Shown: piece by piece, positions 1-64,000 of the stretch
How positions within the stretch are numbered: the first letter of the stretch is position 1
Layout: every line of letters begins with the position of its first letter
Source of the DNA: a bacterium
GTDB lineage: Bacteria > UBP6 > UBA1177
Assembly: GCA_017961325.1 (NCBI GenBank)
Contig: JAGCXM010000015.1
Location: 9,408-73,407, forward strand
DNA length: 64,000 nucleotides
Reading direction: 5' to 3'
The notes under the pieces: model-generated
The model's database searches: none
Told to the model about the DNA's origin: nothing
What the model saw: the letters and a program-made list of their open reading frames with translations, nothing else
Translations under genes and position numbers: made by a program

Positions 1-640
1 TTACCCGATAAACGCCATGGGCATAAGCAAGGCGATGATGGAGCACGTCATCTATGCGAACGCAAGAGTCGCTGCGGAACGCGGCGGAACCGTCATCTGC
101 TGCACTCGTTACGGCAACGTTATGTGCTCGCGCGGCTCGGTAATCCCGCTTTTCATCGACCAGATCCATGCGGGAAATCCCATAACTATAACAGATCCGA
201 ATATGACGCGTTTCCTGATGAACCTCGACGAGGCGGTAGAACTTGTCAGATTCGCTTTCGGCCACGCCAATCCGGGTGATCTCTTCATTCAGAAGGCGGA
301 TGCGTCGACAATCGGAGACCTGGCAAAAGCTGTGCAGAAACTTTTCGGAGACACCGGAACGAACATTATCGGAACGCGCCACGGCGAAAAACTTTACGAA
401 ACCCTCATGACGAGAGAAGAAAGGCTCCGTTCGGAAGATATGGGAAAATACTTCCGCGTCGCAGCCGACAACCGCGACCTCAACTACGACAAGTTCTTCG
501 TTCAGGGCGAGGTTCATACGATGGCCGACGAGGCTTACACGAGCCACAACACGACGAGGCTTGATGTCGAAGGAACCGTCGCAAAAATCAAGACTGCCGA
601 CTATGTCAAAGAGGAACTTCAGGGGATCCGCCACAACTAA
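1..640 (+). CDS. C-terminal part of a UDP-GlcNAc 4,6-dehydratase/5-epimerase (CapE/FnlA/WbjB-like); the 5' end lies upstream of the window
   Basis: Conserved RYGNVMCSRGSVIPLF..ITITDPNMTRF motif typical of the CapD/CapE/FnlA polysaccharide dehydratase C-terminus. Followed in operon order by CapF- and CapG-like genes. Confidence 0.7.
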   Translation, partial: YPINAMGISKAMMEHVIYANARVAAERGGTVICCTRYGNVMCSRGSVIPLFIDQIHAGNPITITDPNMTRFLMNLDEAVELVRFAFGHANPGDLFIQKADASTIGDLAKAVQKLFGDTGTNIIGTRHGEKLYETLMTREERLRSEDMGKYFRVAADNRDLNYDKFFVQGEVHTMADEAYTSHNTTRLDVEGTVAKIKTADYVKEELQGIRHN

Positions 641-651
641 AAGAGGCTTCA

Positions 652-1893
652 ATGAACGTGCTCGTTACCGGTGCGGCTGGTTTCGCAGGCCGCAATCTTG
701 TTGAAAATCTCAAAAACATCCGCGACGGCAAAAACAGGACGAGACCGGCCCTTTCGATAAGTGAAATTTTTGAATACGACCTCGGAAACACCGCGGAAGA
801 GCTTGACGAATGGTGCAAAAAAGCAGATTTCGTCTTCAATTTAGCCGGCGTAAACAGACCGAAAGACCCGAAGGAATTCAGAGAAGGGAATTTCGGTTTC
901 GCTTCGACCCTGCTCGATACGCTGAAAAAGCATGCAAACCCGGCTCCGGTCATGCTTTCGAGTTCCATCCAGGCGACTCTTGCCGGGCGTTTCGGAACTT
1001 CGGAATACGGTCTCAGCAAAAAGGCGGGCGAAGAACTTTTCTTCGATTACGCAAAAGAAACCGGCACTCAGGTTTTCGTCTACCGCTTTCCGAACCTCGT
1101 CGGAAAATGGGTGAGACCGAACTACAACAGCGCGGTCGGCACATTCTGCCACAACATTGCGAACGGTCTTCCGATAACGGTGAACGATCCGGACGTAGTG
1201 CTCGAAATGCTTTTCATAGACGATCTGATCGATGAAATGCTCGATGCGATGGAAGGTCATCCGCACAGATGCGACTATCCCACAGCGGGCGAAATCGTTG
1301 ACGGCGTCGAATCCGACGGCCTCACTCCGCTCTGGAGAGACTGCGGCAGATACTGCGGCGCAAAAATCACGCACAAGGCGACTCTGGGTTACATAGTCGA
1401 GTGTCTGAACCGCTTCCGTGACCAGCCGAAAACGCTGATGATGCCAGATATCGCTCCGAACAGTTTCGAAAAAAAGCTCTATTCGATGTATCTTTCGTAT
1501 CTTCCGAAAGAAAAGATTGCTTTCGACCTCAAAATGAACTGCGATGAAAGAGGTTCTTTCACCGAAATAATGAAGACTTTCAATCACGGTCAGTTTTCAG
1601 TAAACATCAGCAGACCCGGCATAACGAAAGGGGAACACTGGCACAACACGAAGTGGGAGTTCTTCATCGTCGTGAGCGGTCACGGCCTCATTCAGGAACG
1701 CAGGATCGGAAGCGGCGAAGTGATCGAATTCGAGGTGAGCGGCGAAAAGATCCAAGCAGTCCACATGCTTCCGGGATACACTCACAACATAATCAACCTT
1801 TCCGAAACCGAAAATCTAGTCACGCTGATGTGGGCGAACGAGACTTTTGACCCGGATCACCCCGACACATTTTTTGAGAAAGTCGTGAAATAG
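652..1893 (+). CDS. CapF/FnlB/WbjC-like bifunctional reductase/epimerase (N-terminal NAD-binding SDR domain plus C-terminal cupin)
   Basis: N-terminal VLVTGAAGFAG Rossmann motif. C-terminal HWHNTKWEFFIVVSGHG cupin signature. Sits between the FnlA-like and the 2-epimerase genes. Confidence 0.65.
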   Translation: MNVLVTGAAGFAGRNLVENLKNIRDGKNRTRPALSISEIFEYDLGNTAEELDEWCKKADFVFNLAGVNRPKDPKEFREGNFGFASTLLDTLKKHANPAPVMLSSSIQATLAGRFGTSEYGLSKKAGEELFFDYAKETGTQVFVYRFPNLVGKWVRPNYNSAVGTFCHNIANGLPITVNDPDVVLEMLFIDDLIDEMLDAMEGHPHRCDYPTAGEIVDGVESDGLTPLWRDCGRYCGAKITHKATLGYIVECLNRFRDQPKTLMMPDIAPNSFEKKLYSMYLSYLPKEKIAFDLKMNCDERGSFTEIMKTFNHGQFSVNISRPGITKGEHWHNTKWEFFIVVSGHGLIQERRIGSGEVIEFEVSGEKIQAVHMLPGYTHNIINLSETENLVTLMWANETFDPDHPDTFFEKVVK

Positions 1894-1902
1894 GAGAAAA
1901 GA

Positions 1903-3069
1903 ATGACCAGCTGGAAAAACAACGGAAAACTGAAACTTCTGATAATCGTAGGTACGAGGCCCGAGATCATCCGCCTTGCCGCAGTCATCAAAAAGTGCAG
2001 GAAGTATTTCGATACGATCCTAGCCCACACCGGTCAGAACTACGACTACAACTTAAACGGCGTCTTTTTTCACGACCTCGAACTTGACGATCCGGAAGTC
2101 TACATGGATGCTGTCGGCGAAAACCTCGGTCAGACTATGGGAAACATCATCGCGAAAAGCTATGAGCTTATGGTTGAACTAATGCCTGATGCGGTTTTGG
2201 TGCTCGGTGACACCAACAGCTGTCTTTCGGTCATCGGCGCAAAACGGCTGCACATCCCGATATTCCACATGGAGGCAGGCAACCGCTGCAAGGACGAATG
2301 CCTTCCCGAAGAGACGAACCGCCGCATCGTCGATATAATTTCCGATGTCAACATGGCTTATTCCGAACATGCCCGCAGATACCTCGCCGACTGCGGTCTG
2401 CCGAAGGAACGCACCTACGTCACCGGTTCCCCTATGGCTGAAGTCCTTCACACGAATCTTGAAAGAATCGAAGCTTCCGGCATTCACGAAAAACTCGGTC
2501 TCGAAAAAGGGAAATACATCCTTCTTTCCGCTCACAGAGAGGAGAATATCGATACCGAAAAAAATTTCACAAGCCTTTTTAACGCGATAAACGCTATGGC
2601 TGAAAAATACGGCATGCCGGTTCTTTACAGCTGCCACCCGAGAAGCCGCAAAAGACTGGAGGCAAGCGGATTCAAGCTCGACAGGCGTGTCATTCGGCAT
2701 GATCCTCTCGGTTTTCACGACTACAACTGCCTGCAGATGAACGCATTCTGCGTCGTCTCCGATTCCGGAACTCTTCCCGAAGAAAGCAGTTTCTTCGCTT
2801 CGGTCGGACATCCATTCCCCGCAGTCTGCATCAGGACTTCGACGGAACGCCCCGAAGCGCTCGACAAAGCGTGCTTCATCCTCTCCGGCATTGACACTCC
2901 CGGACTTTTGCAGGCGGTCGACACCGCAGTCGAAATGGTGAAAAGCGAGCTGAACGGCGGCGCGGTTCCAGTTCCCGACTATACCGACGAAAACGTCTCC
3001 GACAAAGTCGTCAAAATCATCCAGAGCTATACCGGCATCGTGAACAGAACCGTTTGGAAAAAATCATAA
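1903..3069 (+). CDS. UDP-N-acetylglucosamine 2-epimerase, non-hydrolysing (CapG/FnlC/WecB family)
   Basis: LLIIVGTRPEIIRLAAVI, VLGDTNS, HMEAGNRC motifs of the WecB family. An RBS (GGAGAAAAG) precedes the ATG. Confidence 0.8.
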   Translation: MTSWKNNGKLKLLIIVGTRPEIIRLAAVIKKCRKYFDTILAHTGQNYDYNLNGVFFHDLELDDPEVYMDAVGENLGQTMGNIIAKSYELMVELMPDAVLVLGDTNSCLSVIGAKRLHIPIFHMEAGNRCKDECLPEETNRRIVDIISDVNMAYSEHARRYLADCGLPKERTYVTGSPMAEVLHTNLERIEASGIHEKLGLEKGKYILLSAHREENIDTEKNFTSLFNAINAMAEKYGMPVLYSCHPRSRKRLEASGFKLDRRVIRHDPLGFHDYNCLQMNAFCVVSDSGTLPEESSFFASVGHPFPAVCIRTSTERPEALDKACFILSGIDTPGLLQAVDTAVEMVKSELNGGAVPVPDYTDENVSDKVVKIIQSYTGIVNRTVWKKS

Positions 3070-3125
3070 CGCCGGCTTTCCAGCACCTGAACCTTGTTAT
3101 TTATTGACTTTAACTGTAATTTTAA

Positions 3126-3160
3126 TATGTTTCACGCGCGAAATTTGAGGATTGAAATAG
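3126..3160 (+). promoter_or_regulatory. Possible internal sigma-70-like promoter upstream of the tagD-like gene
   Basis: TTGACT, then about a 15-17 nt spacer, then an A/T-rich -10-like element (TTTTAATAT) in the 100-nt gap. Weak support. Confidence 0.25.
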
Positions 3161-3169
3161 AGGAAAATC

Positions 3170-3622
3170 ATGAAACGCGTCATAACTTACGGCACATTTG
3201 ATCTTTTGCATTACGGTCATATCAATCTTCTGCGCCGTGCAAAAGCGTTAGGAGACTATCTGATCGTTGTCATATCAACCGATGAATTCAACTGGAACGC
3301 GAAACACAAAAAATGCTATTTCAATTATGAACAGAGAAAAGCCCTCGTTGAAGCTGTGAGATACGTTGATCTTGTTATTCCTGAAGAAAACTGGGAACAG
3401 AAAAGAAGCGATATGCACGAATATCACATAGATACATTCGTAATGGGTGATGACTGGCAGGGCAAATTCGATTTTCTGAAAGAAGAGGGGGTTGAAGTCG
3501 TTTATCTGCCGAGAACTCCGGAAATCAGCAGCAGTCAGATCAAAAAAGACCTGTACGATGCAAATGCAGTTGACGGCGAAAGCAAAGTGAACCACGATGA
3601 CATTGATACGGATCCCAAATAA
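3170..3622 (+). CDS. tagD: Glycerol-3-phosphate cytidylyltransferase-like (TagD/TarD family cytidylyltransferase)
   Basis: GTFDLLHYGHINLLRRAK (the HxGH nucleotidyltransferase motif). Length of about 150 aa is typical for TagD. Confidence 0.75.
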   Translation: MKRVITYGTFDLLHYGHINLLRRAKALGDYLIVVISTDEFNWNAKHKKCYFNYEQRKALVEAVRYVDLVIPEENWEQKRSDMHEYHIDTFVMGDDWQGKFDFLKEEGVEVVYLPRTPEISSSQIKKDLYDANAVDGESKVNHDDIDTDPK

Positions 3623-4404
3623 TGGAGACACTTAACGGCAACAAAAATAACGCACATCATCCGATGATTTCGGTTGTAATGCCCAATTATAACGGAATAC
3701 GATTCGTTGAAGACGCTCTAAAAAGCGTACTGAACCAGACTTACAAAAACTTGGAACTGATTGTAGTTGATGACTGCTCGACAGACAATTCGCCTGACAT
3801 CATTGAGAAATTTGCACAAAACGACGGACGCATAAAACTGTTCAGACAAAAAAACAACAGCGGTGTCGCCGCAGCACGAAATACCGCCGTTCAAATGGCC
3901 GCAGGCAAATACACGGCCCTTATTGACAACGACGACATCTGGGAACCGGACAAATTGGAACGACAGCTGGCTCTGGCCGAGAACGGTGCTGACATAGTCT
4001 ACTCTTCCTACGACTTTACGGATGAAAACGGGAAAAGCGTAAAACGTCCCTTCATAGTGCCGGAAGAAGCGACTTTCCGTTCGATGCTTACCTCCAACTT
4101 CATAGGCTGTTCAACGGCGTTTGTAAGGTCGGATCTTATGAAAAGCCATCCGTTCAATGCAGATTACTATCATGAAGACTACGTTTTATGGATGGAGCTG
4201 CTGAAACTGCCGGTAAAGGCCGTCGGAGACAAAAAAGTGCTGATGCATTACCGGCTGGTTGCAGGATCAAGGTCGAACAAAAAGGCAAACGCAGCCAAAG
4301 AACGCTGGAACACCTACAGAAAAGCACTGGGGCTGAACGTTTTTCAGAGTGCGCTTGCATTTGCAGGCTATGCTGTTAAAGGATTGCTGAAATACTACTT
4401 CTGA
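3622..4404 (+). CDS. Family 2 glycosyltransferase
   Basis: ISVVMPNYNG...YKNLELIVVDDCSTDNS...LIDNDD (GT2 DXD-type motifs). ATGA overlap with the tagD stop. Confidence 0.75.
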   Translation: METLNGNKNNAHHPMISVVMPNYNGIRFVEDALKSVLNQTYKNLELIVVDDCSTDNSPDIIEKFAQNDGRIKLFRQKNNSGVAAARNTAVQMAAGKYTALIDNDDIWEPDKLERQLALAENGADIVYSSYDFTDENGKSVKRPFIVPEEATFRSMLTSNFIGCSTAFVRSDLMKSHPFNADYYHEDYVLWMELLKLPVKAVGDKKVLMHYRLVAGSRSNKKANAAKERWNTYRKALGLNVFQSALAFAGYAVKGLLKYYF

Positions 4405-4412
4405 GGAATCTT

Positions 4413-5246
4413 ATGGAAAAGTCTCAAAACGGAAAACTGAAATCGAAACTGCTTGAAATGATGGAATGGTTTCATTCGTTCTGTGTAAAAAACAATATCC
4501 GTTACTATGTTCTCGGCGGAACGATGCTGGGTGCCGTGCGGCATCAGGGATTCATACCGTGGGATGACGATATCGATGTCGGGATTCCAAGCGAAGACTA
4601 TGTCAAATTGAACGAACTGTTCCTCAATTCCGGACAATCCAAATATCTCTTCGAGTCTCCGGAAACAGATGCCGACGATTTCTTTTACAGTTTTTCCAAA
4701 CTATACGACACTGCAACGACACTGATAGAAAATACGAGATGCAAAATAAAACGCGGAATCTATATCGATATCTTTCCTTTGGCGGGAATGGGTAACGATG
4801 AAAGGGAAAGTTCTTCGCGATTCCGAATGATTGACAATAAATTCAAATATCTTCTCGCCAGGAGTACGGGAATACGCAAAGGAAGAAGTTTCTATAAAAA
4901 TATGGTCGTAAATTTAGTCGGAATGATTCCGGATTTCATTTCCAAGGATAAAGCAAGGCTGCTGGAACTAAACCGTCTGGCAGGCGAAAGACCTTTTTTT
5001 GAATATAAAATCGGCGGGAATCCCTTCGGAGCATGGCGCGACAAAGAGATAATGGAGAGTTCGATCATGGGGAAACCTGTCCTGTATAATTTCGAACATA
5101 TTAAGGTATTCGGCGCAGAAAAAGCCGATGAATATTTAACCCACCTGTATGGAAACTGGAGAGAACTTCCTCCGGTTGAGAAACGGATGTCCCACCACGA
5201 CTACATCATGTTAGATCTGGAAACACCATACATACAGAACAGATAA
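4413..5246 (+). CDS. LicD-family phosphotransferase (transfers a phospho-alcohol from a CDP donor)
   Basis: YYVLGGTMLGAVRHQGFIPWDDDIDVGIP is the LicD/fukutin-family signature. Confidence 0.7.
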   Translation: MEKSQNGKLKSKLLEMMEWFHSFCVKNNIRYYVLGGTMLGAVRHQGFIPWDDDIDVGIPSEDYVKLNELFLNSGQSKYLFESPETDADDFFYSFSKLYDTATTLIENTRCKIKRGIYIDIFPLAGMGNDERESSSRFRMIDNKFKYLLARSTGIRKGRSFYKNMVVNLVGMIPDFISKDKARLLELNRLAGERPFFEYKIGGNPFGAWRDKEIMESSIMGKPVLYNFEHIKVFGAEKADEYLTHLYGNWRELPPVEKRMSHHDYIMLDLETPYIQNR

Positions 5247-5269
5247 TTTATGATTTCCGGTAAAAATGC

Positions 5270-6184
5270 ATGGTAAATCTGGAATTGGAAATATCGAAAG
5301 ATTTTTTTGAGAAAGAAATCAGAAATAACTTTCCTGTAACCGAAGAAAGAAAGCAGATTTGGGCCGTAGAGCTGGATTTGCTTAACAAATTCGATTCAGT
5401 ATGCAAGAACCACAGCCTAAACTACTGCGTCGGCGCGGGAACCATGCTTGGAGCGGTGCGTCACAAAGGCTTTATCCCGTGGGATGACGACATAGACGTT
5501 TATATGCTGAGAGAAGATTACGACAGGTTTTGTCTGCTTCATGAAGAATTCAAGCATCCCTATTTTCTACAGAATGCATACAGCGAACCCAATATGCTGA
5601 AATCGTTCGTAAGGCTCAGGAACAGCTGCACAACGGGCTGCACGACTCAAGATATTCACAAACGGATCAACAAGGGGATTTTTATCGATATTTTTCCTAT
5701 TGACGGTGTTTCCGACAATGTCATACTTGATAAAATTCAAAAATTCGAAGTTTTCTGGTTGAAAAAGCTGTACTCGTTATACAACAGAAGCAGAATACCG
5801 CTCTACGGCAGTTTCTTTAGCAAGATATTCCAATTCGCAGTAATCGTATCAGGCAAATTATTTATCCGTGACCGCCTTAAACTCTTTGAAACCGGCGAAA
5901 AAGTCACAAAAAGGTATTCAAAACCGGATACGCTTTTTTGGGGCAACCGTTCCATAAATTTTGACTGTCCGAAATCCAGAAGACCTCTGAGCGATTATCA
6001 GAACGTGGTCCTCATGCCTTTCGAGATGCTCGAAGTCCCCGTGCCGAGCAATTACGATGCAATGCTTTCGCAACAATACGGCGATTACATGAAAATTCCT
6101 AAGAACAAAAATGAAAATTTACACGGAAAACTTATAATTTCCACCGAATGTGATTTTGATAATTTAATGAAGAGAGCAAAATGA
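5270..6184 (+). CDS. Second LicD-family phosphotransferase (paralogue)
   Basis: YCVGAGTMLGAVRHKGFIPWDDDIDVYM LicD signature. Confidence 0.7.
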   Translation: MVNLELEISKDFFEKEIRNNFPVTEERKQIWAVELDLLNKFDSVCKNHSLNYCVGAGTMLGAVRHKGFIPWDDDIDVYMLREDYDRFCLLHEEFKHPYFLQNAYSEPNMLKSFVRLRNSCTTGCTTQDIHKRINKGIFIDIFPIDGVSDNVILDKIQKFEVFWLKKLYSLYNRSRIPLYGSFFSKIFQFAVIVSGKLFIRDRLKLFETGEKVTKRYSKPDTLFWGNRSINFDCPKSRRPLSDYQNVVLMPFEMLEVPVPSNYDAMLSQQYGDYMKIPKNKNENLHGKLIISTECDFDNLMKRAK

Positions 6185-7911
6185 TTTACGCGGCAATACT
6201 AGCGGGAGGAATCGGAAAACGTATAGAACGCCATTCCATTCCGAAACAGTTCATTACAATCGGCGGAACACCGATTATCGTTCTGACGATTCGGGAATTT
6301 CTAAAAAATCAGAGATTCGACAAATACTACATCGCAATACATCCTGACTGGAAAAATTACCTGAAAGAGCTGCTGACCGCTTCGTTCACGGCTGAGGAAT
6401 GTGCAAGAATCGAAATTGTCAACGGAGGCAGGGAACGCCTTGATTCATTCTCCAACGTTATGAACGCCGTAGTCGAAGAACACGGTTTGAATACGAAAGA
6501 CATTCTGGTTTGTCACGATTCCGTCCGTCCGTTCGTAACCCGGCAGATGATAAACGACTGCATCGACGCGACTCTGGAGCATAACTTTGCTCTAACGGTA
6601 ATCCCTACCACCGACACCATACATGTCGCGCATGACACTGAATTTATTGACGGAACACTGGAAAGAAACGGTTTATACAACGGTCAGAATCCTTCAGGCT
6701 TCAACATCGCATTGCTGAAATCTGCTCTCGACAGCTTTACGGAGGAGGCTAAAAAAAGCGTAACCGGAACGACACAGCTTATTTTAAAACTCGGTTACAG
6801 AATCAAAATCGTAAAAGGTCACGCCAGCAACTTCAAAATTACAACGGACAACGATCTGGATATCGCAGACCGCTATCTCAGATCGAAACCCAAAACCAGA
6901 AAAATCGAATTAGTTGACGTCACGCTCCGCGACGGCGGAATCGTTGTCAATTTCGATTACGGTACTGAGCGCATGCGAAAAATAAAAGAAACGCTGGAAG
7001 CATCCGGCGTTGAATATATCGAAACCGGCTATATAGACGAAAAGAAGGGAAGCCAGGAAGGACGCACGTGCTTCGACAGCGAAATTTCAATCGAAAAGAC
7101 CCTGCTTTCCGGCGGGAAAAAACCTGACGTCACATATTTTGCCATGATCGATTACGGCACTTTCGACGTCAATAAACTGCATCCGAGAACGCCGGACGGC
7201 ATAGACGGCATCCGCCTTGCGTTCCATAAGGAAAAATGGGAACAATCGGTCGAATGGGGCAGAATCATTCTGGCAAAAGGCTATGATCTTTACATCCAGC
7301 CGATGGTCAGCATGAGATACAGCGATGAAGAGTACCGTCATCTGATACAGGTATGCAACAACGAACTTGCCGGAGCAAAAGGCTTCTACGTGGTTGACAG
7401 TTTCGGACAAATGGACAATGCCGCACTGATTCACAAACTTGAAATAGCCGATCAATATGTGGATCTCTCGATGAAACTCGGTTTCCATGCTCACAACAAC
7501 CGGCAGATGGCATATTCAAACGCTCTCTCCTTCGTCGAATTCAACTCCCGTCACGACATGATGCTTGACGCAAGTATCATGGGCATGGGCAAAGGTGCAG
7601 GGAATCTCTGCACGGAACTGATAGAACAGACCCTGATCAATGAAGGGAAAAACTATGATTCGACCGTACTTTATGATGCCATTTCCGAATATTTCGCAGA
7701 ACAGCAGAAAAAAACGCCCTGGGGTTACAGCCTTGATTACTACCTTTCGTCGCTTTACTGCTGCACTCCGAGCTATATCAAGATTTTCACGGCCGACAAA
7801 CGCGTGACGACAGACGTTTTGATAGATTTGCTCAAAAACATGCCTGACGGAAAAAGAGCCGCTTGCGACAGAACGTTTGCGGCAGAATATTTAAGGAAAT
7901 ATTTTGAATGA
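6181..7911 (+). CDS. Fusion protein: N-terminal IspD/TarI-like cytidylyltransferase plus C-terminal HMGL-like (DRE-TIM metallolyase/aldolase) domain
   Basis: N-terminus IYAAILAGGIGKRI (IspD/TarI nucleotidyltransferase P-loop). C-terminus starts LVDVTLRDGG (TIM-barrel HMGL-like/pyruvate carboxyltransferase-type motif). 576 aa. Confidence 0.55.
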   Translation: MIYAAILAGGIGKRIERHSIPKQFITIGGTPIIVLTIREFLKNQRFDKYYIAIHPDWKNYLKELLTASFTAEECARIEIVNGGRERLDSFSNVMNAVVEEHGLNTKDILVCHDSVRPFVTRQMINDCIDATLEHNFALTVIPTTDTIHVAHDTEFIDGTLERNGLYNGQNPSGFNIALLKSALDSFTEEAKKSVTGTTQLILKLGYRIKIVKGHASNFKITTDNDLDIADRYLRSKPKTRKIELVDVTLRDGGIVVNFDYGTERMRKIKETLEASGVEYIETGYIDEKKGSQEGRTCFDSEISIEKTLLSGGKKPDVTYFAMIDYGTFDVNKLHPRTPDGIDGIRLAFHKEKWEQSVEWGRIILAKGYDLYIQPMVSMRYSDEEYRHLIQVCNNELAGAKGFYVVDSFGQMDNAALIHKLEIADQYVDLSMKLGFHAHNNRQMAYSNALSFVEFNSRHDMMLDASIMGMGKGAGNLCTELIEQTLINEGKNYDSTVLYDAISEYFAEQQKKTPWGYSLDYYLSSLYCCTPSYIKIFTADKRVTTDVLIDLLKNMPDGKRAACDRTFAAEYLRKYFE

Positions 7912-8872
7912 ACAAACAGAATACCGCTATAAGGCACAAATGAAAATATACACGATTTTTGATGATTTTGACGAAAAAGCCGTAAAAACAATAAAGGATG
8001 CCGGCGGAGAGCTGACAGTTCATCCGTACGGAACTCCGCGGCCCGATTCGATTCAAATGAAATCCATTCTGGAAGAATATGACTGCGTTATCATCGGCAC
8101 AACACAGAAGATAACGGAAGAGATGTTTGAGAATATCTCCCTACCCCGTCTGATTGCGACAGCTTCCGTCGGTCTTGATCATATCAAAATCCCCGAAGAC
8201 AAGAAAAGTCTCGTCAGCATCATCAATACGCCGAAAGCAAACGCACAGTCGGTTGCCGAATATACGATGGGATGCGCCCTCTACTGCTGCAAAAGACTAA
8301 CCGAAGGGAACATGCTTTACAGACATGGCAAAAACAATAAAAACCTGTTCCGGAAACCCGAAGATTTATCCGGAAAGATCATGGGAGTCATCGGCGCGGG
8401 AAATATTTCAGTACGCATTATGGAATACGCCAGATTCTTCGGAATGGAAGTTCTCTGTTGGACCAAAACACCGGAAAATCACAAAGATTTAGAGGAAAAA
8501 GGCATCAAGTTCGTCACTCTTGACGCACTCGCCGAAACGGCGGACGTGATTTCAGTGAATCTGCCGAACAATTCGGGTACGCAGCGACTGATTTCCTCCG
8601 GCATTGTCAAAAAAATGAAGGAAACGGCAATTTTCATAAGCGTTTCGAGACTGGAAACCATAGACATCGATGCCTTATTTGAAAAGGCCCTTAAGCATAA
8701 AAGCTTTTACGTCTGTCTCGATCTGGACATAGACGAAGGCGTCATAAAAAAGATTCCGGATCAGCCGAACGTTACGGTCACACCTCATACAGCCGGCGGC
8801 ACCGTCGAGACAAGAAAAAGAATGTTTAGGGAACTTGCCGAACAAATAACTGATATTATTAGAAAAAGTTAA
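7904..8872 (+). CDS. D-isomer-specific 2-hydroxyacid dehydrogenase family, NAD-binding
   Basis: GVIGAGNISVRIMEYARFFGMEV Rossmann motif and overall 2-HADH architecture. ATGA overlap with the upstream gene suggests translational coupling. Confidence 0.65.
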   Translation: MNEQTEYRYKAQMKIYTIFDDFDEKAVKTIKDAGGELTVHPYGTPRPDSIQMKSILEEYDCVIIGTTQKITEEMFENISLPRLIATASVGLDHIKIPEDKKSLVSIINTPKANAQSVAEYTMGCALYCCKRLTEGNMLYRHGKNNKNLFRKPEDLSGKIMGVIGAGNISVRIMEYARFFGMEVLCWTKTPENHKDLEEKGIKFVTLDALAETADVISVNLPNNSGTQRLISSGIVKKMKETAIFISVSRLETIDIDALFEKALKHKSFYVCLDLDIDEGVIKKIPDQPNVTVTPHTAGGTVETRKRMFRELAEQITDIIRKS

Positions 8873-8885
8873 AAGGGAGACTTTC

Positions 8886-9941
8886 ATGTTACTTAAAATA
8901 TACCGAGTTGCCAAAAACATATACCATGAAATAAGCGGAGTGTGGCTTCACAAGTACAAAGTTGACTTGGGAATTCACGACAAATGGTCACTCTTCAAAA
9001 AACTGAAATACAACCGACTCGGTTTTACGAATGAGGATTACCACAACTTCGACCTGAAACACAATGATTACCATGATTACATCAGTTTCCGCGAAAGATG
9101 GCGGCTGGAAAACATCAACGGAAGATTTGCCTATATTCTCGGCGAAAAACTGATGTTCGAGCGTATTTTCGGGAAATTTATCAATGTGCCGCATATAAAC
9201 TTCTGGGTAAAGAACGGCAAATTCATTGATATGGATGCCGGAGAAACAACGGATGTTCTTTCTGTCTTAAAAACAAAAGGAGAACTGATTGCAAAACCTA
9301 CCCGAAGCGTAGGCGGAGGAACCGGAATACACAAAATCGCTTTTAACGGACAAAATTACAGTATAGACGGTAAAGACTGTTCCGAAGACGAACTTGTAAA
9401 AGCCGTTTCATCATGGGAAGAATACATTGTCGTCGATTACATCAAACAGGCGGAATACTCAAGCAAAATATATCCGGAAACAACAAATTCCATAAGAATC
9501 GTTACTGCACGGAGAAAAAGCGGTGATTATGAGTTACTACTGGCTTTTCACCGTTTCGGCTCCGATTTAAGCAGACCGGTTGACAACATCAGCAGCGGCG
9601 GACTCGGTGCTTTTGTTGACATCGACTCAGGATGTTTGGAAAAGGCTAAACGAAAGACTGATCCTAAGATAATGCATTCTGTTCATCCCGATTCTCACGG
9701 GCAGATAGAAGGGGTAGCAATTCCTAATTGGGCTGACATAAAAGAAAAACTTCTGCATGTGCACCGCTGCTTTCCATTTTACGTATTTCTTGCGTGGGAT
9801 GTTGTTGTCGGAGAGAACGGTGAACCGTATATTCTTGAAATAAACCGCGGTTGCGATTTGGGCGTACAGAGAGCAAAACCATTGCGGCATGAAAAATTGG
9901 GCGAATTTATGCGTGAATACGGATTATTGGACAATCGTTAA
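8886..9941 (+). CDS. Sugar-transfer-associated ATP-grasp enzyme (polysaccharide-locus ATP-grasp ligase)
   Basis: Sequence resembles the PF14397-type ATP-grasp family found in glycan loci (IRIVTARRKSGDYELLLAFHRFG...SSGGLGAF). Lies inside the polysaccharide locus. Confidence 0.5.
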   Translation: MLLKIYRVAKNIYHEISGVWLHKYKVDLGIHDKWSLFKKLKYNRLGFTNEDYHNFDLKHNDYHDYISFRERWRLENINGRFAYILGEKLMFERIFGKFINVPHINFWVKNGKFIDMDAGETTDVLSVLKTKGELIAKPTRSVGGGTGIHKIAFNGQNYSIDGKDCSEDELVKAVSSWEEYIVVDYIKQAEYSSKIYPETTNSIRIVTARRKSGDYELLLAFHRFGSDLSRPVDNISSGGLGAFVDIDSGCLEKAKRKTDPKIMHSVHPDSHGQIEGVAIPNWADIKEKLLHVHRCFPFYVFLAWDVVVGENGEPYILEINRGCDLGVQRAKPLRHEKLGEFMREYGLLDNR

Positions 9942-9961
9942 AAACCATAAGGACAGGAAAT

Positions 9962-11239
9962 ATGCGGGTTCTGGTTATAGCTCACAATGTTATAAGTGAA
10001 ACGAACAATATGGGAAAGACGCTGCTCTCTTACTTCAAGGATTTCGCTCCTGAAGAAATTGCCGAGTTTTATATTCAGGACAAAGACCCGAACAATGCTG
10101 AAGTTGCGAACAATTATTACCGTTTTACGGATAAAGATGCCCTTAAATCGGTTTTCGGCATCAGGACGAAGCATGTTTTCAAAATATCTGAGACCGGGAA
10201 AGAGACGACAAAGCCGAATAACAAAGGAGCTGCAGAATCAATAAGACAATACGGCAGAAAAAGAAATGCTTTCGTTTACATTGCGCGAAACGCCGTATGG
10301 TCTCTTGCACACTGGAAAACCAAAGAATTTCTCGGCTGGCTTCATGATTTCAACCCCGATGTGATTTTTTTCATGGCAGGGGATTACAGCTTTATGTTTA
10401 AAATTGCCCGTGAAATCAAGGAAATGTTAAATAAACCGCTAGTCGTATGCTGTGTCGATGATTACTTCTTCTTTAACAGAAACGATAGAACATTTTTGGG
10501 CAGACTTCAGCATCGGGCTTATATGAAGAGCGTCCGAAAAACAATGGCGGAGGCAAGCTGCATCTTTACAATTTCCGACTTGATGGGTGAGGCATATCAC
10601 AAACTGTTCGACAAGCCCTGCCGCACGCTGCACACGAGTGCAAAAAAACGCGAATCCGGATGCGGAAGCACAGGAAGGATGCTGGCTTACTTCGGGAACC
10701 TCAGTTTCAAAAGATATGAGCAGCTTATAGAAATCGGCAAAACGGTAAAAAAATTAAAAATAAACGGCATTGACGGAGTTGATGTCTATTCCGCCGAAAA
10801 AAATCCGGAATATCTTCAAGGTTTGACCGAAGAAAACGGAATCCGTTTTCACGGCGAGATTCCGTCATCAGAAGTCGCCGAATGCATGGACAGGTGCATG
10901 GCGGTAATTCACACGGAATCTTTCAGACAAAGAACGCAGCAGATGGTCAGATATTCCGTATCAACAAAAATTGCCGATTCACTGCTCAACGGTCCGTGCC
11001 TGATTGCATATGGTCCGGAAGCGGTGGCATCCATAGACTATCTGAAAAAAAATAAAGCCGCGTATGTTATTACAAAAAAAGAGGATCTTGAAAATGGTCT
11101 GCTGGATATTCTTTCAAACGAAAAACTGAGAACCGGAATCATCCAAAACGCCCGTGAACTCGCAGCAAAAAACCATGATGAGGCGCTAAATCCGAAAAAG
11201 GTTCGGGAATGGCTGCAGACGGTGTCTGAAAACAATTGA
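9962..11239 (+). CDS. Putative GT4-like glycosyltransferase
   Basis: N-terminus MRVLVIAHNV. C-terminus NGPCLIAYGPEAV...AAYVITKKEDLENGL is a retaining-GT (GT-B)-like donor-binding region. Confidence 0.45.
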   Translation: MRVLVIAHNVISETNNMGKTLLSYFKDFAPEEIAEFYIQDKDPNNAEVANNYYRFTDKDALKSVFGIRTKHVFKISETGKETTKPNNKGAAESIRQYGRKRNAFVYIARNAVWSLAHWKTKEFLGWLHDFNPDVIFFMAGDYSFMFKIAREIKEMLNKPLVVCCVDDYFFFNRNDRTFLGRLQHRAYMKSVRKTMAEASCIFTISDLMGEAYHKLFDKPCRTLHTSAKKRESGCGSTGRMLAYFGNLSFKRYEQLIEIGKTVKKLKINGIDGVDVYSAEKNPEYLQGLTEENGIRFHGEIPSSEVAECMDRCMAVIHTESFRQRTQQMVRYSVSTKIADSLLNGPCLIAYGPEAVASIDYLKKNKAAYVITKKEDLENGLLDILSNEKLRTGIIQNARELAAKNHDEALNPKKVREWLQTVSENN

Positions 11240-11253
11240 CGGAGGAAATTTAA

Positions 11254-12249
11254 ATGTTTGATATTCCGATAGTTTTACTGATGTTCAAAAGAGACAAGAT
11301 TACGCAGATCATAGACAGAATCAGAGAAGTAAAACCTAAAAAAATATACCTTGTCTGTGACGGCGGCCGCAACGATGAGGAATGGGTGCTTGTCAGAAAG
11401 TGCAGAGAACTTGCTGAAAAATCCATAGACTGGAACTGCGAAGTCGTAAAAAATTATGCCGATGCCAACCGAGGAGTATATGCAAATATAGGAGAAGGGG
11501 CGAAGTGGGTTTTTTCGCGGGAAAAACGGGCGGTATTTCTTGAAGATGACAACTTGCCGGAGGTCACATTCTTCAGATTCTGCCAGGAAATGCTTGAAAG
11601 ATACGAGAATGACCGGCGGGTTCTCTGGATATGCGGAACAAATTATCTGGGAAAATACGAACCGTTTGACGGCGTCAGCTATTGTTTTACCAAGCATATG
11701 CTCCCCTGCGGCTGGGCTTCCTGGTCGGAAAAGTTCCTGCAGATGTATGACGGAAATCTGGACGGATGTGATAATCCGAGAATTATGAAGAATATCCCGA
11801 AACAGTATCTTAACGGGGCGCTGTACAGACAATGCAGGGCTGAATGGATGCGCGAATACCGAAGGCGGGTTGCCGGCAAACGTTTCGTTTCCTGGGATTT
11901 TCAAATGGATTTTTCAATTAAAGCGAACTCCGTTTACGGTATCTGCCCCACTTTGAATCAGATTAAAAACATCGGGGTGGACGAGGTTTCAATTCACGGA
12001 GGGAATTCAATTAACGCAATAATGACACGCCGTTTCTGCGGCATGGATTCATATCCGATAAAATTTCCCCTTGTTCACCCGGCGACTGTGCTGCCGGATG
12101 AGGATTTTGAATCAAAAATAGGAGCCGTTATCCTTCGTCCCCTGCCGTTACGAATAAGATCATGGATAAATCCTTTTGTACGCAAGCTGTTTTCAATACC
12201 TGAAGGAGTTAAAACGAAGGCTTATTTCAAACATTTTTTTCATAAATAA
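11254..12249 (+). CDS. Putative GT-A-fold glycosyltransferase (GnT-I-like)
   Basis: IPIVLLMFKRDKITQ...YLVCDGGRNDEE resembles the GT13/GnT-I-type N-terminal core. Sits in the glycan locus. Confidence 0.35.
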   Translation: MFDIPIVLLMFKRDKITQIIDRIREVKPKKIYLVCDGGRNDEEWVLVRKCRELAEKSIDWNCEVVKNYADANRGVYANIGEGAKWVFSREKRAVFLEDDNLPEVTFFRFCQEMLERYENDRRVLWICGTNYLGKYEPFDGVSYCFTKHMLPCGWASWSEKFLQMYDGNLDGCDNPRIMKNIPKQYLNGALYRQCRAEWMREYRRRVAGKRFVSWDFQMDFSIKANSVYGICPTLNQIKNIGVDEVSIHGGNSINAIMTRRFCGMDSYPIKFPLVHPATVLPDEDFESKIGAVILRPLPLRIRSWINPFVRKLFSIPEGVKTKAYFKHFFHK

Positions 12250-12253
12250 ATAA

Positions 12254-13477
12254 ATGCACACCAGAGATCTCAAATTTAAAGTCAATCCCCAAGAATTGCG
12301 CGACAAATTCAAATATATTGCGGTCATACTAATCACTTTAATCATCAGCGGAAGCGCAGTTGCAAATATATTTCCGATCATGATGCCGTGCAGAGCGATT
12401 TTGGCACTGCTCTTCATCATTCCTTTTTTTAATTCCTTGGCGCATAAATGGAGACGGATTTTCATATATTTTGCTTCATTCGGAACAATGTTTACCCTTT
12501 CGCTCATTATGAATCATGACAATTACAAATACATTTTAATGGTTTTGTTCAACATCTTCATCGGCTACGCTATGGCAACATCGTTGGACAACATAAAATT
12601 CATGAAAACATTTCTGAATATAATGACGCTTACGGCGGCAGTATCCATAGTCTGCTATTTTCTGCTGAACTTCACTTCCGTCAATCTCCCGTTTACCGTC
12701 CGCAGCAGTTTTAACGGGGTCAGATACGGAGTCGGATATATTTTCAACTATCTGATCTATAGCAAGTGGAGAAACTGCGGAATGTTCTGGGAACCGGGTT
12801 TAATGGCGACCTTTATGATTTTCAGCTTACTCATAGATTCAATTGTGTTTAAGTCCCCGAATAAATTACGTACGGCAATCTATTTCACAGCTGCAATTCT
12901 AACAAATTCATCTGCCGGCATTATTATTTTGCTGCTATGCGTCGCTTTTATTCTGTTCAGGAACTACGGAAAGGAAAAAGCATCAAAAACAGAAATTCTG
13001 CTCTTTCTATTCACAATTATTATCGTCATATTCGTTTTTTTAGAATATGACAACATTATAAACTTAATCATTGAATTCGGGAACAGCAAAATACAAAGTG
13101 TTGCAAAGAAACTGCTGTCAGATAATTTAAGTTCTTCCCAGAGAATGAACTCAATAATATTCTGGTGGAACAGATTCCTGAGCAGTCCTCTTTGGGGAAC
13201 AGGCATAGGTTCTGTAAATGAAAATTTTATCTGGGACACCGCCACATCCTTCATGTTCTTGGGATTATTCGGTTTATTGGGTGCCACTTACACCATTGCA
13301 TGGATAAGAGGAATAATGAAACTCAGATTAAATTTCTCTTCTAGAATCATCCTATGCGTTATAATTCTATTGATTTTAAACAAAGAACCTCATGCCGCTC
13401 TTATGTTCAGCTGGTTTCTCTTGTTTTCGCTGCTTTGTAACGGATTGGGTACTGTAAAAGACTCTGAAAAGGCTTGA
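12254..13477 (+). CDS. wzy: Wzy-like O-antigen/oligosaccharide polymerase (polytopic membrane protein)
   Basis: About 10-12 predicted transmembrane segments, very hydrophobic and with low sequence conservation, as expected for Wzy. Immediately upstream of wzx. Confidence 0.5.
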   Translation: MHTRDLKFKVNPQELRDKFKYIAVILITLIISGSAVANIFPIMMPCRAILALLFIIPFFNSLAHKWRRIFIYFASFGTMFTLSLIMNHDNYKYILMVLFNIFIGYAMATSLDNIKFMKTFLNIMTLTAAVSIVCYFLLNFTSVNLPFTVRSSFNGVRYGVGYIFNYLIYSKWRNCGMFWEPGLMATFMIFSLLIDSIVFKSPNKLRTAIYFTAAILTNSSAGIIILLLCVAFILFRNYGKEKASKTEILLFLFTIIIVIFVFLEYDNIINLIIEFGNSKIQSVAKKLLSDNLSSSQRMNSIIFWWNRFLSSPLWGTGIGSVNENFIWDTATSFMFLGLFGLLGATYTIAWIRGIMKLRLNFSSRIILCVIILLILNKEPHAALMFSWFLLFSLLCNGLGTVKDSEKA

Positions 13478-13484
13478 AAGAAGC

Positions 13485-14981
13485 ATGGGAATTTGTTTTA
13501 ACAAAGTAAAAGGCATAATAAACTCAATTCCGTTAGGAGTGCGGTCAGCTGTCGTCTATACTACGGCGACTGTCTTTTCACGCGGTCTGGCAATAATTAC
13601 AGTTCCTATCTTTACCCGTCTTATGTCAACGGAACAGATAGGTGTTGTAAATCTATACAACACCTGGCACGGACTTATCAGCGTTGTCGCCACTCTCTCT
13701 TTGACCTCCGGCGGATTTGCCGTTGCAATGAAAGAATATGAAAAAAGAAGATACGAATATATATCTTCAGTTCAGGCCCTTACATCCCTTGTAGCCGTTC
13801 TTATAGCCCTCATTTATATAACCGCCCCGTCTTTTTGGAACAATCTGCTTGGACTGCCTGCCGCCTTAATGATTATAATGATATCAGGCTTCCTGTTTGA
13901 ACCTGCACGCGATTTCTGGAGATCCATGCAGAGATATGAATACAAATACAAGCTGCCGGGCGCTGTCAGTATGCTGTCGGCGCTCTTCGCCTCTTCGTTT
14001 GCAGTTCTTGTTGTTATACAAATGAAAGAGAGCGGTGCGGAAAACCTCGCCGAAGGAAGACTTGTCTCAAGCCGCATCATAACGCTGAGTGTAGCTGCCG
14101 TCATATGGATTTATCACTTTCTAAAAGGAAAAACCTTTATCAATAAGGAGTTCTGGATATTTTCCCTTAAACTGAGCATTCCGCTTATCGGTTACCAGCT
14201 TGCCGCACAGATACTTAATGTATCAGACCGAATAATGATTGACAAAATGGTCGGTAAAAGCGCGGTCGGCATCTACGGAACATTATACTCTGTCAGCTCG
14301 ATTTCCCTTCTGGTCTGGAATGCCATCAACGCATCTTTTGTCCCGTATCTCTTCCAGAACATAGAAAAAAAGGAACATAAAATTAAAGAAATTTCCTTCG
14401 GTCTCCTGGAAGCTTACGCCGCAATCGCAGTCGTACTGACTTTCCTTGCTCCAGAGATAGTACAAGTTCTGGCAACGGAAGAATATTTCGAGGCGATTTA
14501 CATTATGCCGCCGATTTCAGTCGGGATTTTCTTCATTTCGGTAGCACACATCTATTCCAACATATTGGTCTATTACAAAAAAACCAAATACGTTATGTAC
14601 GGCTCTCTAATCGCCGCAGTTTTGAATATTGTCCTGAACATCATATTTATTCCGGTCTACGGATATATGGCGGCGGCCTATACGACATTGCTCGGCTATG
14701 TTGTAATGGCATCGGTTGAAGCCCTGTGGTCAATAAGAATCCATCGGAAGAAAACCGGGAACAACGACAGTATCTACGACGATCGCAAGATCATGATTTT
14801 GTCCGTTGTTACTGTCGTTCTCGCACTGACCGGTCTCTTCTGGTACCAGAACAATATTCTCAGATACACTGTTATCGCAATCAGTACGGCTGCTGCCGCA
14901 TTCTTCGTAAGAAAAATGCTGAAAAACAGAAAACTGTCAAAAACGAATCAACCGGTTTGCAGAAAAAACATAAATGGATGA
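13485..14981 (+). CDS. wzx: Wzx-type oligosaccharide flippase (Polysacc_synt/MOP superfamily)
   Basis: About 12-14 TM helices. N-terminal region [25 protein letters not shown] is typical of PF01943 flippases. Confidence 0.65.
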
Positions 14982-14989
14982 GGAATCAG

Positions 14990-16234
14990 ATGCAAGACTT
15001 CAAAGATTTGAAAATAGCCGTCGCCGGCACAGGTTATGTAGGCCTGTCGCTAGCCGTTCTGCTATCGCAGCATCACGATGTAACGGCCGTCGACATCGTG
15101 CCTGAAAAAGTGGCCATGCTCAATGCAAAAAAGTCACCGATTCAGGACGAATATATCGAAAATTACATCGCGGAAAAAAAACTCAGGCTGACGGCTACGA
15201 CTGACTGCGGAAAGGCTTACACCGATGCCGATTTCGTTATAATAGCGGCACCAACGAACTACGATCCGCAGAAGAATTTCTTTGATACGAGTGCCGTCGA
15301 ATCGGTAATTGATTCGGTGATGAAGGTCAATCCGAATGCGGTCATGGTGATAAAATCGACCGTTCCCGTAGGTTTTACGAGGCATATCCGAGAAAAAAAG
15401 GGAAACTGGAACATCATTTTCAGTCCCGAATTTCTGCGCGAATCAAAGGCGCTCTTCGACAACCTCTACCCTAGCCGGATCATCGTCGGCTGCGACGGCG
15501 GAACGCGCGAAGTTGCCGGAATTTTTGCGAAACTGCTTCAGGAAGGGGCACTGAAAGATGAGATTCCGACACTTTTCATGGATTTCACCGAGGCCGAAGC
15601 GGTAAAACTTTTTGCAAACACCTACCTCGCACTGCGCGTAAGCTACTTCAACGAACTCGACACATACGCGGAAATGAAAGGACTTGACACATCGAACATA
15701 ATAAAAGGGGTCTGTCTTGATCCGCGTATAGGCGATCATTACAACAATCCGTCGTTCGGTTACGGCGGATACTGCCTTCCGAAGGACACGAAACAGCTTC
15801 TGGCGAACTATGCCGACGTGCCTGAAAACCTGATTCAGGCGATAGTCGAAAGCAACCGCACGAGAAAGGATTTCATCGCCGACCGCATTCTCGAACGCGC
15901 CGGATACTACACCGGCAGCAGCGACTGGAATGCCAAAAGGGAAAAATCGGTCACCGTCGGAGTCTACCGTCTCACGATGAAAAGCAACAGCGACAACTTC
16001 AGGGCATCGGCGATTCAGGGAATCATGAAGCGCATCAAGGCAAAGGGTGTGCCAGTGATAATTTACGAACCCAATCTTGCAGACGGCACGACTTTCTTCA
16101 ATTCGCTTATCGTAAACGACATTGAAAAATTCAAGAAAATGAGCGACGTGATAATCGCAAACCGGTTTGACGCCGATGTTCTCGGTGATGTCAAAGAAAA
16201 GGTCTACACGCGCGATTTCTTCAAGCGGGATTGA
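14990..16234 (+). CDS. ugd: UDP-glucose 6-dehydrogenase
   Basis: [21 protein letters not shown]-binding motif and [11 protein letters not shown] catalytic-Cys motif. Start set at the ATG with the GAGGAA RBS (an alternative ATG at 14978 overlaps the wzx stop). The ORF-track start at 14726 is an out-of-frame read-through across wzx and is not real. Confidence 0.85.
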
Positions 16235-16321
16235 TTTTTTTCGCATTTTCATAAATTTTGAGTATAATATTATGCTTTTTGTTTTGTTGCTAACCTTTGA
16301 CAAGATGATTTTCGGACTGTA

Positions 16322-17305
16322 ATGCAGATTACCTCGGCACAAAAAAGGCGCGTGGCGATATTTTTTCTTTTCGGAATTGCAACAATTCTGCTGTTGACGG
16401 CACTTCTGATAGGAAACCGTCTGCTCAAACGCGAAGACTGTTATTTCACCCGTTTTGAAAACATTTCGGTTGCAGGACTTTCGGAAGGTTCTTCCGTGAA
16501 ATTTCAGGGAATGAACATCGGCACCGTTTCGGAAATTTCGGTCGACAGGGAAAACACCGCCGTCGTCCAGGTCGGATTCTGTCTCAAGCCCGGCGTTCCG
16601 ATCAAGGAAGGGACAAAAAGCCAGCTCGGAACAATCGGCATCACCGGACTCAAATTCCTTGAACTCAAAGGCGGCGGACAGGGAAAGAACATTCCGGTAG
16701 GAGGCGAAATTCCATCCGAAAAAAGCGGCTGGGACGAAATCACCGGCAAGGCTTCGGTAATAGCCGAAAAGCTGGAATCAATCCTCAACCAGTTTAACGA
16801 TGCGCTAAAAGGGGTCAACAAGGACGATGTCGAAAAAATCGTCAAAAACGTCAACGGCATATCGGCGTCGCTGGATGAAATTTTAGTTAAAAACAAGGAT
16901 GAGATATCCGGCGTAGTCAAAGAAACGCGGGTTTTCATAAAGGAACTCAACGGAAATATGGACAACGTCAAAGCCATAACGACGAACATCCGCGAAATCA
17001 CTTCAAAAGACAGTTCTCTCGCAAAAACTCTGGCGATGCTGGAAGAAACCGTTGAAAACTTCAGAACAGACTACAAGCAAGCCAATATTCAGGAAAAAGT
17101 CGATAAAATGTTCGGGCTTGTCGAATCGACACAGAAAACCGTCGACACCCTTCAGCTAACTTTTGAAAGAAGCACCGAAAAAATCGACAAATCTCTGGAT
17201 GATCTTTCCGACGCGATGAGCAATTTCAGCGAATTTACGAGAATTATCATGGAAAATCCGTCGACTCTTTTCGGCTCTTCTCCGACAAGCGAGGATAAAA
17301 AATGA
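16322..17305 (+). CDS. MCE-domain (MlaD/PqiB-like) protein with a long C-terminal coiled-coil
   Basis: N-terminal TM, then the MCE domain (YFTRFENISVAGLSEGSSVKFQGMNIGTVSEI). The C-terminal half is K/E-rich helical. Confidence 0.7.
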   Translation: MQITSAQKRRVAIFFLFGIATILLLTALLIGNRLLKREDCYFTRFENISVAGLSEGSSVKFQGMNIGTVSEISVDRENTAVVQVGFCLKPGVPIKEGTKSQLGTIGITGLKFLELKGGGQGKNIPVGGEIPSEKSGWDEITGKASVIAEKLESILNQFNDALKGVNKDDVEKIVKNVNGISASLDEILVKNKDEISGVVKETRVFIKELNGNMDNVKAITTNIREITSKDSSLAKTLAMLEETVENFRTDYKQANIQEKVDKMFGLVESTQKTVDTLQLTFERSTEKIDKSLDDLSDAMSNFSEFTRIIMENPSTLFGSSPTSEDKK

Positions 17306-17928
17306 AGAAAATTACACTTCTGGCGCTTCTTCTCGTTTCAATTTTCATCTCATCATGTTCTCTCTTTTCATCATCCAAACAGCAGCAGAAGCACTACTAC
17401 CAAATTTACTACAATCCGCAGGACAACACGAAACAGCCGATTGAAGCGACTCTAAGAATAAAAAATTTCGATGCCGACAAAATCTACAAAAGATACAACA
17501 TGGTATACAGGTCTTCCTTTGAAGAGATGTTTTACTACAACACCCACTTCTGGGCGACAAAACCCTCCGACATGATTACCGATCTTGTCGCAAACCACTT
17601 CCAGAAGCAGCATGTTTTTTCAGACATCACCGTTTCGATGGATAAAAAACCTAACTATGTCGTAAGCGGCAGAATCATGGCTCTGGATGAAATCGTCGAG
17701 GGGGAAAAAAGCTACGCCCGCGTCTCGCTGCTTTTTGAACTCAAAGACTACAAAACCGACAAGACAATCATAACCCACACTTTTGAAAAACGGCTTGAGG
17801 CGGAAGAACAGAAACCTCTTTACATCGTCCGTGCAATGGGAGAAATCATAAATTCCGAAATAGACGTTTTCATCGCAAAAATCTATAAAATTCTCGATCC
17901 CGAACAACAACGGAAGGAAGACGAGTAA
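17302..17928 (+). CDS. PqiC/YmbA-like lipoprotein (auxiliary component of an MCE transporter)
   Basis: Lipoprotein signal (LLVSIFISSC). About 200 aa. Directly follows the MCE gene with an ATGA overlap. Confidence 0.5.
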   Translation: MKKITLLALLLVSIFISSCSLFSSSKQQQKHYYQIYYNPQDNTKQPIEATLRIKNFDADKIYKRYNMVYRSSFEEMFYYNTHFWATKPSDMITDLVANHFQKQHVFSDITVSMDKKPNYVVSGRIMALDEIVEGEKSYARVSLLFELKDYKTDKTIITHTFEKRLEAEEQKPLYIVRAMGEIINSEIDVFIAKIYKILDPEQQRKEDE

Positions 17929-17977
17929 TTTGAGATCTTTTCTTAAAAACCGAACCTGTTTTCTGCAATAAAAAGAA

Positions 17978-20434
17978 ATGAACGGTAAAAACAGAATGGA
18001 GTTCGTTTTTCTGGCACTTTCGTCCGGAGTTTTTTTTGTTTTGCCGCCGTTTCTTCTGGGCGGAGTCTACTCACACACCGGCACCAATCTGGCAATTATG
18101 TTCGTCTGCGCACTTTCGACGTTCTGCTACTCTGTTTATCTGATTGCCGCAAAAAAATCCTTTGCCGTTTCATCAGCCGTCATCCCGCTAGCCGCGATAA
18201 TCCTTTTCGCTCTTCTGCAGCTTATACCCCTGCCCTCATTCATGCTTAAAATCCTATCACCGCAGGGTTATTTCTTCCACGCTCTGGAAGGAAGCGGAGC
18301 AAGACCGCTCACGATGTCGGTTCCCGATACGCTTTACTCCGTTTTCAGAATTATCACACTGATTTTCCTCGCATGCATTCTTTCGAGCAACATTTTTTCA
18401 GACGACAAAAAATGGAAACAAAATGCGATAGATACGGTAATTTTAGTTTCGACAGCGGTCTTTTTTGTCTCTGTCGCAATGCGCTTTATGCATACGGACA
18501 GCTGGCTTTACGGAAAACTGCGTCACGGCGGATTTTTAATGGATTCCATACTGATAAACACAAATCATGCTGCCGGATACTTCGGGATTTCGGGACTTCT
18601 TGCACTCATTTCTGCCTATACGGCAAACCTTCAGCGGAAAAAAACTCTTTACGCCGCCCTGTTTTTTCTTCATTCGGTGGCTGTGGCGGCAACTCTTTCG
18701 CGGGCCGGAATAGCGGCATATGTTGCAGCCCTGATTTTGTTTTTTATAACTAACGGAAATTACTTAAAAAAGCGCGAAGGACACAGATTTTATCTGCCTC
18801 TAGCCGCGATTATCCTTACGCTTATTCTGGTTTATCAGACAGGATTAAAACTGTTTGAAAACGAATTTGACATAAGCAGAGAGAGTTATTTCAGCAAACT
18901 CGACAACATCGCAAGGGCAAAAGAGTATTTCGGCGACTTTTTCTTAACCGGTTCCGGACTCGGAAGTTTCCCGAAAGTGTTTTCATACTACAATCCGAAC
19001 CCGGAAATTCTTGCGACACAGCTTGAAAACGAACCTGTTCAGTTCATTCTTGAAACCGGACTTTTCTTCGCGCTCACCGTTTTTTCAGGTTTTATAGCAC
19101 TGATTTTTTCCGGACAGCGCGGAACAAAGCGCAAAAGCGGGCTTGCTACGGTTCTGTTTTTTGTCGTTCTGCACAACACGCTTGACTTCAATCTGCATAA
19201 TTTCGCGACACTTTTCCCCGTCGTTCTGGTGCTGGTCATCCTCGTAAAACCGATTGAACTCAGCGGGAACAGACGAACAGCCGTACTCTTATCGATAGCG
19301 CTGCTTTCTCTTGTCACAATGCTGTTTACAGCAGTTCCGGGCGGCAGGAAACTGCTCGGATATTCGCCTGAAGAGCCCTATCCTTATGAAAAAGCGGTGT
19401 TTTTCTATCCCGCTGACTATACGATACCGATGAAAACCGCGATAGAAAAGGTCAATTCGACCGATGGTGAAGTTTTTGCATCAGCCGGACGGGAAATTTC
19501 AGTGACTATTTCAAAATCTCCGAAATATTACTACGGATACTATCTGAACGGCGTATACCTGCTTCATTTGGGAGCGGCTGAAGCCGCCTTGAATTTCTTC
19601 AAACAGGCTCTGACGCTTTGTCCGCAAAAAAAATATCCTAAATTTTTGAATAAAATTTACGACAGACTGCGCCTGTACGGCCTTCAAGGCAGAATTACCG
19701 AAATACTTTCGCCTGATGAAAAGCGTAAAGCCGAACTCGAAAAGTTCATTTTCAAAATCTCGCCTGACAATCCCGCCGTACTCGATTTCGCGGTAAGGCA
19801 TCAGGATATTTTCTTTATTTCGGTCATAAAAAACATGCTCGCAGAAAAGCAATACGACGAAGCCCTGAACGTAATTGATAAAATCAGCGCTGAAAACAAG
19901 AATCTCAGCAATTTCGAACGCGGCAAGCTGCTTGTCTACCGCGGAAAAATAGCAGAACACAACAAACTTTATCAGGATGCGTTTCAGTTTTACATGCGAG
20001 GAGCCGGTCTGACGCAGAATTTTGACGATTATCTGACGGCGGCCTACTGTTCGCTGAAACTCGATCCGGAAGCACAGAATTCTGCTGACACCATTCTGAA
20101 AAACACAGCGTTGAAAACTTCAGGAAATTTGGGAAAGTACTACCGCTGGCTGTCACGCCGCGAATTCAACGCAAAAAATAGCGCGCTCGGCTTCAAATAT
20201 CTGGAAAGGGCTGCCGAAGTGGCAAAAAATCCCTACTGGCAGCTTGAAGTTGCAAACACTTATGCAAAACGGGGAATGCACTACCCCGCATCGCAGATAT
20301 TCCTTAAAATTATCAGGGAATATCCGAAATTCCGACCGGAAGAAATGAAAAAACGATACGAAGCGGAAAAACTCAAAACTGAAAAAGACGAAGAAAAAAA
20401 TTTTAAAGAGTTGATGCTCCGCAAAAAAAAATAG
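17978..20434 (+). CDS. O-antigen ligase (Wzy_C)-domain membrane protein fused to a C-terminal TPR-repeat domain
   Basis: N-terminal half is polytopic with a periplasmic loop typical of O-antigen ligase/WaaL-like proteins. C-terminal 350 aa are TPR-like helical repeats (YYLNGVYLLHLGAAEAALNFFKQAL...). Confidence 0.55.
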   Translation: MNGKNRMEFVFLALSSGVFFVLPPFLLGGVYSHTGTNLAIMFVCALSTFCYSVYLIAAKKSFAVSSAVIPLAAIILFALLQLIPLPSFMLKILSPQGYFFHALEGSGARPLTMSVPDTLYSVFRIITLIFLACILSSNIFSDDKKWKQNAIDTVILVSTAVFFVSVAMRFMHTDSWLYGKLRHGGFLMDSILINTNHAAGYFGISGLLALISAYTANLQRKKTLYAALFFLHSVAVAATLSRAGIAAYVAALILFFITNGNYLKKREGHRFYLPLAAIILTLILVYQTGLKLFENEFDISRESYFSKLDNIARAKEYFGDFFLTGSGLGSFPKVFSYYNPNPEILATQLENEPVQFILETGLFFALTVFSGFIALIFSGQRGTKRKSGLATVLFFVVLHNTLDFNLHNFATLFPVVLVLVILVKPIELSGNRRTAVLLSIALLSLVTMLFTAVPGGRKLLGYSPEEPYPYEKAVFFYPADYTIPMKTAIEKVNSTDGEVFASAGREISVTISKSPKYYYGYYLNGVYLLHLGAAEAALNFFKQALTLCPQKKYPKFLNKIYDRLRLYGLQGRITEILSPDEKRKAELEKFIFKISPDNPAVLDFAVRHQDIFFISVIKNMLAEKQYDEALNVIDKISAENKNLSNFERGKLLVYRGKIAEHNKLYQDAFQFYMRGAGLTQNFDDYLTAAYCSLKLDPEAQNSADTILKNTALKTSGNLGKYYRWLSRREFNAKNSALGFKYLERAAEVAKNPYWQLEVANTYAKRGMHYPASQIFLKIIREYPKFRPEEMKKRYEAEKLKTEKDEEKNFKELMLRKKK

Positions 20435-20519
20435 TGACCAAAAGAGCAAAAAACTCTTGCAGAAAAGGCAAAAATTAGTATTTTTTCAACGGTTGTTTTG
20501 ATAATTTTCGGAGGAAAAA

Positions 20520-21548
20520 ATGAGTTCGGATCGCGGTCAGCTTGGCATTGTCGCCTGTAATTCCGGTAAAGTTTTTGCGGATGCAATGGTCGAATACCTG
20601 AAGGGAAGGTATAAAAAAGACCATCTTGAAGAACGTTTCCGTTACATAAAGACAACAGAAACCCATTTTGCAAACGGTGAAATCAAAACTTCGATTGACG
20701 AGCCTATCCGCGGAATGGACGTTTACGTCGTTCAGCTCATGGACGATCCGCTTTCACCGTATTCGGTAAACGACAACCTCATGGCTCTGGCTACGGCGGT
20801 GAATGCTGCGCACAACAGCGATGCAAGTTCGATAACGGCCGTCATTCCCCAGTTTCCGAATGCGCGTCAGGAACGCAGAAAAGGGCGTGAAAGCGTTACG
20901 GCTTCGATGGTAGCTTCATTTATAGAGGCAAGCGGCGCTTCAAGAGTCCTCACGATAGACATCCACGCAGAGGCGATTTCCGGCTTCTTCCATATTGCCC
21001 GCCTCGACAACCTTCACGCGTCAAGACAGCTCATGGAATCGATGAACACAAGAAATCTCATTACAGAAAACACCGTCGTCGTAGCTCCCGATGTCGGTTC
21101 GGCCGAAACGGCAAGATACTACTCACGCGCTCTGCAGACCGACATGGCGCTTATCGTCAAGGAACGCGACTACTCAAAAGCTTCGACCGTAGTCGATACC
21201 AAACTCGTCGGCAGTGTTGACGGGAAAAACGTCGTCATAGTCGACGATATGATCGCGACCGGCGGAACTCTGATCGCAGCATGCCAGAAACTTCACGAAT
21301 TCGGTGCAAAAAATATAGATGTTTTCTGCACATTTCCGTTCTTTAACGGTGAAGCCGTCGCAAAACTCGATCAGGCTTACAAAGACGGTTTCGTACGCAG
21401 CGTAACAGGAACCAATGCCGTAAACCGCGGCGAAGAGTTCAAGAAAGCCCATCCGTGGTATAACGAAGTCGATGTCGCACGCCTTTTCGCGAAAGTCGTC
21501 TACAGCATAAATCACATGAAATCTATTTCCGACATTTTGGATTCCTAA
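20520..21548 (+). CDS. prs: Ribose-phosphate pyrophosphokinase
   Basis: VVIVDDMIATGGTLIAACQKL PRPP-binding motif. Overall Prs family. Confidence 0.85.
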   Translation: MSSDRGQLGIVACNSGKVFADAMVEYLKGRYKKDHLEERFRYIKTTETHFANGEIKTSIDEPIRGMDVYVVQLMDDPLSPYSVNDNLMALATAVNAAHNSDASSITAVIPQFPNARQERRKGRESVTASMVASFIEASGASRVLTIDIHAEAISGFFHIARLDNLHASRQLMESMNTRNLITENTVVVAPDVGSAETARYYSRALQTDMALIVKERDYSKASTVVDTKLVGSVDGKNVVIVDDMIATGGTLIAACQKLHEFGAKNIDVFCTFPFFNGEAVAKLDQAYKDGFVRSVTGTNAVNRGEEFKKAHPWYNEVDVARLFAKVVYSINHMKSISDILDS

Positions 21549-21550
21549 CT

Positions 21551-23539
21551 GTGCCGATGGAGAAAAAGATGAATAAATTCAGCATCATCTTCACGTTTTT
21601 GCTGACTTTCATGTTTGTTTCGTGCGTTGAAACGGGCGAAGTCGAAGGACCGATAGAAATCACGAATCACGTCACCGACTGGCGCGACGAAGTGATTTAT
21701 CAGCTTATAACCGACCGTTTCGCCGACGGCGACGTCAACAACAACTACAACGTCAACAAAAAGTCGCTCACTTCATGGAACGGCGGCGATTTTCAGGGAA
21801 TAATCGACAACATTGACTACCTCAAAAAGCTCGGTGTAACGGCGCTTTGGATCAGTCCCGTCGTCAAAAACGTCGATTCTGATGCCGGAATTGCAGGTTA
21901 TCACGGTTACTGGACGCAGAACTTCAAAGCTGTCAACCCGCACTTCGGCGATCTGGCAAAACTGCGTGAAATGATTAAAGTTCTACATGAAAATGATATA
22001 AAAGTCATCCTCGATATCGTTGCAAACCACGTCGGTCAGCTTTTCTACTACGACATGAACAAAAACGACCAGCCCGACGAAATGGTCATGGGCAGCGACA
22101 TGACCTGCGACGCTTACTGCAGCCACATCACCGGTGTTGAGGAGGAAAACGTAAAAAATCAGATATGCTCGCAGGAATATTCGCGTGAAAGCATTTCTTG
22201 GCTTCCCGAAGACGGAGACTGCTACAGCAACTGCGTGTGGAGATGCAAGAACGAAGAATACCCGCAGAAAATGGGGATCGTCCGCTACAGCGAATGGGAT
22301 CCGGATTTCGATCCGCGCAAGATCCGCTCGTTTTCCGATGCCGGCGAATCAGGTATCGCGCCGATAAAATGGGTTTATATGCCTGAAATCAACCGCGTTC
22401 CGCCCGAACCGGCCGAGTTTCACAACGATGACTGGTACAACAGAATGGGAAGAACCGTTACATGGGACAGCCGCTATCAGGTCGTAAAAGGCGACTTTCC
22501 CGGCGGCCTAAAGGACCTTGACACGACAAGAACAGACGTCAGAAACGCGCTCATTTCAGTTTTCCAATACTGGATCGGCTCTTTGAATATCGACGGTTTC
22601 AGAGTCGATACGATAAAACACGTCGAGCACGAATTCTGGCAGGTTTTCACTCCGGCTATGCGCAACTACGCGAAAAGCATCGGCAAAGAAAACTTTTTCA
22701 TTTTCGGAGAGGCTTTTGACGGCGACGATGTTCTTTTGGGAAGCTTCACGCAGAATGACGAAATGGATTCTGTTTTCTATTTTTCCCAAAAATTCCAGGT
22801 ATTTGACTCGATTTTCAAATGGGGGAACGCAACGAAGAATTTTGAGGGTCTTTTCAACGAAAGATGGAACAAGCACCGCGACGGATCTGCTCTCGGAGAG
22901 GGCGAATCGCAGCGTTACGGCACGGTTTCAGGTGTGAAGGATGCCGACGGGAACGTACTCAGCCCGCAGAAAATCATGGTCAATTTCATGGATAACCACG
23001 ATCTGCCGCGCTTCCTCTATGAACAGCCAGACAAAAACGCTCTCAAAAACGCCCTTTCGCTCATGTTCACGATGGACGGAATTCCCTGCATTTACTACGG
23101 AACCGAGCAGAATTTCAGCGGCGGCAACGATCCGGCCAACCGCGAAGCGCTCTGGACAAGCGGCTATGATACAGAAAACGAGACTTTCACCCACATTTCG
23201 AAGATGGCGGCACTCCGCGCGAAGTATGCGCCTCTCCGCCGCGGCGATTTGAATATCGTCTGGTCTACCGATCACACCGGTGACGAGAGCGATGCCGGAA
23301 TCCTCGCTTTCGAAAGGGTTTACAAAAACGAAAGAATGCTTGTTGTCATCAACACGAACAAAAATCATCCGTCGAAGACCTCGTTTGAAGGCTCTGTAAT
23401 GAAGACGAATTTCAACGGCGGAACAAATCTGGTCAATGTTTTCCCGGGCTCTGAAGGCAAAGGCTACACCGTTTCTGGCGACGGAAAGCTTGAAATCGAA
23501 CTTCCGGCACAGACGGCAGCCGTTTTTGCCGTAAAATAA
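21551..23539 (+). CDS. GH13 alpha-amylase-family lipoprotein
   Basis: Lipoprotein signal (FMFVSC). GH13 regions: DWRDEVIYQLITDRF, GVTALWISPV, GFRVDTIKHV, FGEAFDG, NHDLPRF. Confidence 0.8.
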   Translation: MPMEKKMNKFSIIFTFLLTFMFVSCVETGEVEGPIEITNHVTDWRDEVIYQLITDRFADGDVNNNYNVNKKSLTSWNGGDFQGIIDNIDYLKKLGVTALWISPVVKNVDSDAGIAGYHGYWTQNFKAVNPHFGDLAKLREMIKVLHENDIKVILDIVANHVGQLFYYDMNKNDQPDEMVMGSDMTCDAYCSHITGVEEENVKNQICSQEYSRESISWLPEDGDCYSNCVWRCKNEEYPQKMGIVRYSEWDPDFDPRKIRSFSDAGESGIAPIKWVYMPEINRVPPEPAEFHNDDWYNRMGRTVTWDSRYQVVKGDFPGGLKDLDTTRTDVRNALISVFQYWIGSLNIDGFRVDTIKHVEHEFWQVFTPAMRNYAKSIGKENFFIFGEAFDGDDVLLGSFTQNDEMDSVFYFSQKFQVFDSIFKWGNATKNFEGLFNERWNKHRDGSALGEGESQRYGTVSGVKDADGNVLSPQKIMVNFMDNHDLPRFLYEQPDKNALKNALSLMFTMDGIPCIYYGTEQNFSGGNDPANREALWTSGYDTENETFTHISKMAALRAKYAPLRRGDLNIVWSTDHTGDESDAGILAFERVYKNERMLVVINTNKNHPSKTSFEGSVMKTNFNGGTNLVNVFPGSEGKGYTVSGDGKLEIELPAQTAAVFAVK

Positions 23540-23545
23540 CTGAAA

Positions 23546-24517
23546 ATGGCTCTTAAAAAAAATCTCAAAATCGCAATAAGTTTTCTAGTTGTTGCAATTC
23601 TTTTTTTCCTTCTTTTCAGAAAACTCGATTTCGAACTTTTTGAAAAATATCTGGCTGAAGGCAACAAATTTTTGATTTTATTAGGAATTTTAGTCTATCT
23701 TTCCTCATTTGCGGTTCGTGCCCTGCGCTGGAAAGTTCTGCTCAGCCATATCGGCAGCTTTAAAATCCGCGGGCTTGCGCCTGTAATCGTCGCAGGTTAT
23801 GCCGTCAACAACGTTCTTCCGGTACGCATCGGGGAAATCGTCCGTGCCGCGATTGCAGGCAAAATGTTCAGAATCAGCATTCCTGCAACCTTTGCTTCGG
23901 TTTTTGTCGAGCGCATTTTCGACGGACTCACGATTGCACTGATACTTTCCGCAACCATTTTTTTCTATCCTTTTCAGGAAAACATGAAAACTCTGGCATG
24001 GGGAGCGTCGCTTTTTTTCGCACTTCTTTTCGTTTTTGCGCTATCTGCCGCCTTTTCATCAAAACCGCTTGAATTTGTTATGTTTTTAAGAAGCAAATCT
24101 CCGAAATTCCTATCTGTTTTTTTTGATTTTTCGGAAAAATTCCTAAAAGGAGCGGCATCACTTGACTCTTGGAAAAAAATCGTCGCAGCATTTTCTCTAA
24201 GTCTTATGGTCTGGGCTTTTGAACTTGCAGTATATCTGCTTATTTCGGCAGCTTTCGGCGTAAAAATCCCGTTCGTCGGATGTCTCGTCATGCTCTGCGC
24301 CGCCAATCTCGGAATGCTTGCGGCTCCGACACCGGCCGGACTAGGAGTTTTCCAAGGAGCGATAGTTTTTGCACTTGAAACATTTGACGTTCCTTACGAG
24401 CAGCGGATGGCAGTCGCTCTGATACTCCACGCCGCTCAGATAGTTCCGACAACGGTCATCGGTTTCATATGGATCTGGATAAAAAATCTGAAAATCGGCA
24501 AAATCACCTCCGAGTGA
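23546..24517 (+). CDS. Flippase-like membrane protein (UPF0104/LPG_synthase_TM family)
   Basis: 8 TM helices. LRWKVLL...GYAVNNVLPVRIGEIVRA motif of the lysyl-PG synthase TM-domain family. Confidence 0.55.
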   Translation: MALKKNLKIAISFLVVAILFFLLFRKLDFELFEKYLAEGNKFLILLGILVYLSSFAVRALRWKVLLSHIGSFKIRGLAPVIVAGYAVNNVLPVRIGEIVRAAIAGKMFRISIPATFASVFVERIFDGLTIALILSATIFFYPFQENMKTLAWGASLFFALLFVFALSAAFSSKPLEFVMFLRSKSPKFLSVFFDFSEKFLKGAASLDSWKKIVAAFSLSLMVWAFELAVYLLISAAFGVKIPFVGCLVMLCAANLGMLAAPTPAGLGVFQGAIVFALETFDVPYEQRMAVALILHAAQIVPTTVIGFIWIWIKNLKIGKITSE

Positions 24518-24625
24518 TTTATATTTTAATTTAGTTGTTTTAATTTAATTGACAAAATTGCTGTTTTGAGTAGCATATTCCGTTAATTTGTTTTATCTTA
24601 CTATGAAAATACGAAGGAGTCCCTG

Positions 24626-25933
24626 ATGAAAAACATGATTTTTGCTTTGGTTTTGATGTTTTCGACCTCGGTTTTTGCCGAGTTGGTTGCGCCGGCAAGT
24701 GCGGAAGAAGTTCCGGTTCCGAACTTTATCAATCTTGACAATGTCGATTTCAGTGGTGCGCCTGACACTCACGAGGTTGTCCGCGGCGACACTCTTTGGG
24801 ACATAAGCGAAAAATATTTGAAAAGTCCGTGGTACTGGCCGAAAGTCTGGTCTATCAACCCGCAGATCGAGAATCCGCATCTCATCTATCCGGGAGATAT
24901 AATTTATTTCCGCAGAAACGGTGAAATGAACATGCCGGGCGATGAAAACGCAGGCCGCAGAAGAAATGCGGGAGCCGGTAACGGTGACGGCTATGGTGAC
25001 GGCGGCGACGGTTACGGCGACGGCTCAGAATATGAAGATGAAGGCGAAACCGATGCCCTTGCACAAACTGGAAAAACGCTTGACGCTACGCCTGAAAATT
25101 ACAAAGACTTCGTAAAATTGGGCGGAAAATACAGAGTCGACCGTTTCAAACAAGTTGACGACACGATAATGGATGTCGTTCAAAAAGGTTTCATCGGCAA
25201 TGTCGAAGAAGATGAACTGGCGAAAATCGTAGGTTCCTTCGAGCCGAAAGAACTTCTTGCTACCGGCGACAACATTTACGTTGAAATCGGCGATAACAAA
25301 GATGACAAAGACGACAAAGACAAAAAGGACAAAAAAGATAATAAAAAGAAACCGGCAGATTTCCAGATAGGCGACTATGTCGAAATAATCCACATCCGCG
25401 ACAAAATCAAACATCCCGACACCGGTGATAAAATCGGTTCGATCGTTGACATTGTCGGTCGCGGCAAAGTTCTCGACATCGGCAAAAAGAAAAACGATGA
25501 TGATGATGACGAAACACGTATCGCAACAGTAAAAATCGTCAAGGCTTACGATGCAATCGAACGCGGTTTCCATGTACGCGAATATGTCGAGCAGGAAAAA
25601 AACGTTCCTCTTAAAGAAACCGAATCAGATATTAAGGCGAAAATTCTCACCGGTTACGATCCGACTTTCTATTACGGACCGAACTTCATCGTTTACCTTG
25701 ACAAAGGAAGCGACGACGGTGTTGAACCCGGAATCATGCTTTCGGTTTACAGAAAAGGTGACGGTTTGAGAGAATTTGAAGGAAAGTCTTCTCCTGCAAA
25801 TCTTCCGTGGGAAATAATCGGTGAACTCGTCGTCATCCGTGCTGACGAAAAAACTTCCGTAGCAGTTATTACAAACAGCATCCAGGCTCTCGAAGCTGGC
25901 GATTCCGCAATTACCGGCGAAATTGAAGAATAA
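24626..25933 (+). CDS. Secreted LysM-domain protein with Gly/Asp-rich and Lys/Asp-rich low-complexity linkers
   Basis: Signal peptide. LysM domain (HEVVRGDTLWDISEKYL...IYPGDIIYF). GNGDGYGDGGDGYGDG and DNKDDKDDKDKKDKKDNKKK tracts. Confidence 0.7.
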   Translation: MKNMIFALVLMFSTSVFAELVAPASAEEVPVPNFINLDNVDFSGAPDTHEVVRGDTLWDISEKYLKSPWYWPKVWSINPQIENPHLIYPGDIIYFRRNGEMNMPGDENAGRRRNAGAGNGDGYGDGGDGYGDGSEYEDEGETDALAQTGKTLDATPENYKDFVKLGGKYRVDRFKQVDDTIMDVVQKGFIGNVEEDELAKIVGSFEPKELLATGDNIYVEIGDNKDDKDDKDKKDKKDNKKKPADFQIGDYVEIIHIRDKIKHPDTGDKIGSIVDIVGRGKVLDIGKKKNDDDDDETRIATVKIVKAYDAIERGFHVREYVEQEKNVPLKETESDIKAKILTGYDPTFYYGPNFIVYLDKGSDDGVEPGIMLSVYRKGDGLREFEGKSSPANLPWEIIGELVVIRADEKTSVAVITNSIQALEAGDSAITGEIEE

Positions 25934-27605
25934 ATTTCTCGTTTTCCTACCATTTTTATTTTCATCCTTTCTATTTGTTTTAGTTTGTCTCAATTTCAAC
26001 GACTCCGCTTCACTTGCCGAAAACATTGAAAAAGATCGATTTTTCTTCATAAATTCTGGGGTTTTCGTTGCAGAACTCGATTCTTTGAATGAAACGCTTT
26101 TACTTCGTGAAAACGAAACCGCAATACAGCAGCCGAACAAGTTTTTTTACGAAAAACTAAACCGTACTCTCGCAAAAACGCCTTTAATCACGTCGGAATG
26201 CAACGAACAGCTCGGCGAAAAAATTTCAAATTTTGCAAAAAAAATCGGTGAACAAAAAATCCCTGAAGAAATTTCAGAAGAAGAAAAAAAACTGCAAATC
26301 CAAGCTATCAGTTCCAATATCCAGACTTTGGCTGAACTTGTAAACCTTGCGACACGGCAGAAACTCGGAGTTTTGAAATACAGCTATTCCGTCTGGCAGG
26401 ATTTTCTGAACAAAACCGTCATAATTTCATCGGCGTTTTTTCTTTTCATCACATTTCTGCTCACGTTGATTGCATTAAGATTCGGTAATAAAATCAATAA
26501 GCTGTTTGCTTTAATCGGTTTAAAGAAAAATGCAGGTCTGAAAGACGCGGAATCCGCAGTCAGACAACTTGCCGAAAACGGTGCGGCCGAAACCGATGAA
26601 CTCAACAGAAAACTTGCCCGCGAACAGATAGTAGGCAAAAGAAAGGAAGATCTGCTCAACTCCATTCCCGAAGGACTGACGGCGGCGGCAACAGGTCAGG
26701 TGACATTCGTAAACAAGGCGATGCAGGAATGGTTCGGAATAGATTCATCAGCCATCGGCGAAAAAATCGAAAAAATTTTTGAAAAAATCGGTACTGACGG
26801 CAGCGCCGGCAAATTCAAAAGCGGCGAAGAAACCTATATGCTCACCGTTTCCAAAAACCAGAACGAAACTTTTTACATTTTCGGAAACATCACTAAATCG
26901 GAGGAACTTTCTAGCAAACTTCTCAATTCCGAGCGTCTGGCCTCCGTCGGCGAAATGGCTGCGCGGATTACGCATGAAATAAGGAATCCGCTCAACACAA
27001 TCAAAATAAACAGCGAATATCTTGCCGAAAACATTGATAAAATCAGTTTGCCGGAACAAAAGCAGTCTCTTTCTCTGATAGCCGGAGAAGTCGACCGACT
27101 GCGGCAGATTACCGACAAATACATGGGAATGGTTAACTACAACAAAACAGAAAAAAGCGACAGCGGCGTCTCCCTGCCTACCGATTTAATTGAATTTCTC
27201 TCATTTCATCTCACTGAACTGCAGAAAAAGAACATCGAACTTTCCGTAGGACAAAGTGATGAAGAAATGACTATTTCGATTTCACTTTCATCGTTCAAGG
27301 AAATCATGCTGAATCTTATTAAAAACGCATGGGAAGAACTTGAAAACGGTGGAAAAATCGCTGTAAACACAAGCAAAAACGGCAATTTCGCCGTGATTTC
27401 GGTGGAAGATTCAGGCCGCGGCGTTCCCATTCCCGAAAGAGAAACCATCTTTAAGAATTTTTACACAAAAAAACCGGGCGGAACGGGAATCGGCCTGAGC
27501 CATTCGAGAAAACTTGCAACCGGAGCTGGCGGCAGACTTTACGTTCAGGATTCAAAACTCGGCGGCGCGGCATTCGTTTTGGAAATTCCCGTCAAAAAAC
27601 AATAA
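25923..27605 (+). CDS. Sensor histidine kinase (TM plus PAS-like plus HisKA plus HATPase_c); no adjacent response regulator
   Basis: H-box ARITHEIRNPLNTI. N/G boxes ...NAWEE...GGTGIGLSHSRKLA. N-terminal signal/TM and one internal TM. Confidence 0.8.
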   Translation: MKNKFLVFLPFLFSSFLFVLVCLNFNDSASLAENIEKDRFFFINSGVFVAELDSLNETLLLRENETAIQQPNKFFYEKLNRTLAKTPLITSECNEQLGEKISNFAKKIGEQKIPEEISEEEKKLQIQAISSNIQTLAELVNLATRQKLGVLKYSYSVWQDFLNKTVIISSAFFLFITFLLTLIALRFGNKINKLFALIGLKKNAGLKDAESAVRQLAENGAAETDELNRKLAREQIVGKRKEDLLNSIPEGLTAAATGQVTFVNKAMQEWFGIDSSAIGEKIEKIFEKIGTDGSAGKFKSGEETYMLTVSKNQNETFYIFGNITKSEELSSKLLNSERLASVGEMAARITHEIRNPLNTIKINSEYLAENIDKISLPEQKQSLSLIAGEVDRLRQITDKYMGMVNYNKTEKSDSGVSLPTDLIEFLSFHLTELQKKNIELSVGQSDEEMTISISLSSFKEIMLNLIKNAWEELENGGKIAVNTSKNGNFAVISVEDSGRGVPIPERETIFKNFYTKKPGGTGIGLSHSRKLATGAGGRLYVQDSKLGGAAFVLEIPVKKQ

Positions 27606-27631
27606 TCCTTAATTTCATCCAACGGCTGATT

Positions 27632-30085
27632 TTAAAGAATCTTTTCGCTTTTCAGAAGACTCTCTTCATCGTATCCGGCAAGCTCTTTGCGGTAGCCGTT
27701 TTTGATTATGTGGAATTCTCCGGTGAAAGAGTCGAATTTTTTCATGACGCTTCCGAGTTCGGTCTGGTGTCTGATTGTCATTTCGAGAGTTTCATCATTA
27801 AAATCAAGCACTTCCAGGATTTCTTTTGCCGAATCGAAATCAGTTTTTTCAAAGAATTTCACGCGGTAGGTGCTTGTCGGAAGGGTTCTGAGGATCTTTT
27901 CGACTTTCTTTATCTTTTCGCGGTCGCATTTGGTGAAAGTGAGGAATTTTATTCCGGAATTTTCCAGAATTGAATTGAGTTTCGCCAGAGTTTCAGCCTC
28001 ATCGGTCTCTTCGGTGAGCCAGACCGTGCCGAATTCCTCGTCGACTTCGACTCCGACAGGTGCCGGAAACGCCAGATTGAAGCGCGGCATCGGGTGGAAA
28101 CCGTCGGAATAGAGGATCTGCAGGTCACTCAAAGTGAGCGCTTTGAAAAGGAACGAAACGAGATCCAGGTGCCCGATGCTTATCGAATTTCCGTGTTTCG
28201 AAAGAGAGAAGACATAAGGGAATGAGTTGTTTTTATTGTTCTTTTCGGGAATTTCAAAAGTCGCGTTCTCGTCAAGCGGCTCCCCCGTTCTGATCATCGG
28301 TTTGACCTCTTTGAAATCGCACGCGCCGCAGCCGTTGCACTTTCCGGTCTTCGCGCAGTCGGGAGTGACTTCGAAGTTGTATGCCTTTTCACGTTCGCTG
28401 AGGAGGAATTTCCTGTCGATCCTGAGGTCTATGTGCTCATAGGGAAGCGGTTTGTCCAGTGATTTCGGCAGATAAGTGCTTTCGGGGTCGATTCCCGCCG
28501 CCGCCATTCCCTGATCCCAGAGAACGGGGTCGAAACTGACGTCTTCGGTCTGGAGCCCTTTCATGTTTTTCGCAACGAATTCAATGACTTTGCCGTATTC
28601 GCGCCCGGCACGACTCAAATATCCTTCGACCGTGCTCACTTCCTGATCGTGCCATGCGAGTTTGATATTTTTTATGCCGCGCAGACTTTCGATGATTATC
28701 TTCTGCTTTGCCTTTATCTCCGCCGGACTCGACATTTTTTCCCACTGGAACGGAGTGAAGGGCTGCGGCACGAAAGTCGAGAAACTGACGCTTATCATCG
28801 CCTTTTTCCCGAATCTTTTTATATAGTTGCTCATTCTTTTGACGAGCTGCACCGTCTCGACGATGTCCCTTTCCTCTTCAAGCGGAAGCCCCAGCATGAA
28901 GTAGAGTTTGACCGCCTGCCAGCCGTTTGAAAATATCGTGTGGATCGCGTTGATGAGGTCTTCTTCGCTGTTGCCTTTGTTGATGACGCGGCGCAGTCTT
29001 TCGCTTCCCGATTCGGGAGCCAGCGTGAAGCCGACTTTTCTCCCTTTTCTGATGACCTGCGCGATCTTCGGAGTGATCGTTTCTGTCCTGAGACTCGGCA
29101 GAGAGACCGAGATCTTGCGACTGTAGCGGCTGTACGAACGGACCAAAATGTCTTCGATCTCGCTGTGGTCTGCCGCCGAAAGCGAGAGGAAACCCGCCTC
29201 GTCGTAACCCGAAGTCCTGACTACCCTGTCCAGAATTTCGCAGACATTTTCGGCACTTTTCTCTCTGTGCGGCCGGTAGAACATTCCCGCCATGCAGAAG
29301 CGGCAGCCTCTGGTGCAGCCTCGCATTATCTCGATCGTGAAGCGGTCGTGGATCGTCCTCATCGCAAATATCGGAGCGTCGAAAAGCGAGTCTGGATCGT
29401 AGTTGAGATCCGGAAGTATCGACCTTCTCGCGACCTGCCCCGAAAGAGAGCCGTCCTCGTTTATTTTGAGATCTTTACCGTTCTGAACCGACGGAATATA
29501 GACCGAAGGGATCTTCGCAAACGCCTCGAGACGCGCCTTTTTCCCTTTCACATTTTCTAAAATGTCCATGAATTCTTCAGCCGCCGGCTCGAACTCTCCG
29601 ATCGAAACAGCGTCGATGAAATCGGCCATCGGTTCCGGGTTGCACATGACCGGCCCGCCAGACCAGATTATCGGATAACTCTCTGAATTCATTCTGTCTT
29701 TCGAATGTATTGGAATCCCTGCGATCTCAAGGATCTTCAGAAAATCTGGGTACTGCAGCTGATACTGGAACGACACAGCGATAATGTCAAAATCGCGGTA
29801 GTTCACCCCGTGCATCATCGAAGTCAGACCGCCGCTTTTTGCAGCGATTTCAAATATATCCTTCTGCGGAGAGAAGCCGAAATCGACCAGAAATCCTCTC
29901 CTGTGGAAAAGCGAATAGAGGATCTTCACCCCGGTGTGGCTCTGTGCCATCTCGAAAAGATCAGGAAAAAGTATCAGTATTTTCGGCTTATTAGGGTCAG
30001 TTTTGACCTTAACAGTCTCGATAAACGGCGCGAAGTAGCGCCCCGGCTTTTCGATCCTGCGCAGAAAAGAAGTTACAAGTTTCAA
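27632..30085 (-). CDS. Radical SAM protein of the TIGR03960 family fused to a C-terminal DUF2344 domain
   Basis: CTRGCRFCMAG radical-SAM cysteine motif in the middle. B12-binding-like N-terminal region. C-terminal 220 aa resemble DUF2344 (GHLDLVSFLFKALTLS). Confidence 0.7.
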   Translation of the reverse strand: MKLVTSFLRRIEKPGRYFAPFIETVKVKTDPNKPKILILFPDLFEMAQSHTGVKILYSLFHRRGFLVDFGFSPQKDIFEIAAKSGGLTSMMHGVNYRDFDIIAVSFQYQLQYPDFLKILEIAGIPIHSKDRMNSESYPIIWSGGPVMCNPEPMADFIDAVSIGEFEPAAEEFMDILENVKGKKARLEAFAKIPSVYIPSVQNGKDLKINEDGSLSGQVARRSILPDLNYDPDSLFDAPIFAMRTIHDRFTIEIMRGCTRGCRFCMAGMFYRPHREKSAENVCEILDRVVRTSGYDEAGFLSLSAADHSEIEDILVRSYSRYSRKISVSLPSLRTETITPKIAQVIRKGRKVGFTLAPESGSERLRRVINKGNSEEDLINAIHTIFSNGWQAVKLYFMLGLPLEEERDIVETVQLVKRMSNYIKRFGKKAMISVSFSTFVPQPFTPFQWEKMSSPAEIKAKQKIIIESLRGIKNIKLAWHDQEVSTVEGYLSRAGREYGKVIEFVAKNMKGLQTEDVSFDPVLWDQGMAAAGIDPESTYLPKSLDKPLPYEHIDLRIDRKFLLSEREKAYNFEVTPDCAKTGKCNGCGACDFKEVKPMIRTGEPLDENATFEIPEKNNKNNSFPYVFSLSKHGNSISIGHLDLVSFLFKALTLSDLQILYSDGFHPMPRFNLAFPAPVGVEVDEEFGTVWLTEETDEAETLAKLNSILENSGIKFLTFTKCDREKIKKVEKILRTLPTSTYRVKFFEKTDFDSAKEILEVLDFNDETLEMTIRHQTELGSVMKKFDSFTGEFHIIKNGYRKELAGYDEESLLKSEKIL

Positions 30086-30223
30086 AATATTCTCCTAAAA
30101 CATGAATGTTTTCAGCAATCTACTTAATTTCTTCAATTAAAAGAACTCTTGTCAAAAGACGGCGATACTTTAAGGAAAATTGTGGAAAATGCAAGAGTTC
30201 AGGGGCGGACAGGCCGTATTCAG

Positions 30224-30287
30224 CTCAACGAATACGAACACTCATTTTGAGGTCAAAAATTTTGACCTCAAAAAAACACGTTATTCG
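30224..30287. repeat. Repeat family A, copy 1 (about 64 nt; contains the perfect palindrome TTGAGGTCAAAAATTTTGACCTCAA)
   Basis: Near-identical to 31995-32057. Internal 12-nt inverted arms. Directly followed by a 29-nt partial copy of repeat B (30289-30317). Confidence 0.85.
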
Positions 30288-30369
30288 CCGTTTAAAGCGG
30301 TAAATTTTGTGATTTTGCAATTTGAGGAAGTGTCAAGAAAAAGTTAACTTCGACTATCTTAGATTGTTT

Positions 30370-30690
30370 TTATCTGCCGCTATGACAAATGACATCGTAA
30401 CTACCATTTTGACTCCTGTCAGCTTGGGAGACATATACTCTACAATCCTCGCTCACAGAAACCGCAAGACCTTCAAGAGTTATAAAAGTAGCATAAGGAC
30501 ATTTCAGATTTCTGGAAGCAAGCGTTCTTGCATTTGCTTTCAGTTCGTCAGCAGTAGCCAGATACCGATTGATAGAACGGCAATAATCCTTTGCATCTTG
30601 AAATGACATGCGAGTTCCTGGAATCGGGGATGCCGCGGTAAGAATTGCAAAGCAGAGAATAAAGAAAGAAAGCAAAAAAAATTTTTTCAT
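30370..30690 (-). CDS. Small secreted Cys-containing protein, DUF1566/Lcl-like fragment (paralogue 1)
   Basis: Start reassigned to MKKFFLL (signal peptide) with a GGAG RBS. YCRSIN..LATADEL resembles the DUF1566 motif. Paralogous to 30743-31051. Confidence 0.55.
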   Translation of the reverse strand: MKKFFLLSFFILCFAILTAASPIPGTRMSFQDAKDYCRSINRYLATADELKANARTLASRNLKCPYATFITLEGLAVSVSEDCRVYVSQADRSQNGSYDVICHSGR

Positions 30691-30742
30691 GTCAAATCTC
30701 CGTAAAAAATTATCATCATCAAATAATACCTTTTGAGATCTT

Positions 30743-31051
30743 CTATCTTCCGATGCAGACAGCCTGATAACTAGAACCTTCTTTTCCTGTTCCAAAAGCA
30801 CTCACAACACAATTACTTCCGAAAGAAACGGTTTGATTGTTTTCGCCTATAAAAGTCTGTGGAGCACAATTAGTCATTCCAGCTGCTTTCATAAGCGATA
30901 CCATCTCGTAGGTATATGCCAACCGCATATTGATACTGCGGCAATAATTTACAGCCTGTTGATATGTAACAGCTCTGGGAACAGGTTTTACAGCTGCCGA
31001 AAGTGTTACAAAACTGAAAACCAAAACAAAAACCAAGAAAAATTTTTTCAT
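30743..31051 (-). CDS. Small secreted Cys-containing protein (paralogue 2; tandem duplicate)
   Basis: MKKFFLVFVL signal peptide. Shares YCRSIN and a C-terminal SY.V.C..GR with paralogue 1. Upstream 30 nt nearly identical to that of paralogue 1 (catgtcaaatctcc). Confidence 0.55.
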   Translation of the reverse strand: MKKFFLVFVLVFSFVTLSAAVKPVPRAVTYQQAVNYCRSINMRLAYTYEMVSLMKAAGMTNCAPQTFIGENNQTVSFGSNCVVSAFGTGKEGSSYQAVCIGR

Positions 31052-31096
31052 GTCAAATCTCCTTAAAATAAGTTGTTAAAAATTCACCTTTTCAGG

Positions 31097-31492
31097 CTAT
31101 CTTACAAAAAACACAAAATGTTCTAAGTCAACGCAGCTTGGACCTTCATCACCTTCAACGAAACCTACTACCCACCTGCAGTCAGGGCGGCAGTTTTCAT
31201 CTGAAGAAGACCAAAAAGTTTTGGAAAGATCCAAACCGATGCAAACTTCTCGAATTTGATACAGATATTTAAGTTCTTCTTTTGTCGGAAGCCGCCAGTC
31301 AGAAAATCCGCCTATCTTAGAATTTTTAGCACACACTTCGGCAGCCTCCCAAGACATTTTGCCGTCGATTTTCGTAATCATTTTGATTTTGCCGATAGCT
31401 TCATTCAGTTCAATGTAATCGCCATGATCTTCAAAAATGTTTTTCACTATAACCTCAATTTGCAAATGAACAAAAAACCGATTTTCGGACAC
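31097..31492 (-). CDS. DUF1566-domain protein (Lcl C-terminal-like), no obvious signal peptide
   Basis: WEAAEVCAKNSKIGGFSDWRLPTKEELKYLYQ is the canonical DUF1566 'WRLPT..EL' motif. Confidence 0.6.
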   Translation of the reverse strand: MSENRFFVHLQIEVIVKNIFEDHGDYIELNEAIGKIKMITKIDGKMSWEAAEVCAKNSKIGGFSDWRLPTKEELKYLYQIREVCIGLDLSKTFWSSSDENCRPDCRWVVGFVEGDEGPSCVDLEHFVFFVR

Positions 31493-31623
31493 CTATTTTT
31501 TTGTGTCCCAAACCTATGGTCAGCATTTTAATCTTAAATTTACTAACAGTCAAGAAAATAATTACTGGTGGTCAAAAATTATTTTCTGTATGTGATATAT
31601 TAAAAAAAGGAGGTGTTTTGAGT

Positions 31624-31956
31624 ATGGATGACAAAACACTTGGCAAACGGGTAAAAGCATTAAGGCGTAAAGCCGGAATAACGCAGCTTGACCTCGCATG
31701 TCGGGTAAATATCAGCGAAAGCTATATCGCGTTGATAGAAGCAGACAAACGAAAACCGGGAATGGATATAATCTCTACTTTGGCAAACGAATTTCATGTC
31801 TCCGTTGACTATCTTTTAAGCGGCAAAATATCAGAAGAAGACAATCTCATGCTCAAAGAATGGACATCTCTTATAAAGGAAAGACCTCAAAAAGATATCG
31901 AAAGCGCACTTAAAATCGTCCGTACTTTTTTTGAATGTGTGGACAGCAAAAAATAA
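31624..31956 (+). CDS. XRE-family helix-turn-helix transcriptional regulator
   Basis: LRRKAGITQLDLACRVNISESYIALIE HTH_3 motif. Start moved to the ATG preceded by AGGAGG (the ORF-track 5' extension lacks an RBS). Confidence 0.7.
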   Translation: MDDKTLGKRVKALRRKAGITQLDLACRVNISESYIALIEADKRKPGMDIISTLANEFHVSVDYLLSGKISEEDNLMLKEWTSLIKERPQKDIESALKIVRTFFECVDSKK

Positions 31957-31994
31957 TTTTCAGAAAGTTTCTCAGGCTAAATTTTATGTTCCGG

Positions 31995-32057
31995 CTCAAC
32001 AAATACCAATACTCATTTTGAGGTCAAAAATTTTGACCACAAAAAACACGTTATTCG
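31995..32057. repeat. Repeat family A, copy 2
   Basis: About 90% identical to 30224-30287 including the palindromic core. Confidence 0.85.
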
Positions 32058-32117
32058 GAAAGGCCTTCCTTTCACAAACTACAAAATCAAGCTGAAAATG
32101 CTTTGAACAGATTGCAG

Positions 32118-32157
32118 ATTTTATACATTTTCGGAATCCGATTCCGAATTTGTATAA
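32118..32157. repeat. Repeat family C, copy 1 (40 nt; contains the palindrome TTCGGAATCCGATTCCGAA)
   Basis: Direct repeat of 33395-33434. The pair flanks the AAA ATPase gene. Confidence 0.8.
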
Positions 32158-32169
32158 AAATTTTGTCTT

Positions 32170-33384
32170 TTAGATTGCGTCAATCGGAATCAAGCTGTTC
32201 ATTCCATCAATAGGCAAGGTTGAACCTGTCATGCAGAGGATACAGCCTTTGCCAGCTTCAAAATTATTTAAATACCTGATTACGCTGAAATTTTTCAACA
32301 CTTCCCTGCCGGGATTTGCTGATTTTTTGATTTCAATCGGGAAAATTTTTCCGTTTTGGACGATAAGCAGATCTATTTCCTTTGAATTGTTGTCGCGATA
32401 GTAGCAAAGACGACTTCTAATGTCTATTCCTTTATTTGCGTAACTTTTTATTATCTCTGAAACGACATAAGTTTCGAACATCGCACCGGACATTGCCGAA
32501 AGTTCAAGTGCCCTCGGGTTGTTCCAAAAACTCAGATAACATGCAAGCCCTGTGTCCATAAAGTAAAGTTTCGGCCGTTTGACAATTCTTTTGACAGTGT
32601 TTGCCGAAAAGGGTGAAAGGAGAACAACTATCCCCGATGAAACAAGAACGGAAAGCCATTTGTCAGCAGTTTTTGAATCGATTCCAATCTCTTTCGAAAT
32701 ATCCGAAAGGTTAAGTTCCTGAGCTGTTCTTGCAGCAGCACACGATATGAATTTCAGGAATTTTTCTTCATCCTTTATGTTTATGAGATCGCGGATATCG
32801 CGCTCCAGATAAGTCTGCATATATGAACCGAAGTAGTCTTCCGGCAAAATTTCCCTGTCTACGGTAAGTTTGGGCATCCCGCCTCTGTAAATTTGCCCGA
32901 AAACTTCCGAAATTGTTCTTTTCTGTTCAAAAAACGGCACGTCATCAGGCAGAAAAGCCTTGGATTCCCTCCCGATTATTTCCGAATAACTCAGCGAAAA
33001 TAAAGAAAAAACTGCGACTCTTCCTGCAAGAGACTCGCTCACGTTCTTCATTGCGTGGAACATCTGGGAACCTGTCAGAAAATACTGTCCTGAAGCATTA
33101 TTTTTATCAACATTTATCTTGATAAAGGGCAGAAGTTCCGGCGCATATTGGATTTCGTCGATTATCAAAGGTGTTTTATACTGCTGGAGAAACAGCTCAG
33201 GGTCGCTCTTTGCAAGCTGTTTTAAAGCGGGATAGTCCAAAGTCACATAGTTTATTCCGCTTCTTTTTTCTGCGAACTCTCTGAGCAGAGTGGTCTTTCC
33301 GGTTTGTCTCGCTCCACAGACCATGATTACCGGGAAATGCTTTGAAAGTTCTTCAATTCTTGAAATTGCTGTCCGTTCGATCAT
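32170..33384 (-). CDS. AAA-family ATPase with C-terminal DUF4143 domain
   Basis: Walker A GARQTGKTTL and Walker B LLIIDEIQ. Typical AAA_14/DUF4143 architecture. Start reassigned to MIERTAIS, preceded by a GGAGGAA RBS. Confidence 0.7.
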   Translation of the reverse strand: MIERTAISRIEELSKHFPVIMVCGARQTGKTTLLREFAEKRSGINYVTLDYPALKQLAKSDPELFLQQYKTPLIIDEIQYAPELLPFIKINVDKNNASGQYFLTGSQMFHAMKNVSESLAGRVAVFSLFSLSYSEIIGRESKAFLPDDVPFFEQKRTISEVFGQIYRGGMPKLTVDREILPEDYFGSYMQTYLERDIRDLINIKDEEKFLKFISCAAARTAQELNLSDISKEIGIDSKTADKWLSVLVSSGIVVLLSPFSANTVKRIVKRPKLYFMDTGLACYLSFWNNPRALELSAMSGAMFETYVVSEIIKSYANKGIDIRSRLCYYRDNNSKEIDLLIVQNGKIFPIEIKKSANPGREVLKNFSVIRYLNNFEAGKGCILCMTGSTLPIDGMNSLIPIDAI

Positions 33385-33394
33385 GCTTCCTCCG

Positions 33395-33434
33395 ATTTTA
33401 TACATTTTCGGAATCCAATTCCGAATTTTTATAA
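33395..33434. repeat. Repeat family C, copy 2
   Basis: ATTTTATACATTTTCGGAATCC(A/G)ATTCCGAATTT(T/G)TATAA, matching 32118-32157. Confidence 0.8.
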
Positions 33435-33546
33435 TATTCAGCTTTTGAGAAAATGACAGAAAAATTTTCTTTTCCAATCTAAACAGGGGAAAATCTGCTG
33501 ATTTTTGAGGCCTGAATACGAAAAATCCAACTTGGAAATTTTTAGT

Positions 33547-33630
33547 TTACCACGGAACCGAGATAAGTCCGGTAAAACCCATGAATGCAAGTGAGAAAAG
33601 ACCTGCTGTGACGAGCGCAGTCGCCTTGCC
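33547..33630 (-). pseudogene. Orphan duplicated 3' terminus of rnfA (encodes ...[27 protein letters not shown])
   Basis: About 80% nt identity to 38572-38660. Translation matches the last 27 aa of RnfA. No upstream ORF continues it. Confidence 0.8.
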
Positions 33631-33728
33631 TCAAAACCATTCCCCGGAAATCCCGTTGCAGGCTTTTCAATAGTTTAAGATCGGATTTTCGACAGATCAT
33701 GCCGTTTAAAGCGGTAAATTTTGTGATT
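33629..33728. repeat. Repeat family B, copy 1 (about 100 nt)
   Basis: About 90% identical to 34599-34699. A partial copy lies at 30289-30317. Confidence 0.85.
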
Positions 33729-33743
33729 TTTGAAAAAAAAGGA

Positions 33744-34037
33744 TCAGCTGTTTTGCGGAAGAAATTCTATTTTGAGTTTCATCCCCATCCCAATAGCCAG
33801 ACGCTGTAAAGTTCTAAGAGACGGATTTGCATTTCCTTTTTCAATTTTGCTGATGTCACCCTGCGCGATTCCGGTGCGCTCTGACAGTTCTTTTTGTGTA
33901 AGCCCTGACTGTTTGCGTGCATCAATGATTGCCTGAATCACGGCGTGTTCCGGCTGAAGCAGCTCGTATTCAGCCTTAAACTCGGGATTTTTCAGCTGTT
34001 CTTTGAGAAAATCATTAAACTTTTCGCCCATTTTCAT
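33744..34037 (-). CDS. higA: HigA-like XRE-family antitoxin
   Basis: HTH (LTQKELSERTGIAQGDISKIEKG). Overlaps and follows a HigB/Gp49-family toxin gene. Confidence 0.7.
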   Translation of the reverse strand: MKMGEKFNDFLKEQLKNPEFKAEYELLQPEHAVIQAIIDARKQSGLTQKELSERTGIAQGDISKIEKGNANPSLRTLQRLAIGMGMKLKIEFLPQNS

Positions 34038-34386
34038 CTCCGTTTCTACGCAAGTAATCGGCTCGGTATCTTTTTGCTTTTTCTATTTCTGCGACAGGAG
34101 TTTTCTGCGTTTTCTTGATAAAACCGTGAGTCAGCACGATCCGCCTGTCAACATAAAAGAAATAGAAAACACGCATTATATTTGTTTCGGCACGGGCTCT
34201 CAATTCAAAAATCCCGTCAGACAGATATTTCGAATAAGGCTCCCGTAAGTCGCAGCCGTTATCCTGCAGTATCGAAATCATGTCCGCCATTTTAGCCCTC
34301 ATTTTTACATCAAGTGACAAAAGAAATTCCTTTGCCGGCTGGCTGCCGTTCTCTTTTTCATAAAACTCGACTTCAAAACTTGTCAC
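34015..34386 (-). CDS. higB: HigB/RelE-superfamily toxin (phage Gp49-like, PF05973-type)
   Basis: 123 aa. Sequence pattern ...FELRARAETNIMRVFYFFYVDRRIVLTHGFIKKTQKTP of the Gp49/HigB family. Toxin-first order with an overlapping HTH antitoxin. Confidence 0.65.
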   Translation of the reverse strand: MTSFEVEFYEKENGSQPAKEFLLSLDVKMRAKMADMISILQDNGCDLREPYSKYLSDGIFELRARAETNIMRVFYFFYVDRRIVLTHGFIKKTQKTPVAEIEKAKRYRADYLRRNGDENGRKV

Positions 34387-34598
34387 AGAACCACTCCAAA
34401 AACTGTTTTATAGGATTTATCCTATTTTGTCAACATTTTTTACTTCAAAATCTCAATTTAATCTCAACAAAGAACAATTAAGATGCATTATTTAAATAAT
34501 CAGAATTTAAAATCAAGTTTTCGATTGTAGCAAGTAGAAAAGTTTAACTTTGCGGCAAACATGAATTTTCGTGAAGTGCAAAAAAGATGCTTTTATCG

Positions 34599-34699
34599 CC
34601 TCAAAACCATTCCCCGGAAATCCCGTTGCAAGCTTTTCCGAGAGTTTAAGATCGGATTTTCGACAAATCATGCCGCTTAAAGCGGTAAGTTTTGTGATT
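34599..34699. repeat. Repeat family B, copy 2
   Basis: CCTCAAAACCATTCCCCGGAAATCCCGTTGCA...CATGCCGCTTAAAGCGGTAAGTTTTGTGATT, matching 33629-33728. Confidence 0.85.
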
Positions 34700-34733
34700 C
34701 TGTGGAAATTTGACGGGTTAAACGACTTTTTGC

Positions 34734-35870
34734 TTACTTTTCTTTAGGCGGATTATCTTTCAAAAATAAAAGACCTTTTGCATCAAGCCTGTCGTCATTG
34801 TCAAACGGAATCCCTGCTTCTTTCTTTTTACGCAGAAGTTCTTGCGTGTAATACGCAAGTACAGATATTTGAATTCTGAAAAGCTCGCACATCGTTTTTT
34901 CACGTGTTGCAATATTGCCTGTATCACGGTAGTTGAAACCGTAACAAGTCGGGCAGATATTCAAAAGAGAACAATCAGCACAGAAAGGATCTGTATTGAC
35001 TTCTTGAGAAGAAAAATCCATCTTTTCTTGTAATTCAGCAGCCTTTTGAGTTCCCAAAACCATTGGAGTGAAAAGATGGCATGGGTAAGTTTTTCCGTCT
35101 ACATCGTAAGTTATCATATGGGTTCCGGTGCCGCACCATTTTTGCTTGGGATTACGCTCAATTGTCAAAAGTCCTATTCTCCTTGCAAACATAGGTATTG
35201 TTTCAACATTTGGATGCTCCAAATAATAATCTGCCAAAATCATTAACTGCTTACGAAATTCTTTTTTATCTTCTTCAGACCAAACTTGACCGTATCCACA
35301 GTTTGCTGAAAAATTCTTAGCCCCCTTTTCTATCAAATAAATGACTCCTGAAGCTAAATTTTTCAATGAGTCAGGAGATATAGTCATCTTAGCTCCTTGT
35401 TCAGGATAAGTTTTAAGGAAAAAATCCAAATCGACTTTACTAGCACAATTTGTTCTGTTCATATCCTGCGATTCCTCAGTTCCATCGTAGCTTATACCAA
35501 CAACAAAACGCTCTTTATGCTTAACTAGCCATTGTTTGATTTCATCAGTAATAAGTGTTCCGTTAGTAGTCGTGAAAAAGATATACGGAACCTCCCATTT
35601 CTGCGACCAAGTCCACTCCATAATCTCTTTCATCAAATCGAACTTTACAAATGGTTCACCGCCCATGAAATCGAACTCAATTTCATCAAAATCCGGCGAG
35701 TTTTTAACAAACTCAAACTCTTTTGTGATAATTTCTTTAGCCAATTCAAGAAGCATATAATGTTCATCTTTATATTTTTCGTAACAATAAACACAATTCA
35801 AATTACAGGAATGAGTTATAACCAAAGTACAACTCCTATGCCTTGACGAACTATTTTTATTTGAACTCAT
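34734..35870 (-). CDS. Radical SAM enzyme with C-terminal SPASM domain (RiPP peptide-modifying maturase candidate)
   Basis: CNLNCVYC radical-SAM motif near the N-terminus. C-terminal Cys clusters WCGTG...C...CADCSLLNICPTCYGFNY typical of the SPASM/twitch auxiliary Fe-S domain. Confidence 0.75.
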   Translation of the reverse strand: MSSNKNSSSRHRSCTLVITHSCNLNCVYCYEKYKDEHYMLLELAKEIITKEFEFVKNSPDFDEIEFDFMGGEPFVKFDLMKEIMEWTWSQKWEVPYIFFTTTNGTLITDEIKQWLVKHKERFVVGISYDGTEESQDMNRTNCASKVDLDFFLKTYPEQGAKMTISPDSLKNLASGVIYLIEKGAKNFSANCGYGQVWSEEDKKEFRKQLMILADYYLEHPNVETIPMFARRIGLLTIERNPKQKWCGTGTHMITYDVDGKTYPCHLFTPMVLGTQKAAELQEKMDFSSQEVNTDPFCADCSLLNICPTCYGFNYRDTGNIATREKTMCELFRIQISVLAYYTQELLRKKKEAGIPFDNDDRLDAKGLLFLKDNPPKEK

Positions 35871-35943
35871 TTACTAACCTCTGAATTTTTACAAAAAGAG
35901 AGAGCCAAAGGTCTCTCAGAAAAAAGTGATTAAACAAACAAAA

Positions 35944-36138
35944 CTAACTCGGATGATTTAAATCCCAAGTATTCGAAAACCTGCAAGAATCTAAACATTC
36001 TCCTTGGCAAGTTCCTGCACAACCACCATAACAATCATCGCAAGCATAGGATTGCTGGTTCCCAACAGATTCATAAGATACCGAACCAGATGAAACAACT
36101 GAGTTCAGCAACTCGACATCGTAATTTACATTACTCAT
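35944..36138 (-). CDS. 64-aa precursor peptide with a six-Cys core (CDDCYGGCAGTCQGECLDSC), ranthipeptide/SCIFF-like
   Basis: Start set at the ATG preceded by a GGAGGG RBS. Leader-like N-terminal half, then a Cx2Cx3Cx3Cx3Cx3C core. Lies 73 nt upstream of the rSAM/SPASM gene on the same strand, with a hairpin in between. Confidence 0.6.
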   Translation of the reverse strand: MSNVNYDVELLNSVVSSGSVSYESVGNQQSYACDDCYGGCAGTCQGECLDSCRFSNTWDLNHPS

Positions 36139-36313
36139 CTTTCCCTCCATGAAAAAAAATTAATAAAACAAAAAAACGGTCTTTTGACCAAGATTACAAA
36201 ACAACAGTATTTCAAAAATTTTCAATTGTCAAATTTATCAATGCTTTTGTATTTTGCAAATACTTTGATATTGCTTTAGTTTACTTTGGTTGAACGAGCT
36301 AAGAGGTGAAATC

Positions 36314-36589
36314 ATGTTCGGAGACAGAGTAAAGCAGGTGCGTGAAGCTCATAATTACAGCCAAGTGCAGCTTGCGGCCATACTTCATGTCTCAAGACAG
36401 ACAGTCTCAAACTGGGAAAACAACAACATAATGCCGTCAATCGAAATGCTCATCAAACTTGCCGACCTGTTCGGTGTTTCAACTGATTTTCTGCTGGAGC
36501 GCGACAACCGCCGCTCTTTGGATATCACCGGTCTGACAGAGATCCAGTGCGCTCACCTTAATCTTATAATTCAGGATATTTTGCAGTAA
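36314..36589 (+). CDS. XRE-family HTH regulator, divergent from the RiPP pair
   Basis: QVQLAAILHVSRQTVSNWENNN HTH motif. Start at the ATG with an AGAGGTGA RBS. Confidence 0.7.
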   Translation: MFGDRVKQVREAHNYSQVQLAAILHVSRQTVSNWENNNIMPSIEMLIKLADLFGVSTDFLLERDNRRSLDITGLTEIQCAHLNLIIQDILQ

Positions 36590-36818
36590 ATTCAGTGACT
36601 TAATCCCGTGACATTCTAATAAGAATTGGGAGGCTGTCGCAAATTGCAACAAACTGCAAGCATACAGAGGCTGAGACTTTGACAAAATCGCTTGATATTA
36701 ACATTAGATCTTTATCAAGAAATAATTTAAAATACAACAATGAGGCATGAAATAAAACTTGATTTTTGGAGAAATTATTGTTTTGTATTTCGCGAAACTT
36801 TTCTTTGGAGTTTGAAAT

Positions 36819-37808
36819 ATGGAAAACGAAGTGATTTTATACACAGATGAAAACGGAAAAACAAATGTTTCTGTGCGTTTTGCCGATGAAGATGTATGGG
36901 TAACACAAGCTCAGCTTGCCGAGATTTACAACACGACACAGCAGAATATCAGCCTGCACATTGATAATATTTACAGAGATGATGAACTGCCGGAAACGGC
37001 AACTCACAAGGATTTCTTGTTAGTTCAAAAAGAAGGCACTCGCAATGTAAAGCGTAATATTTCACATTACAATCTCGATATCATTATTGCTCTCGGCTAT
37101 CGAGTTCAGTCGGATGTTGCAGTGCGCTTCCGCCGTTGGGCGACTCAAAGACTTCACGAGTATATTCAGAAAGGCTTTGTTATGGATGACGAGCGGCTCA
37201 AGCAGGGGCGGAACCGTTATTTTAGGGAACTTCTGCAGAGAATACGCGATATCCGTTCAAGCGAGCGCAATTTTTATCAGCAGGTTACTGATATTTATGC
37301 TACTGCGACAGATTACGATCCGCGCTCGAAAACAACGCTTCATTTTTTCGCAACAGTGCAGAATAAACTTCATTATGCTGTACATGAACATACAGCGGCG
37401 GAATTGATTTATGAGCGGGTTGACAGTGAAAGGCCTTTTGTCGGCATGACAAATTTTAAGGGGGATTATGTTACAAAAGATGATGTGAAAATAGCGAAAA
37501 ACTACCTTTCTGAAGTCGAATTGCAGCGTCTGAATCTTCTCGTTTCGGAATTCTTGGATTTTGCGGAATTTCAGGCACTTGAAGAAAAACCCATGAAAAT
37601 GCAGGATTGGATCAAAGCTCTTGACAATCAGATAATAGCACATCAGCGCAAAATTCTTGAGGGAAAAGGCTCTGTCAGCCACGATCAGGCAATGAGAAAA
37701 GCTGAAAAGGAATACGAACTTTTCCGTAAGAAACAGCTGGCAAATCTTAAAAGTGACTTCGATTTATTTTTGAAAGACGTAAAAAGTCTAGAGAAATCCG
37801 AGAAATAA
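36819..37808 (+). CDS. RhuM-family virulence-associated protein
   Basis: N-terminus ILYTDENGKTNVSVRFADEDVWVTQAQLAEIY and overall about 330 aa match the RhuM family (PF13310). Confidence 0.65.
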   Translation: MENEVILYTDENGKTNVSVRFADEDVWVTQAQLAEIYNTTQQNISLHIDNIYRDDELPETATHKDFLLVQKEGTRNVKRNISHYNLDIIIALGYRVQSDVAVRFRRWATQRLHEYIQKGFVMDDERLKQGRNRYFRELLQRIRDIRSSERNFYQQVTDIYATATDYDPRSKTTLHFFATVQNKLHYAVHEHTAAELIYERVDSERPFVGMTNFKGDYVTKDDVKIAKNYLSEVELQRLNLLVSEFLDFAEFQALEEKPMKMQDWIKALDNQIIAHQRKILEGKGSVSHDQAMRKAEKEYELFRKKQLANLKSDFDLFLKDVKSLEKSEK

Positions 37809-37952
37809 CCTGCCTCAACCAGTTATCAAGTCGGCCAACCCATGAATGCAGGTGCGTGAGGCACATAATTACAGTCAGGTGCGACTTGCAACTCGGCTCC
37901 ATGTTTCCAAACAGGCAGTCTCGAACTGGGAAAACAACAACATTATGCCGTC
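37803..37952. pseudogene. Junction remnant: a degenerate third copy of the rnfA 3' terminus (37803-37848) joined to a truncated duplicate of the XRE gene from 36334-36441 (37849-37952)
   Basis: ...AAGTCGGCCAACCCATGAATGCA matches the rnfA-end repeat. It is followed immediately by an approximately 85%-identical copy of the HTH gene, starting internally at ...VREAHNYSQV. Confidence 0.7.
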
Positions 37953-37967
37953 AATCGAAGTCGGAAG

Positions 37968-38495
37968 TCAGATCAAAAGCATCGAACATCCGCCGGATTT
38001 GCCTTCATCCCCAGCGCCGTCGGAAGTGTTGTCGTCAGCTGCATCGACCTCCGGATAATCGGAGTCGTCGGTTTCCCAGCCTTCGACAGGTTCGGTTCCG
38101 CACTCTTCCGCCAAGACCGATCCGCATCCGTTTTCGCTGAAAGTGCCGGTTCCGGTCTTTAGATCTCCGACTCCGTAACACCTGCAGGCATAGTTGCCGC
38201 CGTATGCTACTGTACACTTGCCGGCCTCATTCCGACAACGGATCCGCGTATTTTTGCAGAGCTTTTCGATCTTCGCCATGCAAATTTCATTGCTAAGCGA
38301 AGTCGTTTCAGGCTGGACATTTTCATCGGAAACATATCCTTCGCCGTCCCGGCATTCACACTCCGAACGGATCAATCCGTCAGTCAGCGTAAGAGAGCAC
38401 TTTCCGAGTTCCGATTCACACGAAATACTTTTCTCTTCCGCAAAAAGAGCCGTTGCAACAGCAAAGACGGCAGCTAAAACAACTATCTTTTTCAT
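37968..38495 (-). CDS. Secreted Cys-rich protein with an acidic C-terminal tail; function unknown
   Basis: Signal peptide MKKIVVLAAVFAVATALFA. About 14 Cys in CxC/CxxC-like spacing. D/E-rich C-terminus. Good start context. Confidence 0.55.
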   Translation of the reverse strand: MKKIVVLAAVFAVATALFAEEKSISCESELGKCSLTLTDGLIRSECECRDGEGYVSDENVQPETTSLSNEICMAKIEKLCKNTRIRCRNEAGKCTVAYGGNYACRCYGVGDLKTGTGTFSENGCGSVLAEECGTEPVEGWETDDSDYPEVDAADDNTSDGAGDEGKSGGCSMLLI

Positions 38496-38571
38496 ATAAC
38501 CTCCTGACTCAATTACAGCTTTTGTTTCTGTGGGTTAAAGCCTGAAGATATTTTTAGACTTGTTGCTGATT

Positions 38572-39159
38572 CTACCACGGAACTGCGATGAGTCCGGTGA
38601 AGCCCATGAATGCGAGTGAAAGAAGGCCGGCGGTGACAAGTGCGATCGGTGCGCCTTTCATTGCTTCGGGGATTTCGTAAAGCTCAAGGCGTTCCCTGAT
38701 CCCGGCAAAAATTACGAGTGCCAGGAAGAAGCCGAGAGCGGTCGCGATGGTGTAAACAACGCTCTGAAGAAGGTCGTAGTTTTTCTGAGTTACGAGGATC
38801 GCGACACCAAGAACAGCGCAGTTGGTCGTGATGAGAGGAAGGAATACGCCGAGAGCCTGATAAAGCGGCTGCGAAACTTTTTTCAGAATGATTTCAACCA
38901 TCTGCACAAGTGCAGCGATGACAAGGATGTATGCGACCGTCTGCATGAAACCGATGTTGAGCGGGATCAGGACGAGGTTGTAAAGCAGCCACGTGACTGT
39001 CGTAGCCAGGGTCATGACGAAAAGGACTGCCGCGCCCATGCCGACCGAAGTCGAAACTTTGTTCGAAACGCCGAGGAAGGGGCAGATTCCCAGAAACTGC
39101 GCAAAAACGATGTTGTTGACAAGTATCGCGCTTATGAAAACAAGAATATATCCAGTCAT
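38572..39159 (-). CDS. rnfA: Rnf electron-transport complex subunit A
   Basis: 195 aa, 6 TM helices, [11 protein letters not shown] motif. Confidence 0.85.
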
Positions 39160-39168
39160 TTTCCCCTC

Positions 39169-39765
39169 CTATGCCGCTTTTCTGTTTTTGATGTGGTTGA
39201 CGAACGCAATCAGGAAGCCGAGCGCGATGAAAGCTCCGGGCGGCATGATGAAAAGAAGGATCTTGTCAATGTTTTCGGGGATGAACTGGAATCCGAAAAC
39301 AGAGCCGTTACCCAAAATTTCTCTTACCGAACCTAAGATCGTGAGCGACATCGTGAAGCCGAGACCGATGCCTAAGCCGTCAGCTGCAGAAAGAAGGACA
39401 CCGTTTTTCGAAGCGAAAGCCTCGGCGCGTCCCAAAATGATGCAGTTTACAACGATGAGCGGGATAAAAAGTCCCAGAGTCTCGTAAAGATCGGGAAGAT
39501 ATGCCTGCATGACGAGGTCAACGACCGTTACGAAACTTGCGATGACTACGATGAAACCGGGGATCCTGACTTTATCGGGGATCACGTTTTTCAGCAGTGA
39601 AATTACGATGTTAGAGCAAATGAGAACCACTGTTGCCGCAAGTCCCATGCTGAGCCCGTTGACCGAACTTGTCGTCGTTCCGAGAGTCGGGCACATACCC
39701 AAAAGGAGAACAAAAGTGGGGTTTTCCTTTATGAAACCTTTTGTAAATTCTTTCCAAGCACTCAT
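39169..39765 (-). CDS. rnfE: Rnf complex subunit E
   Basis: 198 aa, LLLGMCPTLGTTT motif. Confidence 0.85.
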   Translation of the reverse strand: MSAWKEFTKGFIKENPTFVLLLGMCPTLGTTTSSVNGLSMGLAATVVLICSNIVISLLKNVIPDKVRIPGFIVVIASFVTVVDLVMQAYLPDLYETLGLFIPLIVVNCIILGRAEAFASKNGVLLSAADGLGIGLGFTMSLTILGSVREILGNGSVFGFQFIPENIDKILLFIMPPGAFIALGFLIAFVNHIKNRKAA

Positions 39766-39774
39766 TTCCGCCTC

Positions 39775-40335
39775 CTATTTCTTTCCGCTCTTGTATGCGG
39801 CGACCGCAGTGTTTACGGCGTCCAGGAACGCTCTCGAGGAGATCGTGGCTGCGGTTATCGCATCAACGTCGCCTCCGTCTTTTTTGACCGAAAGCTTAAA
39901 GTTTTCAGGGTCTTTGCCGTTCACCTGATCCTTGAATTTCGGGTTCGTCATGTTGCTGCCGAGCCCCGGAGTCTCTTTGATCGAAAGGACTGCCGTGTTG
40001 TGGATCCTGCCTTCTGCGTCAAAGCCGACAAGAATCTGGACATCGCCGCCGAAACCCTTTTTCGAGACTGCTTCGACTGCCGTTCCGACAAGCTCTTCGC
40101 CTTTGTATGCCGGAGTGAGCGTGCAGCCGTTCGATTCGTATTTTTCACCCAGCTTTTCAAACGCCGGAAGAACAGCTTCGAGAGCCTTTTTCGACTTTTC
40201 GAGCTGGACTTTTTCAGCCGCAGGTTTTGTTTTCGAGTAGGTGAAGCCTATTGCCAGCGCGCTTACGAGCGATATCGCCGCAAGGACGATGAGCATATTT
40301 TTGAATGAACTTTCGAGTTTTTTCTTATCCGCCAT
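39775..40335 (-). CDS. rnfG: Rnf complex subunit G (FMN-binding)
   Basis: FMN_bind domain with DAITAATISSRA (flavinylated Thr/Ser motif). Start uncertain: ATG at 40335 gives an 11-nt overlap with rnfD, ATG at 40380 gives a 56-nt overlap. Confidence 0.75.
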   Translation of the reverse strand: MADKKKLESSFKNMLIVLAAISLVSALAIGFTYSKTKPAAEKVQLEKSKKALEAVLPAFEKLGEKYESNGCTLTPAYKGEELVGTAVEAVSKKGFGGDVQILVGFDAEGRIHNTAVLSIKETPGLGSNMTNPKFKDQVNGKDPENFKLSVKKDGGDVDAITAATISSRAFLDAVNTAVAAYKSGKK

Positions 40336-41302
40336 AGTTGACCTCGCTGCCGAATCTTTTCGGCTTGATGTATTTGTCAATAAGTGGAACGAACGCGTTC
40401 ATGATGAGGATCGAGAACATGCAGCCTTCGGGATATGCGCCCCAGAGCCTGATGCACGAGCAGATGATGCCTGCTCCTATCGCAAAAACGATCTGTCCTT
40501 TCGGATTCATCGGGCTCGTTACCATGTCGGTGAGCATGAAGAAAGCTCCGAGCATTACGCCGCCGCCCAGAATGTGGTAAAGCGGATTGACGAACTGCTC
40601 CGGATCAACGAGCCAGGCGATTCCGGTGAAAACAAATATCGTGGCAAGGAAAAAGAAGGGGATATGCCACGAAATTATCTTTTTGTAGATAAGGAAGAGC
40701 CCGCCCAAAAGTATCGCGAGCGCGCTTGTTTCACCAAGAGATCCGCCGACAGTACCGATGAAAAGATCCCAGTAAGCAGGAAGCTGGCTGAAAGCGTGAA
40801 GTTTGATGTTGCCGAGCGGAGTTGCTGCCGTCATCGCATCAACGTTCCAGACAAAACGTGTGATCCCGGGCTGCGGCCAGGTCGTCATCGAAACGGGGAA
40901 GCTGATGAGGAGGAAAGCTCTGCCTACAAGTGCCGGATTGAACGGGTTCTTGCCGAGACCGCCGAAAGCCATTTTCGCGATGCCGATAGCGACCAAAGCA
41001 CCGATGAAAAGCTGCCAGAGCGGGATCGAACTCGGCATGTTGAAAGCTAAAAGAAGTCCCGTGACTGCGGCTGAACCGTCGCAGACCGTGACTTTTGTCT
41101 TAAGCAGAAACTTCTGGATCAGGTATTCGATACCGACACAGAAAACAAGCGAAGCCGCGACGACGACGAGAGCTCTTATTCCGAAATTGTAAAGAGCCGA
41201 AATAAAGGAAGGGATAAGTGCGGCGCAGACGAGCCACATGATCTTGTTCGTCGTAAAATGACCCTTTTCATGCGGCGAGAGGGAAACTTTCATATTGTTC
41301 AT
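40325..41302 (-). CDS. rnfD: Rnf complex subunit D
   Basis: 325 aa polytopic NqrB/RnfD family protein. Confidence 0.85.
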   Translation of the reverse strand: MNNMKVSLSPHEKGHFTTNKIMWLVCAALIPSFISALYNFGIRALVVVAASLVFCVGIEYLIQKFLLKTKVTVCDGSAAVTGLLLAFNMPSSIPLWQLFIGALVAIGIAKMAFGGLGKNPFNPALVGRAFLLISFPVSMTTWPQPGITRFVWNVDAMTAATPLGNIKLHAFSQLPAYWDLFIGTVGGSLGETSALAILLGGLFLIYKKIISWHIPFFFLATIFVFTGIAWLVDPEQFVNPLYHILGGGVMLGAFFMLTDMVTSPMNPKGQIVFAIGAGIICSCIRLWGAYPEGCMFSILIMNAFVPLIDKYIKPKRFGSEVNYGG

Positions 41303-42654
41303 TTTGCCTCCTGTTTTTTAGCAGCTCTTTCTCTTCTGATCCTTCCGACATTCGCCTTTGCGAGCCTGATGTAGTCAAGGAGCGGACGTGCGCTCGGGCA
41401 GGTGTAGCTGCAGCAGCCGCACTCGATGCAGTCGGTCACGTTGAGAACGTCGAGATCGTCCCATCTTCCTTTCTCCGCAAGTTTTTCGTAGAGGAAAGGC
41501 TCAAGTCCCATCGGACATGCGTCAACGCACTTCGCACAGCGGATGCAGTTCTGGACTTCCCTGCGTTTCGCCTCGCTTTCGTCAAGCAGAAGAACGCCGC
41601 TCGTCCCTTTCGTGACCGGAAATTCTGCTGAAACGGCGGCTTTTCCCATCATCGGGCCGCCCGAAATTATCTTGCCTGTTCCTTCCGGGATCCCGCCCGA
41701 TTTTTCGATGAGGACGCTTGCCGGGATACCGATCCTGACAAGGTAGTTCGCCGGTCTCGCGAGTTTTTTGCCGGTCACCGTGACAACTCTTTCAAGCAGC
41801 GGTTTGTGTTTCTGGACTGCTTCGTAAATTGCGAGAGCACTTCCGACGTTGTCGACTACGCAGCCGACGTCAAGCGGGAGTTTGCCTGACGGAACTTCGC
41901 GGTTGCGGATCGCTTTGATGAGCTGTTTTTCAGCGCCCTGCGGATATTTGAGCATGAGCGGCTGGACGACCGTTCCGGGAAAATCTTTGACAGCCTTTTC
42001 CATTTTTTCGATCGCATCGGGCTTGTTCGCCTCAATCCCGATGAAAGCCGTGTCGATCCTGAGGGCCTTTTTCATGATCTCGACGCCGACTAAGATCTCT
42101 TCAGTCCTTTCGAGCATGATCCTGTGGTCGGCCGTGAGGTAAGGCTCGCACTCAACTGCGTTTATGATGAGCGTGTCGGCTTTTTTGCCTTCGGGAATCG
42201 TGTATTTGACGTGAGTCGGGAAACATGCGCCGCCCATTCCGACGATGCCCATTTCCTTCATAGTTGCGACGATTTCTTCCGGAGTCGCCTTGATTTCGCG
42301 GATGAGTTCGGGAGTTCTGATGATGTTCTCTTCCCATTCATCGGCTTCATCGACATCGATTATCACCGCTTTTGAAGCGAATCCGCCCGGATCCTTGACG
42401 GTATCGACCGCGAAAACGGTTCCGTTTACCGAAGAGTGGATGTTGACCGAAACAAAACCGCCCGCCTGACCTATCAGCGTGCCGACTTTGACTTTGTCGC
42501 CTTTCTGGACGACCGGAGCGGCAGGCGCGCCGATGTGCTGCGAAAGAAGGATCGTTACCCTTTTCGGAAGTTCGACCGCTTCTATCGGTGTTCCCACACT
42601 TATCTTGTTTGCAGGGGGATGAACACCACCCTTTTTAAAAGTCTTGAAATTCAA
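41299..42654 (-). CDS. rnfC: Rnf complex subunit C (NADH-binding, 2x[4Fe-4S])
   Basis: CIRCAKCVDACP and CIECGCCSYTCP ferredoxin motifs. RnfC N-terminal and SLBB domains. Confidence 0.85.
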   Translation of the reverse strand: MNFKTFKKGGVHPPANKISVGTPIEAVELPKRVTILLSQHIGAPAAPVVQKGDKVKVGTLIGQAGGFVSVNIHSSVNGTVFAVDTVKDPGGFASKAVIIDVDEADEWEENIIRTPELIREIKATPEEIVATMKEMGIVGMGGACFPTHVKYTIPEGKKADTLIINAVECEPYLTADHRIMLERTEEILVGVEIMKKALRIDTAFIGIEANKPDAIEKMEKAVKDFPGTVVQPLMLKYPQGAEKQLIKAIRNREVPSGKLPLDVGCVVDNVGSALAIYEAVQKHKPLLERVVTVTGKKLARPANYLVRIGIPASVLIEKSGGIPEGTGKIISGGPMMGKAAVSAEFPVTKGTSGVLLLDESEAKRREVQNCIRCAKCVDACPMGLEPFLYEKLAEKGRWDDLDVLNVTDCIECGCCSYTCPSARPLLDYIRLAKANVGRIRRERAAKKQEAK

Positions 42655-42883
42655 ACTCTCCTCCCCAAAAAATTGTCAACATGACTTATGTCGGCGATTT
42701 TTTTATTCCTTTATTAATTTATTGCAAGAAAATTCGGTGCAGACTTCCATTGCCGTAATATCAACATTGCGATATACCGATATGTCGAGCGGCGCGGAAT
42801 CCGGCCAAAAGATCGGCACTGCCGGCAAAAACCAAGATTTTAGCAATAAAATCAATAATTTATAAAATAACTGCGATAAAAGT

Positions 42884-42911
42884 TTGACATCTTTCAACTT
42901 TTCACTATGAT
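42884..42911 (+). promoter_or_regulatory. Sigma-70-type promoter for the tRNA pair
   Basis: TTGACA, 16 nt spacer, TATGAT. About 45 nt upstream of tRNA-Lys. Confidence 0.5.
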
Positions 42912-42958
42912 ACCGCCGTTTTTCTGGTTCGTTGATTAAACGATTTCTTGAGTTGAAT

Positions 42959-43034
42959 GGGTCGGTAGCTCAGATGGAAGAGCATCTGACTTTTAATCAG
43001 GGGGTCGCGGGTCCGAGTCCCGCCCGACCCACCA
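42959..43034 (+). tRNA. tRNA-Lys (anticodon TTT)
   Basis: Cloverleaf: acceptor GGGTCGG/CCGACCC, anticodon loop CTTTTAA, T-loop GGGTCCGAGTCCC, encoded CCA. Confidence 0.85.
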
Positions 43035-43055
43035 TTCGCTCTCACCTTTTTTGGT

Positions 43056-43130
43056 GACCTTTTCGTCTAGTGGTTAGGACATCGGCCTTTCACGCCGGTA
43101 ACGGGGGTTCGAGTCCCCCAAAGGTCGCCA
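43056..43130 (+). tRNA. tRNA-Glu (anticodon TTC)
   Basis: Acceptor GACCTTT/AAAGGTC, D-arm GTCTAGTGGTTAGGAC, anticodon loop CTTTCAC, T-arm GGGGGTTCGAGTCCCCC, encoded CCA, followed by a T-run. Confidence 0.85.
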
Positions 43131-43173
43131 TTTTTTTTTGCCCTGAAATGACGCTTTTCAAAAATATTTTTAG

Positions 43174-43201
43174 TTGACACTCCGTTTTTTAAGCCTATAT
43201 T
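43174..43201 (+). promoter_or_regulatory. Sigma-70-type promoter upstream of the riboswitch
   Basis: TTGACA, 16 nt spacer, TATATT. Confidence 0.5.
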
Positions 43202-43207
43202 GGCGCG

Positions 43208-43370
43208 ATTTGTTTCTGCGGAAATCGGTGAAAATCCGATGCTGTCCCGCAACCGTGAAGCTTTGAGCGAAGCCGGATACACAGACTCAAATCGAGGTAA
43301 TGAGTACCCCGAGGAGGGAAAAATTGCGATTATCAAAGGTTTGCACAATTTTTCCATTTTATTCACTTCC
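43208..43370 (+). ncRNA. Cobalamin (B12) riboswitch in the 5' leader of the lipoprotein gene
   Basis: Core AATCGGTGAAAATCCGATGCTGTCCCGCAACCGTGAAGC matches the conserved cobalamin-riboswitch segment (compare B. subtilis GGUGCAAAUCCUGCGCUGUCCCGCAACUGUAAGC). Lies between a promoter and the RBS. Confidence 0.7.
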
Positions 43371-43391
43371 CGAAATTTCATGGAGGAGAAA

Positions 43392-45635
43392 ATGAAAAAA
43401 CCTTTATCTTTCCTGTTTATTGTTTTTGTACTTATCTTTGCGGTTTCCTGCGGAAGCGGCAAAAAAGACGGCAGCGAACCTACTGACACGGACAACGACA
43501 CTGCGGACACTGAAAATCCGGACGGTGACGATGCAAACTCAGGCGACACTCCGGATCCTGGTGATTCCGGAAACGATTCCGGAGATTCGGAAAACAACGA
43601 CGATGCCGATTCGGGCGATTCCGGAAATGATGACGACACTGATTCCGGCGACACGGAGGAACCTGCCGAGACTCACGAACTTATCGGGAAATATGCCGAC
43701 AACTGGGGCGGAAGCCACATCATTTCCAATACCGCATGGTTTCAGCCATCTTCATACGGCGACACCCTTTTCCGCATCACGCAGTTCGACAATGAAAACG
43801 ATTTCATAATTGCGCAGAACGATGCCGAAAAATCATGGTTCCCGGAAAAATGGAGCAGATTCGACTACGTTATTGACGGCGGAAAAATCTACCTCTGCCA
43901 GATCGCTTTCGACAAAGAAACAGAAGATGATGCCCTCGCCGCTACGGATGCCGACAGAACCGATCTTACAGACAAAGGCTGCAACGGTTCTCCGTGGAGC
44001 GAACTTACCGAAACCGTTGAAGAATCCATCGGCAAAGACGATGAAAGAATCGCAGCATGGGCAACAGGCTACGAAAATTACAAAGTCGGCGAAGGCGTTA
44101 CTGAAGAGTGGCAGACCCCCGAAAAAGCTCTCGGAAAGGCCGTGGGAGATTCTTACGACGTTGTAGTTCTGGGTGACGGCGGCAGCATAGTTCTCACTTT
44201 CGCAAAACCGATAACGGACGGAGACGGCGCTGATTTCGCAGTTTTTGAAAACAGCTTCAACGAATACTTCCTTGAACTCGGAACAGTCGAAGTAAGCAGC
44301 GACGGCGAACATTTCGCAGCTTTCGACAACTACTATCTTGGCACTGAAAAAATAGGCTCTACAGGCAGTCACGACGCGCGTCTTATCTGGGGATTCGCAG
44401 GAAAATTCAAACAGGGCGAAGGAACGATGTTCGACCTCGCCGAACTCGCGGACAAACCCGAAGTTGCTGACGGAACGGTCAATCTCAAAGCGATCACCCA
44501 CGTTAAAATTGCCGATGTCATCGGCGACGGATCGCAGAAGGATTCCATAGGTAACACGATTTATGATCCGTATCCTACGGGAGAAATAAGCGCCGGTTTC
44601 GACCTTGACGCGGTCGCAGTCATAAACGAAGTTAAAGAACCTCTTGAAATTTCAGGAAAATGGTATGCCTATCAGTTCGGACAGTACGACACGATTTCAA
44701 ACAAAGGCTGGAGTCAGCTCAACATGACTTACGGCGGCAATTACAACTACGAGGTTTTTTACAAAATAGTCAAATACGACAATGAAAACGATACCTTCAT
44801 CGCCTACAAGGAAGACACGAAATACAGCAAGGTAAATTATGCTTTGACAAAAGACGGCGGGAAGGAAATCCTTTACCTCTGTGAAATCGCATTCAACAAG
44901 GAAACGGCTGAAGATGCCGAAGCAGCTGACGATGCGGACAAAACCGATCTCAGCGGAAACACCTGCGGAGGTTTTTCATGGAATATATACATCCGTGCCG
45001 GAACAGAGAGTAATGATGCAAAATACGATCTGCATGCCGAAAGGGAAAAGGCCGCAAACGCGGATGACGACTGCATCGACGTCTGGGCAAGCGGATACGA
45101 TTCCTTCAAGCCCGGCTCAGACGCAGACACTGGCACGAACGATCCGAAAGCTGCTGAAGGAAAAGCGGACGGCAAATTCGTTTCGCTCGGAAAGGGCGGC
45201 AGCATCGTCGTAACTTTCACCGATCCGCTGCCAATTGACGGCGGTGAAACGGGCGAAGTCGGAACGGACTTCATAATTTTTGCAAACAGTGCTGACAGCC
45301 ACGCCCTTGCAAAAGTCGAAGTAAGCAGCGACGGTGAAAATTTCGTCGCATTCGACACGCACTTTCTCGGCATGAAAGCAGGCGGATTCGACGAAACGCA
45401 GATTTTCGGATTTGCAGGAAAATTCGGCAACGATAAAGGAACGAAATTCGATCTTCAGGATCTTTCACTCAAACCGGAAGTCAAAAACGGAAAAGTCGAT
45501 CTCTCGGCAGTCACGATCGTCAGAATCACCGATATTCCAGGAGACGGTTCAGAGCTCGACTCCCACGGAAATCCGATATTCTACCCCTATCCTGAAGGCG
45601 GATTCGAACTTGACGCAGCAGCTGCAGTCAAATAA
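43392..45635 (+). CDS. Lipoprotein with an acidic D/G/S-rich linker and two tandem homologous domains of about 330 aa each; function unknown, under B12-riboswitch control
   Basis: Lipobox FAVSC. Start at the ATG with a GGAGGAG RBS. Internal duplication (LCQIAFDKETEDDA.../LCEIAFNKETAEDA... and DFAVFENS...VEVSSDGEHF.../DFIIFANS...VEVSSDGENF...). Confidence 0.65.
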   Translation: MKKPLSFLFIVFVLIFAVSCGSGKKDGSEPTDTDNDTADTENPDGDDANSGDTPDPGDSGNDSGDSENNDDADSGDSGNDDDTDSGDTEEPAETHELIGKYADNWGGSHIISNTAWFQPSSYGDTLFRITQFDNENDFIIAQNDAEKSWFPEKWSRFDYVIDGGKIYLCQIAFDKETEDDALAATDADRTDLTDKGCNGSPWSELTETVEESIGKDDERIAAWATGYENYKVGEGVTEEWQTPEKALGKAVGDSYDVVVLGDGGSIVLTFAKPITDGDGADFAVFENSFNEYFLELGTVEVSSDGEHFAAFDNYYLGTEKIGSTGSHDARLIWGFAGKFKQGEGTMFDLAELADKPEVADGTVNLKAITHVKIADVIGDGSQKDSIGNTIYDPYPTGEISAGFDLDAVAVINEVKEPLEISGKWYAYQFGQYDTISNKGWSQLNMTYGGNYNYEVFYKIVKYDNENDTFIAYKEDTKYSKVNYALTKDGGKEILYLCEIAFNKETAEDAEAADDADKTDLSGNTCGGFSWNIYIRAGTESNDAKYDLHAEREKAANADDDCIDVWASGYDSFKPGSDADTGTNDPKAAEGKADGKFVSLGKGGSIVVTFTDPLPIDGGETGEVGTDFIIFANSADSHALAKVEVSSDGENFVAFDTHFLGMKAGGFDETQIFGFAGKFGNDKGTKFDLQDLSLKPEVKNGKVDLSAVTIVRITDIPGDGSELDSHGNPIFYPYPEGGFELDAAAAVK

Positions 45636-45677
45636 CAGCATGATATCGATATATCGAAATATCGTAATATCTTTAAT

Positions 45678-46787
45678 TTAAGATTTTCTCTTTTTATCAG
45701 TATAAGAATAAGCTGCAGCGCTTTTTTTGACGATAATCTTTCCGTTGACAAGATTCGAGAAAAAGCCGGCATTCACGATTTCCGTCAGTATCTTCACGCG
45801 GAGTTTTGCCGGAACGACCATATCTGAAATTTCTATCGTTTTTTTGCCGGCACCCTCTTTCTGCGGAAGAAACGAGATTTCGCGGCATGTTGAAATCGTG
45901 GCGCCTCCTGCTCCGGCCGACATCGCAGCATCGAGCATCTCCTTCGACTGGGTATCGTTGCATACGAGCATTATGTTTTCGAGATCAAGCATGAAATCCC
46001 TGCCCGCAAAATTTTTCGGATTGAAAGTCCTCCGTCTCCATTCCGTTCCGCCCTGCATCGAATCGATAACGCTGATTATCTGACCGATGCTGGCCGCGGC
46101 GCGGTTCGATCCGAAAAAGGTTTTAGTGTCTAAAGCCGCGAGATTTACAGGATATGAAAAAATGAAACCCATTCCCGGACGGTCGAGCCTTCCGCCGTCG
46201 ATCAGAAGATCCATCATTCCGTGAGCGTCATGGTTCGCGACGACGATGTTTATCGTCTCTTTTTCCGCCGGAATCGTAATTCTGATGAGTCCCATTCTGT
46301 CGCGTATCCCGCCTCCGATGCCGTAGGATATCGTCGGCACGCAGGAACCTTTGTCGATTGCGGTTTTTGCTATCCTCAAACCTTTTCCGCGCTGGGTTAT
46401 CGCGCAGATTCCCATATAATTTCCGCCGTTTGCATCAAATTCAAAATCAAGTCCGCCGAAATTTTCATTGTCTCCCCCGCCTTCGATCAGGACGGCAGGT
46501 TCTGAAAAAAGCGAGCCGCGCCCCTCCTGCAAAAGTTCGAGAGAGGAAACGATATTGTCAAAAACTTTTTTTTCGTCTTCCGCCGGGACATAGAAATGAA
46601 ATGTTTCGAGAATGTTTTCCGTCACCCCTTTTCTATTGAAAATCCAGTGCCTGTCAGTCGAAACGATCGAACTGCTCCGCTGAGTGATGATGCTGTTAAT
46701 CCCGCATTCCTTCAGGGCTTCAACCACTTTCTGCGACAACGATTTGTAAACGCTGCACGTGAATTTGGCTATTTTCGTAATTTTCAT
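45678..46787 (-). CDS. PII (GlnB)-like multi-domain protein associated with the DUF1538 transporter
   Basis: Repeated about 110-aa units with a GlnB-like GxxGGTI motif (SAGAGGATIS). Overlaps the end of the DUF1538 gene by 4 nt. Confidence 0.35.
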   Translation of the reverse strand: MKITKIAKFTCSVYKSLSQKVVEALKECGINSIITQRSSSIVSTDRHWIFNRKGVTENILETFHFYVPAEDEKKVFDNIVSSLELLQEGRGSLFSEPAVLIEGGGDNENFGGLDFEFDANGGNYMGICAITQRGKGLRIAKTAIDKGSCVPTISYGIGGGIRDRMGLIRITIPAEKETINIVVANHDAHGMMDLLIDGGRLDRPGMGFIFSYPVNLAALDTKTFFGSNRAAASIGQIISVIDSMQGGTEWRRRTFNPKNFAGRDFMLDLENIMLVCNDTQSKEMLDAAMSAGAGGATISTCREISFLPQKEGAGKKTIEISDMVVPAKLRVKILTEIVNAGFFSNLVNGKIIVKKSAAAYSYTDKKRKS

Positions 46788-48724
46788 TTTCTACCTCCGC
46801 CGTTCATCAGATTCTGCATCTTTTTCGCTTTTCTGCCGGCTCTTAGACCCATGACGAGAACGGTGAAAATCGGGCATGCGGAAGCCATGCTGAGGATTCC
46901 GAAACCTTCGACGACTCCCGGAAGTTTTTCGCCCAGACCGAGTCCCATTGCGAGAACTAGCGGAACGGTGACCGGCCCGGTCGTTACTCCCGCGCTGTCC
47001 CAGCCGATGTTGACGTACTGTTCATCGGAGAAGAATGTCATCACCAGCAGAACGGCATATGCCGGAACGAGCAGTTTGAAAATCTGAATGTCCCAGATTA
47101 TTTTGACCGCACCCAGCGCGATTCCGAAACCGACACCGGTCGCAACGGCGTAAATCAGCGTCGTTTTCTTGAAAGTTCCGACCGAAAGTTCCTCGACTTT
47201 CATGCCGAGCGCGTTCAGAGCGGGCTCGGCGAGCGTCGCGCCGAAACCCATTATGAATGCGAACAGAATGACCATCAGATACCCGCCGCTGCCGCCGTAT
47301 TCGCCGAAAATCGGACCGATTCTCGGAATGTAGCGGTAAATTCTGGCCGAATCGTCATAATTCTTTTCGACGAACGGAATCTGCGAATATTTGTTGTCGG
47401 CCTCTTTTTTGAAGAAAAATTCATTGACTTCGCCTTCCGGCGTGATCGATTTCTGGACGATGCTTCTGTCGAAGTTGCGCATCGTCTCCTGACTGTCGCT
47501 CATTTCAATCATGCTGAACGAAGCGGGAAGACGCGAACCGACCTGAGTTCCGATTTTTGTCAGACCGTATTCCATTCCGATTCCGAAAAGTCCCATTCCG
47601 AGCACCGAAATGAAGATTCCGAGAAGAATTTCGTCCTTTTTCGGCAGCTTTTCACGCAGAATCACGATGAAAACGAGAAGAATGAAAATCGTGAGCGGAA
47701 GAATCGCCTGCGCCGCCTCTAAAAACTTCGTTCCTGCCACATTGAAAAGGTTGACCGCCTCTTTTACCGCGTCGTGTGCCGGAAGCGCGTTTGCCGTAAA
47801 CTGTTCGTAAAGAGCCTGCAGCCTTTCCTCCGTTCCGACGATTGCCAAAGCGGCTTCCCTGTTCGCGGCGTCGAAAAACTCGCTCTGTGGCATCGGATCA
47901 GGCAGATTCAGATTCAGAAAAATTCCCAAAATGAAGACGGCAATCACCGGAAACGCACTTGCAAGGGTGACGACGCCGAAACCCATCGAATCATTTTCCT
48001 CATCGCCGGCTGTCCGGCACAATCCTATGCCGAGCGCAAGGACAAGCGGCACCGTGACGGGCCCGGTCGTGACCGCACCGCAGTCCCATGCAAGACCTGT
48101 GATATAAAGAATGTTTTTGTCAAAAACTCCCAGAACCGTGAAAATTATAAGCAGCGGAACCGTCGCAAAAATAAACGGTTTCAGCGAAAGCGACTTCATA
48201 AAACGCAGCATGCCGGCAACGACTGCGATTCCGACGCCGATTCCGACAGATGCAACGAGATATCCGGCATACTGGTTGAGCATCACGAAAAGAAGCGGTG
48301 CCTCCCACGGCTTCACGAAAGAGCCGTTCGCCTTGAGAATCGCGATCGAAGGTTCGGCGTAGGTCGCACCGAAACCGAGAATGAAACTGAATGCTGTTAT
48401 AGTAAAAATTCCGCTTTTGAGCGGCAGTTTGACACCCAGAATTTCGCCGAGCGGCATTATTCCGAGAAAAAGGCCTTCAAGAAAAAACGCGAGTCCGATG
48501 ACGACGAGACCGATTCCCGCCGCAATGGTTCCCGATTCGTGAAGAGGCATCCCGAGAATCACCGACTGAAACAGGATAAGGTAGATAACTATCGGCAGAA
48601 CGGAAGCCAGCTGCTCCTTGATTTTGTCTTTGCAGAACCGCTGAAGCATCATTACCGACTGTTTCAGCGGAACTCTGAGTTTCTGTTGATTGCGGGGAGG
48701 CATGATTTTCTCCGAAAAATTCAA
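46784..48724 (-). CDS. Membrane protein with tandem DUF1538 domains
   Basis: Two homologous polytopic halves (…GVTTGPVTVPLVLALGIGL… appears in both). The DUF1538/PII-like gene pairing is recurrent in other genomes. Confidence 0.45.
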   Translation of the reverse strand: MNFSEKIMPPRNQQKLRVPLKQSVMMLQRFCKDKIKEQLASVLPIVIYLILFQSVILGMPLHESGTIAAGIGLVVIGLAFFLEGLFLGIMPLGEILGVKLPLKSGIFTITAFSFILGFGATYAEPSIAILKANGSFVKPWEAPLLFVMLNQYAGYLVASVGIGVGIAVVAGMLRFMKSLSLKPFIFATVPLLIIFTVLGVFDKNILYITGLAWDCGAVTTGPVTVPLVLALGIGLCRTAGDEENDSMGFGVVTLASAFPVIAVFILGIFLNLNLPDPMPQSEFFDAANREAALAIVGTEERLQALYEQFTANALPAHDAVKEAVNLFNVAGTKFLEAAQAILPLTIFILLVFIVILREKLPKKDEILLGIFISVLGMGLFGIGMEYGLTKIGTQVGSRLPASFSMIEMSDSQETMRNFDRSIVQKSITPEGEVNEFFFKKEADNKYSQIPFVEKNYDDSARIYRYIPRIGPIFGEYGGSGGYLMVILFAFIMGFGATLAEPALNALGMKVEELSVGTFKKTTLIYAVATGVGFGIALGAVKIIWDIQIFKLLVPAYAVLLVMTFFSDEQYVNIGWDSAGVTTGPVTVPLVLAMGLGLGEKLPGVVEGFGILSMASACPIFTVLVMGLRAGRKAKKMQNLMNGGGRK

Positions 48725-48776
48725 AAAAACGAGGCATTATAAGTTTGTGTTGAGAAAGTTCAAAAAAACTTTTTTG

Positions 48777-51700
48777 CTAAGATGACTCTTCAGATTTCCT
48801 CTGATCTTCTTTAAATTGATCTACAAAAAATGTTAACAAGTTTTTGCCAAAATTGCTTCTCATAGAGTGGTTCTTACGCCAGATATTCATTTCATCATCA
48901 AAATTTTTGCTCATTCGATCCCTATAAATAAAGATTTGAAGAAGTGGTTCGATTGCATTAATGTCATGTGCGATTTTAGAATTGCAGGTTGTTAATCCGT
49001 TTAATTCCAGAACTAGAGCGTTAATAAAATTAAAATTACAGAAGTGCGGAAGCCTATTAAGTTCTTGTAAATCTTCGAGTTTAATTTTTTTGTTTTTTGG
49101 CAAATAATCTTGTACAAGAAGCATAAGTATTATCCTTGATAAATCGTAATTTTCTACTGGTTGAAATCTACAGAACTTATTATTTTCTGGAAGAAAAAAT
49201 AATGCTAATTGACAGCATCCCCATGTGTGATCAGTAAAAACAGTATGTTTTCCAAAATATTTTTCAATCCATTTAGACCGCATATTCTCCTTTAGTTCAT
49301 ATATATTTTTCAATTTTTCAATATAAATATTTTTATTTAATAAATTTTTAATATCACACACACGGTTGCGAACATTAGATTCAAGATAATCGTCCAATTC
49401 AAGTATCTTTTCTATCAACTCTTTAGCTTCTTCTATTTCTTCATCTTTTGAAATTTCTGGAAGACAAAATAGCTTGTAAAAAATTAAATTCAGAACGGTA
49501 ATTACGTTAATGTTTAATAATTTTTCTTCGCTTGAAAATCTAAATCGGCTTGAATATGTTGTTTTTGATTTTGCCTTGCTCTGTATATTGTATATACTAT
49601 CTTTCAAGAATTTATAAAGCGGGTCAATATTCTCGGATGTACACATTGTATTATCCAGCATAAATTCTTCATCGAACTTGTAACCATCTGTTGTGAAGTA
49701 TCGTATGTGAAAATTTCTATTGATTTGGTTTAGATAGCCATTGTAAATAAGCTCTTTATAAAAGTCATTCTCATAACTAACATCACCTAAAAATATTAAA
49801 CTTATCCCAATTGTTCGAATATAAACTCCAATGTCATAATCTAATTTTTGTTCCATATACATTTCTTTTCTTAAATAACCTATATATTCTCTATATTCTC
49901 TTTTTAAAATATTTATGACGTCTTCATCTTCCTCCCGCTTTTTGACGCGTCCAAGCATAAATGCAAGCTGAATCTTTTGATGTAACGTTATTCTATTATC
50001 TAATTCCTTATTCATAGTATCTTTGATTGATGTCACAGCTTTTTCAATACATTCTTTTTCTTGTTCATGTTGTAAATTATTAATTAAATAATCTTTAAAT
50101 TTATCTATTTTTTCATGCAACGTTTTCTTCTCATCCTTTCTTTTTATCATAAGGCTTTTAATGTTGTTTATGATAGTTCCAACAATTGATTCTCCGCGTT
50201 CATCTTTCAAATTATTCATCAAATAGACCGCGAACTTATTTATACCGACTGTAAGAATACAATTGAATAATTTTAATTTTTTTATTAAATCACCAGATTT
50301 ATTTTCTTGAAGAATAGAAATATAATAATAAGCAAGAAAATAATTTGTTATTGATTCTGACTTAAATAAACAATGAGATTTTACATATTCATCCACCTCA
50401 CTTTTTTCGCTGGATGTGCTATCTGCTAACAATGTCTTCGCTATATATTCAGCAGCACGACCAAGATTGTTAAGTGTTTTAGTGTAGTAATCATTAAATA
50501 TTTTGCCAACATTATAGCCCCAAAAATTAGACCTGTCTTGTTCGCAATCATAATATCTTTCAATAAAAAACAAGATAATTCTAAAGTCAACATATTGTCT
50601 TCCGAGCTCTTTTATCTTGTTACACAAGTTTTCTTTTAAATCATCTTGAAGTTCTATTTTTTTAAATGAGCCATAGTAATTCAATGTCAGATTAACAAAT
50701 TCCGCATTATCAATTTTTACAGGGTGAAAATAAATAATTTTTTCAGCTTTTATTTCACCTTGTTTATTATTTAATTTTGGATAAAGTTTTTGATCTAATT
50801 TGCCAATTGAATATACAATACTGAGTTTTGGAACGGTGCAGATTTTATTAATCCATGTACGTATTTCTGTTTCTAATTTGTCATTTACCATAAATAATGT
50901 TAGCCCATCAATAAGTAGGATTGTTTTTTTATTGTTATCAGACATTAGCCTACCCTCTATTTTTTCAAGATATTGTCTTAAATCAGTAAGAGTATCTTCT
51001 GTTTTCCATCTATTACCCTGATCATCCAAATCATAATTAGTAGAAATTAGGAATGGTTGTGTATTGTCCTTTTTTGAATTTAATAAACACTTATAGTAGA
51101 GCAAAGATAAAATAGTTGATTTCCCTGTTCCTGGTTCTCCTTCAATTGATAATGGATATTTGTTTTCAGATTTCGCAATATAATTATACATTTTATCCAA
51201 TTCTAATGCTGACCCGTCCCCATATGTTCTCAGAGCATCTTCGTTACATTGCATTGATATTGCAGCAATCAGTTTCTTTTGTAAATCTTCATTATCTTTT
51301 ACATCCTTAGCAAGATGATCTAAGAATTTCAAATCAAAGTCATTTGGTGTATATGTTTGATTCATTGTGGGTTTTGTTCCCATCTCTATCGTTAGCTTGT
51401 TTGAGGGTAGGTTCACATCATTAATATCAAGAATATCTCTTAATATGTCAATAATTTTATGATGTTTGTCTTGTTCATTATCTTTGTCTAGCTCATACCA
51501 AATTGGGTTAATCCCCATATTGACTAATCTTGAGAATCTTGCGTCTGCTTTTTTTGGATATGGCAATATTGCATAATGCCAATGATTGTATTTTTTTTTT
51601 GCCAATTCCTTCATTTTGTCTATTAGATAGTCATTATCGTTTAATCCACATCCCATAAACAGAATATTGGAATAATTCCAAAGACATTTCAGTGTCTTAT

Positions 51701-52259
51701 ATAAAGCTGATTCTTTCTTATATTTTTTATTAAAATCGTCTTTGGTTAGAATTATAGAATCATATTGATCATACGTACCATGAAGTTTTATCAATATTGG
51801 GTTTCTACTAGCAATTCTTTCAGTAATACTGTCCGTTTCTGTCATAGTACTTGGTGTAAAAATTTTGTTGTCAAAATTTATATTTGTCTCAATTATTGGA
51901 TCAAAATTTGTTGTAACAATTGTATGGATGTTTTTTTGTTTGAAATAATAAAGATAGTTGTCTTCATCGTTTCGTTTTTGTACTTTATTCGAATGAAACT
52001 CTGTAGAAACTAATTGTGAAAGGAGTCGATGTGGTAGCTTATCTGCAACCTCCCAGTATTTAAAACATTTAAGTAAATTACGGCATTCTTTATTTGTTTT
52101 TTCATCATCATTAAGCCTTATTGCTTTAAGCAGAAGATGTTTCCAATCTATAAGACCAAAACCAGCAGACATTCCAGATCCAATAAAGGGGATAAAATTT
52201 CCTTTTTTTAACTCACTAATATAAATTTTGTTGTTATCGAAAGACATTTTTTTCTCCAA
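48777..52259 (-). CDS. SIR2-like domain plus STAND P-loop NTPase plus C-terminal helical-repeat protein (Avs5/SIR2-STAND-type antiphage defence candidate)
   Basis: N-terminal SIR2_2 motifs: FIGSGMSAGFG..W, TTNFDPIIE, KLHGT, FMGCGLNDND. Central Walker A GEPGTGKST and Walker B ILLIDGL. About 600-aa C-terminal repeat region. The gene is conspicuously AT-rich relative to its flanks. Confidence 0.65.
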   Translation of the reverse strand: MEKKMSFDNNKIYISELKKGNFIPFIGSGMSAGFGLIDWKHLLLKAIRLNDDEKTNKECRNLLKCFKYWEVADKLPHRLLSQLVSTEFHSNKVQKRNDEDNYLYYFKQKNIHTIVTTNFDPIIETNINFDNKIFTPSTMTETDSITERIASRNPILIKLHGTYDQYDSIILTKDDFNKKYKKESALYKTLKCLWNYSNILFMGCGLNDNDYLIDKMKELAKKKYNHWHYAILPYPKKADARFSRLVNMGINPIWYELDKDNEQDKHHKIIDILRDILDINDVNLPSNKLTIEMGTKPTMNQTYTPNDFDLKFLDHLAKDVKDNEDLQKKLIAAISMQCNEDALRTYGDGSALELDKMYNYIAKSENKYPLSIEGEPGTGKSTILSLLYYKCLLNSKKDNTQPFLISTNYDLDDQGNRWKTEDTLTDLRQYLEKIEGRLMSDNNKKTILLIDGLTLFMVNDKLETEIRTWINKICTVPKLSIVYSIGKLDQKLYPKLNNKQGEIKAEKIIYFHPVKIDNAEFVNLTLNYYGSFKKIELQDDLKENLCNKIKELGRQYVDFRIILFFIERYYDCEQDRSNFWGYNVGKIFNDYYTKTLNNLGRAAEYIAKTLLADSTSSEKSEVDEYVKSHCLFKSESITNYFLAYYYISILQENKSGDLIKKLKLFNCILTVGINKFAVYLMNNLKDERGESIVGTIINNIKSLMIKRKDEKKTLHEKIDKFKDYLINNLQHEQEKECIEKAVTSIKDTMNKELDNRITLHQKIQLAFMLGRVKKREEDEDVINILKREYREYIGYLRKEMYMEQKLDYDIGVYIRTIGISLIFLGDVSYENDFYKELIYNGYLNQINRNFHIRYFTTDGYKFDEEFMLDNTMCTSENIDPLYKFLKDSIYNIQSKAKSKTTYSSRFRFSSEEKLLNINVITVLNLIFYKLFCLPEISKDEEIEEAKELIEKILELDDYLESNVRNRVCDIKNLLNKNIYIEKLKNIYELKENMRSKWIEKYFGKHTVFTDHTWGCCQLALFFLPENNKFCRFQPVENYDLSRIILMLLVQDYLPKNKKIKLEDLQELNRLPHFCNFNFINALVLELNGLTTCNSKIAHDINAIEPLLQIFIYRDRMSKNFDDEMNIWRKNHSMRSNFGKNLLTFFVDQFKEDQRKSEESS

Positions 52260-52450
52260 CTCAAGTTCGTCTCATCACAGAAAAACTCGTTTAACAAATA
52301 TTGCTATAATGGTCAAATTTTTGGCAGAAAAATCCTTCCCCCAAAAACGCTTTTTTATACCTTTTGAATACTCCTCAGCCTTTTATAAAAAACATATTGA
52401 TTTTTAATAAAATTGTATTAAAATACTTCGCTTTTTTTTGGGAGTTGCAG

Positions 52451-54196
52451 TTGGCATTTTCCACCGAAGTCAACAGGCTCGTTTCCGAGCGCATTTCTCT
52501 TGACAAAATAGTCTCGAAGTATGCCAAGCTGGAACCGACGGGAAAAGGTTTCAGATGCCTGTGCCCGTTCCACAAGGAAAAAACCCCTTCATTCCACATC
52601 ATAAGCGAGTCGAATTTTTATTACTGCTTCGGTTGCGGAGTTTCGGGAAATGCGATAACTTTCCTAATGAAAAAGGAGGGTTACACTTTTTCCGAAGCGG
52701 TTCGTTTTCTGGGTGAGGAGTTCAAAATCCCCGAACTTCTGGAAGATGTCCCGCAGTTTGACGGAGCGGCCGAACAGCTGCGGAAGGAAATTCTCGAAGC
52801 AAACAGAACAGCTGCAAAAATTTTCATGCAGAACCTTGAAGAAAACGGCGGAGCGCTTGAATATCTGAAAAAACGCGGCGTTTCCGATGAAATGAAAAAG
52901 CGTTTCGCACTCGGTTTTGCGGGCGACGGCGAAAGTTTCATCGCCAGACTCAGGGAAAACGGCGTGAGCATGAACACCGCGGCGCAGGCGGGACTCGTCA
53001 AAATCGACGAAAATTCAAGAATCCGTTCGTTTTTCTTCAACCGCATAATGTTTCCGATAATCAGCAGAAAGCAGGTCGTCGCATTCGGCGGCAGAATCAT
53101 GGACGGAAACGGCCCGAAATACCTCAATTCGCCCGACACACCGGTTTTCAACAAGCACAAACACCTTTTCGGCATAGATTTCATGCGGGAATCGCTCTCA
53201 GCGTTTCCGTACATCATCCTCTGCGAAGGGTACATGGACGTGATTGCGATGCACCAGCACGGCTTCGGTACCGCAGTCGCTGCACTTGGAACTGCCATAA
53301 ACGAAGAACACCTTGAAATTATTGATAAATTCAAAAAACCGCTCGTTGTTATGCTCGACGGTGACAGCGCCGGAAGAAACGCCGCGAAAAGAATCGCGAA
53401 ACTCACGGTTCCGGAAACGCTCGATCTGCGTGCAGCATTCATCGAAGAGGAGGGAGAAGATCCCGATTCGATGCTTAAAAAGGAGGGCGGCGAAGAAAAA
53501 ATCCGCGCTCTCGTTCAGAATTCGCAGCCTCTTTTTCAGGAACTTCTCGACGAACAGCTTGCAATATTCAATTCAACCGAAAACGTTGAGGACAAACTGA
53601 AGACCGAACGGCTGATACGCGATATTTTCGCAAAAATTCCTGCAGCGAAATCAGGCGCTTATGCAAATTACGTGCTGAAAAGGTCAAACGGCGAAATCAA
53701 GGTCTACAGATCGAAACTTTCAAAAGTCGCAATACTTACGAAAAAGGCTGAGACCGGCGAAGTCAGAGAGGATAATCCCTACGAAAGATTCAGCTTTGAA
53801 AACGTGAGAAAACTCGTTGTGATAGCACTTCTCCGCAACGAATTCATCCGCTCGCTCGAAACGATAAGGGACTACTTCGTCTACTGCGGATACGGCGCTC
53901 TCATGGATGAAATCATCGCGGCAGACGACGAAGGTGCCGGCATGGAAGAAATTCTGGAAAAAGTAGATCTCACCGGCGAAATTTCGGCGGAATTTAAAGG
54001 AAAGTCGGCAACTTACATAGAAAAATACTTCGAAAGGGAGATGGCCGGCGTGAAAATCGCGCAGAACGACATCCTCTACAAAACTCTGTGCAGCGACGAC
54101 AGCCCCGAAGCAAAAATAAAAATAGCGGAAATTATTAAAGAAAACAAGAATTTAGATAAAATACGACGAGACAATATAATTACAGGCAACTGCTGA
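52451..54196 (+). CDS. dnaG: DNA primase
   Basis: CHC2 zinc finger CLCPFHKEKTPSFHI...CFGCG. TOPRIM region ILCEGYMDVI...MLDGDSAG. Probable TTG start at 52451 with a GGGAG RBS; the ORF-track ATG at 52364 lies in an AT-rich, promoter-like leader. Confidence 0.8.
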   Translation: MAFSTEVNRLVSERISLDKIVSKYAKLEPTGKGFRCLCPFHKEKTPSFHIISESNFYYCFGCGVSGNAITFLMKKEGYTFSEAVRFLGEEFKIPELLEDVPQFDGAAEQLRKEILEANRTAAKIFMQNLEENGGALEYLKKRGVSDEMKKRFALGFAGDGESFIARLRENGVSMNTAAQAGLVKIDENSRIRSFFFNRIMFPIISRKQVVAFGGRIMDGNGPKYLNSPDTPVFNKHKHLFGIDFMRESLSAFPYIILCEGYMDVIAMHQHGFGTAVAALGTAINEEHLEIIDKFKKPLVVMLDGDSAGRNAAKRIAKLTVPETLDLRAAFIEEEGEDPDSMLKKEGGEEKIRALVQNSQPLFQELLDEQLAIFNSTENVEDKLKTERLIRDIFAKIPAAKSGAYANYVLKRSNGEIKVYRSKLSKVAILTKKAETGEVREDNPYERFSFENVRKLVVIALLRNEFIRSLETIRDYFVYCGYGALMDEIIAADDEGAGMEEILEKVDLTGEISAEFKGKSATYIEKYFEREMAGVKIAQNDILYKTLCSDDSPEAKIKIAEIIKENKNLDKIRRDNIITGNC

Positions 54197-54211
54197 AACA
54201 GGAGAGTAAAC

Positions 54212-57816
<3,605 letters not shown>

Positions 57817-57833
57817 TAAAATCGAGAGGTTGC

Positions 57834-59150
57834 ATGAACGATCGAAGCAAAGAATGTTTTTTGGGACACCCGAAAGGGCTGTTCGTGCTGTTTTTTACGG
57901 AACTTTGGGAACGCTTTTCGTTTTACGGAATGAAGGCGATCCTCGTGCTTTACATGGTAGCGTCAGTCGAGGACGGCGGACTCGGCTGGAGCGACGCGAA
58001 GGGACTCGCGATCCTCGGTTACTACCAGCTTCTGGTTTATCTGATGTCGGTTCCCGGCGGATTCGTTGCCGATAAAATTCTGGGACAGCGCAAAAGCGTT
58101 TACCTCGGCGGACTTCTTCTCTGCGCAGGCCACTTTCTCATGGCTTACCCGCCGGTATGGGCTTTCTACGGCGCTCTCGGGCTCATAATTCTCGGCGTCG
58201 GACTGCTCAAACCCAACATTTCGACCATGGTCGGTGAGCTTTATCCCGACGGAGACCCGAGAAAAGACGCAGGTTTCACGATCTTCTACATGGGTATAAA
58301 CGTCGGTGCGTTCGCTGCCGGAATCGCCGTCGGCTGGCTTGCATACAAATACGGCTGGCACTGGGGATTCGGTCTCGCGGGCGTCGGAATGCTCGCCGGT
58401 CAGGCGGTTTACGCATACGGACAGAAATATCTCGGAACTGCCGGACAGCTCAAAACCAAGTCTGAAAACGGCGCGGTGGCTGAAAAACAGCCGCTCACTC
58501 CGCTTGAAAAGAGAAAAATCGGACTTGTTCTTTTCTCCTTTTTCATCGTCATCATCTTCTGGGCTGCCTACGAACAGGCGGGCGGACTGCTCAACCTCTA
58601 CACCGACCGCTACACCGAGCGCAACTTCTTCGGATTTGAGATCCCGACGGCGTGGTTCCAGTCGCTCAATCCGCTTTACATCATGATTTTCGCTCCTGTA
58701 GTCGCGGCATTCTGGGTATTTCTGGCGAAACACAAAAAGGAACCTTCCGCAATCATGAAAATGGGACTCGGAACTGTCATTCTCGGCATCGGATTCATCT
58801 TTATGGTCGGCGCATCGCTTGAAAGAGGCGGTGACGAAACGGTAAAAAGCAGCGCTCTCTGGCTCTGCATGGCATATTTCTTCAACACGATAGGCGAACT
58901 CGCACTTTCGCCCGTTTCGCTTTCATTCATCACGAACATGGCTCCTAAGCGGATGACTTCGCAGATAATGGGCTGGTACTTCGCAGTAACAGGCATCGCG
59001 GCATGGCTCGCTTCCAAAATCGGAACACTTGCCGATGTTCTGGGCGAACTTTCGGTATTCTCTCTCATTGCCGCATTCACGATAGTCCTGGGAGCTCTTC
59101 TGATGATCGCTGCACCGAAAATCAACAAAATCGCGAATATTTCCGAGTAG
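57834..59150 (+). CDS. POT/PTR2-family proton-dependent di-/tripeptide transporter
   Basis: ELWERFSFYGMKAILVLYM PTR2 signature. About 12 TM helices. Confidence 0.8.
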   Translation: MNDRSKECFLGHPKGLFVLFFTELWERFSFYGMKAILVLYMVASVEDGGLGWSDAKGLAILGYYQLLVYLMSVPGGFVADKILGQRKSVYLGGLLLCAGHFLMAYPPVWAFYGALGLIILGVGLLKPNISTMVGELYPDGDPRKDAGFTIFYMGINVGAFAAGIAVGWLAYKYGWHWGFGLAGVGMLAGQAVYAYGQKYLGTAGQLKTKSENGAVAEKQPLTPLEKRKIGLVLFSFFIVIIFWAAYEQAGGLLNLYTDRYTERNFFGFEIPTAWFQSLNPLYIMIFAPVVAAFWVFLAKHKKEPSAIMKMGLGTVILGIGFIFMVGASLERGGDETVKSSALWLCMAYFFNTIGELALSPVSLSFITNMAPKRMTSQIMGWYFAVTGIAAWLASKIGTLADVLGELSVFSLIAAFTIVLGALLMIAAPKINKIANISE

Positions 59151-59214
59151 CTGCCTTTACATTGCGCCGGAATTGACTAAAATCTTTTGATTTTAAGTTT
59201 TTTATGAGGTTGAC

Positions 59215-61140
59215 ATGAAAAGATTCCTTATTTTGACAGCAGTTTTATCCGCTTTCCTTATGGTTGTTTCATGCGGCGGAAATGATAGAACGGAAAATGT
59301 CGAACAAAATGACAATGATGAGGCTGACGATCGGGATGAAACGGACGACAGTGATAAAAATGACGAGGACGGGAGCGGCAATTCAGACTGCAGTGAAAGC
59401 GTCGCCGAAACAGATTTAAAAGGCTCGGTTTTCGAAATGCCGAAGATAAATCCTTCCGGAAATATTCCTCTGAGTGCGGCCGTTCCGATGCAAACCGCCG
59501 GAATCGCGAAAGTTTCGGTCAGAATCGCCGACAAAGATCCGGACAAAAAGCAGTTTTCGCGCGAATACGACATTCCGGATGATGCGGCTGAAACGGTTCA
59601 AATTCCCGTTTTAGGGCTTTTTCCGGCATATAAAAACCAAGTTACGGTAACAGCTTCGGACAAAGACGGCAGAACGGTCGATGAAAAGACTTTCGGAATC
59701 AAGACATCATGCCTTCCGAAAGATTTCCCGAAAATCAAAGTTTCAGGCACGATAGATTCAGGCTGGACGATGGTCAACTGGCTGCGCACACCCCGTTCGA
59801 GAACCGAAATGAACGGGATCGCGCTTGACGAACAGGGAAGAGTCCGCTGGTACAGCGATCTGGCATTTCCAGTATGTTTTCCGATAGTTATCAAGGACGA
59901 AACATTCTACTGCGGCGGCGGAGAAGGTGAAACGCATGTCACAAGATACGATTTCATGGGATACGTTCTTGAAGACATAGACGTCGCTCCGCTCGGCTAC
60001 AGAAACGTTCATCACGAAGTTTTCATCAAGCCCGACGGCAACTATCTCATCGGCGTTGACAAGGCTGACAGCGGATATATCGAAGACAGAGTCATCGAAA
60101 TCAATCCTGCTGATCCGGCCAATCCGCAGCTTCGCGGCGCGTGGAATCTCAACGATACCTTGCCGGATGTTGCCGATCTCTTCATCGACATGCAGCCGGC
60201 GAGCACCGAAATTCCGGGGCAGACGAACAATCCGATCCACCACAACGCGATTTTTTACGACGAATCGGACGATTCGCTAATCGTCGGATCGCAGACTGCC
60301 GGAATCGTAAAACTGACACATTCCGGATATGTGAAATGGTATCTGGCGCCGCATCTTTTCGCTCTTATCGACGATGCCGACAATGACGGAAAAAGCGATT
60401 CCTTCACGGCTAAATATGATCCGGCGAACCAGATGACATGGACCGGCGACTACTCTCAGGAAAAAGACGGCAAAACAGTTGCCGGCGAAAAATATGTCAA
60501 CAAGAGGGCTCCGATAAACGGAATCCCCTACAAGGTATATTCCGATTTCGAATTCTCCTACCCCGAATTCCTCCTCACTCCGCTTGACAAAAACGGCAGC
60601 GAAATCGAAGACTTGTCCGTCAAGCAGGGTTTTGCGTCCCACGAAGACTTTTCGTGGCCTTTCCGCGCACACAACCCGACGATCCTCAAAAACGGAAACA
60701 TCATGATTTTCGACAACGGTCTTGCGAGAAATTTCAGCACCATCCCGATTTCGCAGAAACATTTCAGCAGAGTCGTCGAATACAGAATCACTCCAGACAA
60801 GGACGGTTACGGCGGAACGATCCGGCAGATCTGGGAATACATTCTGGAAGACGACCCGATGTGGTATTCGATGAGCATAATCGTAAGCGGCGCTAACGAA
60901 CTTGAAAACGGCAACCGTCTCATAACTTCAGGGTCTCTCGGCTCTTCGTTCATCCCCGAAATGTTCAGAAAGGCCTACGGCGACGGTCCGGTAGGAGCAT
61001 TCATCGTTGAAGTCGATCCGAAAGACAATTCAGAGAAAAACAGAATAACACTGGACAGATACATCGATGACGACTACCCGGTAAACGAATTTTCCGCATT
61101 CCGCGCATACCGTTTTGAAATTTCGGCTTCATTGAGATAG
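59215..61140 (+). CDS. Lipoprotein with an acidic linker and a beta-propeller-like body, possibly arylsulfotransferase (ASST)-like
   Basis: Lipobox MVVSC. D/E/N-rich linker. Repeated His-containing strands (HHEVFIKPDGNYLIG, HHNAIFYDESDDSLIVG, NGNIMIFDNG) reminiscent of the ASST family. Confidence 0.35.
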   Translation: MKRFLILTAVLSAFLMVVSCGGNDRTENVEQNDNDEADDRDETDDSDKNDEDGSGNSDCSESVAETDLKGSVFEMPKINPSGNIPLSAAVPMQTAGIAKVSVRIADKDPDKKQFSREYDIPDDAAETVQIPVLGLFPAYKNQVTVTASDKDGRTVDEKTFGIKTSCLPKDFPKIKVSGTIDSGWTMVNWLRTPRSRTEMNGIALDEQGRVRWYSDLAFPVCFPIVIKDETFYCGGGEGETHVTRYDFMGYVLEDIDVAPLGYRNVHHEVFIKPDGNYLIGVDKADSGYIEDRVIEINPADPANPQLRGAWNLNDTLPDVADLFIDMQPASTEIPGQTNNPIHHNAIFYDESDDSLIVGSQTAGIVKLTHSGYVKWYLAPHLFALIDDADNDGKSDSFTAKYDPANQMTWTGDYSQEKDGKTVAGEKYVNKRAPINGIPYKVYSDFEFSYPEFLLTPLDKNGSEIEDLSVKQGFASHEDFSWPFRAHNPTILKNGNIMIFDNGLARNFSTIPISQKHFSRVVEYRITPDKDGYGGTIRQIWEYILEDDPMWYSMSIIVSGANELENGNRLITSGSLGSSFIPEMFRKAYGDGPVGAFIVEVDPKDNSEKNRITLDRYIDDDYPVNEFSAFRAYRFEISASLR

Positions 61141-61143
61141 AAA

Positions 61144-61755
61144 ATGAAAAAAATCGTTTTTGCAGCCGTCTTTCTTATTTTTTGTTCAATAAGTGCGCAG
61201 GATGAAACGCAGATTTTTACGGCACAGCTTTACAATCAGGCAGCACTGCTTCTTAACAGCGCGAAAAGCCAGTGCAAAAAACTTTCCGAAGAAAATCAGT
61301 CACTTGCGAATGCGGTTTCCGAACTTTACAAAAAGGCCGAACAACACAAAAACGTAGCTGTCAACGTATTTGCAAACTCAGATTACCTTCTTAAATTCCT
61401 GCAGGAGCGCATCGACAGAACCTGCGGACTTGTCGAAATGGCCAACAACGAGTCGGTCAGGCTTATAATTGCGCAGGAATTCGATCTTCTGCTCGCGAAA
61501 AAAAGGCAATCCGGAAGTTTCGAGGATTTCATCGACAAAATTTTCGGCACGGAATATGCAAAACTGCTATATCTCGCGACTTCGGTTTCATCACTCGAAA
61601 AAATGTACAAAAAATGGGCGGAAAAAATGGTTTCGGAAAGAAAAGATATGAAGAAAACCATCTCGAACATCGCCGAAGCGAATACCGAATTGAAACGTGA
61701 ACTGACTGATTTTACAAAGACTTTTAAACTTTATTACGAAAAAACCTTTAAATAA
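61144..61755 (+). CDS. Secreted coiled-coil protein; function unknown
   Basis: Signal peptide followed by a K/E/Q-rich helical sequence. Confidence 0.45.
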   Translation: MKKIVFAAVFLIFCSISAQDETQIFTAQLYNQAALLLNSAKSQCKKLSEENQSLANAVSELYKKAEQHKNVAVNVFANSDYLLKFLQERIDRTCGLVEMANNESVRLIIAQEFDLLLAKKRQSGSFEDFIDKIFGTEYAKLLYLATSVSSLEKMYKKWAEKMVSERKDMKKTISNIAEANTELKRELTDFTKTFKLYYEKTFK

Positions 61756-61764
61756 TCCGGAGGA

Positions 61765-62622
61765 ATGATGGCTAAAAGAGAAGTAAGTCTCGGAAAAGTA
61801 GTTCTCATGCACCTTTCCCTGATTCTGATATGCGCGATCGTTATTTATCCCGTTCTGTGGGTAATAAAAATGGCTCTTTCGAGCGGCCAGGGATTTTCGC
61901 TTTCGGCCAATCCGATTCCGACGGAATTCACCTTGAGCAACTTCAAGGACGTCATTTTCACGACCGATTCAAACGGAAACTGGCTTTTCGGCAGACAGTT
62001 TCTGAACAGCGTCGTCATTTCTGCGGCGACGACCCTGCTCGGCATAACACTTGCAACTACGGCGGGTTACGCATTTTCGCGTTTTGAATTTCCGGGCAAG
62101 AACTTCGGTATGAAGATGTTTCTCGTGAGCCAGATGTTTCCGGGCGTAGTCATGGCGATCCCGCTTTACATCCTGCTTGACAAGCTCGGTCTTCTCAACA
62201 GCATGGCGGGGCTCGTTCTCGTCTATTCGACAACGGCGATCCCTTTCTGCGTCTGGATGCTCAAAGGATATTTCGACACGATTCCGAAGGACCTTGAGGA
62301 GGCTGCCCTCATGGACGGAGCTTCGCAGTGGACGATTTTCATAAAAATAGTCATGCCGCTCGCCAAACCTGCGATAGTCGTCACGGCGCTTTTCAGCTTC
62401 ATGACGGCCTGGAACGAATTCATCCTTGCGGCAACATTCCTCGGCGATGAAAGGGCATTCACCCTTCCCGTAACGCTGCAGCACTACGTCGGAAGCTATT
62501 CGACCGAATGGGGACACTTCGCTGCCGGAGCGATAATCGTCTCACTTCCCGTTATGATTCTGTTCTTCATCCTGCAGAAAAGCCTTATCGGCGGACTTAC
62601 CGCCGGCGGCGTGAAAGGATAG
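61765..62622 (+). CDS. ABC transporter permease, MalG/carbohydrate type; no partner subunits encoded nearby
   Basis: EAA loop DLEEAALMDGASQWTIFIKIVMPLAKPAI. 6 TM helices. Confidence 0.75.
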   Translation: MMAKREVSLGKVVLMHLSLILICAIVIYPVLWVIKMALSSGQGFSLSANPIPTEFTLSNFKDVIFTTDSNGNWLFGRQFLNSVVISAATTLLGITLATTAGYAFSRFEFPGKNFGMKMFLVSQMFPGVVMAIPLYILLDKLGLLNSMAGLVLVYSTTAIPFCVWMLKGYFDTIPKDLEEAALMDGASQWTIFIKIVMPLAKPAIVVTALFSFMTAWNEFILAATFLGDERAFTLPVTLQHYVGSYSTEWGHFAAGAIIVSLPVMILFFILQKSLIGGLTAGGVKG

Positions 62623-62641
62623 CCGTAATTTAAAAAATCTG

Positions 62642-63688
62642 CTAAATTTCAGGAAATTCCAGCGTTTTCGGAATAAAAAACGTGTTGTAAAGATGGATGG
62701 CGTATGAATCGGTCAGACTCGCGATAAAATCGGCAACCGTCGTCTCCCTGTCTTCGGATATCGGAATGAAATTCGAGTTGACAAGAATTTCGTAATTTTC
62801 GGAAAAATGTTTGAAAAGAGCGGAAATGATGTGTTCCGCCTTTGCAAACTCCTTTCTGATAGCCGGAAGTTCATAGACGTTGGAAAACATAAAATTACGC
62901 AAATCATCAATAATTCCGACCATTTTATCTGAAAAACGAATGATTTTCTCATTTGCCGAAATTGCTTCGAAACTGTTGTAAATGAGGTCGGTCGTCATCG
63001 CGTTTATCCGCTGCGAGCCGCGTTCACCCAGAACATCGCGGTGCGGAACATCCTTAACTTCAAGAAATCCGCCCCGGACGGCATCGTCAATATCGTGGTT
63101 GAGATAGGCTATAATATCGGAAAAGCGGATGATCTGACCTTCCAGAGTTTCCGGAATCCCCGTTTTTTTGATGAGCGGTCCCTTCCCTTTCGAATGAAGA
63201 ACGATTCCGTTGCGGACTTCGTGGGTCAGATTGAGCCCTTGACCGTTTTTTGCAAGAAAATCAACGACTCTTAGGCTCTGCTGCTCGTGCCTGAAGCCGT
63301 TTTTGAGCAGTTTTCCCAAAGCTCTTTCTCCGGAATGACCGAAAGGAGTGTGCCCGAGATCGTGTCCCAGACCGATAGCCTCGGTCAGCGATTCGTTGAG
63401 AAGAAGTGCCTTTGCCACGGTTCTGCCTATCTGGGAGACTTCGAGCGTGTGTGTCAGGCGGTTGCTGTAGTTGCTCCCTTTCGGCGAAAGAAAAACCTGC
63501 GTTTTGTCACCCAGTCTGCGGAAAGCCTTGGTATGGACGATTCTGTCGCGGTCGTGCTGGAACGCAGGACGGATGCTGCACGGCTCTTCGTAATGCAGAC
63601 GGCCTTTCGACTGCGAACTCAGCGCCGCCGCCCACGAAAGTTCGCGTTTTTCTATCTCTTCAAGATGTTCACGGATGTTTTCTATCAT
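62642..63688 (-). CDS. dGTP triphosphohydrolase-like HD-domain phosphohydrolase
   Basis: RLTHTLEVSQIGR...HDLGHTPFGH HD motif. Dgt-like N-terminus. Confidence 0.75.
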   Translation of the reverse strand: MIENIREHLEEIEKRELSWAAALSSQSKGRLHYEEPCSIRPAFQHDRDRIVHTKAFRRLGDKTQVFLSPKGSNYSNRLTHTLEVSQIGRTVAKALLLNESLTEAIGLGHDLGHTPFGHSGERALGKLLKNGFRHEQQSLRVVDFLAKNGQGLNLTHEVRNGIVLHSKGKGPLIKKTGIPETLEGQIIRFSDIIAYLNHDIDDAVRGGFLEVKDVPHRDVLGERGSQRINAMTTDLIYNSFEAISANEKIIRFSDKMVGIIDDLRNFMFSNVYELPAIRKEFAKAEHIISALFKHFSENYEILVNSNFIPISEDRETTVADFIASLTDSYAIHLYNTFFIPKTLEFPEI

Positions 63689-63897
63689 GTTTGCCTCCTC
63701 TTATCTAATCAGGGAATTGCGGTTATTCGCCGCAAAAACATATCATTATAATGAAATATGACGAAATAGCGACAAAAAGAGGTTTAGTCTTTCAACGTAA
63801 AGTTAAAGTGTAAAATTTCAAGGAAGCGCGAATATTTTTTTGCTTTTCACCTCTTTTTATAGAAGATTTTCAGATGTTTAAGTTTACGGAGGTGAAA

Positions 63898-64000
63898 ATG
63901 CTCAATTCATTCAAATTTTTGGCAGTTTTGTTAATGATTTTCAGTTTCATTTCCTGCTCCTCATCCAAATCTGTCAATGATTCGGACGCTGTTCCGGATG
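63898..64000 (+). CDS. 5' end of a lipoprotein gene (continues beyond the window)
   Basis: MLNSFKFLAVLLMIFSFISCSSSK signal peptide and lipobox with a GGAGGTGA RBS. Confidence 0.4.
   Translation, partial: MLNSFKFLAVLLMIFSFISCSSSKSVNDSDAVPD

Follow-up and report, generated by a model that had tools for sequence, protein, structure and literature searches.

The window (the whole 64,000-nucleotide stretch of DNA analysed here) carries a cluster in which a cytidylyltransferase-aldolase fusion and a 2-hydroxyacid dehydrogenase most likely build an undescribed CDP-activated sugar-acid phosphate for a surface polysaccharide. From the sequences, we predict a conserved module of four activities: a LicD phosphotransferase (LicD2), a TarI-like cytidylyltransferase, a DRE-TIM aldolase, and a D-2-hydroxyacid dehydrogenase. 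The specific chemistry that we propose, every step of which we infer, is that this module synthesises a CDP-activated 3-deoxy-aldonic acid phosphate and attaches it to the glycan, and we give it a probability of around 45%. That the product is a CDP-activated hydroxy-acid phosphate and not ribitol seems to us probable. Public annotation labels the fusion as a ribitol enzyme. If true, this would be a new form of CDP-polyol decoration and an acidic "teichoic-type" building block of surface glycans. The genes and domains concerned are the following:

3170..3622, + strand: TagD glycerol-3-phosphate cytidylyltransferase (TIGR01518, 206 bits, cutoff 165)
4413..5246, + strand: LicD1, second LicD phosphotransferase (Pfam LicD, 136 bits, cutoff 22.6)
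5270..6184, + strand: LicD2, candidate cognate phosphotransferase for the CDP-activated substituent (Pfam LicD, 143.6 bits, cutoff 22.6)
6181..7911, + strand: predicted bifunctional TarI/IspD-like cytidylyltransferase and DRE-TIM (HOA-like) aldolase, 576 aa (Pfam, NCBIfam, AlphaFold/Foldseek)
6181..6885, + strand: cytidylyltransferase domain, aa 1-235 of the fusion (similarity to TarI, motif comparison)
6892..7908, + strand: DRE-TIM metallolyase domain, HOA-like subfamily, aa 238-576 of the fusion (motifs, PDB match)
7940..8872, + strand: D-isomer 2-hydroxyacid dehydrogenase, 310 aa, partner of the fusion (Pfam, N-terminal alignment)
8886..9941, + strand: ATP-grasp (ATPgrasp_ST) ligase, accessory gene (Pfam, 122.5 bits)

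The original prediction described an IspD/TarI-type nucleotidyltransferase fused to an HMGL-like DRE-TIM domain, preceded by a TagD-like cytidylyltransferase and two LicD genes. All of these were recovered: the reading frames were confirmed at their predicted positions, and a single ORF of 576 aa matches both Pfam IspD (aa 3-234, 151 bits, cutoff 27) and HMGL-like (58.8 bits, cutoff 29). Its public record is MBP5406148.1, annotated as "D-ribitol-5-phosphate cytidylyltransferase". More than 120 protein clusters (77-100% identity) contain the same single-ORF fusion, always of about 576 aa, and searching for it elsewhere retrieved 28 genome loci, from independent assemblies of rumen and gut bacteria that span at least five phyla. 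The carriers are all uncultured MAGs. One more locus, L043, has the unfused arrangement, with separate IspD and aldolase genes overlapping by 11 nt, next to a dehydrogenase, two Acyl_transf_3 genes and a LicD. This makes 29 related loci, or 30 with the window. These results show that the fusion is genuine and widely shared.

The cytidylyltransferase domain is close to TarI. It scores 220 bits against the NCBIfam model of D-ribitol-5-phosphate cytidylyltransferases (NF001183, cutoff 166), matches Bacillus subtilis TarI (4jis) with E 6e-48, and aligns at 144-167 bits with four crystallised TarI-type enzymes (three TarI and a Listeria homologue), the identity in Foldseek matches being 34-37%; its AlphaFold model resembles TarI with a TM-score of 0.83-0.85. 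It also has the signatures of the IspD/TarI family, i.e., the N-terminal CTP loop GxG(x)R (as LAGGIGKR) and the DSVRP motif (as HDSVRPF). However, the motifs QGQTPQ(S/T)F, TDAC(K)I, and GGxDRN, which are invariant in the four crystallised enzymes and which we used as the TarI reference, have changed: NGQ(N/T)PxGF replaces QGQTPQSF, TGTTQL replaces TDACKI, and GGxERLDSF replaces GGxDRNxx. On the basis of IspD structures, we assume that the polyol pocket is formed in part by these motifs. The replacements are common to all 29 aldolase-linked cytidylyltransferases, none of which has the ribitol-5-phosphate-specific motifs, whereas standalone TarI-like genes from the same habitats (L030 and L031) retain them. 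We found no Pfam domain of a TarJ MDR-type or Bcs1 SDR-type ribulose-5-phosphate reductase in the window locus or in the conserved neighbour clusters.

The C-terminal half of the fusion does show the predicted DRE-TIM/HMGL similarity. The motifs DVTLRDGG and HAHNN are invariant in 25 aligned homologues, and the metal ligands D246, H436, and H438 are all present. The top PDB match is 3dxi, a "putative aldolase" (aa 242-526, E 3e-20), and the AlphaFold model matches the folds of 3dxi, 1nvm, and 4lrs, with TM-scores of 0.66-0.73 to 3DXI and HOA aldolases. The models of 4-hydroxy-2-oxovalerate aldolases match over aa 238-491 at 93.7 bits (NF006049, cutoff 229) and 89.6 bits (TIGR03217, cutoff 286), well under the DmpG/BphI equivalog cutoffs. 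The catalytic-base His of DmpG/BphI, two residues past RDG, is Ile in the fusion and Cys or Tyr in its relatives. Hence, the mechanism may differ from the classical HOA aldol reaction. A DmpF-type acylating acetaldehyde dehydrogenase gene was found neither in the window locus nor among the conserved neighbours. Acetyl-CoA-dependent synthases (IPMS, citramalate, homocitrate) scored at best 36 bits (nifV) for cutoffs above 400.

This aldolase family is large, counting thousands of proteins from bacteria of the gut and rumen, and it was separately fused to IspD, to CTP_transf_3 (at either terminus), and to LicD. A literature search found no paper on this DRE-TIM subfamily and no enzymatically characterised member. 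Distant relatives (around 30% identity) occur in other settings, for example with RfbH and a split transketolase or in aromatic catabolism, suggesting that the family is functionally plastic. A sister branch is 43-48% identical to the fusion aldolase domain. Its proteins (about 530 aa, 3DXI type) have a C-terminal sialyltransferase-like domain, and their genes adjoin those of a KdsC-type phosphatase, a KdsB-type cytidylyltransferase, and Kdo/sialyl-transferase-like proteins. These neighbours, together with the sialyltransferase-like fusion, point to a synthase that depends on pyruvate and yields 3-deoxy-2-ulosonate phosphates. It is only from the gene neighbours of this branch that we infer pyruvate and a phospho-aldose as substrates of the aldolase domain in the window. 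The two branches share 101 identically conserved positions and consistently differ at 41, including R441 beside the metal site. Homologues of KdsB and KdsC were found only with the sister branch, and neither in the window nor in 430 kb of related loci.

The dehydrogenase gene is present in all 28 fusion loci and in the unfused L043; it is an obligate partner of the fusion. The original prediction was right on its identity, since both Pfam domains score above cutoff (2-Hacid_dh_C, 115 bits; 2-Hacid_dh, 72 bits), but not on its translational coupling to the fusion. The N-terminus MK[IA]Y[ST]IFDDF, kept in 28 homologues, fixes the start at ATG 7940 and not at TTG 7904, in agreement with the public annotation (310 aa). 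As this start lies 28 nt past the fusion stop, the two genes do not overlap; the ATGA start/stop overlap (4 nt) joins the LicD2 stop to the fusion start. The enzyme has the GxGxxG loop and the catalytic Arg/His/acid triad of its family: the Arg, His, and Asp are unchanged in all 29 sequences compared, as are the motifs VIGAGN, SxSR, TPH, and LD..D. The top NCBIfam and PDB matches are phosphoglycerate dehydrogenases (TIGR01327, 150 bits; 1wwk, 137 bits). Yet the TIGR01327 score is far from the cutoff of 454, and all 29 homologues have Gly or Ser in place of the Arg of the "RS" motif, which we take to anchor the substrate in these enzymes, indicating that this is not a D-3-phosphoglycerate dehydrogenase. 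D-2-hydroxyacid dehydrogenases canonically act on 2-oxo acids, and HOA-type aldolases yield 4-hydroxy-2-oxo acids. The presumed aldolase product thus belongs to the substrate class of the dehydrogenase and, with metal ligands and catalytic triad intact, the model fits chemically.

Both LicD1 and LicD2 belong to the LicD family, and their donor specificities are predictions. About 10 other loci have an orthologue of LicD2 (44-55% identity) immediately 5' of their fusion gene. LicD1 is just 24-36% identical to the LicD genes adjoining the fusion elsewhere and probably serves CDP-glycerol, for which TagD would provide a parallel branch within the same locus. LicD genes are found in 17 of the 30 loci, two clusters of TagF-like Glyphos_transf proteins in 8 and 5 loci, and two Acyl_transf_3 families (O-acyltransferases) in 16 and 11; most of the 29 related loci have a LicD or TagF-like phosphotransferase as well as O-acyltransferases. 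The ATP-grasp ligase gene of the window and its orthologues in L001, L003, and L010 stand beside the dehydrogenase gene; the L007 orthologue is found about 4.6 kb downstream of the dehydrogenase. L010 keeps the two genes adjacent even though the fusion is 3.5 kb off. This ligase may amidate the carboxylate of the product. The neighbour families of the module include no conserved kinase, phosphatase, or isomerase, so the phosphate would have to arrive on a central metabolite. Considering the intact DRE-TIM domain, the missing reductase, the altered TarI motifs, and the LicD/TagF-like partners, the data are in line, on computational grounds, with the originally predicted pathway for a non-standard CDP-activated, phospho-linked hydroxy acid.

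We propose the following route. The DRE-TIM domain would bind pyruvate on a divalent metal and add it to a phospho-aldose from central metabolism (candidates are glyceraldehyde-3-P, erythrose-4-P, or a pentose-5-P), giving a 3-deoxy-2-ulosonate phosphate (chemically, the omega-phosphate of a 4-hydroxy-2-oxo acid). The dehydrogenase would then reduce the 2-oxo group (C2) with NAD(P)H to an open-chain 3-deoxy-aldonate phosphate, whose terminal phosphate would react with CTP in the TarI-like domain to give CDP-3-deoxy-aldonate and PPi. Finally, LicD2, or a TagF-like enzyme replacing it in other genomes, would link the phospho-3-deoxy-aldonate to the repeat unit by a phosphodiester bond. The result would be a teichoic-acid-like side group bearing an extra carboxylate, which is probably O-acylated in many relatives. 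We know of no bacterial glycan with a phospho-linked 3-deoxy-aldonic acid. More tentatively, the whole HOA-like (3DXI-like) DRE-TIM family could consist of unrecognised PEP-independent 3-deoxy-2-ulosonate-phosphate synthases replacing KdsA/NeuB; the branch in the window would reduce the 2-keto group of their intermediate and activate it with CDP, diverting it into a phosphodiester-linked 3-deoxy-aldonic acid, and would have spread horizontally among gut anaerobes of at least five phyla.

The order of the steps could be different. The TarI-like domain might first activate a keto- or aldo-sugar phosphate (ribulose-5-P, xylulose-5-P, or ribose-5-P), the aldolase would then use pyruvate to extend or branch the CDP-linked carbonyl, and the dehydrogenase would reduce the CDP-linked 2-oxo acid. 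The fusion itself suggests that the two domains catalyse consecutive steps, the distant relative found with RfbH and the split transketolase is in a context of CDP-sugar branching, and the pathways of CDP-arabinitol (AbpA/AbpB) and CDP-6-glucitol (Campylobacter jejuni HS:5) activate their substrate before reducing it. However, the KdsC-type phosphatase that acts between aldolase and cytidylyltransferase in the sister branch implies a free phosphorylated aldolase product, not a nucleotide-linked one, and a pocket remodelled relative to TarI is unexpected for an ordinary pentose or pentitol phosphate. We thus regard this order as unlikely.

The public annotation, and the NF001183 score and TarI similarity behind it, would instead have an ordinary TarI make CDP-ribitol or another known CDP-polyol, with the DRE-TIM domain and the dehydrogenase supplying the polyol phosphate in an unusual way or acting elsewhere. 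This has a low probability, since the module lacks a conserved TarJ-type or SDR reductase, the TarI motifs are swapped precisely in the aldolase-linked copies, and the strict cross-phylum co-inheritance of an intact DRE-TIM site and a dehydrogenase would be left unexplained. The chances are slimmer for a Claisen-type route, where a phosphoglycerate dehydrogenase-like enzyme oxidises 3-PG to 3-phosphohydroxypyruvate, the DRE-TIM domain condenses this with acetyl-CoA, and the resulting 2-(phosphooxymethyl)malate is CDP-activated. Isopropylmalate, citramalate, and homocitrate synthases condense a 2-oxo acid with acetyl-CoA in this manner, such synthases of the superfamily do match the domain weakly, the dehydrogenase has TIGR01327 and 1wwk as best matches, and the oxidation of 3-PG, an abundant metabolite, is unfavourable but would be drawn forward by an exergonic condensation. 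Against this, the dehydrogenase lacks the "RS" Arg and the equivalog score, the domain has 90-94 bits to HOA aldolases compared with at most 36 to any synthase, and a substituted malate does not explain the KdsB, KdsC, and sialyltransferase-like neighbours of the sister branch.

A phosphonate tailoring pathway, in which LicD would attach a CMP-activated phosphonate, is very improbable. Fom1, PntC, FrbC, and PhpE/F illustrate the likeness of the module to phosphonate clusters. These often pair nucleotidyltransferases, HMGL-like synthases, phosphoglycerate dehydrogenase-like enzymes, and LicD (PMC6697681, PMC8942020). Yet no PEP mutase or phosphonopyruvate decarboxylase was found among the Pfam-scanned genes of the window glycan locus or the conserved neighbour families, and scanning every frame of the 29 loci and of the whole window for the PEP mutase signature EDKx5NS gave no match. 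Finally, although separate IspD and aldolase genes exist in L043, we reject a sequencing or assembly frameshift, considered in the original prediction, as next to impossible given the recurrence of the ORF across clusters, assemblies, and phyla.

Among known systems, the closest are the TarI/TarJ pathway of CDP-ribitol and Haemophilus Bcs1/Acs1. They have the same type of cytidylyltransferase, the window module would likewise give a CDP-activated open-chain polyhydroxy phosphate for LicD/TagF-like phosphotransferases, and Bcs1/Acs1, a bifunctional reductase-cytidylyltransferase, also joins this domain to another pathway enzyme. In contrast, the redox enzyme of the window is a D-2-hydroxyacid dehydrogenase instead of a ribulose-5-phosphate reductase, the cytidylyltransferase is fused to a DRE-TIM domain that forms C-C bonds, the pocket motifs are replaced, and the product is predicted to bear a carboxylate. 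The pathways of CDP-arabinitol, CDP-6-D-glucitol, CDP-2-glycerol (Gtp1-3), and CDP-mannitol share a logic (central sugar phosphate, one redox step, CTP activation, phospho-linked capsule side group), but lack an aldolase/synthase step and a 2-hydroxyacid dehydrogenase, and their products are neutral alditols.

The aldolase product that we propose is of the class made in the Kdo (KdsA, KdsC, KdsB), KDN-9-P, and Neu5Ac-9-P routes. Whereas KdsA and NeuB depend on PEP, the synthase of the window has a DRE-TIM fold and presumably depends on pyruvate and a metal; and whereas Kdo is dephosphorylated and receives CMP at C2, the keto acid would here be reduced and CDP-activated via its own phosphate. 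The closest characterised sequences and folds, DmpG, BphI, and MhpE, share the DRE-TIM barrel, the D...HxH metal site, and the helical C-terminal extension, but the fusion is below their cutoffs, lacks the catalytic His and the acetaldehyde dehydrogenase partner, and lies in a context of glycan biosynthesis, not of aromatic catabolism. PDB 3DXI (the N-terminal domain of BVU_2661 of Bacteroides vulgatus, a structural-genomics entry) has the RDGG motif in common with the fusion, but belongs to the sialyltransferase-like branch and has no N-terminal cytidylyltransferase. CofC/FbiD (acting on 2-phospholactate or 3-PG), PhpF, and Fom1 also activate a hydroxy-acid phosphate or phosphonate with a nucleotide, although they are from other nucleotidyltransferase subfamilies and their products are not glycan substituents. 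Fom1, a cytidylyltransferase-PEP mutase, nevertheless parallels the fusion in joining a nucleotidyltransferase to a C-C/C-P bond-forming TIM barrel, which in the window is a DRE-TIM domain and not a PEP mutase.

Bases 1-16,300 of the window, on the + strand, form a single polysaccharide locus according to ORF calls and searches with Pfam and NCBIfam. Its genes are, in order:

first genes of the locus, +, FnlA (C-terminal part), FnlB-like reductase and FnlC
3170-3622, +, TagD
between TagD and LicD1, +, GT2 glycosyltransferase
4413-5246, +, LicD1
5270-6184, +, LicD2
6181-7911, +, fusion of a cytidylyltransferase and an aldolase domain, 576 aa
directly 3' of the fusion, start ATG 7940, +, D-2-hydroxyacid dehydrogenase
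8886-9941, +, ATPgrasp_ST ligase
between the ATPgrasp_ST ligase and the 331-aa protein, +, GT1 glycosyltransferase
11254-12249, +, 331-aa protein
after the 331-aa protein, +, Wzy, then Wzx
14726-16234, +, UDP-sugar dehydrogenase, GTG start

The 331-aa protein has no match in Pfam or NCBIfam, and its N-terminus resembles a GT-A-type glycosyltransferase (FKRDK...LVCDGG). The ORF of the UDP-sugar dehydrogenase shares around 255 nt with the end of Wzx and its Pfam NAD-binding domain starts only at residue 96; the true start probably lies close to 15010. The genes after the locus, at 16322-20434, suggest a diderm host: they encode a protein with an MlaD domain, an ABC auxiliary lipoprotein, and a protein of 818 aa resembling Wzy_C and O-antigen ligases.

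Elsewhere in the window, an 817-aa radical SAM protein with Radical_SAM_N2 and DUF2344 domains is encoded at 27632-30085 (- strand). A partial match to the cobalamin riboswitch (43220-43280), whose 32.7 bits are barely above the gathering score, comes after two tRNA genes (42959-43031 and 43056-43127). This match falls within the 5' end of an 811-aa ORF (43200-45635) that has no Pfam match and whose start is probably mis-called. The gene at 48777-52259 (- strand), in a markedly AT-rich island (GC 0.28-0.37 vs about 0.45-0.50 outside), encodes 1,160 aa with SIR2_2 as the N-terminal domain and could be a defence gene gained by horizontal transfer.

The original prediction that the 576-aa ORF joins a TarI/IspD-type enzyme to an HMGL-like domain is borne out by matches in Pfam, NCBIfam, and the PDB, and by an AlphaFold model. 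A TarI/IspD cytidylyltransferase occupies residues 1-235 (Pfam IspD, 151 bits; NCBIfam NF001183, 220 bits for a cutoff of 166; B. subtilis TarI, E-value 6e-48). Residues 238-576 are a DRE-TIM barrel that scores above the cutoff of the Pfam HMGL-like profile (58.8 bits). Of characterised enzymes, this domain is closest to the 4-hydroxy-2-oxovalerate (HOA) aldolases, with scores of 90-94 bits that fall far short of the family cutoffs, and its top PDB match is 3dxi, a Bacteroides vulgatus 'putative aldolase' from structural genomics. The AlphaFold model of the fusion (pLDDT 81, whole-protein pTM 0.59) has TM-scores of 0.83-0.85 to TarI and of 0.66-0.73 to 3dxi and HOA aldolases. A frameshift joining two genes is ruled out, since the architecture of around 576 aa is shared by more than 120 protein clusters (77-100% identity) and kept in 28 fusion-encoding loci identified when each species was represented by one scanned genome (59% to 85% identity). 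The public record of this metagenome-assembled genome (MAG) labels the fusion 'D-ribitol-5-phosphate cytidylyltransferase' and the dehydrogenase 'hypothetical protein'.

LicD2, the fusion, and the dehydrogenase are referred to below as the module. The LicD2 stop and the fusion start share 4 nt (ATGA). The dehydrogenase had also been described as translationally coupled to the fusion, but coupling through an overlap did not hold. The mechanical ORF call at TTG 7904, which overlaps the fusion, was rejected in favour of ATG 7940, which leaves no overlap, because the homologues all start with MK(I/A)Y(S/T)IFDDF and the public record gives 310 aa. This ATG is preceded by an AAGG ribosome-binding site. 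The catalytic Arg, His, and Asp of the dehydrogenase are intact in 29 of 29 sequences.

The fusion is found in MAGs of Oscillospiraceae, Ruminococcaceae, Lachnospiraceae, and Erysipelotrichaceae, but also of Treponema, Kiritimatiellia, Prevotella, Bacteroidaceae, and Bacteroidales. Every carrier is a MAG; where a source is stated, it is mostly the rumen or the herbivore or human gut. Among those found there is no cultured strain whose glycan chemistry is known. The high identity across phyla indicates horizontal spread and strong constraint. No relatives were identified in the viral contigs searched, and the plasmid search returned solely distant members of the aldolase family (about 30% identity or less) in other contexts. 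One of these, on a plasmid of Desulfobaculum bizertense (NZ_CP090010.1, locus 7995-9008; 30% identity), is an HOA-like aldolase annotated 'hypothetical protein' that directly follows RfbH and a split transketolase, suggesting that some members of the family act in branched or dideoxy CDP-sugar pathways. Members at around 30% identity sit in quite different contexts, e.g., an aromatic-catabolism cluster in Priestia. A full-text literature search on the fusion, its DRE-TIM subfamily, 3DXI/BVU_2661, or glycan clusters with an aldolase and a cytidylyltransferase found nothing relevant.

To compare the neighbourhoods of 30 loci (28 with the fusion, the window, and L043, where the two halves are separate genes), we ran tblastn and clustered the neighbouring ORFs all against all. 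Each of the 30 has the dehydrogenase, usually as the next gene or with only a membrane O-acyltransferase in between. The order is unchanged in L043, whose separate genes run IspD, aldolase, dehydrogenase, then two acyltransferases and LicD. LicD genes occur in 17 of the 30 loci, with the LicD2 type (44-55% identity) directly upstream of the fusion in around 10, and loci lacking LicD often have TagF-like CDP-glycerol-type phosphotransferases (two clusters, of 8 and 5 loci). Two different families of Acyl_transf_3 are present in 16 and 11 loci; the association of O-acyltransferases with the aldolase, which extends to its sister branch (see below), would fit a common polyhydroxy skeleton. An ATP-grasp ligase is present in 5 loci, adjoining the dehydrogenase in 4 (in L010 with the fusion 3.5 kb off) and lying around 4.6 kb downstream in L007, and its adjacency to the dehydrogenase would fit an amidatable free carboxylate. 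Across the 30 loci, there is no conserved kinase, phosphatase, isomerase, or TarJ-like reductase among the neighbours. Hence, the minimal pathway consists of aldolase, dehydrogenase, cytidylyltransferase, and phosphotransferase, and the phosphate required by the TarI-type domain must come on a central metabolite.

Three motifs invariant in TarI, assumed from IspD structures to line the polyol pocket, are replaced in 29 of 29 aldolase-linked cytidylyltransferases, including the unfused copy: QGQTPQSF becomes NGQ(N/T)PxGF, TDACKI becomes TGTTQL, and GGxDRN becomes GGxERLDSF. The TarI versions are retained in L030 and L031, two TarI-like genes that stand alone and come from the same habitats. The replacements in the aldolase-linked copies speak for a substrate of the domain that is not ribitol.

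Residues 238-576 of the fusion served as query in an exhaustive HMMER search, which retrieved 2,989 representatives (50% clustering). Among the best 150 of these, 104 have an extra C-terminal domain of around 190 aa, 38 are the aldolase alone, 5 are joined to CTP_transf_3 (KdsB/NeuA type), and one each is fused to IspD, LicD, GT2, and HpcH/HpaI, the latter together with the C-terminal domain. Joining to CTP_transf_3 is seen at either terminus (P0127 and P0191). Judging from these sequence relationships, the IspD fusion is a tight offshoot of a far larger aldolase family. A single query gave more than 4,400 clusters of the 530-aa type, labelled 'aldolase catalytic domain-containing protein' at source. 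These proteins comprise an HOA-like DRE-TIM domain and a Maf/sialyltransferase-like C-terminal domain; they come mostly from metagenomes and MAGs, among them samples of human gut and Clostridia (e.g., Lachnospiraceae). In this sister branch, the aldolase gene is directly after, or fused to, a CTP_transf_3 cytidylyltransferase in 5 of 5 independent contexts, and a HAD phosphatase of 153-164 aa is alongside in the 4 of 4 with enough flanking sequence. In L046, the CTP_transf_3 enzyme passes KdsB models (301 bits, cutoff 255; TIGR00466, 173 bits, cutoff 155). Of the phosphatases, two were scanned with NCBIfam, and both score above the cutoff of the KdsC family model, which is 107 bits (L046, 165 bits; L049, 134 bits). 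The contexts also have an Acyl_transf_3 gene and transferases that are WaaZ-like, MptE-like, polysialyltransferase-like, or of the GT52 type, and no KdsA or NeuB domain was found in the five. The sister branch thus has the appearance of a full CMP-ulosonic-acid pathway with the DRE-TIM enzyme in place of the synthase, and may be independent of PEP. A KdsC-type phosphatase in turn implies a phosphorylated synthase product. Pyruvate is the enolate donor of HOA-type DRE-TIM aldolases, and we infer that the family condenses pyruvate with a phospho-aldose into a 3-deoxy-2-ulosonate phosphate.

The aldolase domain of the window is 43-48% identical to the sister branch, with 101 positions identically conserved in both. 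These include D246, R250, D251, R295, T296, K313, R345, H349, K350, H436, H438, and the GMGKGAGN loop. Another 41 positions, including R441 beside the metal site, consistently differ between the branches. The catalytic His of DmpG/BphI is absent, being Ile in the window and Cys or Tyr in relatives. KdsB and KdsC homologues were not found in 430 kb of fusion-branch loci nor in the window; in their place are the dehydrogenase and the TarI-type cytidylyltransferase, a phosphate-using enzyme.

Considering these results, the product of the module is probably not ribitol but a new hydroxy-acid phosphate activated with CDP (probability of roughly 0.7). The specific chemistry is more tentative, at a little under even odds. 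The DRE-TIM domain would condense pyruvate with glyceraldehyde-3-P, erythrose-4-P, or a pentose-5-P into a 2-keto-3-deoxy-aldonate phosphate. The dehydrogenase would reduce C2 with NAD(P)H, giving a 3-deoxy-aldonate phosphate; 4-hydroxy-2-oxo acids are exactly the substrate type of D-2-hydroxyacid dehydrogenases. This reduction would abolish the anomeric centre used for CMP activation, leaving the terminal phosphate as the handle from which the TarI-like domain and CTP would produce CDP-3-deoxy-aldonate. LicD and TagF-like enzymes pass 'X-phosphate' from CDP-X, and LicD2 would move the phospho-acid onto the repeat unit. In parallel, TagD and LicD1 would add glycerol phosphate.

The same enzymes might also be used in a different sequence: activation would come first, and the substrates of the aldolase and the reductase would be CDP-linked intermediates. 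This sequence is favoured by the fusion itself and by the precedents of the CDP-arabinitol and CDP-glucitol pathways, but the phosphatase step of the sister branch speaks against it and we regard it as unlikely. Ordinary CDP-ribitol, the public annotation, is less likely still, since it leaves unexplained the missing reductase, the altered putative pocket motifs, and the obligatory DRE-TIM and dehydrogenase partners. Slightly behind it comes a PGDH and Claisen route to CDP-2-(hydroxymethyl)malate: PGDHs are the top matches of the dehydrogenase, but a PGDH-like function is disfavoured by the replacement of the PGDH 'RS' arginine by Gly or Ser in all homologues, and the DRE-TIM domain is much closer to aldolases than to synthases. 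A phosphonate pathway is highly improbable, as the PEP mutase signature was not found anywhere in the related loci or the window.

Phospho-linked glycerol-P, ribitol-P, and choline-P side groups dominate surface recognition by phages, antibodies, and lectins. If our reading is true, the module adds a new, doubly anionic side group to this set. Widespread in rumen and gut communities and mobile by horizontal transfer, the module is concealed by mis-annotation as 'ribitol-5-phosphate cytidylyltransferase' and 'hypothetical protein'. It also offers a testable function for the orphan DRE-TIM family, which is very large and has a solved structure (3DXI). Should this family provide a pyruvate-dependent route to ulosonic acids, the prediction of Kdo- and sialic-acid-like sugars from Gram-positive gut genomes would change. 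LC-MS offers a direct test of the hypothesis, since the three enzymes are soluble and their predicted products distinct in mass. The calculated [M-H]- values of the predicted CDP adducts are 564.064 (C6), 594.074 (C7), and 624.085 (C8), compared with 536.069 for CDP-ribitol and 548.032 for the adduct of an acetyl-CoA-dependent route.

The overall logic of the module is like that of CDP-polyol decoration systems (TarI/TarJ, Bcs1, AbpA/AbpB, CDP-glucitol), and its first step resembles that of Kdo and KDN phosphate synthases. However, it has neither the TarI-specific motifs nor a TarJ partner, the fusion falls below the cutoffs of HOA aldolases and lacks their catalytic His, the dehydrogenase lacks PGDH features, and the fusion branch is devoid of the KdsB and KdsC partners of the Kdo pathway. 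The module is a member of none of the CDP-polyol, Kdo, or KDN systems to which we compared it.

Follow-up and report, generated by a model that had tools for sequence, protein, structure and literature searches.

Small accessory modules that vary between related bacteria have been described in several settings. In the Xer-dependent pdif modules of Acinetobacter plasmids, 28-bp sites with an 11-6-11 structure occur at both module ends in alternating orientation and the recombinase is encoded elsewhere. In tandem island accretion at the 3' end of a gene, the att duplications are of the tRNA/tmRNA type (see also Williams 2002, cited in PMC10250203). Integrons are recognized by an IntI integrase (PF00589 with the IntI-specific insertion) beside the array or in the genome and by attC sites, imperfect palindromes of 57–141 nt in which the R'' (RYYYAAC) and R' (GTTRRRY) boxes are complementary and which also have an L box and extrahelical bases. 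Treponema attC sites have been reported as 63–68 bp long (PMC3607928), and CALINs (attC clusters lacking an integron integrase) without a nearby intI are common (PMC4889954). In the minimal mobile elements of Neisseria (Saunders and Snyder 2002; Snyder 2007), as outlined in PMC3787668, whole-gene cassettes vary between two conserved genes; in that outline the elements are without mobility genes and their movement is thought to occur by homologous recombination. In Pseudomonas aeruginosa, cDHS1/2 are variable defence regions with constant core flanks and no mobile-element class, for which transfer through the homologous flanks, expected to leave no scars, has been proposed (PMC10250203).

The window analysed here, a stretch of 64,000 nucleotides, comes from an uncultured, mostly ruminant-associated, spirochaete-like clade, one comparator of which is labelled Spirochaetales. 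It contains a small, low-GC island of defence and toxin–antitoxin genes (about 30.1–38.5 kb) that occupies the interval between rnfA and a TIGR03960 radical-SAM gene. A sequence-only reading had proposed that three families of intergenic repeats, A, B and C, partition this region into gene modules. With a probability of roughly 55%, we regard the repeats as recombination seams, or landing pads, of a hotspot that is flanked by core genes and holds a modular island without an integrase. The first core flank, a gene for a TIGR03960 B12-binding radical-SAM protein (27632–30085, minus strand; NCBIfam TIGR03960, E = 6e-144), has a promoter region (30086–30222) that abuts repeat A1, and its orthologues, with 82–94% amino acid identity, adjoin the same hotspot in other genomes. 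The second flank is rnfA (38572–39159, minus strand), with which rnfCDGEA ends. Independent assemblies of two further samples (L003 and L004, 99.95% identical) gave the same arrangement.

The window contains five distinct imperfect direct-repeat pairs (A, B, C, a 5' piece of an XRE gene and a 3' piece of rnfA), each of which brackets one module or module group; the partners are 77–92% identical, with longest exact runs of 11–33 nt. Module 1 (30370–31956), bracketed by A2 and Bα+A1, encodes two small secreted paralogues (30370–30690 and 30743–31051) and an Lcl_C/DUF1566 protein (31097–31447) on the minus strand and an XRE regulator (31624–31956) on the plus strand, a block found again in L013 and L135. 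Module 2 is an AAA_14/DUF4143 ATPase gene (32170–33384, minus strand; Pfam), which PADLOC lists as a candidate defence gene (PDC-S01, E = 1e-103). Module 3 (33744–34386, minus strand), between B2 and B1, is a toxin–antitoxin pair of higB (Gp49 family) and higA with its own promoter/operator; its higA has a 91% counterpart in L135. Module 4 (34734–36150, minus strand; Pfam, NCBIfam TIGR04115) encodes a peptide maturase of the radical-SAM/SPASM type and a 68-aa Cys-repeat precursor, the match of the maturase to TIGR04115 (E = 6.5e-44) being under the curated NCBIfam cut-off. Module 5 (36290–37960, plus strand) consists of an XRE regulator gene (36290–36589), a RhuM/PDC-S05 gene (36819–37808) and a truncated XRE copy (37846–37960). 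A gene for a Cys-rich lipoprotein (37968–38495, minus strand), also present in L012 with 93% amino acid identity, adjoins rnfA. The sequence-only reading was accurate about the gene contexts of its repeats and about the division of a variable accessory region into modules, the same interval holding other cargo in ten further alleles and being empty in one; it had missed two module-bracketing pairs, the rnfA 3' fragment and the XRE 5' fragment. No recombinase or transposase Pfam domain was found in the 64-kb window or in any island, including those of the ten other alleles.

The empty allele, in a related metagenome-assembled genome (MAG; L010), has the order rnfA stop codon, 46 nt (s1), Bα, A, promoter, radical-SAM gene. 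A and Bα (the 3'-terminal 30 nt of B) are each present once in this allele, which identifies both as native spacer. In the window, A1 (30223–30286) is the native hairpin element of 64 nt with a perfect 25-nt palindrome, 100% identical to the copies in L010 and L013; the second copy, A2 (31994–32058), matches it at 60 of 66 positions (E = 1.7e-19); A2 is 92% identical to A1 and 95% to the copy in L012. Directly abutting A1 is the 30-nt spacer unit Bα (30287–30316; GCCGTTTAAAGCGGTAAATTTTGTGATTTT), which had been described as a partial B and shares 100% identity with the 3' end of B1. The two elements are also adjacent, and in this order, in L010, L012 and L013, and L011 has the arrangement in a diverged form. 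The complete B repeat, about 104 nt long, is present downstream of higA as B1 (33629–33732, made up of Bβ at 33629–33700 and Bα at 33701–33730) and downstream of the radical-SAM maturase gene as B2 (34599–34703), which is followed by an s1-like spacer of about 30 nt (34704–34733; together 34599–34733). B1 and B2 agree at 96 of 106 positions (E = 7e-37) and are, marginally, each other's nearest relatives (92%), so that B may have been duplicated in place. In most blocks, Bα follows the stop codon of the final co-oriented gene by 11–53 nt, the one exception being a distance of about 380 nt; together with GAATAACG it forms a junction unit of about 40 nt whose edges are sharp and recurrent.

Repeat C, of about 42 nt, is of another kind. 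C2 (33394–33437) lies directly upstream of the ribosome-binding site (RBS) of the ATPase gene, and its counterpart is a palindrome between promoter and RBS in eight loci that carry 88%-identical ATPases at another chromosomal site; a C palindrome downstream of the ATPase gene is absent from 8 of these 8 orthologous loci. C2 is the gene's own 5' palindrome, and only the copy 3' of the gene, C1 (32117–32160), which matches C2 at 40 of 44 positions (E = 6.6e-12), is extra. All copies of A, B and C described earlier are present, 1–2 nt from the positions given for them and 91–92% identical within pairs, and none has a further copy elsewhere in the 64-kb window. The three families do exist; they are not equivalent, as A and Bα are extra copies of the site's own spacer and C is one gene's own control palindrome, duplicated. 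Of the palindromes called perfect, those of A1 and C1 are so, whereas one arm is mutated in A2 (GACCAC) and the centre is changed in C2. Prediction of secondary structure, as had been suggested, gave strong DNA folds for A1 and C1 (z = -5 to -6.7), weaker ones for A2 and C2 (-2.1 to -2.8) and no fold for B as a whole (z about 0).

The two additional pairs are pieces of genes. One is the XRE 5' repeat (36331–36445 and 37845–37959, 83% identical), which brackets RhuM. The other is a fossil rnfA 3' end ('R; about the last 85 nt plus the stop codon; 33548–33630, minus strand), with its partner copy at 38573–38655 in rnfA itself. It matches 38573–38643 at 82% identity, and it is 98% identical to the fragment in L012, 96% to that in L011 and only 76% to the window's own rnfA end. 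As A2 and 'R are both nearer to the copies in other genomes than to their partners in the window, sequence comparison indicates that at least two of the extra copies arrived on imported DNA and did not arise by duplication in place. Fragments of the rnfA 3' end are present in the window, L011, L012, L135, L136, L142 and L146; L011 and L146 also contain the composite Bα-Bβ-'R, and in L012 the 3' part of Bβ is joined to 'R. Breakpoints are concentrated at the Bα edges, at the stop codon of rnfA and at positions -84 to -76 of that gene. L146 and L142 differ by an insertion that can be followed at the nucleotide level; the insert lies within an old rnfA fragment and ends in Bα-Bβ.

Synteny of the locus is maintained in L009–L013, further alleles with other cargo occur among L134–L147, and synteny is broken in L144 and L145. 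In alleles with both flanks on the locus, rnfA and the TIGR03960 radical-SAM gene enclose 0 to about 8 kb of differing cargo. The cargo of the ten other alleles comprises toxin–antitoxin pairs, PADLOC candidate defence genes, Abi, Lcl_C and radical-SAM peptide clusters. A comparison of cassette presence and absence yielded different small modules in the ten other alleles and none in L010. Between the blocks of the other alleles lie copies of the rnfA 3' end, s1, Bα, GAATAACG, A-type hairpins and promoter pieces, and this recurrence of the same junction sequences bears out the earlier idea of a recombination hotspot. Near-identical tracts are common to species whose core genes differ by 13–18%. 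A block of 99 nt covering Bα and A is 100% identical between the window and L010, whereas the promoter beyond it is about 85% and the radical-SAM gene 82.5% identical, and a 500-bp tract that is 98% identical between the window and L013 stops about 20 nt beyond A. The comparators are all MAGs or metagenome contigs, in which repeats can cause mis-assembly.

The analogy with integrons and MITEs drawn by the sequence-only reading did not hold, so that its interpretation stands in part, for the module partition and the hotspot. A degenerate integron (CALIN) with A and/or B as attC would be in keeping with the small, mostly co-oriented cassettes, the many toxin–antitoxin pairs and the conserved site at the 3' end of each module, an integron-like trait that is indeed present; at 64 nt, A is also inside the Treponema attC range and carries AAC...GTT triplets in the right order on both strands. 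Its terminal boxes (GCTCAAC/GTTATTC), however, pair at only 4 of 7 positions, the perfect stem has no extrahelical bases, and the two spacers are unequal in length (15 versus 6 nt), which does not amount to attC-like R/L box symmetry. A covariance model, R1, derived from the attC sites of T. denticola (five sequences), gave no match in 181 kb (the window plus hotspot loci); with filters off, the E values were 2.4–9.6 only, and A (7.5 bits) and C (8.2 bits) scored no better than unrelated positions. Neither intI nor a pseudo-intI was found in the window or in any allele examined, nor was any integrase found in the 64-kb window or any island, B has no fold, and the empty site has A and Bα once each, as ordinary spacer; a CALIN is therefore very unlikely. 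Dispersed mobile repeats of the MITE or REP type, or assembly artefacts, are extremely improbable: A and C are short and palindromic and the data all come from metagenome assemblies, but the Bα pattern has five matching stretches among 185,579 species genomes, in five genomes and all at this syntenic locus, and 0 of 120 metagenome matches to the A core share the flanks of A. Moreover, A1 and A2 have differing flanks without terminal inverted repeats or target-site duplications, and neither the independent assemblies in L003 and L004 nor the related arrangements in many other MAGs point to an artefact. Accordingly, a MITE/REP-type repeat was rejected. The integron and MITE readings fail because the attC model found nothing, B does not fold and the repeats are not dispersed.

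The repeats had also been called unlike ordinary terminators, and here the sequence-only reading was right. A terminator scan flagged all three Bα and both C copies on the plus strand, with one weak minus-strand call at B2; as this strand is opposite to the genes that Bα and C follow, ordinary terminators of the adjacent genes were rejected. A has no T-tract on either strand and was not flagged. It is still conceivable, if unlikely, that selection maintains the repeats at module ends as regulatory or insulating elements, their repetition reflecting function and not recombination history. Bα and C could then serve as plus-strand terminators against antisense or convergent transcription, as suggested by C1, which is terminator-like on that strand and lies between the convergent XRE and ATPase genes, and by Bα of L009 and L011, which is just downstream of a plus-strand XRE gene in terminator orientation. 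C2, with its match to the promoter–RBS palindrome of the orthologous loci, and the A hairpin might be operators or 5'-UTR structures; the Bα stem varies as T.G, C-G or T-A, and the pairing of the A hairpin is conserved. The Bα stem, on the other hand, has just 4–5 bp, and function alone explains neither the co-repeated rnfA 3' fragments and promoter pieces nor the 99-nt cross-species block beside 85% flanks. In L011, the native copy has diverged far more than the core genes have, an observation that speaks against strict purifying selection. Regulatory roles are nevertheless compatible with the repeats being recombination seams, and the two are not mutually exclusive.

A rather improbable alternative is that a dedicated site-specific recombinase whose gene lies elsewhere in the genome, and which is not an integron integrase, uses Bα+GAATAACG, perhaps with the A-type hairpin, as its att site, each module ending in one site; the array would then behave like a set of cassettes although the enzyme is not encoded in cis. 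Across 10 alleles, the junction unit has 19 matches; their right edge is sharp and follows CGGC or GAATAACGY, and their left edges cluster directly 5' of AAAATCAC; every Bα is just 3' of a co-oriented gene block, the pairing of the adjacent hairpin is kept through two changes on both sides, and rnfA fragments end and start a few nt apart (reference positions 118 versus 114–122), as for reciprocal products. A possible 11-8-11 inverted repeat, GTAAACTTTTT-ACAAAATC-ACAAAATTTAC, spans s1 and Bα, but its left half is missing in WIN_B1, WIN_Bp and L136_c. No recombinase is encoded in the window or any island, brackets as unrelated as C, the XRE piece and the rnfA piece are unsuited to one site-specific enzyme, and the limits of module homology between genomes do not always coincide with the repeats (higBA in L135).

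For the repeats as recombination seams, we propose that incoming DNA from another allele of the hotspot would recombine with a resident junction copy, either by single-crossover insertion of a looped-out circle or by unequal exchange, so that modules may be gained, lost or swapped. Such recombination would duplicate the junction, and loss of a module would leave a single copy as a landing pad. Host homologous recombination is favoured as the agent because five unrelated sequences act as brackets. The bracket pairs as they now stand are too short and diverged to be good RecA-type substrates, and the sharp, recurrent right edge after GAATAACGY and the discrete Bα unit resemble a specific site or an element under selection more than chance homology; a recombinase with its gene elsewhere could use the unit of about 40 nt as its site. 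Recombination intermediates, circles and presence/absence polymorphism within a population were not observed, and the two other samples of the strain are 99.95% identical.

The palindrome of A belongs to a family, conserved at the DNA level, inside ORF6N genes. There it is embedded in the coding sequence (LRSKILTS motif) and stays palindromic even where the peptide changes; it also precedes ORF6N genes. A quite doubtful extension is that the A-type hairpin (GAGGTCAAAA/TTTTGACCTC and co-varying variants) works as a signal in DNA or RNA, either a protein-binding or a recombination site, common to this hotspot and to gut and rumen ORF6N-domain genes, with Bα plus hairpin as the landing site of a hairpin-recognizing recombination system. 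If so, this would be a recombination system new to description that builds cassette arrays without an integrase in cis.

Among known systems, pdif modules resemble this locus in that small toxin–antitoxin and accessory modules are bounded by short conserved sites, but all copies here are direct and the sole candidate site is 11-8-11, with the left arm missing in several. As in accretion at gene 3' ends, imperfect direct repeats of the rnfA 3' end bracket inserts and older copies are displaced distally; here, however, there is no integrase in any layer, left breakpoints vary (-25, stop codon), and the brackets A, B, C and the XRE piece are unrelated to the rnfA end. With integron cassette arrays and CALINs (PMC4889954, PMC3607928) the locus shares small modules, a short conserved 3' site and strain-variable cargo rich in toxin–antitoxin pairs. 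It differs in having no intI, in many modules with their own promoters, and in sites that are copies of native spacer, fail the Treponema attC model and, unlike attC, have neither complementary R boxes nor extrahelical bases. Like cDHS1/2, it is a variable defence-gene region with constant core flanks and no assignable mobile-element class; unlike them, it is rich in scars, far smaller (0 to about 8 kb), and carries many toxin–antitoxin pairs and small secreted proteins. Like the minimal mobile elements, as far as PMC3787668 outlines them, it has differing cargo between the same two core genes and no mobility genes. Here, in contrast, several modules are present at once, split by reiterated native spacer and 3' pieces of a flanking gene, and these scars record a stepwise accretion that lies outside the definition of a minimal mobile element given in that outline.

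Comparison of the window with itself recovered, at the positions claimed by the sequence-only reading, all three families of intergenic repeats: A at 30223-30286 and 31994-32058 (A1 and A2; 60/66 positions identical), B at 33629-33732 and 34599-34703 (B1 and B2; 96/106) and C at 32117-32160 and 33394-33437 (C1 and C2; 40/44), with BLAST E-values for the pairs ranging from 1e-12 to 1e-37. A 30-nt piece (30287-30316), identical to the 3' end of B1, abuts A1 directly, and BLAST of the window revealed no further copies of A, B or C in the 64 kb. We identified two additional pairs of direct repeats that were missing from the original list: an rnfA 3'-end fragment at 33548-33630, which lies 5 kb from the real end of that gene (38573-38655), and an XRE 5' fragment at 36331-36445 that recurs with 83% identity at 37845-37959 and brackets RhuM, the second copy being a truncated gene that ends at a lipoprotein gene. 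The five modules in the window are bracketed by five unrelated sequences, with a spacing of 1771 nt for A, 970 for B, 1277 for C, 1514 for the XRE piece and 5025 for the rnfA piece. Another repeat (76 nt, 78% identical, 30632-30707 and 30993-31068), located in the first module, covers the start, signal peptide and ribosome-binding site (RBS) regions of two small secreted paralogues and is a tandem duplication of these genes. Single-strand DNA folding gave strong hairpins at the centre of A1 and C1 (z -5 to -6.7) and weaker ones in A2 and C2; the complete B repeat was no more stably folded than its shuffled versions. None of the repeats matched Rfam, either at the gathering threshold or at E-values up to 5, and scans of viral contigs with the A, B and C cores returned zero matches or only chance 17-mers.

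The repeats sit in a low-GC stretch (35-43%, compared to approximately 50% in the flanks) of an island that is bounded on one side by the core TIGR03960 radical-SAM gene (rSAM; 27632-30085, minus strand) and on the other by rnfA of the rnfCDGEA operon (38572-39159, minus strand); a gene for a Cys-rich lipoprotein is placed between the repeat stretch and rnfA. In the cargo, the two small secreted paralogues are accompanied by genes for an XRE regulator and a protein of the Lcl_C/DUF1566 type. Next come an ATPase with DUF4143, which matches the PADLOC candidate PDC-S01 at E 1e-103, the higBA pair, and a peptide maturase of the radical-SAM kind beside a 68-aa precursor with Cys repeats (34734-36150, minus strand). 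A second XRE gene stands with RhuM (PDC-S05, E 7e-141). The 64-kb window, which is part of a 227-kb metagenome contig, showed no domain of an integrase, resolvase or transposase. The maturase is most similar to the families CXXX-repeat and ranthipeptide PapB, albeit below their curated cut-offs, and the precursor carries the pattern C-x2-C-x3-C-x3-C-x3-C-x3-C, so that together they look like a small RiPP cassette; similar radical-SAM cassettes with Cys-rich peptides are found in the same interval of four comparator loci (L009, L011, L136 and L146). Outside the island, a 1160-aa protein (48777-52259, minus strand) has an N-terminal SIR2_2 domain that resembles the ThsA/LmuA SIR2 modules of defence systems, and a partial match to the cobalamin riboswitch (43220-43280, plus strand; 32.7 bits versus a gathering score of 31.5) directly follows tRNA-Lys and tRNA-Glu genes upstream of the gene for an 811-aa acidic repeat protein.

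A 28-nt pattern taken from Bα, the 30-nt 3' part of B, was searched for in 185,579 genomes, each representing a species, and matched five stretches, one per genome, all of which represent the same locus. These genomes are all uncultured MAGs; the names of four refer to ruminant hosts, and one bears the label Spirochaetales. One of them, L010, lacks the island altogether and, in the direction of rnfA transcription (the minus strand of the window), shows the rnfA stop codon, a 46-nt spacer (s1), Bα, A, a promoter and the rSAM gene. As A and Bα are each present there in a single copy and arranged as at 30223-30316, they are parts of an ordinary native spacer. The other four genomes carry different cargo in the interval between rnfA and rSAM, as do seven further alleles (L134, L135, L136-L141, L142/143 and L146/147) reached via relatives of the core rSAM protein with 82-94% identity. 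The cargo of the other alleles includes MNT/HepT, RelB/YoeB, PIN, ParE, ToxN, Abi_2, Lcl_C, radical-SAM/SPASM clusters, PDDEXK and Schlafen-AlbA, and no recombinase gene was found in the alleles examined. Two loci were left out as comparators (L003 and L004), being the same strain in two other samples (L003 is 99.95% identical). The synteny is not universal: the rSAM gene is not adjacent to rnf in L144 and L145, which makes this pair of relatives (P0002) uninformative with respect to the hotspot. All comparators are MAGs or metagenome contigs, and the empty site of L010 could in principle be an assembly collapse; this is disfavoured by the end of its rnfA, which is 92% identical to that of the window and 77% identical to the fossil fragment at 33548-33630, as befits the functional allele.

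Between the cargo blocks of these alleles, pieces of the empty site are repeated. The unit [s1]-Bα-GAATAACG occurs in up to three copies per island, rnfA 3' fragments of 15-160 nt separate blocks, and A-type hairpins and pieces of the rSAM promoter region also recur. In a distant clade (L136, L142 and L146) promoter-like sequence directly follows the rnfA stop codon, so the s1-Bα-A block (approximately 140 nt) present in L010 is an indel between clades; units made of the rnfA end plus promoter are themselves reiterated within the islands of these three loci. The toxin ToxN of type III toxin-antitoxin systems (PF13958) is encoded in the hotspot of L011 (3793-4398) and L012 (2659-3264), both in rnfA direction, i.e. 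on the reverse complement of the stored loci, and of L146 (2515-3018).

The three repeat families look alike and have three different origins. B is a composite of Bα, which is native spacer, and Bβ (33629-33700 in B1), whose first ~28 nt match an A-type hairpin variant (CTGTCGAAAATCCGATC) that comes after Bα in other genomes and whose last ~39 nt adjoin a fossil rnfA fragment in the window (B1), in L011 (twice), in L012 and in L146. In L011 and L012, toxN is followed by these 39 nt and the fossil fragment. Derivation of Bβ from a decayed upstream part of rnfA was rejected because local alignment scores equal those of shuffled sequences (z ~0). The pairing of the A hairpin is retained across eight distinct variants (87.5% of cells paired, versus 35-64% after shifting the partner by 1-3 columns), and at two pairs both bases are substituted (A-U/C-G and A-U/G-C). 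Coming from a few related sequences, this gives modest support to conserved pairing, which would fit either a hairpin or a symmetric protein-binding site. A small RNA gene spanning A-Bα on the plus strand was set aside, as a search upstream of A1 yielded no promoter-like site. As for C, eight loci that encode 88%-identical ATPases at another chromosomal site have a corresponding palindrome that follows a sigma-70-like promoter (TTGCAA-16-TATCAT) and precedes the RBS, and a downstream copy is missing from all eight. On this evidence, C2 belongs to the ATPase gene as its 5' element, and C1 is an additional copy found in the window alone.

In-place duplication of A2 and of the rnfA fragment is contradicted by closer copies in other genomes. 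L010 and L013 carry A copies that match A1 at 100%. A2 shares 92% identity with A1 and 95% with its counterpart in L012, and the rnfA fragment matches that of L012 at 98%, that of L011 at 96% and the resident rnfA end of the window at 76%. B1 and B2, at 92%, are by a small margin each other's nearest copies, and in-place duplication may be the source of the B copies. Judged by these identities, the extra copies are mostly not local duplications. The 99 nt of Bα+A (including TGAAT) are identical in the window and L010, and beyond them identity drops abruptly, with the promoter at ~85% and the rSAM gene at 82.5%, while the native copy of L011 has diverged far more than the core genes of that genome. 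Such sharp-edged blocks of identity and allele replacement point to horizontal exchange or gene conversion, not simple purifying selection.

When every fragment was placed on the empty-site reference, left edges clustered immediately ahead of Bα (reference 236-241, seen in four or more independent contexts), within s1 (209-216) and at rnfA -84 to -76. Right edges gathered on the stop codon of rnfA, ~10 nt beyond it, where Bα ends (274) and where GAATAACG ends (278-282). L146 and L142 differ by a clean polymorphism, a 2.7-kb block inserted within an old rnfA fragment, the right end of which is Bα-Bβ beside rnfA(-85 to stop)-s1-Bα. Going by these clusters and this polymorphism, Bα+GAATAACG (~40 nt) behaves like a self-contained element at the ends of modules. 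Some boundaries are ragged, and the window's homology with L135 over higBA does not stop at B.

The locus is a conserved hotspot that has an empty allele with a single A and Bα, reiterated junctions and imported copies, and it has no recombinase in cis. We infer that modules are gained, lost and swapped by recombination between an incoming junction, brought by another allele of the hotspot, and a resident copy; such an event would duplicate the junction, and looping-out of a module would leave one junction copy as a landing pad. No intermediate of such an exchange was seen. With five unrelated sequences around five modules, a single dedicated enzyme is a less likely agent than general homologous recombination. 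Bα+GAATAACG does have sharp edges, as a site-specific recombinase acting in trans on this unit would be expected to produce, an alternative that we consider improbable given those five unrelated brackets; a Xer-like 11-8-11 core across s1 and Bα was rejected, its left arm being absent from several copies. In a less likely rival account, which does not exclude recombination at the junctions, Bα and C would shield modules against convergent or antisense transcripts; in L009 and L011, for instance, a plus-strand XRE gene has Bα a short way beyond its 3' end. Bα and C resemble terminators on the plus strand, whereas the genes that they follow read from the other strand, and A is unflagged, in keeping with the earlier description of the layout as unlike ordinary terminators.

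That description had also offered a choice between a cassette array, integron- or MITE-like, and a recombination hotspot. The differing cargo between the same core genes bears out the latter, and neither kind of array is supported. No intI was found in the window or in the hotspot alleles. The attC sites of Treponema are 63-68 bp long with fully complementary R boxes, e.g. GTCTAAC...GTTAGAC (PMC3607928); A is similar in its length of 64 nt and its AAC/GTT triplets, but its boxes pair at only 4/7 positions and extrahelical bases are missing from its stem. We derived a covariance model from five genuine attC sites of T. denticola; it gave 7.5 bits for A (E 6) and 8.2 bits for C (E 3.9), scores that unrelated positions reach as well, and found nothing in 181 kb of window and hotspot loci, so attC sites of the Treponema type were rejected. 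The MITE- or REP-like reading fails as the repeats are not dispersed, either in the 64 kb or, for the Bα pattern, in the species genomes scanned, and neither terminal inverted repeats nor target-site duplications were found at them. Given the three separate origins of repeats that look alike, integron-like or MITE-like arrays should not be inferred from layout only.

The core palindrome of A (30247-30271) also occurs in at least 120 metagenome contigs (L014-L133), none of which, among the matches listed, shares the flanks of A. In about two thirds of the matches listed it lies inside ORF6N coding sequence (PF10543, E <=1e-33), where it reads L-R-S-K-I-L-T-S, often in tandem in-frame units, and in several contigs it is also found just upstream of the ORF6N gene. 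As A has only the palindrome in common with these genes and the flanks differ, it is not an ORF6N pseudogene remnant. The family comprises perfect palindromes of 25-30 nt, GAGGTCAAAAATTTTGACCTC and co-varying variants, and the hairpin variants of the hotspot are similar to some of them. Among the 29 distinct motif copies that do not contain the 21-mer search query, 21 have perfect arms of 12-14 nt, against a mean arm of 3.6 nt after resampling of synonymous codons, and some copies keep the palindrome with an altered peptide, e.g. LRCKNCTA encoded by GCGGTGCAAAAATTGCACCGC. This suggests that selection may act on the DNA or RNA palindrome itself in ORF6N genes. We found no paper that connects ORF6N with a palindrome and, with a sample biased by the way the loci were fetched, regard it as a lead and not a result. 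In L057, a low-coverage human-gut contig, the N-terminal halves of two different ORF6N genes (compared with L108/L125/L133 and L036/L039/L130) meet head-to-head exactly at the palindrome, a join produced by recombination or, alternatively, by chimeric assembly at this point.

Defence hotspots flanked by core genes and devoid of mobility genes have been widely reported, and the route of their assembly has been called an open question (PMC10250203). Together with the minimal mobile elements of Neisseria (PMC3787668), these core defence hotspots are the closest known concepts; neither has been described with scars like those of this locus. The interval between rnfA and rSAM is a readable record of its own building, in which reiterated pieces of the spacer and of the 3' end of the flanking gene stand between modules, an empty allele is available and modules are common across species, and it provides concrete junctions and a ~40-nt candidate landing pad.

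Follow-up and report, generated by a model that had tools for sequence, protein, structure and literature searches.

The C-type-lectin-like domain is a classic scaffold for variable binding of ligands in bacteria and phages, where it is found in Mtd, TvpA, intimin, Lcl and the Bdellovibrio fibre tips. The DUF1566 domain is a recurrent DGR target, and the related Link modules are hyaluronan-binding domains of animal proteins. The C-terminal tip of Bd2740 belongs to mosaic adhesive trimer fibres (PMC10769870). We describe here a small locus that combines a DUF1566 protein with two exported proteins predicted to adopt the C-type-lectin-like fold in a very short form.

The window analysed, a stretch of 64,000 nucleotides, comes from an uncultured ruminant-gut bacterium whose closest MAGs carry the labels UBP6 or "uncultured Spirochaetales", and the locus lies within a hypervariable island. 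The region 30370-31956 contains three genes on the minus strand (A, B and C) and one divergent HTH gene (Table 1). The start of gene C is most likely the GTG at 31447, which lies five bases after a GAGG ribosome site (31456-31453) and gives a protein whose length matches the gene calls on related contigs (named L001 and so on below). The HTH gene has an AGGAGG ribosome site at 31608-31613, ahead of its ATG.

Table 1. Features of the cassette and its borders, in coordinates of the window.
Feature	Position	Strand	Description
Cassette (A, B, C and XRE)	30292..31972	.	1681 bp; limits set by comparison with other contigs
Gene A	30370..30690	-	106 aa; exported mini C-type-lectin-like protein (fold predicted); ORF with GGAG ribosome site, ATG seven bases on
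Gene B	30743..31051	-	102 aa; exported mini C-type-lectin-like protein (fold predicted)
Gene C	31097..31447	-	116 aa; Lcl_C/DUF1566, without signal peptide; GTG start (most likely)
XRE-family HTH regulator	31624..31956	+	110 aa; divergent from C-B-A; ATG start 31624
Left flanking repeat	30223..30286	+	palindrome TTTTGAGGTCAAAAATTTTGACCTCAAAA
Right flanking repeat	31994..32057	+	direct copy of the left repeat, 92% over 53 nt
Boundary box GCCGTTTAAAGCGGTAAATTTTGTGATTTT	30287..30316	+	30 nt, right after gene A
Candidate C-B-A promoter	31525..31553	-	TTGACT, 17 nt, TAAAAT
Direct repeats TTACYNNYRGTCAA (candidate operators)	31540-31553 and 31564-31577 (span 31540..31577)	+	between the divergent genes

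The C protein carries the sequence WRLPTKEEL and matches PF07603 (Lcl_C) with 43.3 bits (E 5e-11, profile positions 20-117 of 117), the Pfam gathering cut-off being 34.9 bits. It is a true Lcl_C/DUF1566 protein, as a first-pass annotation of this DNA had proposed for the third gene. Its relatives form ten clusters of proteins of 116-121 aa, all of them with PF07603. By inspection C has no hydrophobic N-terminus, and it is predicted to be a cytoplasmic protein. The structure model of C is poor (pLDDT 46).

The A and B proteins are paralogous (BLASTP, 34% identity, E 8e-15) and, as the same annotation had noticed, both are about 100 aa long and carry a signal peptide and a YCRSIN motif. Each begins with MKKFF, which leads into a hydrophobic stretch and then an LSA/LTA-A motif of the cleavage type; the signal peptide of A is MKKFFLLSFFILCFAILTA, cleaved before AS, and that of B ends in TLSA, cleaved before AV. 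They also have four aligned cysteines in common, located at C37, C64, C83 and C102 in A and at C37, C62, C81 and C99 in B. In the numbering of B, C37 and C99 are invariant (14/14 sequences), and the C62/C81 pair is retained, shifted or missing jointly across the family. The C-terminal pattern SY.V.C..GR attributed to both proteins is exact in A, but in B (SYQAVCIGR) it has to be shifted by one residue to fit. The A protein is identical on L001-L008 and L096, and differs in 3 of 106 residues on L087.

The near-identical 5' untranslated regions reported for A and B come down to only about 25 identical bases, GGAGATTTGAC ATG AAAAAATTTTT, which are the ribosome site and the first five codons, and the 76-nt stretch of 78% identity around them is mostly signal-peptide coding. 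This conserved 5' end is family-wide and not specific to the pair, and separate A-type and B-type relatives occur on other contigs. These observations, together with the 34% identity, argue against the recent tandem duplication that had been postulated. The family of A and B, with its shared 5' end, numbers about 20 clusters in a set of 1.84 billion proteins; it was previously unnamed and is restricted to an uncultured ruminant-gut lineage. A pattern scan for relatives of A and B in 185,579 species-representative genomes returned nothing, and tblastn on loci fetched through the neighbouring radical-SAM gene then recovered divergent relatives in L012 and L011, showing that the scan was insensitive.

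The description of the locus as three DUF1566-like proteins was correct for C, but A and B are DUF1566-like only at the superfamily level. PF07603 did not match A or B even at E up to 1, none of the NCBIfam models matched them, and TIGR02145 (the Fibrobacter paralogous domain), which had also been named as a check, matched none of A, B and C in NCBIfam at E up to 1. A comparison of the A/B and C families with hhalign aligned a 33-column motif alone (probability 67%). The Xlink profile scored A and B with 17.4 and 16.5 bits over its positions 11-48 only, and since the gathering cut-off is 27, they are not members of the Link-module family. A also weakly matches FGE-sulfatase, which is, like Xlink, a family with a C-type-lectin-like fold.

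The structure model of B, calculated from an alignment of 6 sequences only, contains the elements b1-a1-b2-a2 and a C-terminal antiparallel sheet, and can be superposed on solved C-type-lectin-like domains. Mature B (about 80 residues) is thus predicted to adopt a C-type-lectin-like fold in minimal form, in agreement with the lectin-like structure envisaged beforehand, and A is predicted by homology to share this superfamily fold, B being the modelled member. The predicted fold of B has no long-loop region and no Ca2+ site, and inspection of the mature domain found neither the EPN/QPD nor the WND Ca2+/sugar motifs; a Ca2+-dependent carbohydrate-recognition C-type lectin was excluded on these grounds. 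The structures nearest to the model are compact Ca2+-independent forms, which are adhesive tip or receptor domains and not toxins. In the model C37 belongs to a1 and C99 to the last strand, and C62 and C81 precede the strands 65-68 and 83-88. These positions fit the canonical C-type-lectin-like pattern (a1 to last strand; b3 to the loop after b4) and the pairs co-vary in the family, suggesting that the mature B domain may contain two disulfides arranged in this pattern.

The cassette of about 1.7 kb is mobile, horizontally exchanged and mosaic. It is 99.2% identical to L001, L002, L003, L005 and L006 and 98.6% identical to L004, whereas its flanks in the compared contigs diverge more (84.8% in the radical-SAM gene and 92-93% on the Rnf side). 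This high identity amid flanks of just 85-93%, and the variable position of the cassette within the hypervariable island, bear out the earlier suggestion of a mobile module. In L096, where the neighbours are quite different, the segment containing A and B is 100% identical over 720 nt and C has only 47-65% nucleotide and 49% protein identity. In L087, A is present at 98% and B has been substituted, the breakpoints being located at the conserved 5' ends. A copy-number comparison, also contemplated in the first-pass annotation, gave 1 to 3 small exported proteins in the five variants that keep the XRE gene divergent from C, and a sixth variant, L011, has the XRE gene divergent from two small exported members.

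The cluster is placed, as had been observed, between palindromic repeat copies, which are 53-64 nt long with a 29-nt palindrome and occur twice in the window (0 expected by chance). The left one folds into a simple 13-bp hairpin (z -4.2) and is part of the conserved flank beside an 817-aa radical-SAM gene in L015, L017 and L087. As an intrinsic terminator the palindrome is non-canonical, with a T-run before and an A-run after on both strands, and it may instead be a protein-binding or recombination site. The boundary box appears again at 33701-33730 and 34672-34701, each time directly 3' of another minus-strand cargo unit, and this repeat family (D4) was matched at other cassette boundaries in L001, L002, L017 and L020. 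The remaining junction repeats fold no better than shuffled sequences, and no integrase-like ORF was seen among the ORFs inspected in 30000-38500, where a 329-aa ORF is RhuM. An integron/attC arrangement was discarded for these reasons and because the flanking repeat is a simple hairpin, whereas attC sites form long bulged ones with paired R''/R' ends and come with an IntI integrase. The proposed phase variation found no support: the flanking repeats are direct, neither an invertible segment nor a simple-sequence tract was found, and none of the ORFs inspected in 30000-38500 is a recombinase gene.

The divergent gene encodes, as annotated, an XRE regulator (HTH_19, 45 bits; HTH_3, 44 bits). 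It shows sub-threshold resemblance to the RstR and DicA repressors in NCBIfam, and a sub-threshold match to HTH_VI/capH, generic HTH models of PADLOC, is the sole PADLOC match within the cassette. The putative C-B-A promoter is the best sigma-70-like match in the region (10/12); both hexamers are kept in L020, L017 and L096, and the DNA in common with L020, which carries another cargo, stops at 31525, where the -10 hexamer ends. The TTACYNNYRGTCAA repeats overlap the cargo -35 and may be XRE operators, their RGTCAA cores being conserved in 4/4 aligned XRE110-type intergenic regions. An 11-nt perfect inverted repeat (31553-31563/31577-31587) was dropped as an operator candidate because the other XRE110 intergenic regions lack it. 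The regulator was thought to be dedicated to this cluster, but the same XRE (99% aa) heads a radical-SAM/peptide cluster in L020, and a second XRE type heads lectin-fold cargo elsewhere and radical-SAM cargo within this window. Thus, the two XRE types are interchangeable between both kinds of cargo.

We propose, with a probability of roughly 0.5, that the locus is a self-contained exchangeable cassette in which an XRE-controlled C-B-A operon produces A and B as exported ligand-binding proteins. An XRE-type repressor acting at the divergent promoter would control the three genes, and A and B would leave the cytoplasm by the Sec pathway, each with a mature domain of about 80 residues that would bind ligands at the periplasm or the cell surface. 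Their specificity would be altered by swapping entire small genes and not by point mutation, through recombination at the ribosome-site and signal-peptide segment common to every family member. The ligands might come from the host, plant material, another microbe or a phage. Counted against this ligand-binding model were the lack of a signal peptide in C, although A and B are exported, and the absence of C from L011.

The neighbourhood of toxin-antitoxin and candidate defence genes, as well as the radical-SAM alternative cargo, suit microbial conflict at least as well as adhesion. Periplasmic A and B could provide defence or immunity at the envelope, blocking the receptor-binding or ejection proteins of phages or the periplasm-acting toxins of competitors, with variants exchanged in an arms race and C perhaps being a cytoplasmic partner or sensor. 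The island is rich in toxin-antitoxin pairs and candidate defence genes, among them a DUF4143 ATPase (PADLOC PDC-S01), RhuM (PDC-S05) and Gp49/HTH, and the islands of the relatives contain MNT/HepT, RelB/ParE, PIN, AbiEii, Abi_2 and SLFN-AlbA_2. The resemblance of XRE to capH, HTH_VI and prophage repressors, the fast turnover of the cargo and the spread of identical segments over diverged backgrounds point the same way, and the orphan immunity gene arrays of gut bacteria are a possible parallel for such runs of small exported paralogues, each with a conserved leader. However, the location in the island is circumstantial and no effector enzyme is present. None of the PADLOC-DB 2.0 models was matched by A, B or C, searches of PADLOC and PHROGs with A and B gave nothing, tblastn against 50,697 phage records yielded no homologue of C or mature B, and this C-type-lectin-like fold is not known from any defence or immunity protein. 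On balance we find this explanation conceivable but doubtful. A broader version of it, which we consider unlikely, would make the island a plug-and-play conflict locus of portable XRE-promoter units with swappable cargos, the mini-lectins being a new class of envelope defence or immunity proteins traded by leader recombination. If so, A and B would act in the periplasm by binding and neutralising proteins of phages or competitors, as a gene-swapping counterpart to DGR diversification on the same fold.

It is rather improbable that A and B are secreted effectors, bacteriocin-like or signalling proteins released onto other cells with C as their cytoplasmic immunity or chaperone partner. They are small, exported, Cys-paired and polymorphic, C stands alongside the small genes in five of the six variants, and the same regulator units also head radical-SAM/Cys-rich-peptide clusters, a type of locus usually associated with antimicrobial peptides; but C is missing in L011, a dedicated exporter, a processing protease and an immunity-like membrane protein were not found, and the nearest structures are not those of toxins. 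A recently duplicated pair of DUF1566 adhesins, forming a phase-variable surface module with its own regulator, is very improbable. The tandem paralogues do have a common start region, with flanking repeats and an adjoining HTH gene, but their 34% identity, the separate relatives of each and the failure of PF07603 to match them contradict it, as do the direct orientation of the repeats, the fact that neither an invertase nor a simple-sequence tract was seen, and a regulator shared with unrelated cargo. That A and B match no curated family might even suggest chance ORFs, a chance that we regard as negligible given their strong ribosome sites, their conservation over more than 10 contigs, where even the divergent relatives keep the Cys pattern, and the confident predicted fold of a known superfamily.

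The proposed ligand-binding cassette leaves current understanding standing and is new mainly as a variant of a known use of the scaffold, which appears here reduced to about 80 residues with a signal peptide of its own, its smallest free-standing form in bacteria. A and B would add one Pfam-type family, and the two XRE-promoter units pairing freely with two unrelated cargo types are an example of modular island evolution. If binding partners were found, the locus would offer a simple system for studying variation in the envelope recognition proteins of gut bacteria.

When compared with the Lcl_C/DUF1566 proteins (PF07603), i.e., Legionella Lcl, the Lsa25-type lipoproteins of Leptospira and DGR targets, A and B remain unmatched and lack the DWRLP signature, and the model has 117 positions whereas the mature domain has about 80 aa. 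C also lacks an export signal, whereas the DUF1566 adhesins described so far are located at the surface. The compact mini-fold predicted for B, with its two putative disulfides, is like that of the Link module (PF00193) of TSG-6, CD44, LYVE-1 and aggrecan G1. The tip of Bd2740 from Bdellovibrio bacteriovorus (PDB 8oks) has 11% sequence identity and caps a trimeric fibre of 627 aa; A and B, by contrast, stand free as 80-aa domains, each with its own signal peptide. The intimin tip has likewise the minimal C-type-lectin-like fold predicted for B, but the lectin-like domains of intimin and invasin are C-terminal parts of large outer-membrane adhesins, and A and B are small soluble proteins. DUF1566 had also prompted a DGR reading, which was dropped since a template/variable repeat pair is absent: a repeat search found no repeat pair that involves the 3' end of any of the three genes, and no reverse-transcriptase-like ORF was seen among the island ORFs looked at. 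The DGR variable proteins (Mtd of Bordetella phage, TvpA of Treponema and the DUF1566 and FGE-sulfatase targets) use the same scaffold where binding diversity is wanted, but they rely on template and variable repeats, whereas here the diversity seems to arise by the swap of whole paralogous genes.

The region 30370-31956 contains four genes, three on the - strand (A, B and C) and one on the + strand that encodes an XRE-family regulator (see table), and the first-pass annotation described them largely correctly: the genes are real. The GTG start of gene C lies five bases downstream of a GAGG, and gene callers chose the identical start on related contigs. The N-termini of A and B comprise MKK, about 15 hydrophobic residues and an LTA/A or LSA/A motif, and on inspection they appear to be Sec signal peptides. 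The N-terminus of C is acidic and has no hydrophobic stretch; C is taken to be cytoplasmic.

Features of the cluster, of a second cassette in the window and of the corresponding cargo in two related contigs
Feature	Position	Strand	Description
Gene A	30370-30690	-	106 aa
Gene B	30743-31051	-	102 aa
Gene C	31097-31447	-	116 aa, GTG start
XRE-family helix-turn-helix gene	31624-31956	+	110 aa; AGGAGG upstream; HTH_19 and HTH_3 matches
Flanking direct repeats with 29-nt palindrome	30223-30286, 31994-32057		only two copies in the window
XRE91-type gene	36290-36589	+	second XRE-controlled cassette, 34734-36617
68-aa peptide, Cys-rich C-terminus	35944-36150	-	cargo of second cassette
Radical-SAM gene	34734-35870	-	Radical_SAM 30.8 bits; cargo of second cassette
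Last module gene, contig L012	6007-6510		167-aa Lcl_C, 55 bits, lipoprotein-like leader (…FLSIAC)
XRE with promoter region and cargo, contig L020	4173-7588		79-aa Cys-containing ORF, PDDEXK_5 (PD-(D/E)XK), radical-SAM/SPASM/PqqD enzyme, amidohydrolase

A and B are clear paralogues (E 8e-15), but with 34% identity the recent duplication proposed for them finds no support. Their DNA shares about 25 identical bases, i.e., the ribosome site and first five codons, inside 76 nt that are 78% identical and for the most part encode the signal peptide. Neither protein matches a family in Pfam or NCBIfam, and their only signals, all sub-threshold, are Xlink, FGE-sulfatase and UL45, three families of the C-type-lectin-like fold. 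Gene C passes the Pfam cut-off for Lcl_C/DUF1566 (43.3 bits vs. 34.9), and its ten relatives, each of 116-121 aa, all carry PF07603. The A/B family profile aligns with the C family over a 33-column a1-b2-a2 motif (hhalign probability 67%, E 5e-5). The label DUF1566-like thus holds for A and B at the superfamily level, not as members: they share a superfamily with DUF1566, yet they form a family of their own, new and without a name, of minimal lectin-fold proteins whose modular arrangement is also new.

The structure of B, predicted from a six-sequence alignment that joined A and B to four database relatives (pLDDT 82.7 overall, about 90 in the mature part), has a b-a1-b-a2 topology followed by four strands. 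Its comparison with viral predicted structures gave mostly lectin-like matches, all weak, and a 14-member family profile matches DEC-205, the aggrecan Link module and intimin from sequence alone. On these grounds, mature B is predicted to be a minimal free-standing C-type-lectin-like domain of about 80 aa, and mature A, by homology, would be another of the same size; A and B have neither the long-loop region nor any Ca2+/sugar motif. C37 (a1) and C99 (last strand) are invariant in all 14 family sequences, and C62 and C81 are retained, shifted or lost as a pair; we infer that these positions are consistent with the canonical disulfides.

Five clusters of the A/B family, all metagenomic, were recovered by word-indexed searching among 5.8 billion proteins, and HMMER, run exhaustively on 1.84 billion representatives, gave 38 hits (E up to 0.001). 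About 15-20 of the latter are exported, 82-106 aa long, and have a common MKKFLL..FSFATLSA-type leader; the remainder are large multi-repeat proteins aligned over short stretches, mostly the N-terminal motif. The neighbouring 817-aa radical-SAM gene groups the window with uncultured ruminant-gut MAGs (reindeer, buffalo, goat, yak and red deer) whose records carry the label UBP6 or 'uncultured Spirochaetales'.

The strongest new result is the mobility and mosaicism of the cluster. The cassette holding the four genes (30292-31972) is 99.2% identical in five of the eight metagenome contigs fetched and 98.6-99.7% in the other three. Outside it, these contigs match the window at 84.8% in the adjacent radical-SAM gene and at 92-93% on the Rnf side, a contrast that gives the mobile module suggested previously good support. 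In those contigs the cassette adjoins a 175-aa border gene, from which 6 kb of other cargo (31973-37969) separates it in the window. This gene (37968-38495, - strand) lies at the Rnf-side island border and encodes an exported, Cys-rich product that matches nothing in Pfam and is conserved at 93-94% aa in L012 and L015.

In contig L096 the module has other neighbours (glycosyltransferase, DapH and Abi_2); its A+B segment (30348-31067) is 100% identical in DNA over 720 nt, its C reaches only 47-65% DNA and 49% protein identity, and its XRE gene 75-92%. L087 retains A with the palindrome downstream of it at 98% identity and C at 78%, the B slot being taken by an unrelated 89-aa family member; the breakpoints lie at the conserved 5' ends. 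Other variants have three small genes (L092), two small genes and an unrelated exported protein but no C (L011), or one small gene and the Lcl_C protein of L012, so that the last-gene position can hold either a full-size exported DUF1566 protein or a mini lectin-fold protein. Gene C, present in most variants but not all, is swapped independently of A and B. Among family members the ribosome-site/signal-peptide segment averages 66% (ungapped) vs. 46% (aligned) for the mature part, a conservation that would fit a recombination handle.

Cargo is also exchanged behind the regulator. The window XRE (99% protein identity) and the intergenic promoter region precede the radical-SAM cargo in L020, in place of lectin-fold genes, and so the idea of a dedicated regulator had to be dropped; L017, which carries this XRE at 93%, shares the arrangement. 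The DNA common to the window and L020 ends at 31525, the final base of the -10 hexamer of the predicted cargo promoter (TTGACT-17-TAAAAT, 31553-31525). A second XRE type (91-99 aa) is paired with lectin-fold cargo in L087, L092, L012 and L011, and an 88% identical unit of it in the window (36190-36617) faces the Cys-rich peptide and radical-SAM genes, which probably serve to make a ribosomally synthesised, modified peptide. Each of the two regulators thus occurs with each of the two kinds of cargo. Adjoining the 175-aa border gene, 37845-37959 duplicates 115 nt from the 5' part of the XRE91-type gene (36331-36445) at 83% identity, apparently the truncated remains of an earlier cassette, and in L015 (8296-8488) the gene of the window-type, 110-aa XRE is reduced to its 3' half (residues 53-110).

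Recurring boundary boxes separate the cargo units of the island. The 30-nt box GCCGTTTAAAGCGGTAAATTTTGTGATTTT lies directly downstream of three different - strand units (30287-30316, 33701-33730 and 34672-34701), two copies following an extra 68-nt repeat (whole repeated stretch 33633-33728/34604-34699). In L001, L002, L017 and L020 it likewise sits where cassettes begin or end, and it may serve the island for recombination or insulation. Copies of a 41-nt palindromic repeat (95% identical; 32117-32157 and 33394-33434) bracket the DUF4143/AAA_14 ATPase gene (32170-33477), as if it were its own cassette. An integron was rejected, since no integrase-like gene was found among the island ORFs inspected and the repeats fold unlike attC sites, and a DGR was rejected because no template/variable repeat pair was seen. 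The phase variation proposed earlier gained no support. Elsewhere in the window, a partial cobalamin riboswitch aptamer (43220-43280, + strand; Rfam RF00174, model positions 47-167, 32.7 bits vs. cut-off 31.5) directly follows tRNA-Lys and tRNA-Glu at the start of an 811-aa ORF (43200-45635).

The best-supported reading, with a probability of about 0.5, is an XRE-controlled operon that would export A and B, two small putative binding proteins with a predicted disulfide-stabilised lectin fold, into the envelope, where A/B-type proteins would vary by gene exchange. A serious rival is a function in microbe-microbe or microbe-phage conflict, because of the alternative radical-SAM/peptide cargo and the defence-island setting: the island, bounded by the Rnf operon and the radical-SAM gene, encodes a DUF4143 ATPase (PADLOC candidate PDC-S01), a Gp49/HTH toxin-antitoxin pair and a RhuM protein (PDC-S05), and relatives additionally carry MNT/HepT, RelB/ParE, PIN, AbiEii and SLFN-AlbA_2 genes. 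Against this, PADLOC models recognise none of A, B and C, and the phage collection contains no homologue of C or of mature B; we regard defence or immunity as unlikely, and a secreted effector as more doubtful still.

In the favoured export operon, the XRE protein would act at the cargo promoter, whose -35 is overlapped by two conserved direct repeats TTACYNNYRGTCAA (31540-31553 and 31564-31577), candidate operators. That it represses is suggested by its resemblance to RstR, DicA, CapH and phage repressors.

Follow-up and report, generated by a model that had tools for sequence, protein, structure and literature searches.

Copies of the rnfA 3' terminus mark a variable cassette region probably exchanged mainly by general recombination

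The 64,000-nucleotide stretch of DNA analysed here (the window) carries the rnfCDGEA operon, whose last gene, rnfA (38572–39159, − strand; Pfam Rnf-Nqr, 1.6e-61; NCBIfam TIGR01943 rnfA, 1.4e-82), is followed by a variable region of low GC content (0.35–0.42, against 0.50–0.54 in the flanks). This region (30.3–38.57 kb) extends from 38571 down to about 30320, beside a gene for an 817-amino-acid radical SAM/DUF2344 protein (27632–30085, − strand; Pfam) that constitutes the conserved far flank, being syntenic in the related loci L001–L006, L084, L086 and L091–L105. The initial annotation had placed about 5 kb of cargo between outer repeats of the rnfA end (33.5–38.7 kb), limits that are too narrow, since the variable region reaches to about 30320 and contains the linker repeats R1, R2 and R3. 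Displacement of rnfB by the island was considered and rejected, as relatives that keep rnfB have RseC and RnfB upstream of rnfC.

The cassette nearest to rnfA, S, is an open reading frame (37968–38495, − strand) for a Cys-rich protein of 175 amino acids that has a signal peptide but no match in Pfam, NCBIfam or PADLOC. Many related genomes likewise have it as the cassette closest to rnfA: a protein 91–94% identical is encoded directly after rnfA in L001 and L005, and a 175-amino-acid gene occupies the same position in L098, L099, L100 and L103. Farther downstream are a RhuM-family gene, defence candidate PDC-S05 (36819–37808, + strand; Pfam Virulence_RhuM, 1e-107; PADLOC, 7e-141), an XRE/HTH_3 regulator (36290–36589, + strand; Pfam HTH_3, 2.4e-19) and a peptide-maturation cassette (34734–36150, − strand). 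The latter consists of a Cys-rich precursor with C-x3-C repeats (35944–36150), weakly matched by TIGR04114 and TIGR04117, and a radical SAM maturase (34734–35870) whose top NCBIfam match is TIGR04115 (CXXX-repeat target maturase; 6.5e-44, 150.9 bits, below the 350-bit cutoff) and whose second is PapB-type. A type II toxin-antitoxin cassette (33744–34386, − strand) encodes a Gp49/RelE-like toxin (34015–34386; Pfam Gp49, 3.9e-26) and an HTH antitoxin (33744–34037; HTH_3, 1.7e-13); the block 34708–33706 that contains it is 98% identical in L001, and the exact toxin protein was found in rnfA arrays only. Upstream of this cassette, in the rnfA orientation, is copy b of the ~100-nt linker repeat R1 (34596–34701; families D2 and D5), and copy a (33625–33733) is fused directly to an orphan rnfA terminus, in a unit that has been kept in L005, L100, L103 and L090. 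The next cassette (32117–33434, − strand) contains a DUF4143/AAA_14 ATPase gene, defence candidate PDC-S01 (32170–33384; Pfam; PADLOC, 1.4e-104), with a 41-nt palindrome, R3, on each side (32117–32157 and 33394–33434; repeats D10 and I1). The distal cassette block (30320–32057; Pfam) is made up of a copy of a hairpin, R2' (31994–32057), an XRE gene (31501–31956, + strand), an Lcl_C/DUF1566 gene (31097–31492, − strand) and two paralogous small secreted proteins (30370–31051, − strand). The stretch 31972–30279 is 99% identical to L091, whose rnfA is only 87% and whose radical SAM gene only 82% identical. A distal scar (30126–30316), comprising R1part (30287–30316), the terminator-like hairpin R2 (30223–30287) and a promoter-like region before the radical SAM gene, is present in the almost-empty L004 and absent from truly empty sites.

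The 3' terminus of rnfA itself is the unit that is repeated (family D3; copy 1, 38572–38660, − strand). It recurs as the orphan at 33547–33632 (copy 2, − strand), which spans from −86/−88 nt up to the stop codon. The initial annotation had reported the last ~85 nt of rnfA at 33547–33630 in the same orientation, and the alignment bears this out: 33548–33623 and 38573–38648 are 80% identical over 76 nt, ungapped and on the same strand (blastn-short E ~1e-7), with the coding frame kept. Copy 2 differs from the rnfA end at 17 of 78 nt, the differing codons being 10 synonymous and 4 non-synonymous, and it translates like the rnfA end, its reading frame being preceded by an in-frame stop. Because most differences are at synonymous sites, the orphan must have evolved as a working terminus; copy 2 is a displaced, once functional, end of the gene. 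The exact 11-mer CCCATGAATGC, the core attributed to all three copies, indeed occurs three times in 64 kb, at 33578, 37839 and 38603, always on the + strand, where 0.02 occurrences are expected. The degenerate third copy, previously drawn from 37803 to 37848, shrinks to a truncated orphan at 37833–37850 (− strand) that starts at the core GCATTCATGGG; its alignable part is only ~18 nt (CAC[C/T]TGCATTCATGGGTT, 17/18 identical), the remainder down to 37803 having no significant similarity. Its local score, 31 against a background mean of 12.5 (sd 3.2), is the highest in the window excluding the two long copies.

This third copy is fused through CAC/TGC microhomology to XRE' (37845–37959, + strand), which is what remains of an XRE/HTH gene that has lost both its ends and marks where the S insert ends distally. 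Comparison of the junction, where CACGCACCTGC adjoins ATTCATGGG, with both parent sequences reveals a microhomology, TGC / CTCAC, so that the proposed joining of a truncated orphan to XRE' through microhomology holds. XRE' had also been taken for a duplicate of the gene at 36334–36441. It is 83% identical to 36331–36445 (family D1), but the intact XRE found after the secreted-protein gene in L001 and L003 matches it at 92%; XRE' is therefore what is left of a different allele and was not copied from the XRE gene of the window itself.

The comparison took in about 35 distinct arrays from three RnfA lineages. The sequences compared all come from metagenome assemblies, in which strain-switching chimeras within the conserved rnfA could mimic recombination breakpoints; the array architectures themselves, however, recur in independent samples. 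The distance from rnfA to the radical SAM gene varies from 43 nt in the empty site L096 and ~10–135 nt in the likewise empty L086 and L084 up to ~8 kb, with L004 retaining just the scar and occupied arrays measuring 0.5–8 kb. Toxin-antitoxin pairs, PDC-S01 and PDC-S05 candidates, peptide-maturation clusters and secreted proteins are shuffled among these gaps. The idea of chance matches, or of regulatory elements of rnfA that have been conserved, has the shortness of copy 3 and nothing else in its favour and is refuted by the empty sites and the synonymous-substitution pattern; the repeat statistics, the conservation of the coding frame and the presence/absence polymorphism likewise oppose it.

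At least 12 independent orphan termini were found in the three lineages. Their 5' ends lie at −108, −88/−86, −68, −62, −45, −39 and −27 nt before the stop in the window's clade, and elsewhere at −41 and −26 (L007) and −44 (P0013 lineage); the cassettes, too, begin at various points, from 0 to ~+30 nt past the rnfA stop codon. Copy 2 is 98% identical to the orphans of L005, L100 and L103, in which the sequence after the orphan is the one that follows intact rnfA in L004, and hence the orphan sits where the old terminus should be. The earlier interpretation of the repeats as footprints of repeated insertion at the rnfA 3' end, each supplying a replacement terminus, is thereby supported. None of the arrays compared showed a displaced 5' piece of the radical SAM gene, so that the process is asymmetric. 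The same cassette may stand behind an intact rnfA or behind orphans of differing length, as do a PIN cassette (L095 and L006 versus L094, L089 and L101) and a ToxIN cassette (L103, L090, L005), and cassettes are 96–99% identical between genomes whose flanks are only 82–90% identical. Two distal junctions, that of XRE' in the window and that of an XRE fragment in L005 and L100, cut genes, with microhomology of at most 3–5 nt.

In agreement with the initial annotation, Pfam and NCBIfam detected no tyrosine or serine recombinase between the repeats, nor any recombinase in the tested open reading frames of at least 120 amino acids across the 64-kb window. Among the ~35 arrays, those with called genes or open reading frame scans likewise had no integrase, transposase, phage or conjugation gene. 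This absence weighs against the arrays being decayed prophages or integrative conjugative elements that once had their own integrase and an attB in rnfA. Such an origin would fit the low GC content and the toxin-antitoxin, RhuM and XRE genes, all common cargo of mobile elements; it is improbable, given that single-gene cassettes are as small as 466–590 nt (the L007 nucleotidyltransferase, the L094 Lcl_C gene), that nearly identical cassettes are actively shared by diverged genomes without mobility genes, and that matches to known phages and plasmids involve single genes only, at 65–72% identity. Also reminiscent of a cluster of attC sites lacking an integron integrase (CALIN) are the small single-gene cassettes, often without a promoter, that lie in a single orientation behind an operon, include many toxin-antitoxin genes and have R1 repeats of ~100 nt between them. 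However, no attC-like R''/R' pair (RYYYAAC...GTTRRRY) with complementary ends was found in 30.0–38.7 kb, R1 and the rnfA terminus fold as single strands no better than shuffled sequence (z −1.1 to +2.0), and intI was not found in the window, so that we consider this very improbable indeed.

A more serious competitor is the serial site-specific integration proposed initially, in which integrase-less cassettes, similar to cis-mobilizable elements (CIMEs) or satellites and bearing an attP that mimics the rnfA terminus, would be inserted into the rnfA end by a recombinase whose gene lies at another genomic location or on a helper element and would pile up in tandem, short orphans arising by later deletion. 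Direct repeats of a gene's 3' end that bracket cargo, with homology reaching the stop codon, are the classic pattern of such events, and in streptococci it is established that elements without an integrase accumulate in tandem at the 3' ends of genes (PMC5704250). The repeats are perfect over 41 and 26 nt in L007, a 43/44-nt repeat occurs in the P0013 lineage, three orphans (window copy 3, L089 and L007 repeat 3) start at or within a few nucleotides of the core GCATTCATGGG, the newest cassette adjoins rnfA, and some cassettes move together with the adjacent terminus, as does a unit of ATPase and orphan with 96% identity between L097 and L001. Against this, an integrase-bearing occupant was not seen in any of the ~35 arrays or in the 64-kb window, and orphans beside intact upstream cassettes begin variously (−108, −86, −68, −62), indicating that there is no common attP arm. 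The 26–40 nt shared by the termini contain no dyad-symmetric core visible by eye, the synonymous sites of the rnfA terminus display no extra conservation, and an attP resembling that terminus was not found among 2.9 million viral contigs. With orphan 5' ends ranging from −26 to −108, the "site-specific" part of the proposal is doubtful, and integrase-mediated insertion, possible in itself, is a less likely account than exchange through flanking homology.

Whole-gene mosaicism of rnfA, which would not be expected from site-specific events, points instead to homologous recombination anchored in rnfA/rnfE. Deep clades of the rnf operon that are 18–21% divergent in rnfD/G differ by only ~3% in rnfA; clades 17–20% divergent in rnfD/G, for example L100/L098, L099/L096 and L101/L095, differ by 3–4.5% in rnfA, and between L005 and L103 there are 0–1 mismatches per 100 nt until ~900 nt before the rnfA stop and 3–12 per 100 nt thereafter. 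Tracts of recombination terminate in rnfE/rnfA and, for some pairs, extend over the radical SAM gene; rnfA is thus a recombination mosaic of deep clades. The collapse of clade divergence in rnfA, together with the lack of an integrase, the scattered orphan starts and the gene-cutting junctions, favours exchange through flanking homology, and the empty-site polymorphism, the variable cassette starts, the near-identical cassettes in diverged genomes and the occurrence of one cassette behind intact rnfA or various orphans count in the same direction. We therefore regard the junction between rnfA and the radical SAM gene as probably (at roughly 55%) a hotspot of horizontal transfer whose contents are swapped mainly by the general recombination of the host, without an element-encoded integrase.

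Under this hotspot interpretation, DNA from a related genome, bearing an rnfA end and a different downstream cassette, would enter the cell by transformation or another route and pair through the well-conserved rnfE/rnfA as its left anchor. The right end could be resolved by recombination with a further stretch common to both molecules, be it the radical SAM gene or a linker such as R1part, R2, the promoter-like region or XRE genes, or by an illegitimate join, the incoming molecule being linear with one anchor; alternatively, a circularised fragment with a short piece of the rnfA end could insert by a single crossover of the Campbell type. When a circular molecule that carries part of a homologous sequence inserts by a single crossover, the homologous locus is duplicated, and such duplications were the commonest outcome in an assay of homology-facilitated illegitimate recombination (PMC3240628). 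Where the right join or crossover fell inside the last ~110 nt of the recipient rnfA, the donor terminus would complete the gene and the old terminus would be pushed downstream as an orphan, an event that may be called terminus displacement. Repeated rounds would produce an array whose most recent cassette lies beside rnfA, and subsequent deletions at microhomologies would shorten orphans and adjacent genes, the XRE'/core junction at 37850 being an example. Recombination would in turn remove long or identical repeats, which may explain the persistence of only short (up to ~110 nt) or diverged orphans. A ComEC-like gene (PF03772) near the locus in L094 is the only hint of natural competence. 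On the other side of the balance, the process is asymmetric, the 26–44 nt repeats of L007 and the P0013 lineage are short for RecA-type recombination to act upon, and a targeted mechanism would be the simpler account of several orphans starting near one core and of the independent duplication of one gene end in three lineages whose downstream neighbours differ.

Duplication of a housekeeping gene's end has known parallels. The element e14 and phage 21 integrate in the 3' end of icd of E. coli, supplying a substitute end; as in rnfA, the duplicated end differs mostly at synonymous positions and the original one is orphaned, but e14 and phage 21 have their own integrase and a single fixed att site. 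Integrons and CALINs share with the rnfA arrays small, often promoterless cassettes beside a fixed platform and an enrichment in toxin-antitoxin genes, yet the rnfA arrays have neither attC hairpins nor IntI, and their boundaries are copies of a gene end, not structured sites. CIMEs and tandem accretions (the ICESt1/ICESt3 family at fda; tRNA-Lys, rpsI and others) likewise place integrase-less units in tandem between repeats of a gene's 3' end (PMC5704250), but they keep attL/attR of fixed extent and coexist with integrase-bearing relatives that use the same site, neither of which was found at the rnfA arrays. Minimal mobile elements of Neisseria are regions of variable content with a conserved gene on either side, exchanged through homologous recombination in these flanks, and their contents, like those of the rnfA site, differ among close relatives without mobility genes (PMC3787668); no duplication of flanking-gene fragments has been described for them, whereas the rnfA site has its displaced termini, which record one-sided events. 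In the interpretation favoured here, exchange would proceed as in these elements and in the orphan toxin/immunity arrays of rhs, cdiA and vgrG, in which an intact gene is followed by orphaned 3' ends with variable lengths of conserved upstream sequence, new ends adjoining the gene and old ones being pushed downstream without need of an integrase (PMC8125069, PMC3150448). Their formation is attributed to "C-terminal displacement", in which homologous recombination is paired with illegitimate recombination (PMC8125069). Unlike those genes, rnfA encodes a housekeeping membrane subunit, all its termini encode the same last helix without diversification of the protein, and the cargo (toxin-antitoxin pairs, defence candidates, peptide-maturation clusters, secreted proteins) is unrelated to the gene. 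The region after rnfA is a swap zone of ~8 kb, in which each terminus left behind, consisting of the last ~20–100 bases of the gene, marks an earlier insertion.

The rnf operon of the window (rnfC, rnfD, rnfG, rnfE, rnfA; 38572–42654, beginning with rnfC at 41299–42654, minus strand) ends with rnfA (38572–39159, minus strand), downstream of which lie 8.2 kb of low-GC DNA (GC 0.35–0.42, compared with 0.50–0.54 in the flanks) that reach to a radical SAM/DUF2344 gene encoding 817 aa (27632–30085, minus strand). The island, to which the initial annotation had given a smaller extent, occupies 30.3–38.57 kb. As that annotation stated, the last ~85 nt of rnfA (intact end, 38572–38660) are repeated on the same strand; the copy lies at 33547–33632 and is 80% identical over 76 ungapped nt. 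This orphan, as we call a displaced copy of the rnfA 3' terminus, still encodes a 23-residue stretch of the RnfA end, preceded by an in-frame stop. Ten of the 14 codons in which it differs from rnfA differ synonymously, which argues that it diverged while serving as a working gene end and is not a decaying local duplicate. The shared 11-mer core, CCCATGAATGC, was confirmed to occur three times in 64 kb, all in the rnfA-array region and on one strand, against an expectation of 0.02. A third copy of the terminus had also been proposed; what stands of it is an 18-nt remnant (37833–37850; 17 of 18 positions aligned), the top-scoring site of the window outside the two long copies, and the rest of the claimed copy does not. 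This remnant is indeed fused to an XRE gene truncated at both ends (37845–37959), with the junction ...CACGCACCTGC/ATTCATGGG... and TGC / CTCAC microhomology to the rnfA end. The truncated gene had been taken for a duplicate of the window's own XRE gene, to which it is 83% identical; it is 92% identical to the allele that follows a secreted-protein gene in L001 and L003 (L numbers designate related loci from metagenome assemblies).

Read in the orientation of rnfA, the cargo begins with a 175-aa Cys-rich secreted protein and the truncated XRE gene, followed by a RhuM gene (PADLOC candidate PDC-S05) with an XRE regulator, a Cys-rich precursor with a radical SAM maturase, a Gp49/HTH toxin–antitoxin pair, a DUF4143 ATPase (PDC-S01), a second XRE gene, an Lcl_C protein and two small secreted paralogues. 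In the peptide-maturation cluster (34734–36150, minus strand) the 68-aa precursor carries C-x3-C repeats at its end (CDDCYGGCAGTCQGECLDSC), and the top NCBIfam match of the maturase is TIGR04115 (CXXX-repeat), at 151 bits where the cutoff is 350 bits, and the PapB type ranks second; judging from these matches, the cluster may be a divergent member of the CXXX-repeat/PapB-type families. The two secreted paralogues (30370–31051, minus strand; 102 aa and 106–143 aa) are adjacent, have repeated 5' regions of 76 nt that are 78% identical, and have diverged versions beside Lcl_C genes in several arrays. Three linker repeats, absent from the initial annotation, are interspersed with these genes. R1, of ~100 nt, is present in two copies, of which one is joined to the orphan, and a stretch of 30 nt from it recurs at 30287; R2 is a hairpin with two copies in the window; and R3 is a 41-nt near-perfect palindrome, TTTTATACATTTTCGGAATCCGATTCCGAATTTGTATAAAA, found at 32117–32157 and 33394–33434 on either side of the DUF4143 ATPase gene. 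One R3 copy lies directly upstream of the ATPase ribosome-binding site and the other right after the ATPase stop codon; R3 is a candidate operator, terminator or recombination linker.

The rest of the 64-kb window is ordinary chromosome, including dnaG, rpoD, guaB, prs and a polysaccharide cluster. Scanned with Rfam and for tRNAs, the window gave nothing in the array and, upstream of rnfC (42959–43280), only tRNA-Lys(UUU), tRNA-Glu(UUC) and a cobalamin riboswitch match of 32.7 bits, barely above the cutoff, which sits at the start of an 811-aa ORF (43200–45635) without a Pfam match. Farther upstream of the rnf operon, at a distance of ~6 kb, an 1160-aa protein with an N-terminal SIR2_2 domain (48777–52259, minus strand) matches the ThsA and LmuA-type SIR2 models of PADLOC and may represent a stand-alone defence gene; it is found in L081 as well. 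The window clade has no rnfB near its rnfCDGEA genes, and more distant relatives, of the P0011 and P0013 lineages, have the order RseC-RnfB-RnfCDGEA (L106–L117). The absence of rnfB from the locus is not due to the island: in the relatives that have it, RseC and RnfB stand before rnfC.

The history of the island was explored by comparison with ~45 loci drawn from metagenomes of rumen, gut and digesters, which amount to ~35 distinct arrays and are all metagenome assemblies; they were gathered by an RnfA scan of species-representative genomes, a degenerate rnfA-terminus scan of metagenome sequence and exact RnfA look-ups. Throughout the window clade (RnfA 98–99% identical) the flanks are always rnfA and the radical SAM gene (813–818 aa), and the gap between them measures 43 nt in L096, ~10–135 nt in L086 and L084, and 0.5–8 kb elsewhere; in L004 it is a scar of ~280 nt made up of the 30-nt part of R1, R2 and a promoter-like region. 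Related strains hence differ in the size of this site rather than sharing the same fragments without polymorphism, so that the refuting condition named in the initial annotation clearly does not hold and the finding stands. The gene sets of the arrays differ, drawing on toxin–antitoxin pairs (PIN/antitoxin, RelB/ParE, nucleotidyltransferase/HepT, AbiE-like, ToxIN, Gp49/HTH) and on DUF4143 ATPases, DUF1016/YhcG, DUF3990/DUF3791, Abi_2-like, radical SAM/SPASM peptide clusters, Lcl_C and small secreted proteins. Cassettes can be near-identical between genomes whose flanks are not: 31972–30279 of the window is 99% identical to its counterpart in L091, with rnfA at 87% and the radical SAM gene at 82%; the toxin–antitoxin block of the window is 98% identical to that of L001; and a unit of ATPase plus orphan is 96% identical between L097 and L001. 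The exact Gp49 toxin, sought at other loci and beside integrases, was seen in rnfA arrays only. Whole architectures turned up again in samples independent of one another: that of the window in L081, L082 and L121, that of L001 in L119 and L122–L125, and that of L005 in L100. Two smaller cassettes deserve mention. A type III toxin–antitoxin cassette (L005:8519–9361, L100:8480–9322, L103:8961–9130, L090:1948–2100) has ToxN (PF13958 in L100) after short tandem repeats resembling ToxI RNA; L103 has the repeats but apparently no ToxN, so that they may be an orphan antitoxin array. A tiny cassette encoding a 32-aa hydrophobic, Cys-rich peptide (MESCCGCSIIIMGLILLGILGIVALIVFLIFF) is found at L103:8740–8837 and at L084:9346–9481, where it is the sole insert of an otherwise empty site.

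Displaced rnfA ends are not peculiar to the window. Beyond its two orphans, others are present in L001, L005/L100 (two), L090, L089, L094, L097, L101/L102 (two) and L103 (two). At least 12 insertion footprints are visible across related genomes, alongside empty sites. L007, from another genus and with an RnfA that is 82% identical, carries perfect repeats 41 nt and 26 nt long; they enclose an RCC1-repeat protein and a nucleotidyltransferase cassette of 466 nt with a single gene. In P0013, from a third lineage (79% identical), a 43/44-nt repeat lies 2.3 kb downstream and encloses an AbiEii cassette. Among 73 more distant genomes, mostly labelled Bacteroidales or Lentimicrobium, no convincing orphan was found downstream of rnfA. 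In P0006, a 246-aa RnfA homologue on a 3159-nt ENA contig, the last ~55 residues form an in-frame, diverged tandem duplication joined at ...GFSGVV/YAFSTALGF..., and no cargo accompanies it; the duplication may be genuine or may have arisen in assembly.

The order of events can be read from the junctions. An R1-type orphan, 98% identical to that of the window, is followed in L005, L100 and L103 by the sequence that comes after intact rnfA in L004, which identifies the orphan as the older, displaced end. L094 and L095 are set apart by exactly one insertion of this kind, an Lcl_C cassette with a duplication of 86 nt. Counted from the stop codon, the orphans have their 5' ends at –108, –88/–86, –68, –62, –45, –39, –27, –41, –26 and –44 nt, and these ends differ even beside intact upstream cassettes, where an Lcl_C ORF stop abuts –86 (L094), a complete ATPase –68 and a terminator hairpin –62. 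The PIN and ToxIN cassettes have an intact rnfA ahead of them in some genomes and orphans of differing length in others, so that the points at which new DNA came in vary within the final ~110 nt of rnfA; each time it brought along a replacement rnfA end. Cassette-specific sequence starts at variable positions from 0 to about +30 nt past the stop codon, and two distal junctions cut genes with almost no homology: the truncated XRE gene of the window and a 193-nt XRE fragment that adjoins an orphan of 27 nt (L005, L100). Short matches just upstream of the orphans (AATTAAT, TAGTTCC, ATTTTTATC) are AT-rich coincidences that we judged not significant as a common motif. These data bear out the reading of the initial annotation as footprints of serial insertion at the rnfA end, followed by a deletion at microhomology and without an integrase; its qualifier "site-specific" is not sustained, since the orphan boundaries are scattered from –26 to –108 and the occupants share no fixed crossover position or att extent.

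Direct repeats of the target are present at the cargo borders, as attL and attR would be. No recombinase or transposase is encoded by any ORF of the 8.2-kb array or by the larger ORFs tested elsewhere in the 64 kb, and no Phage_integrase, Resolvase, Recombinase or transposase domain was detected in the cargo proteins, the tested window ORFs or the called genes of arrays L081–L117. Every array with called genes or an ORF scan was free of integrases and transposases. An integrase-bearing occupant of the rnfA end was found neither in the ~35 arrays nor in viral contigs, 2.9 million of which gave 0 matches each to the window-type terminus, the L007/P0013-type terminus and the 30-nt part of R1. Comparison of the island with plasmid and phage collections yielded single-gene matches only, at 65–72% identity, and a literature search turned up no paper giving rnfA as an attachment site. 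A regular-expression scan of 30.0–38.7 kb gave no complementary RYYYAAC/GTTRRRY (R''/R') pairs of the attC type, single strands of R1 and of both terminus copies fold no better than shuffles, and IntI is absent from the cargo and the tested window ORFs, on which grounds an integron or CALIN was set aside; a transposon or insertion sequence was set aside because the cargo and the called array genes include no transposase and because the repeats are direct copies, 26–108 nt long, of the target. Neither was a gene, hairpin or site seen that would fit a Xer/dif, Tn7-like, casposon or IS200/IS605 mechanism; by eye, the rnfA terminus and the R1 part show no dif consensus and no 11-6-11 dyad symmetry of a 28-bp XerC/XerD site. 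A decayed integrative element, an integron and chance, even taken together, are very improbable explanations of the locus.

A site-specific recombinase acting in trans is a weightier alternative, albeit in our view an unlikely one. It would account for the independent duplication of the rnfA end in three lineages with differing downstream neighbours and for the one core at which three of the orphans start; moreover, repeats of 26–44 nt are short for RecA, and no displaced 5' fragment of the radical SAM gene was seen. Integrase-less, att-bounded elements (CIMEs) do pile up at gene ends in streptococci (PMC5704250). The streptococcal elements, however, share their site with integrase-bearing relatives, and no such relative was found at rnfA in the ~35 arrays or in viral contigs. 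The rnfA arrays have repeats and lack recombination genes, but their repeats are unequal in extent and may not be functional att sites. Inspection of the 26–40 nt shared by the orphans revealed no dyad symmetry, and codon identity at the synonymous sites of the terminus, compared across five lineages as a test of constraint at the DNA level, is not raised. A bolder version, which we consider doubtful as a whole, makes the rnfA terminus the docking site of an undescribed, integron-like system dedicated to cassette capture. Such a system would have its attachment site within that part of a housekeeping gene which codes for the last helix, would rely on a host enzyme or on a recombinase gene at another place in the genome, and would stock toxin–antitoxin and anti-phage cassettes in at least three uncultured gut and digester lineages.

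Across 16 loci the rnf operon falls into two deep clades that are 14–15% apart in rnfC and 18–21% in rnfD/G, and this structure collapses in the last 600 nt, that is, in rnfA, where divergence drops from 18.4% to 3.0% (L100/L098), from 17.5% to 3.3% (L099/L096) and from 20.0% to 4.5% (L005/L095). Up to ~900 nt ahead of the rnfA stop, L005 and L103 have 0–1 mismatch in each 100 nt; from that point through rnfA they have 3–12. In these sequences, which are metagenome assemblies, the divergence breakpoints in rnfE/rnfA and the collapse in rnfA indicate exchange by homologous recombination in the flanks; strain-switching in assemblies inside the conserved rnfA could imitate some of the breakpoints. 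Tract ends beside the variable region are the expected product of flank-mediated exchange and are not predicted by site-specific integration. In Escherichia coli, circles with a partial homologous fragment are integrated by a single crossover that duplicates 109–950 bp of the target, and this outcome is commoner than true homology-facilitated illegitimate recombination (PMC3240628). We therefore favour, at somewhat better than even odds (roughly 0.55), a displacement of termini driven by recombination at a hotspot free of integrases, in which the donor end completes rnfA and the old end of the recipient is pushed downstream. In one clade (L094:14623–15930), the radical SAM gene is immediately followed downstream by a ComEC-like competence gene (PF03772); as a predicted function it may hint at DNA uptake by these bacteria, which would bear on the favoured mechanism.

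Displacement of this kind has precedents. As in the minimal mobile elements of Neisseria (PMC3787668), content varies between fixed conserved flanks, here from 43 nt to ~8 kb. As in the C-terminal displacement at rhs and vgrG, a process put down to homologous recombination paired with illegitimate recombination (PMC8125069), orphaned 3' ends that keep conserved sequence of variable length stand behind an intact gene. The displaced ends of Rhs, CdiA and VgrG, however, are alternative toxin domains with cognate immunity genes, whereas every rnfA terminus codes for one and the same helix of RnfA, to which the cargo bears no relation. As far as sequence comparison can tell, the rnfA locus would thus be akin to known displacement arrays and minimal mobile elements, in a new form.

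Many hotspots of defence and toxin–antitoxin genes have no recognisable mobility gene, and the route by which DNA enters them is mostly deduced and rarely seen. At the rnfA locus, insertions have left dated footprints, in the form of displaced ends and junctions, beside empty sites, and with at least 12 of them visible the mechanism can be put to the test. Should homologous recombination suffice when one end is illegitimate or of short homology, similar displaced termini are expected at other conserved operon ends of the same genomes; if they occur at rnfA only, a targeted recombinase must exist. For annotators, gene-end fragments of this kind are not proof of an integrase-borne island. The main value of the locus lies in the natural record it provides of how integrase-free hotspots are filled with toxin–antitoxin and candidate defence genes.
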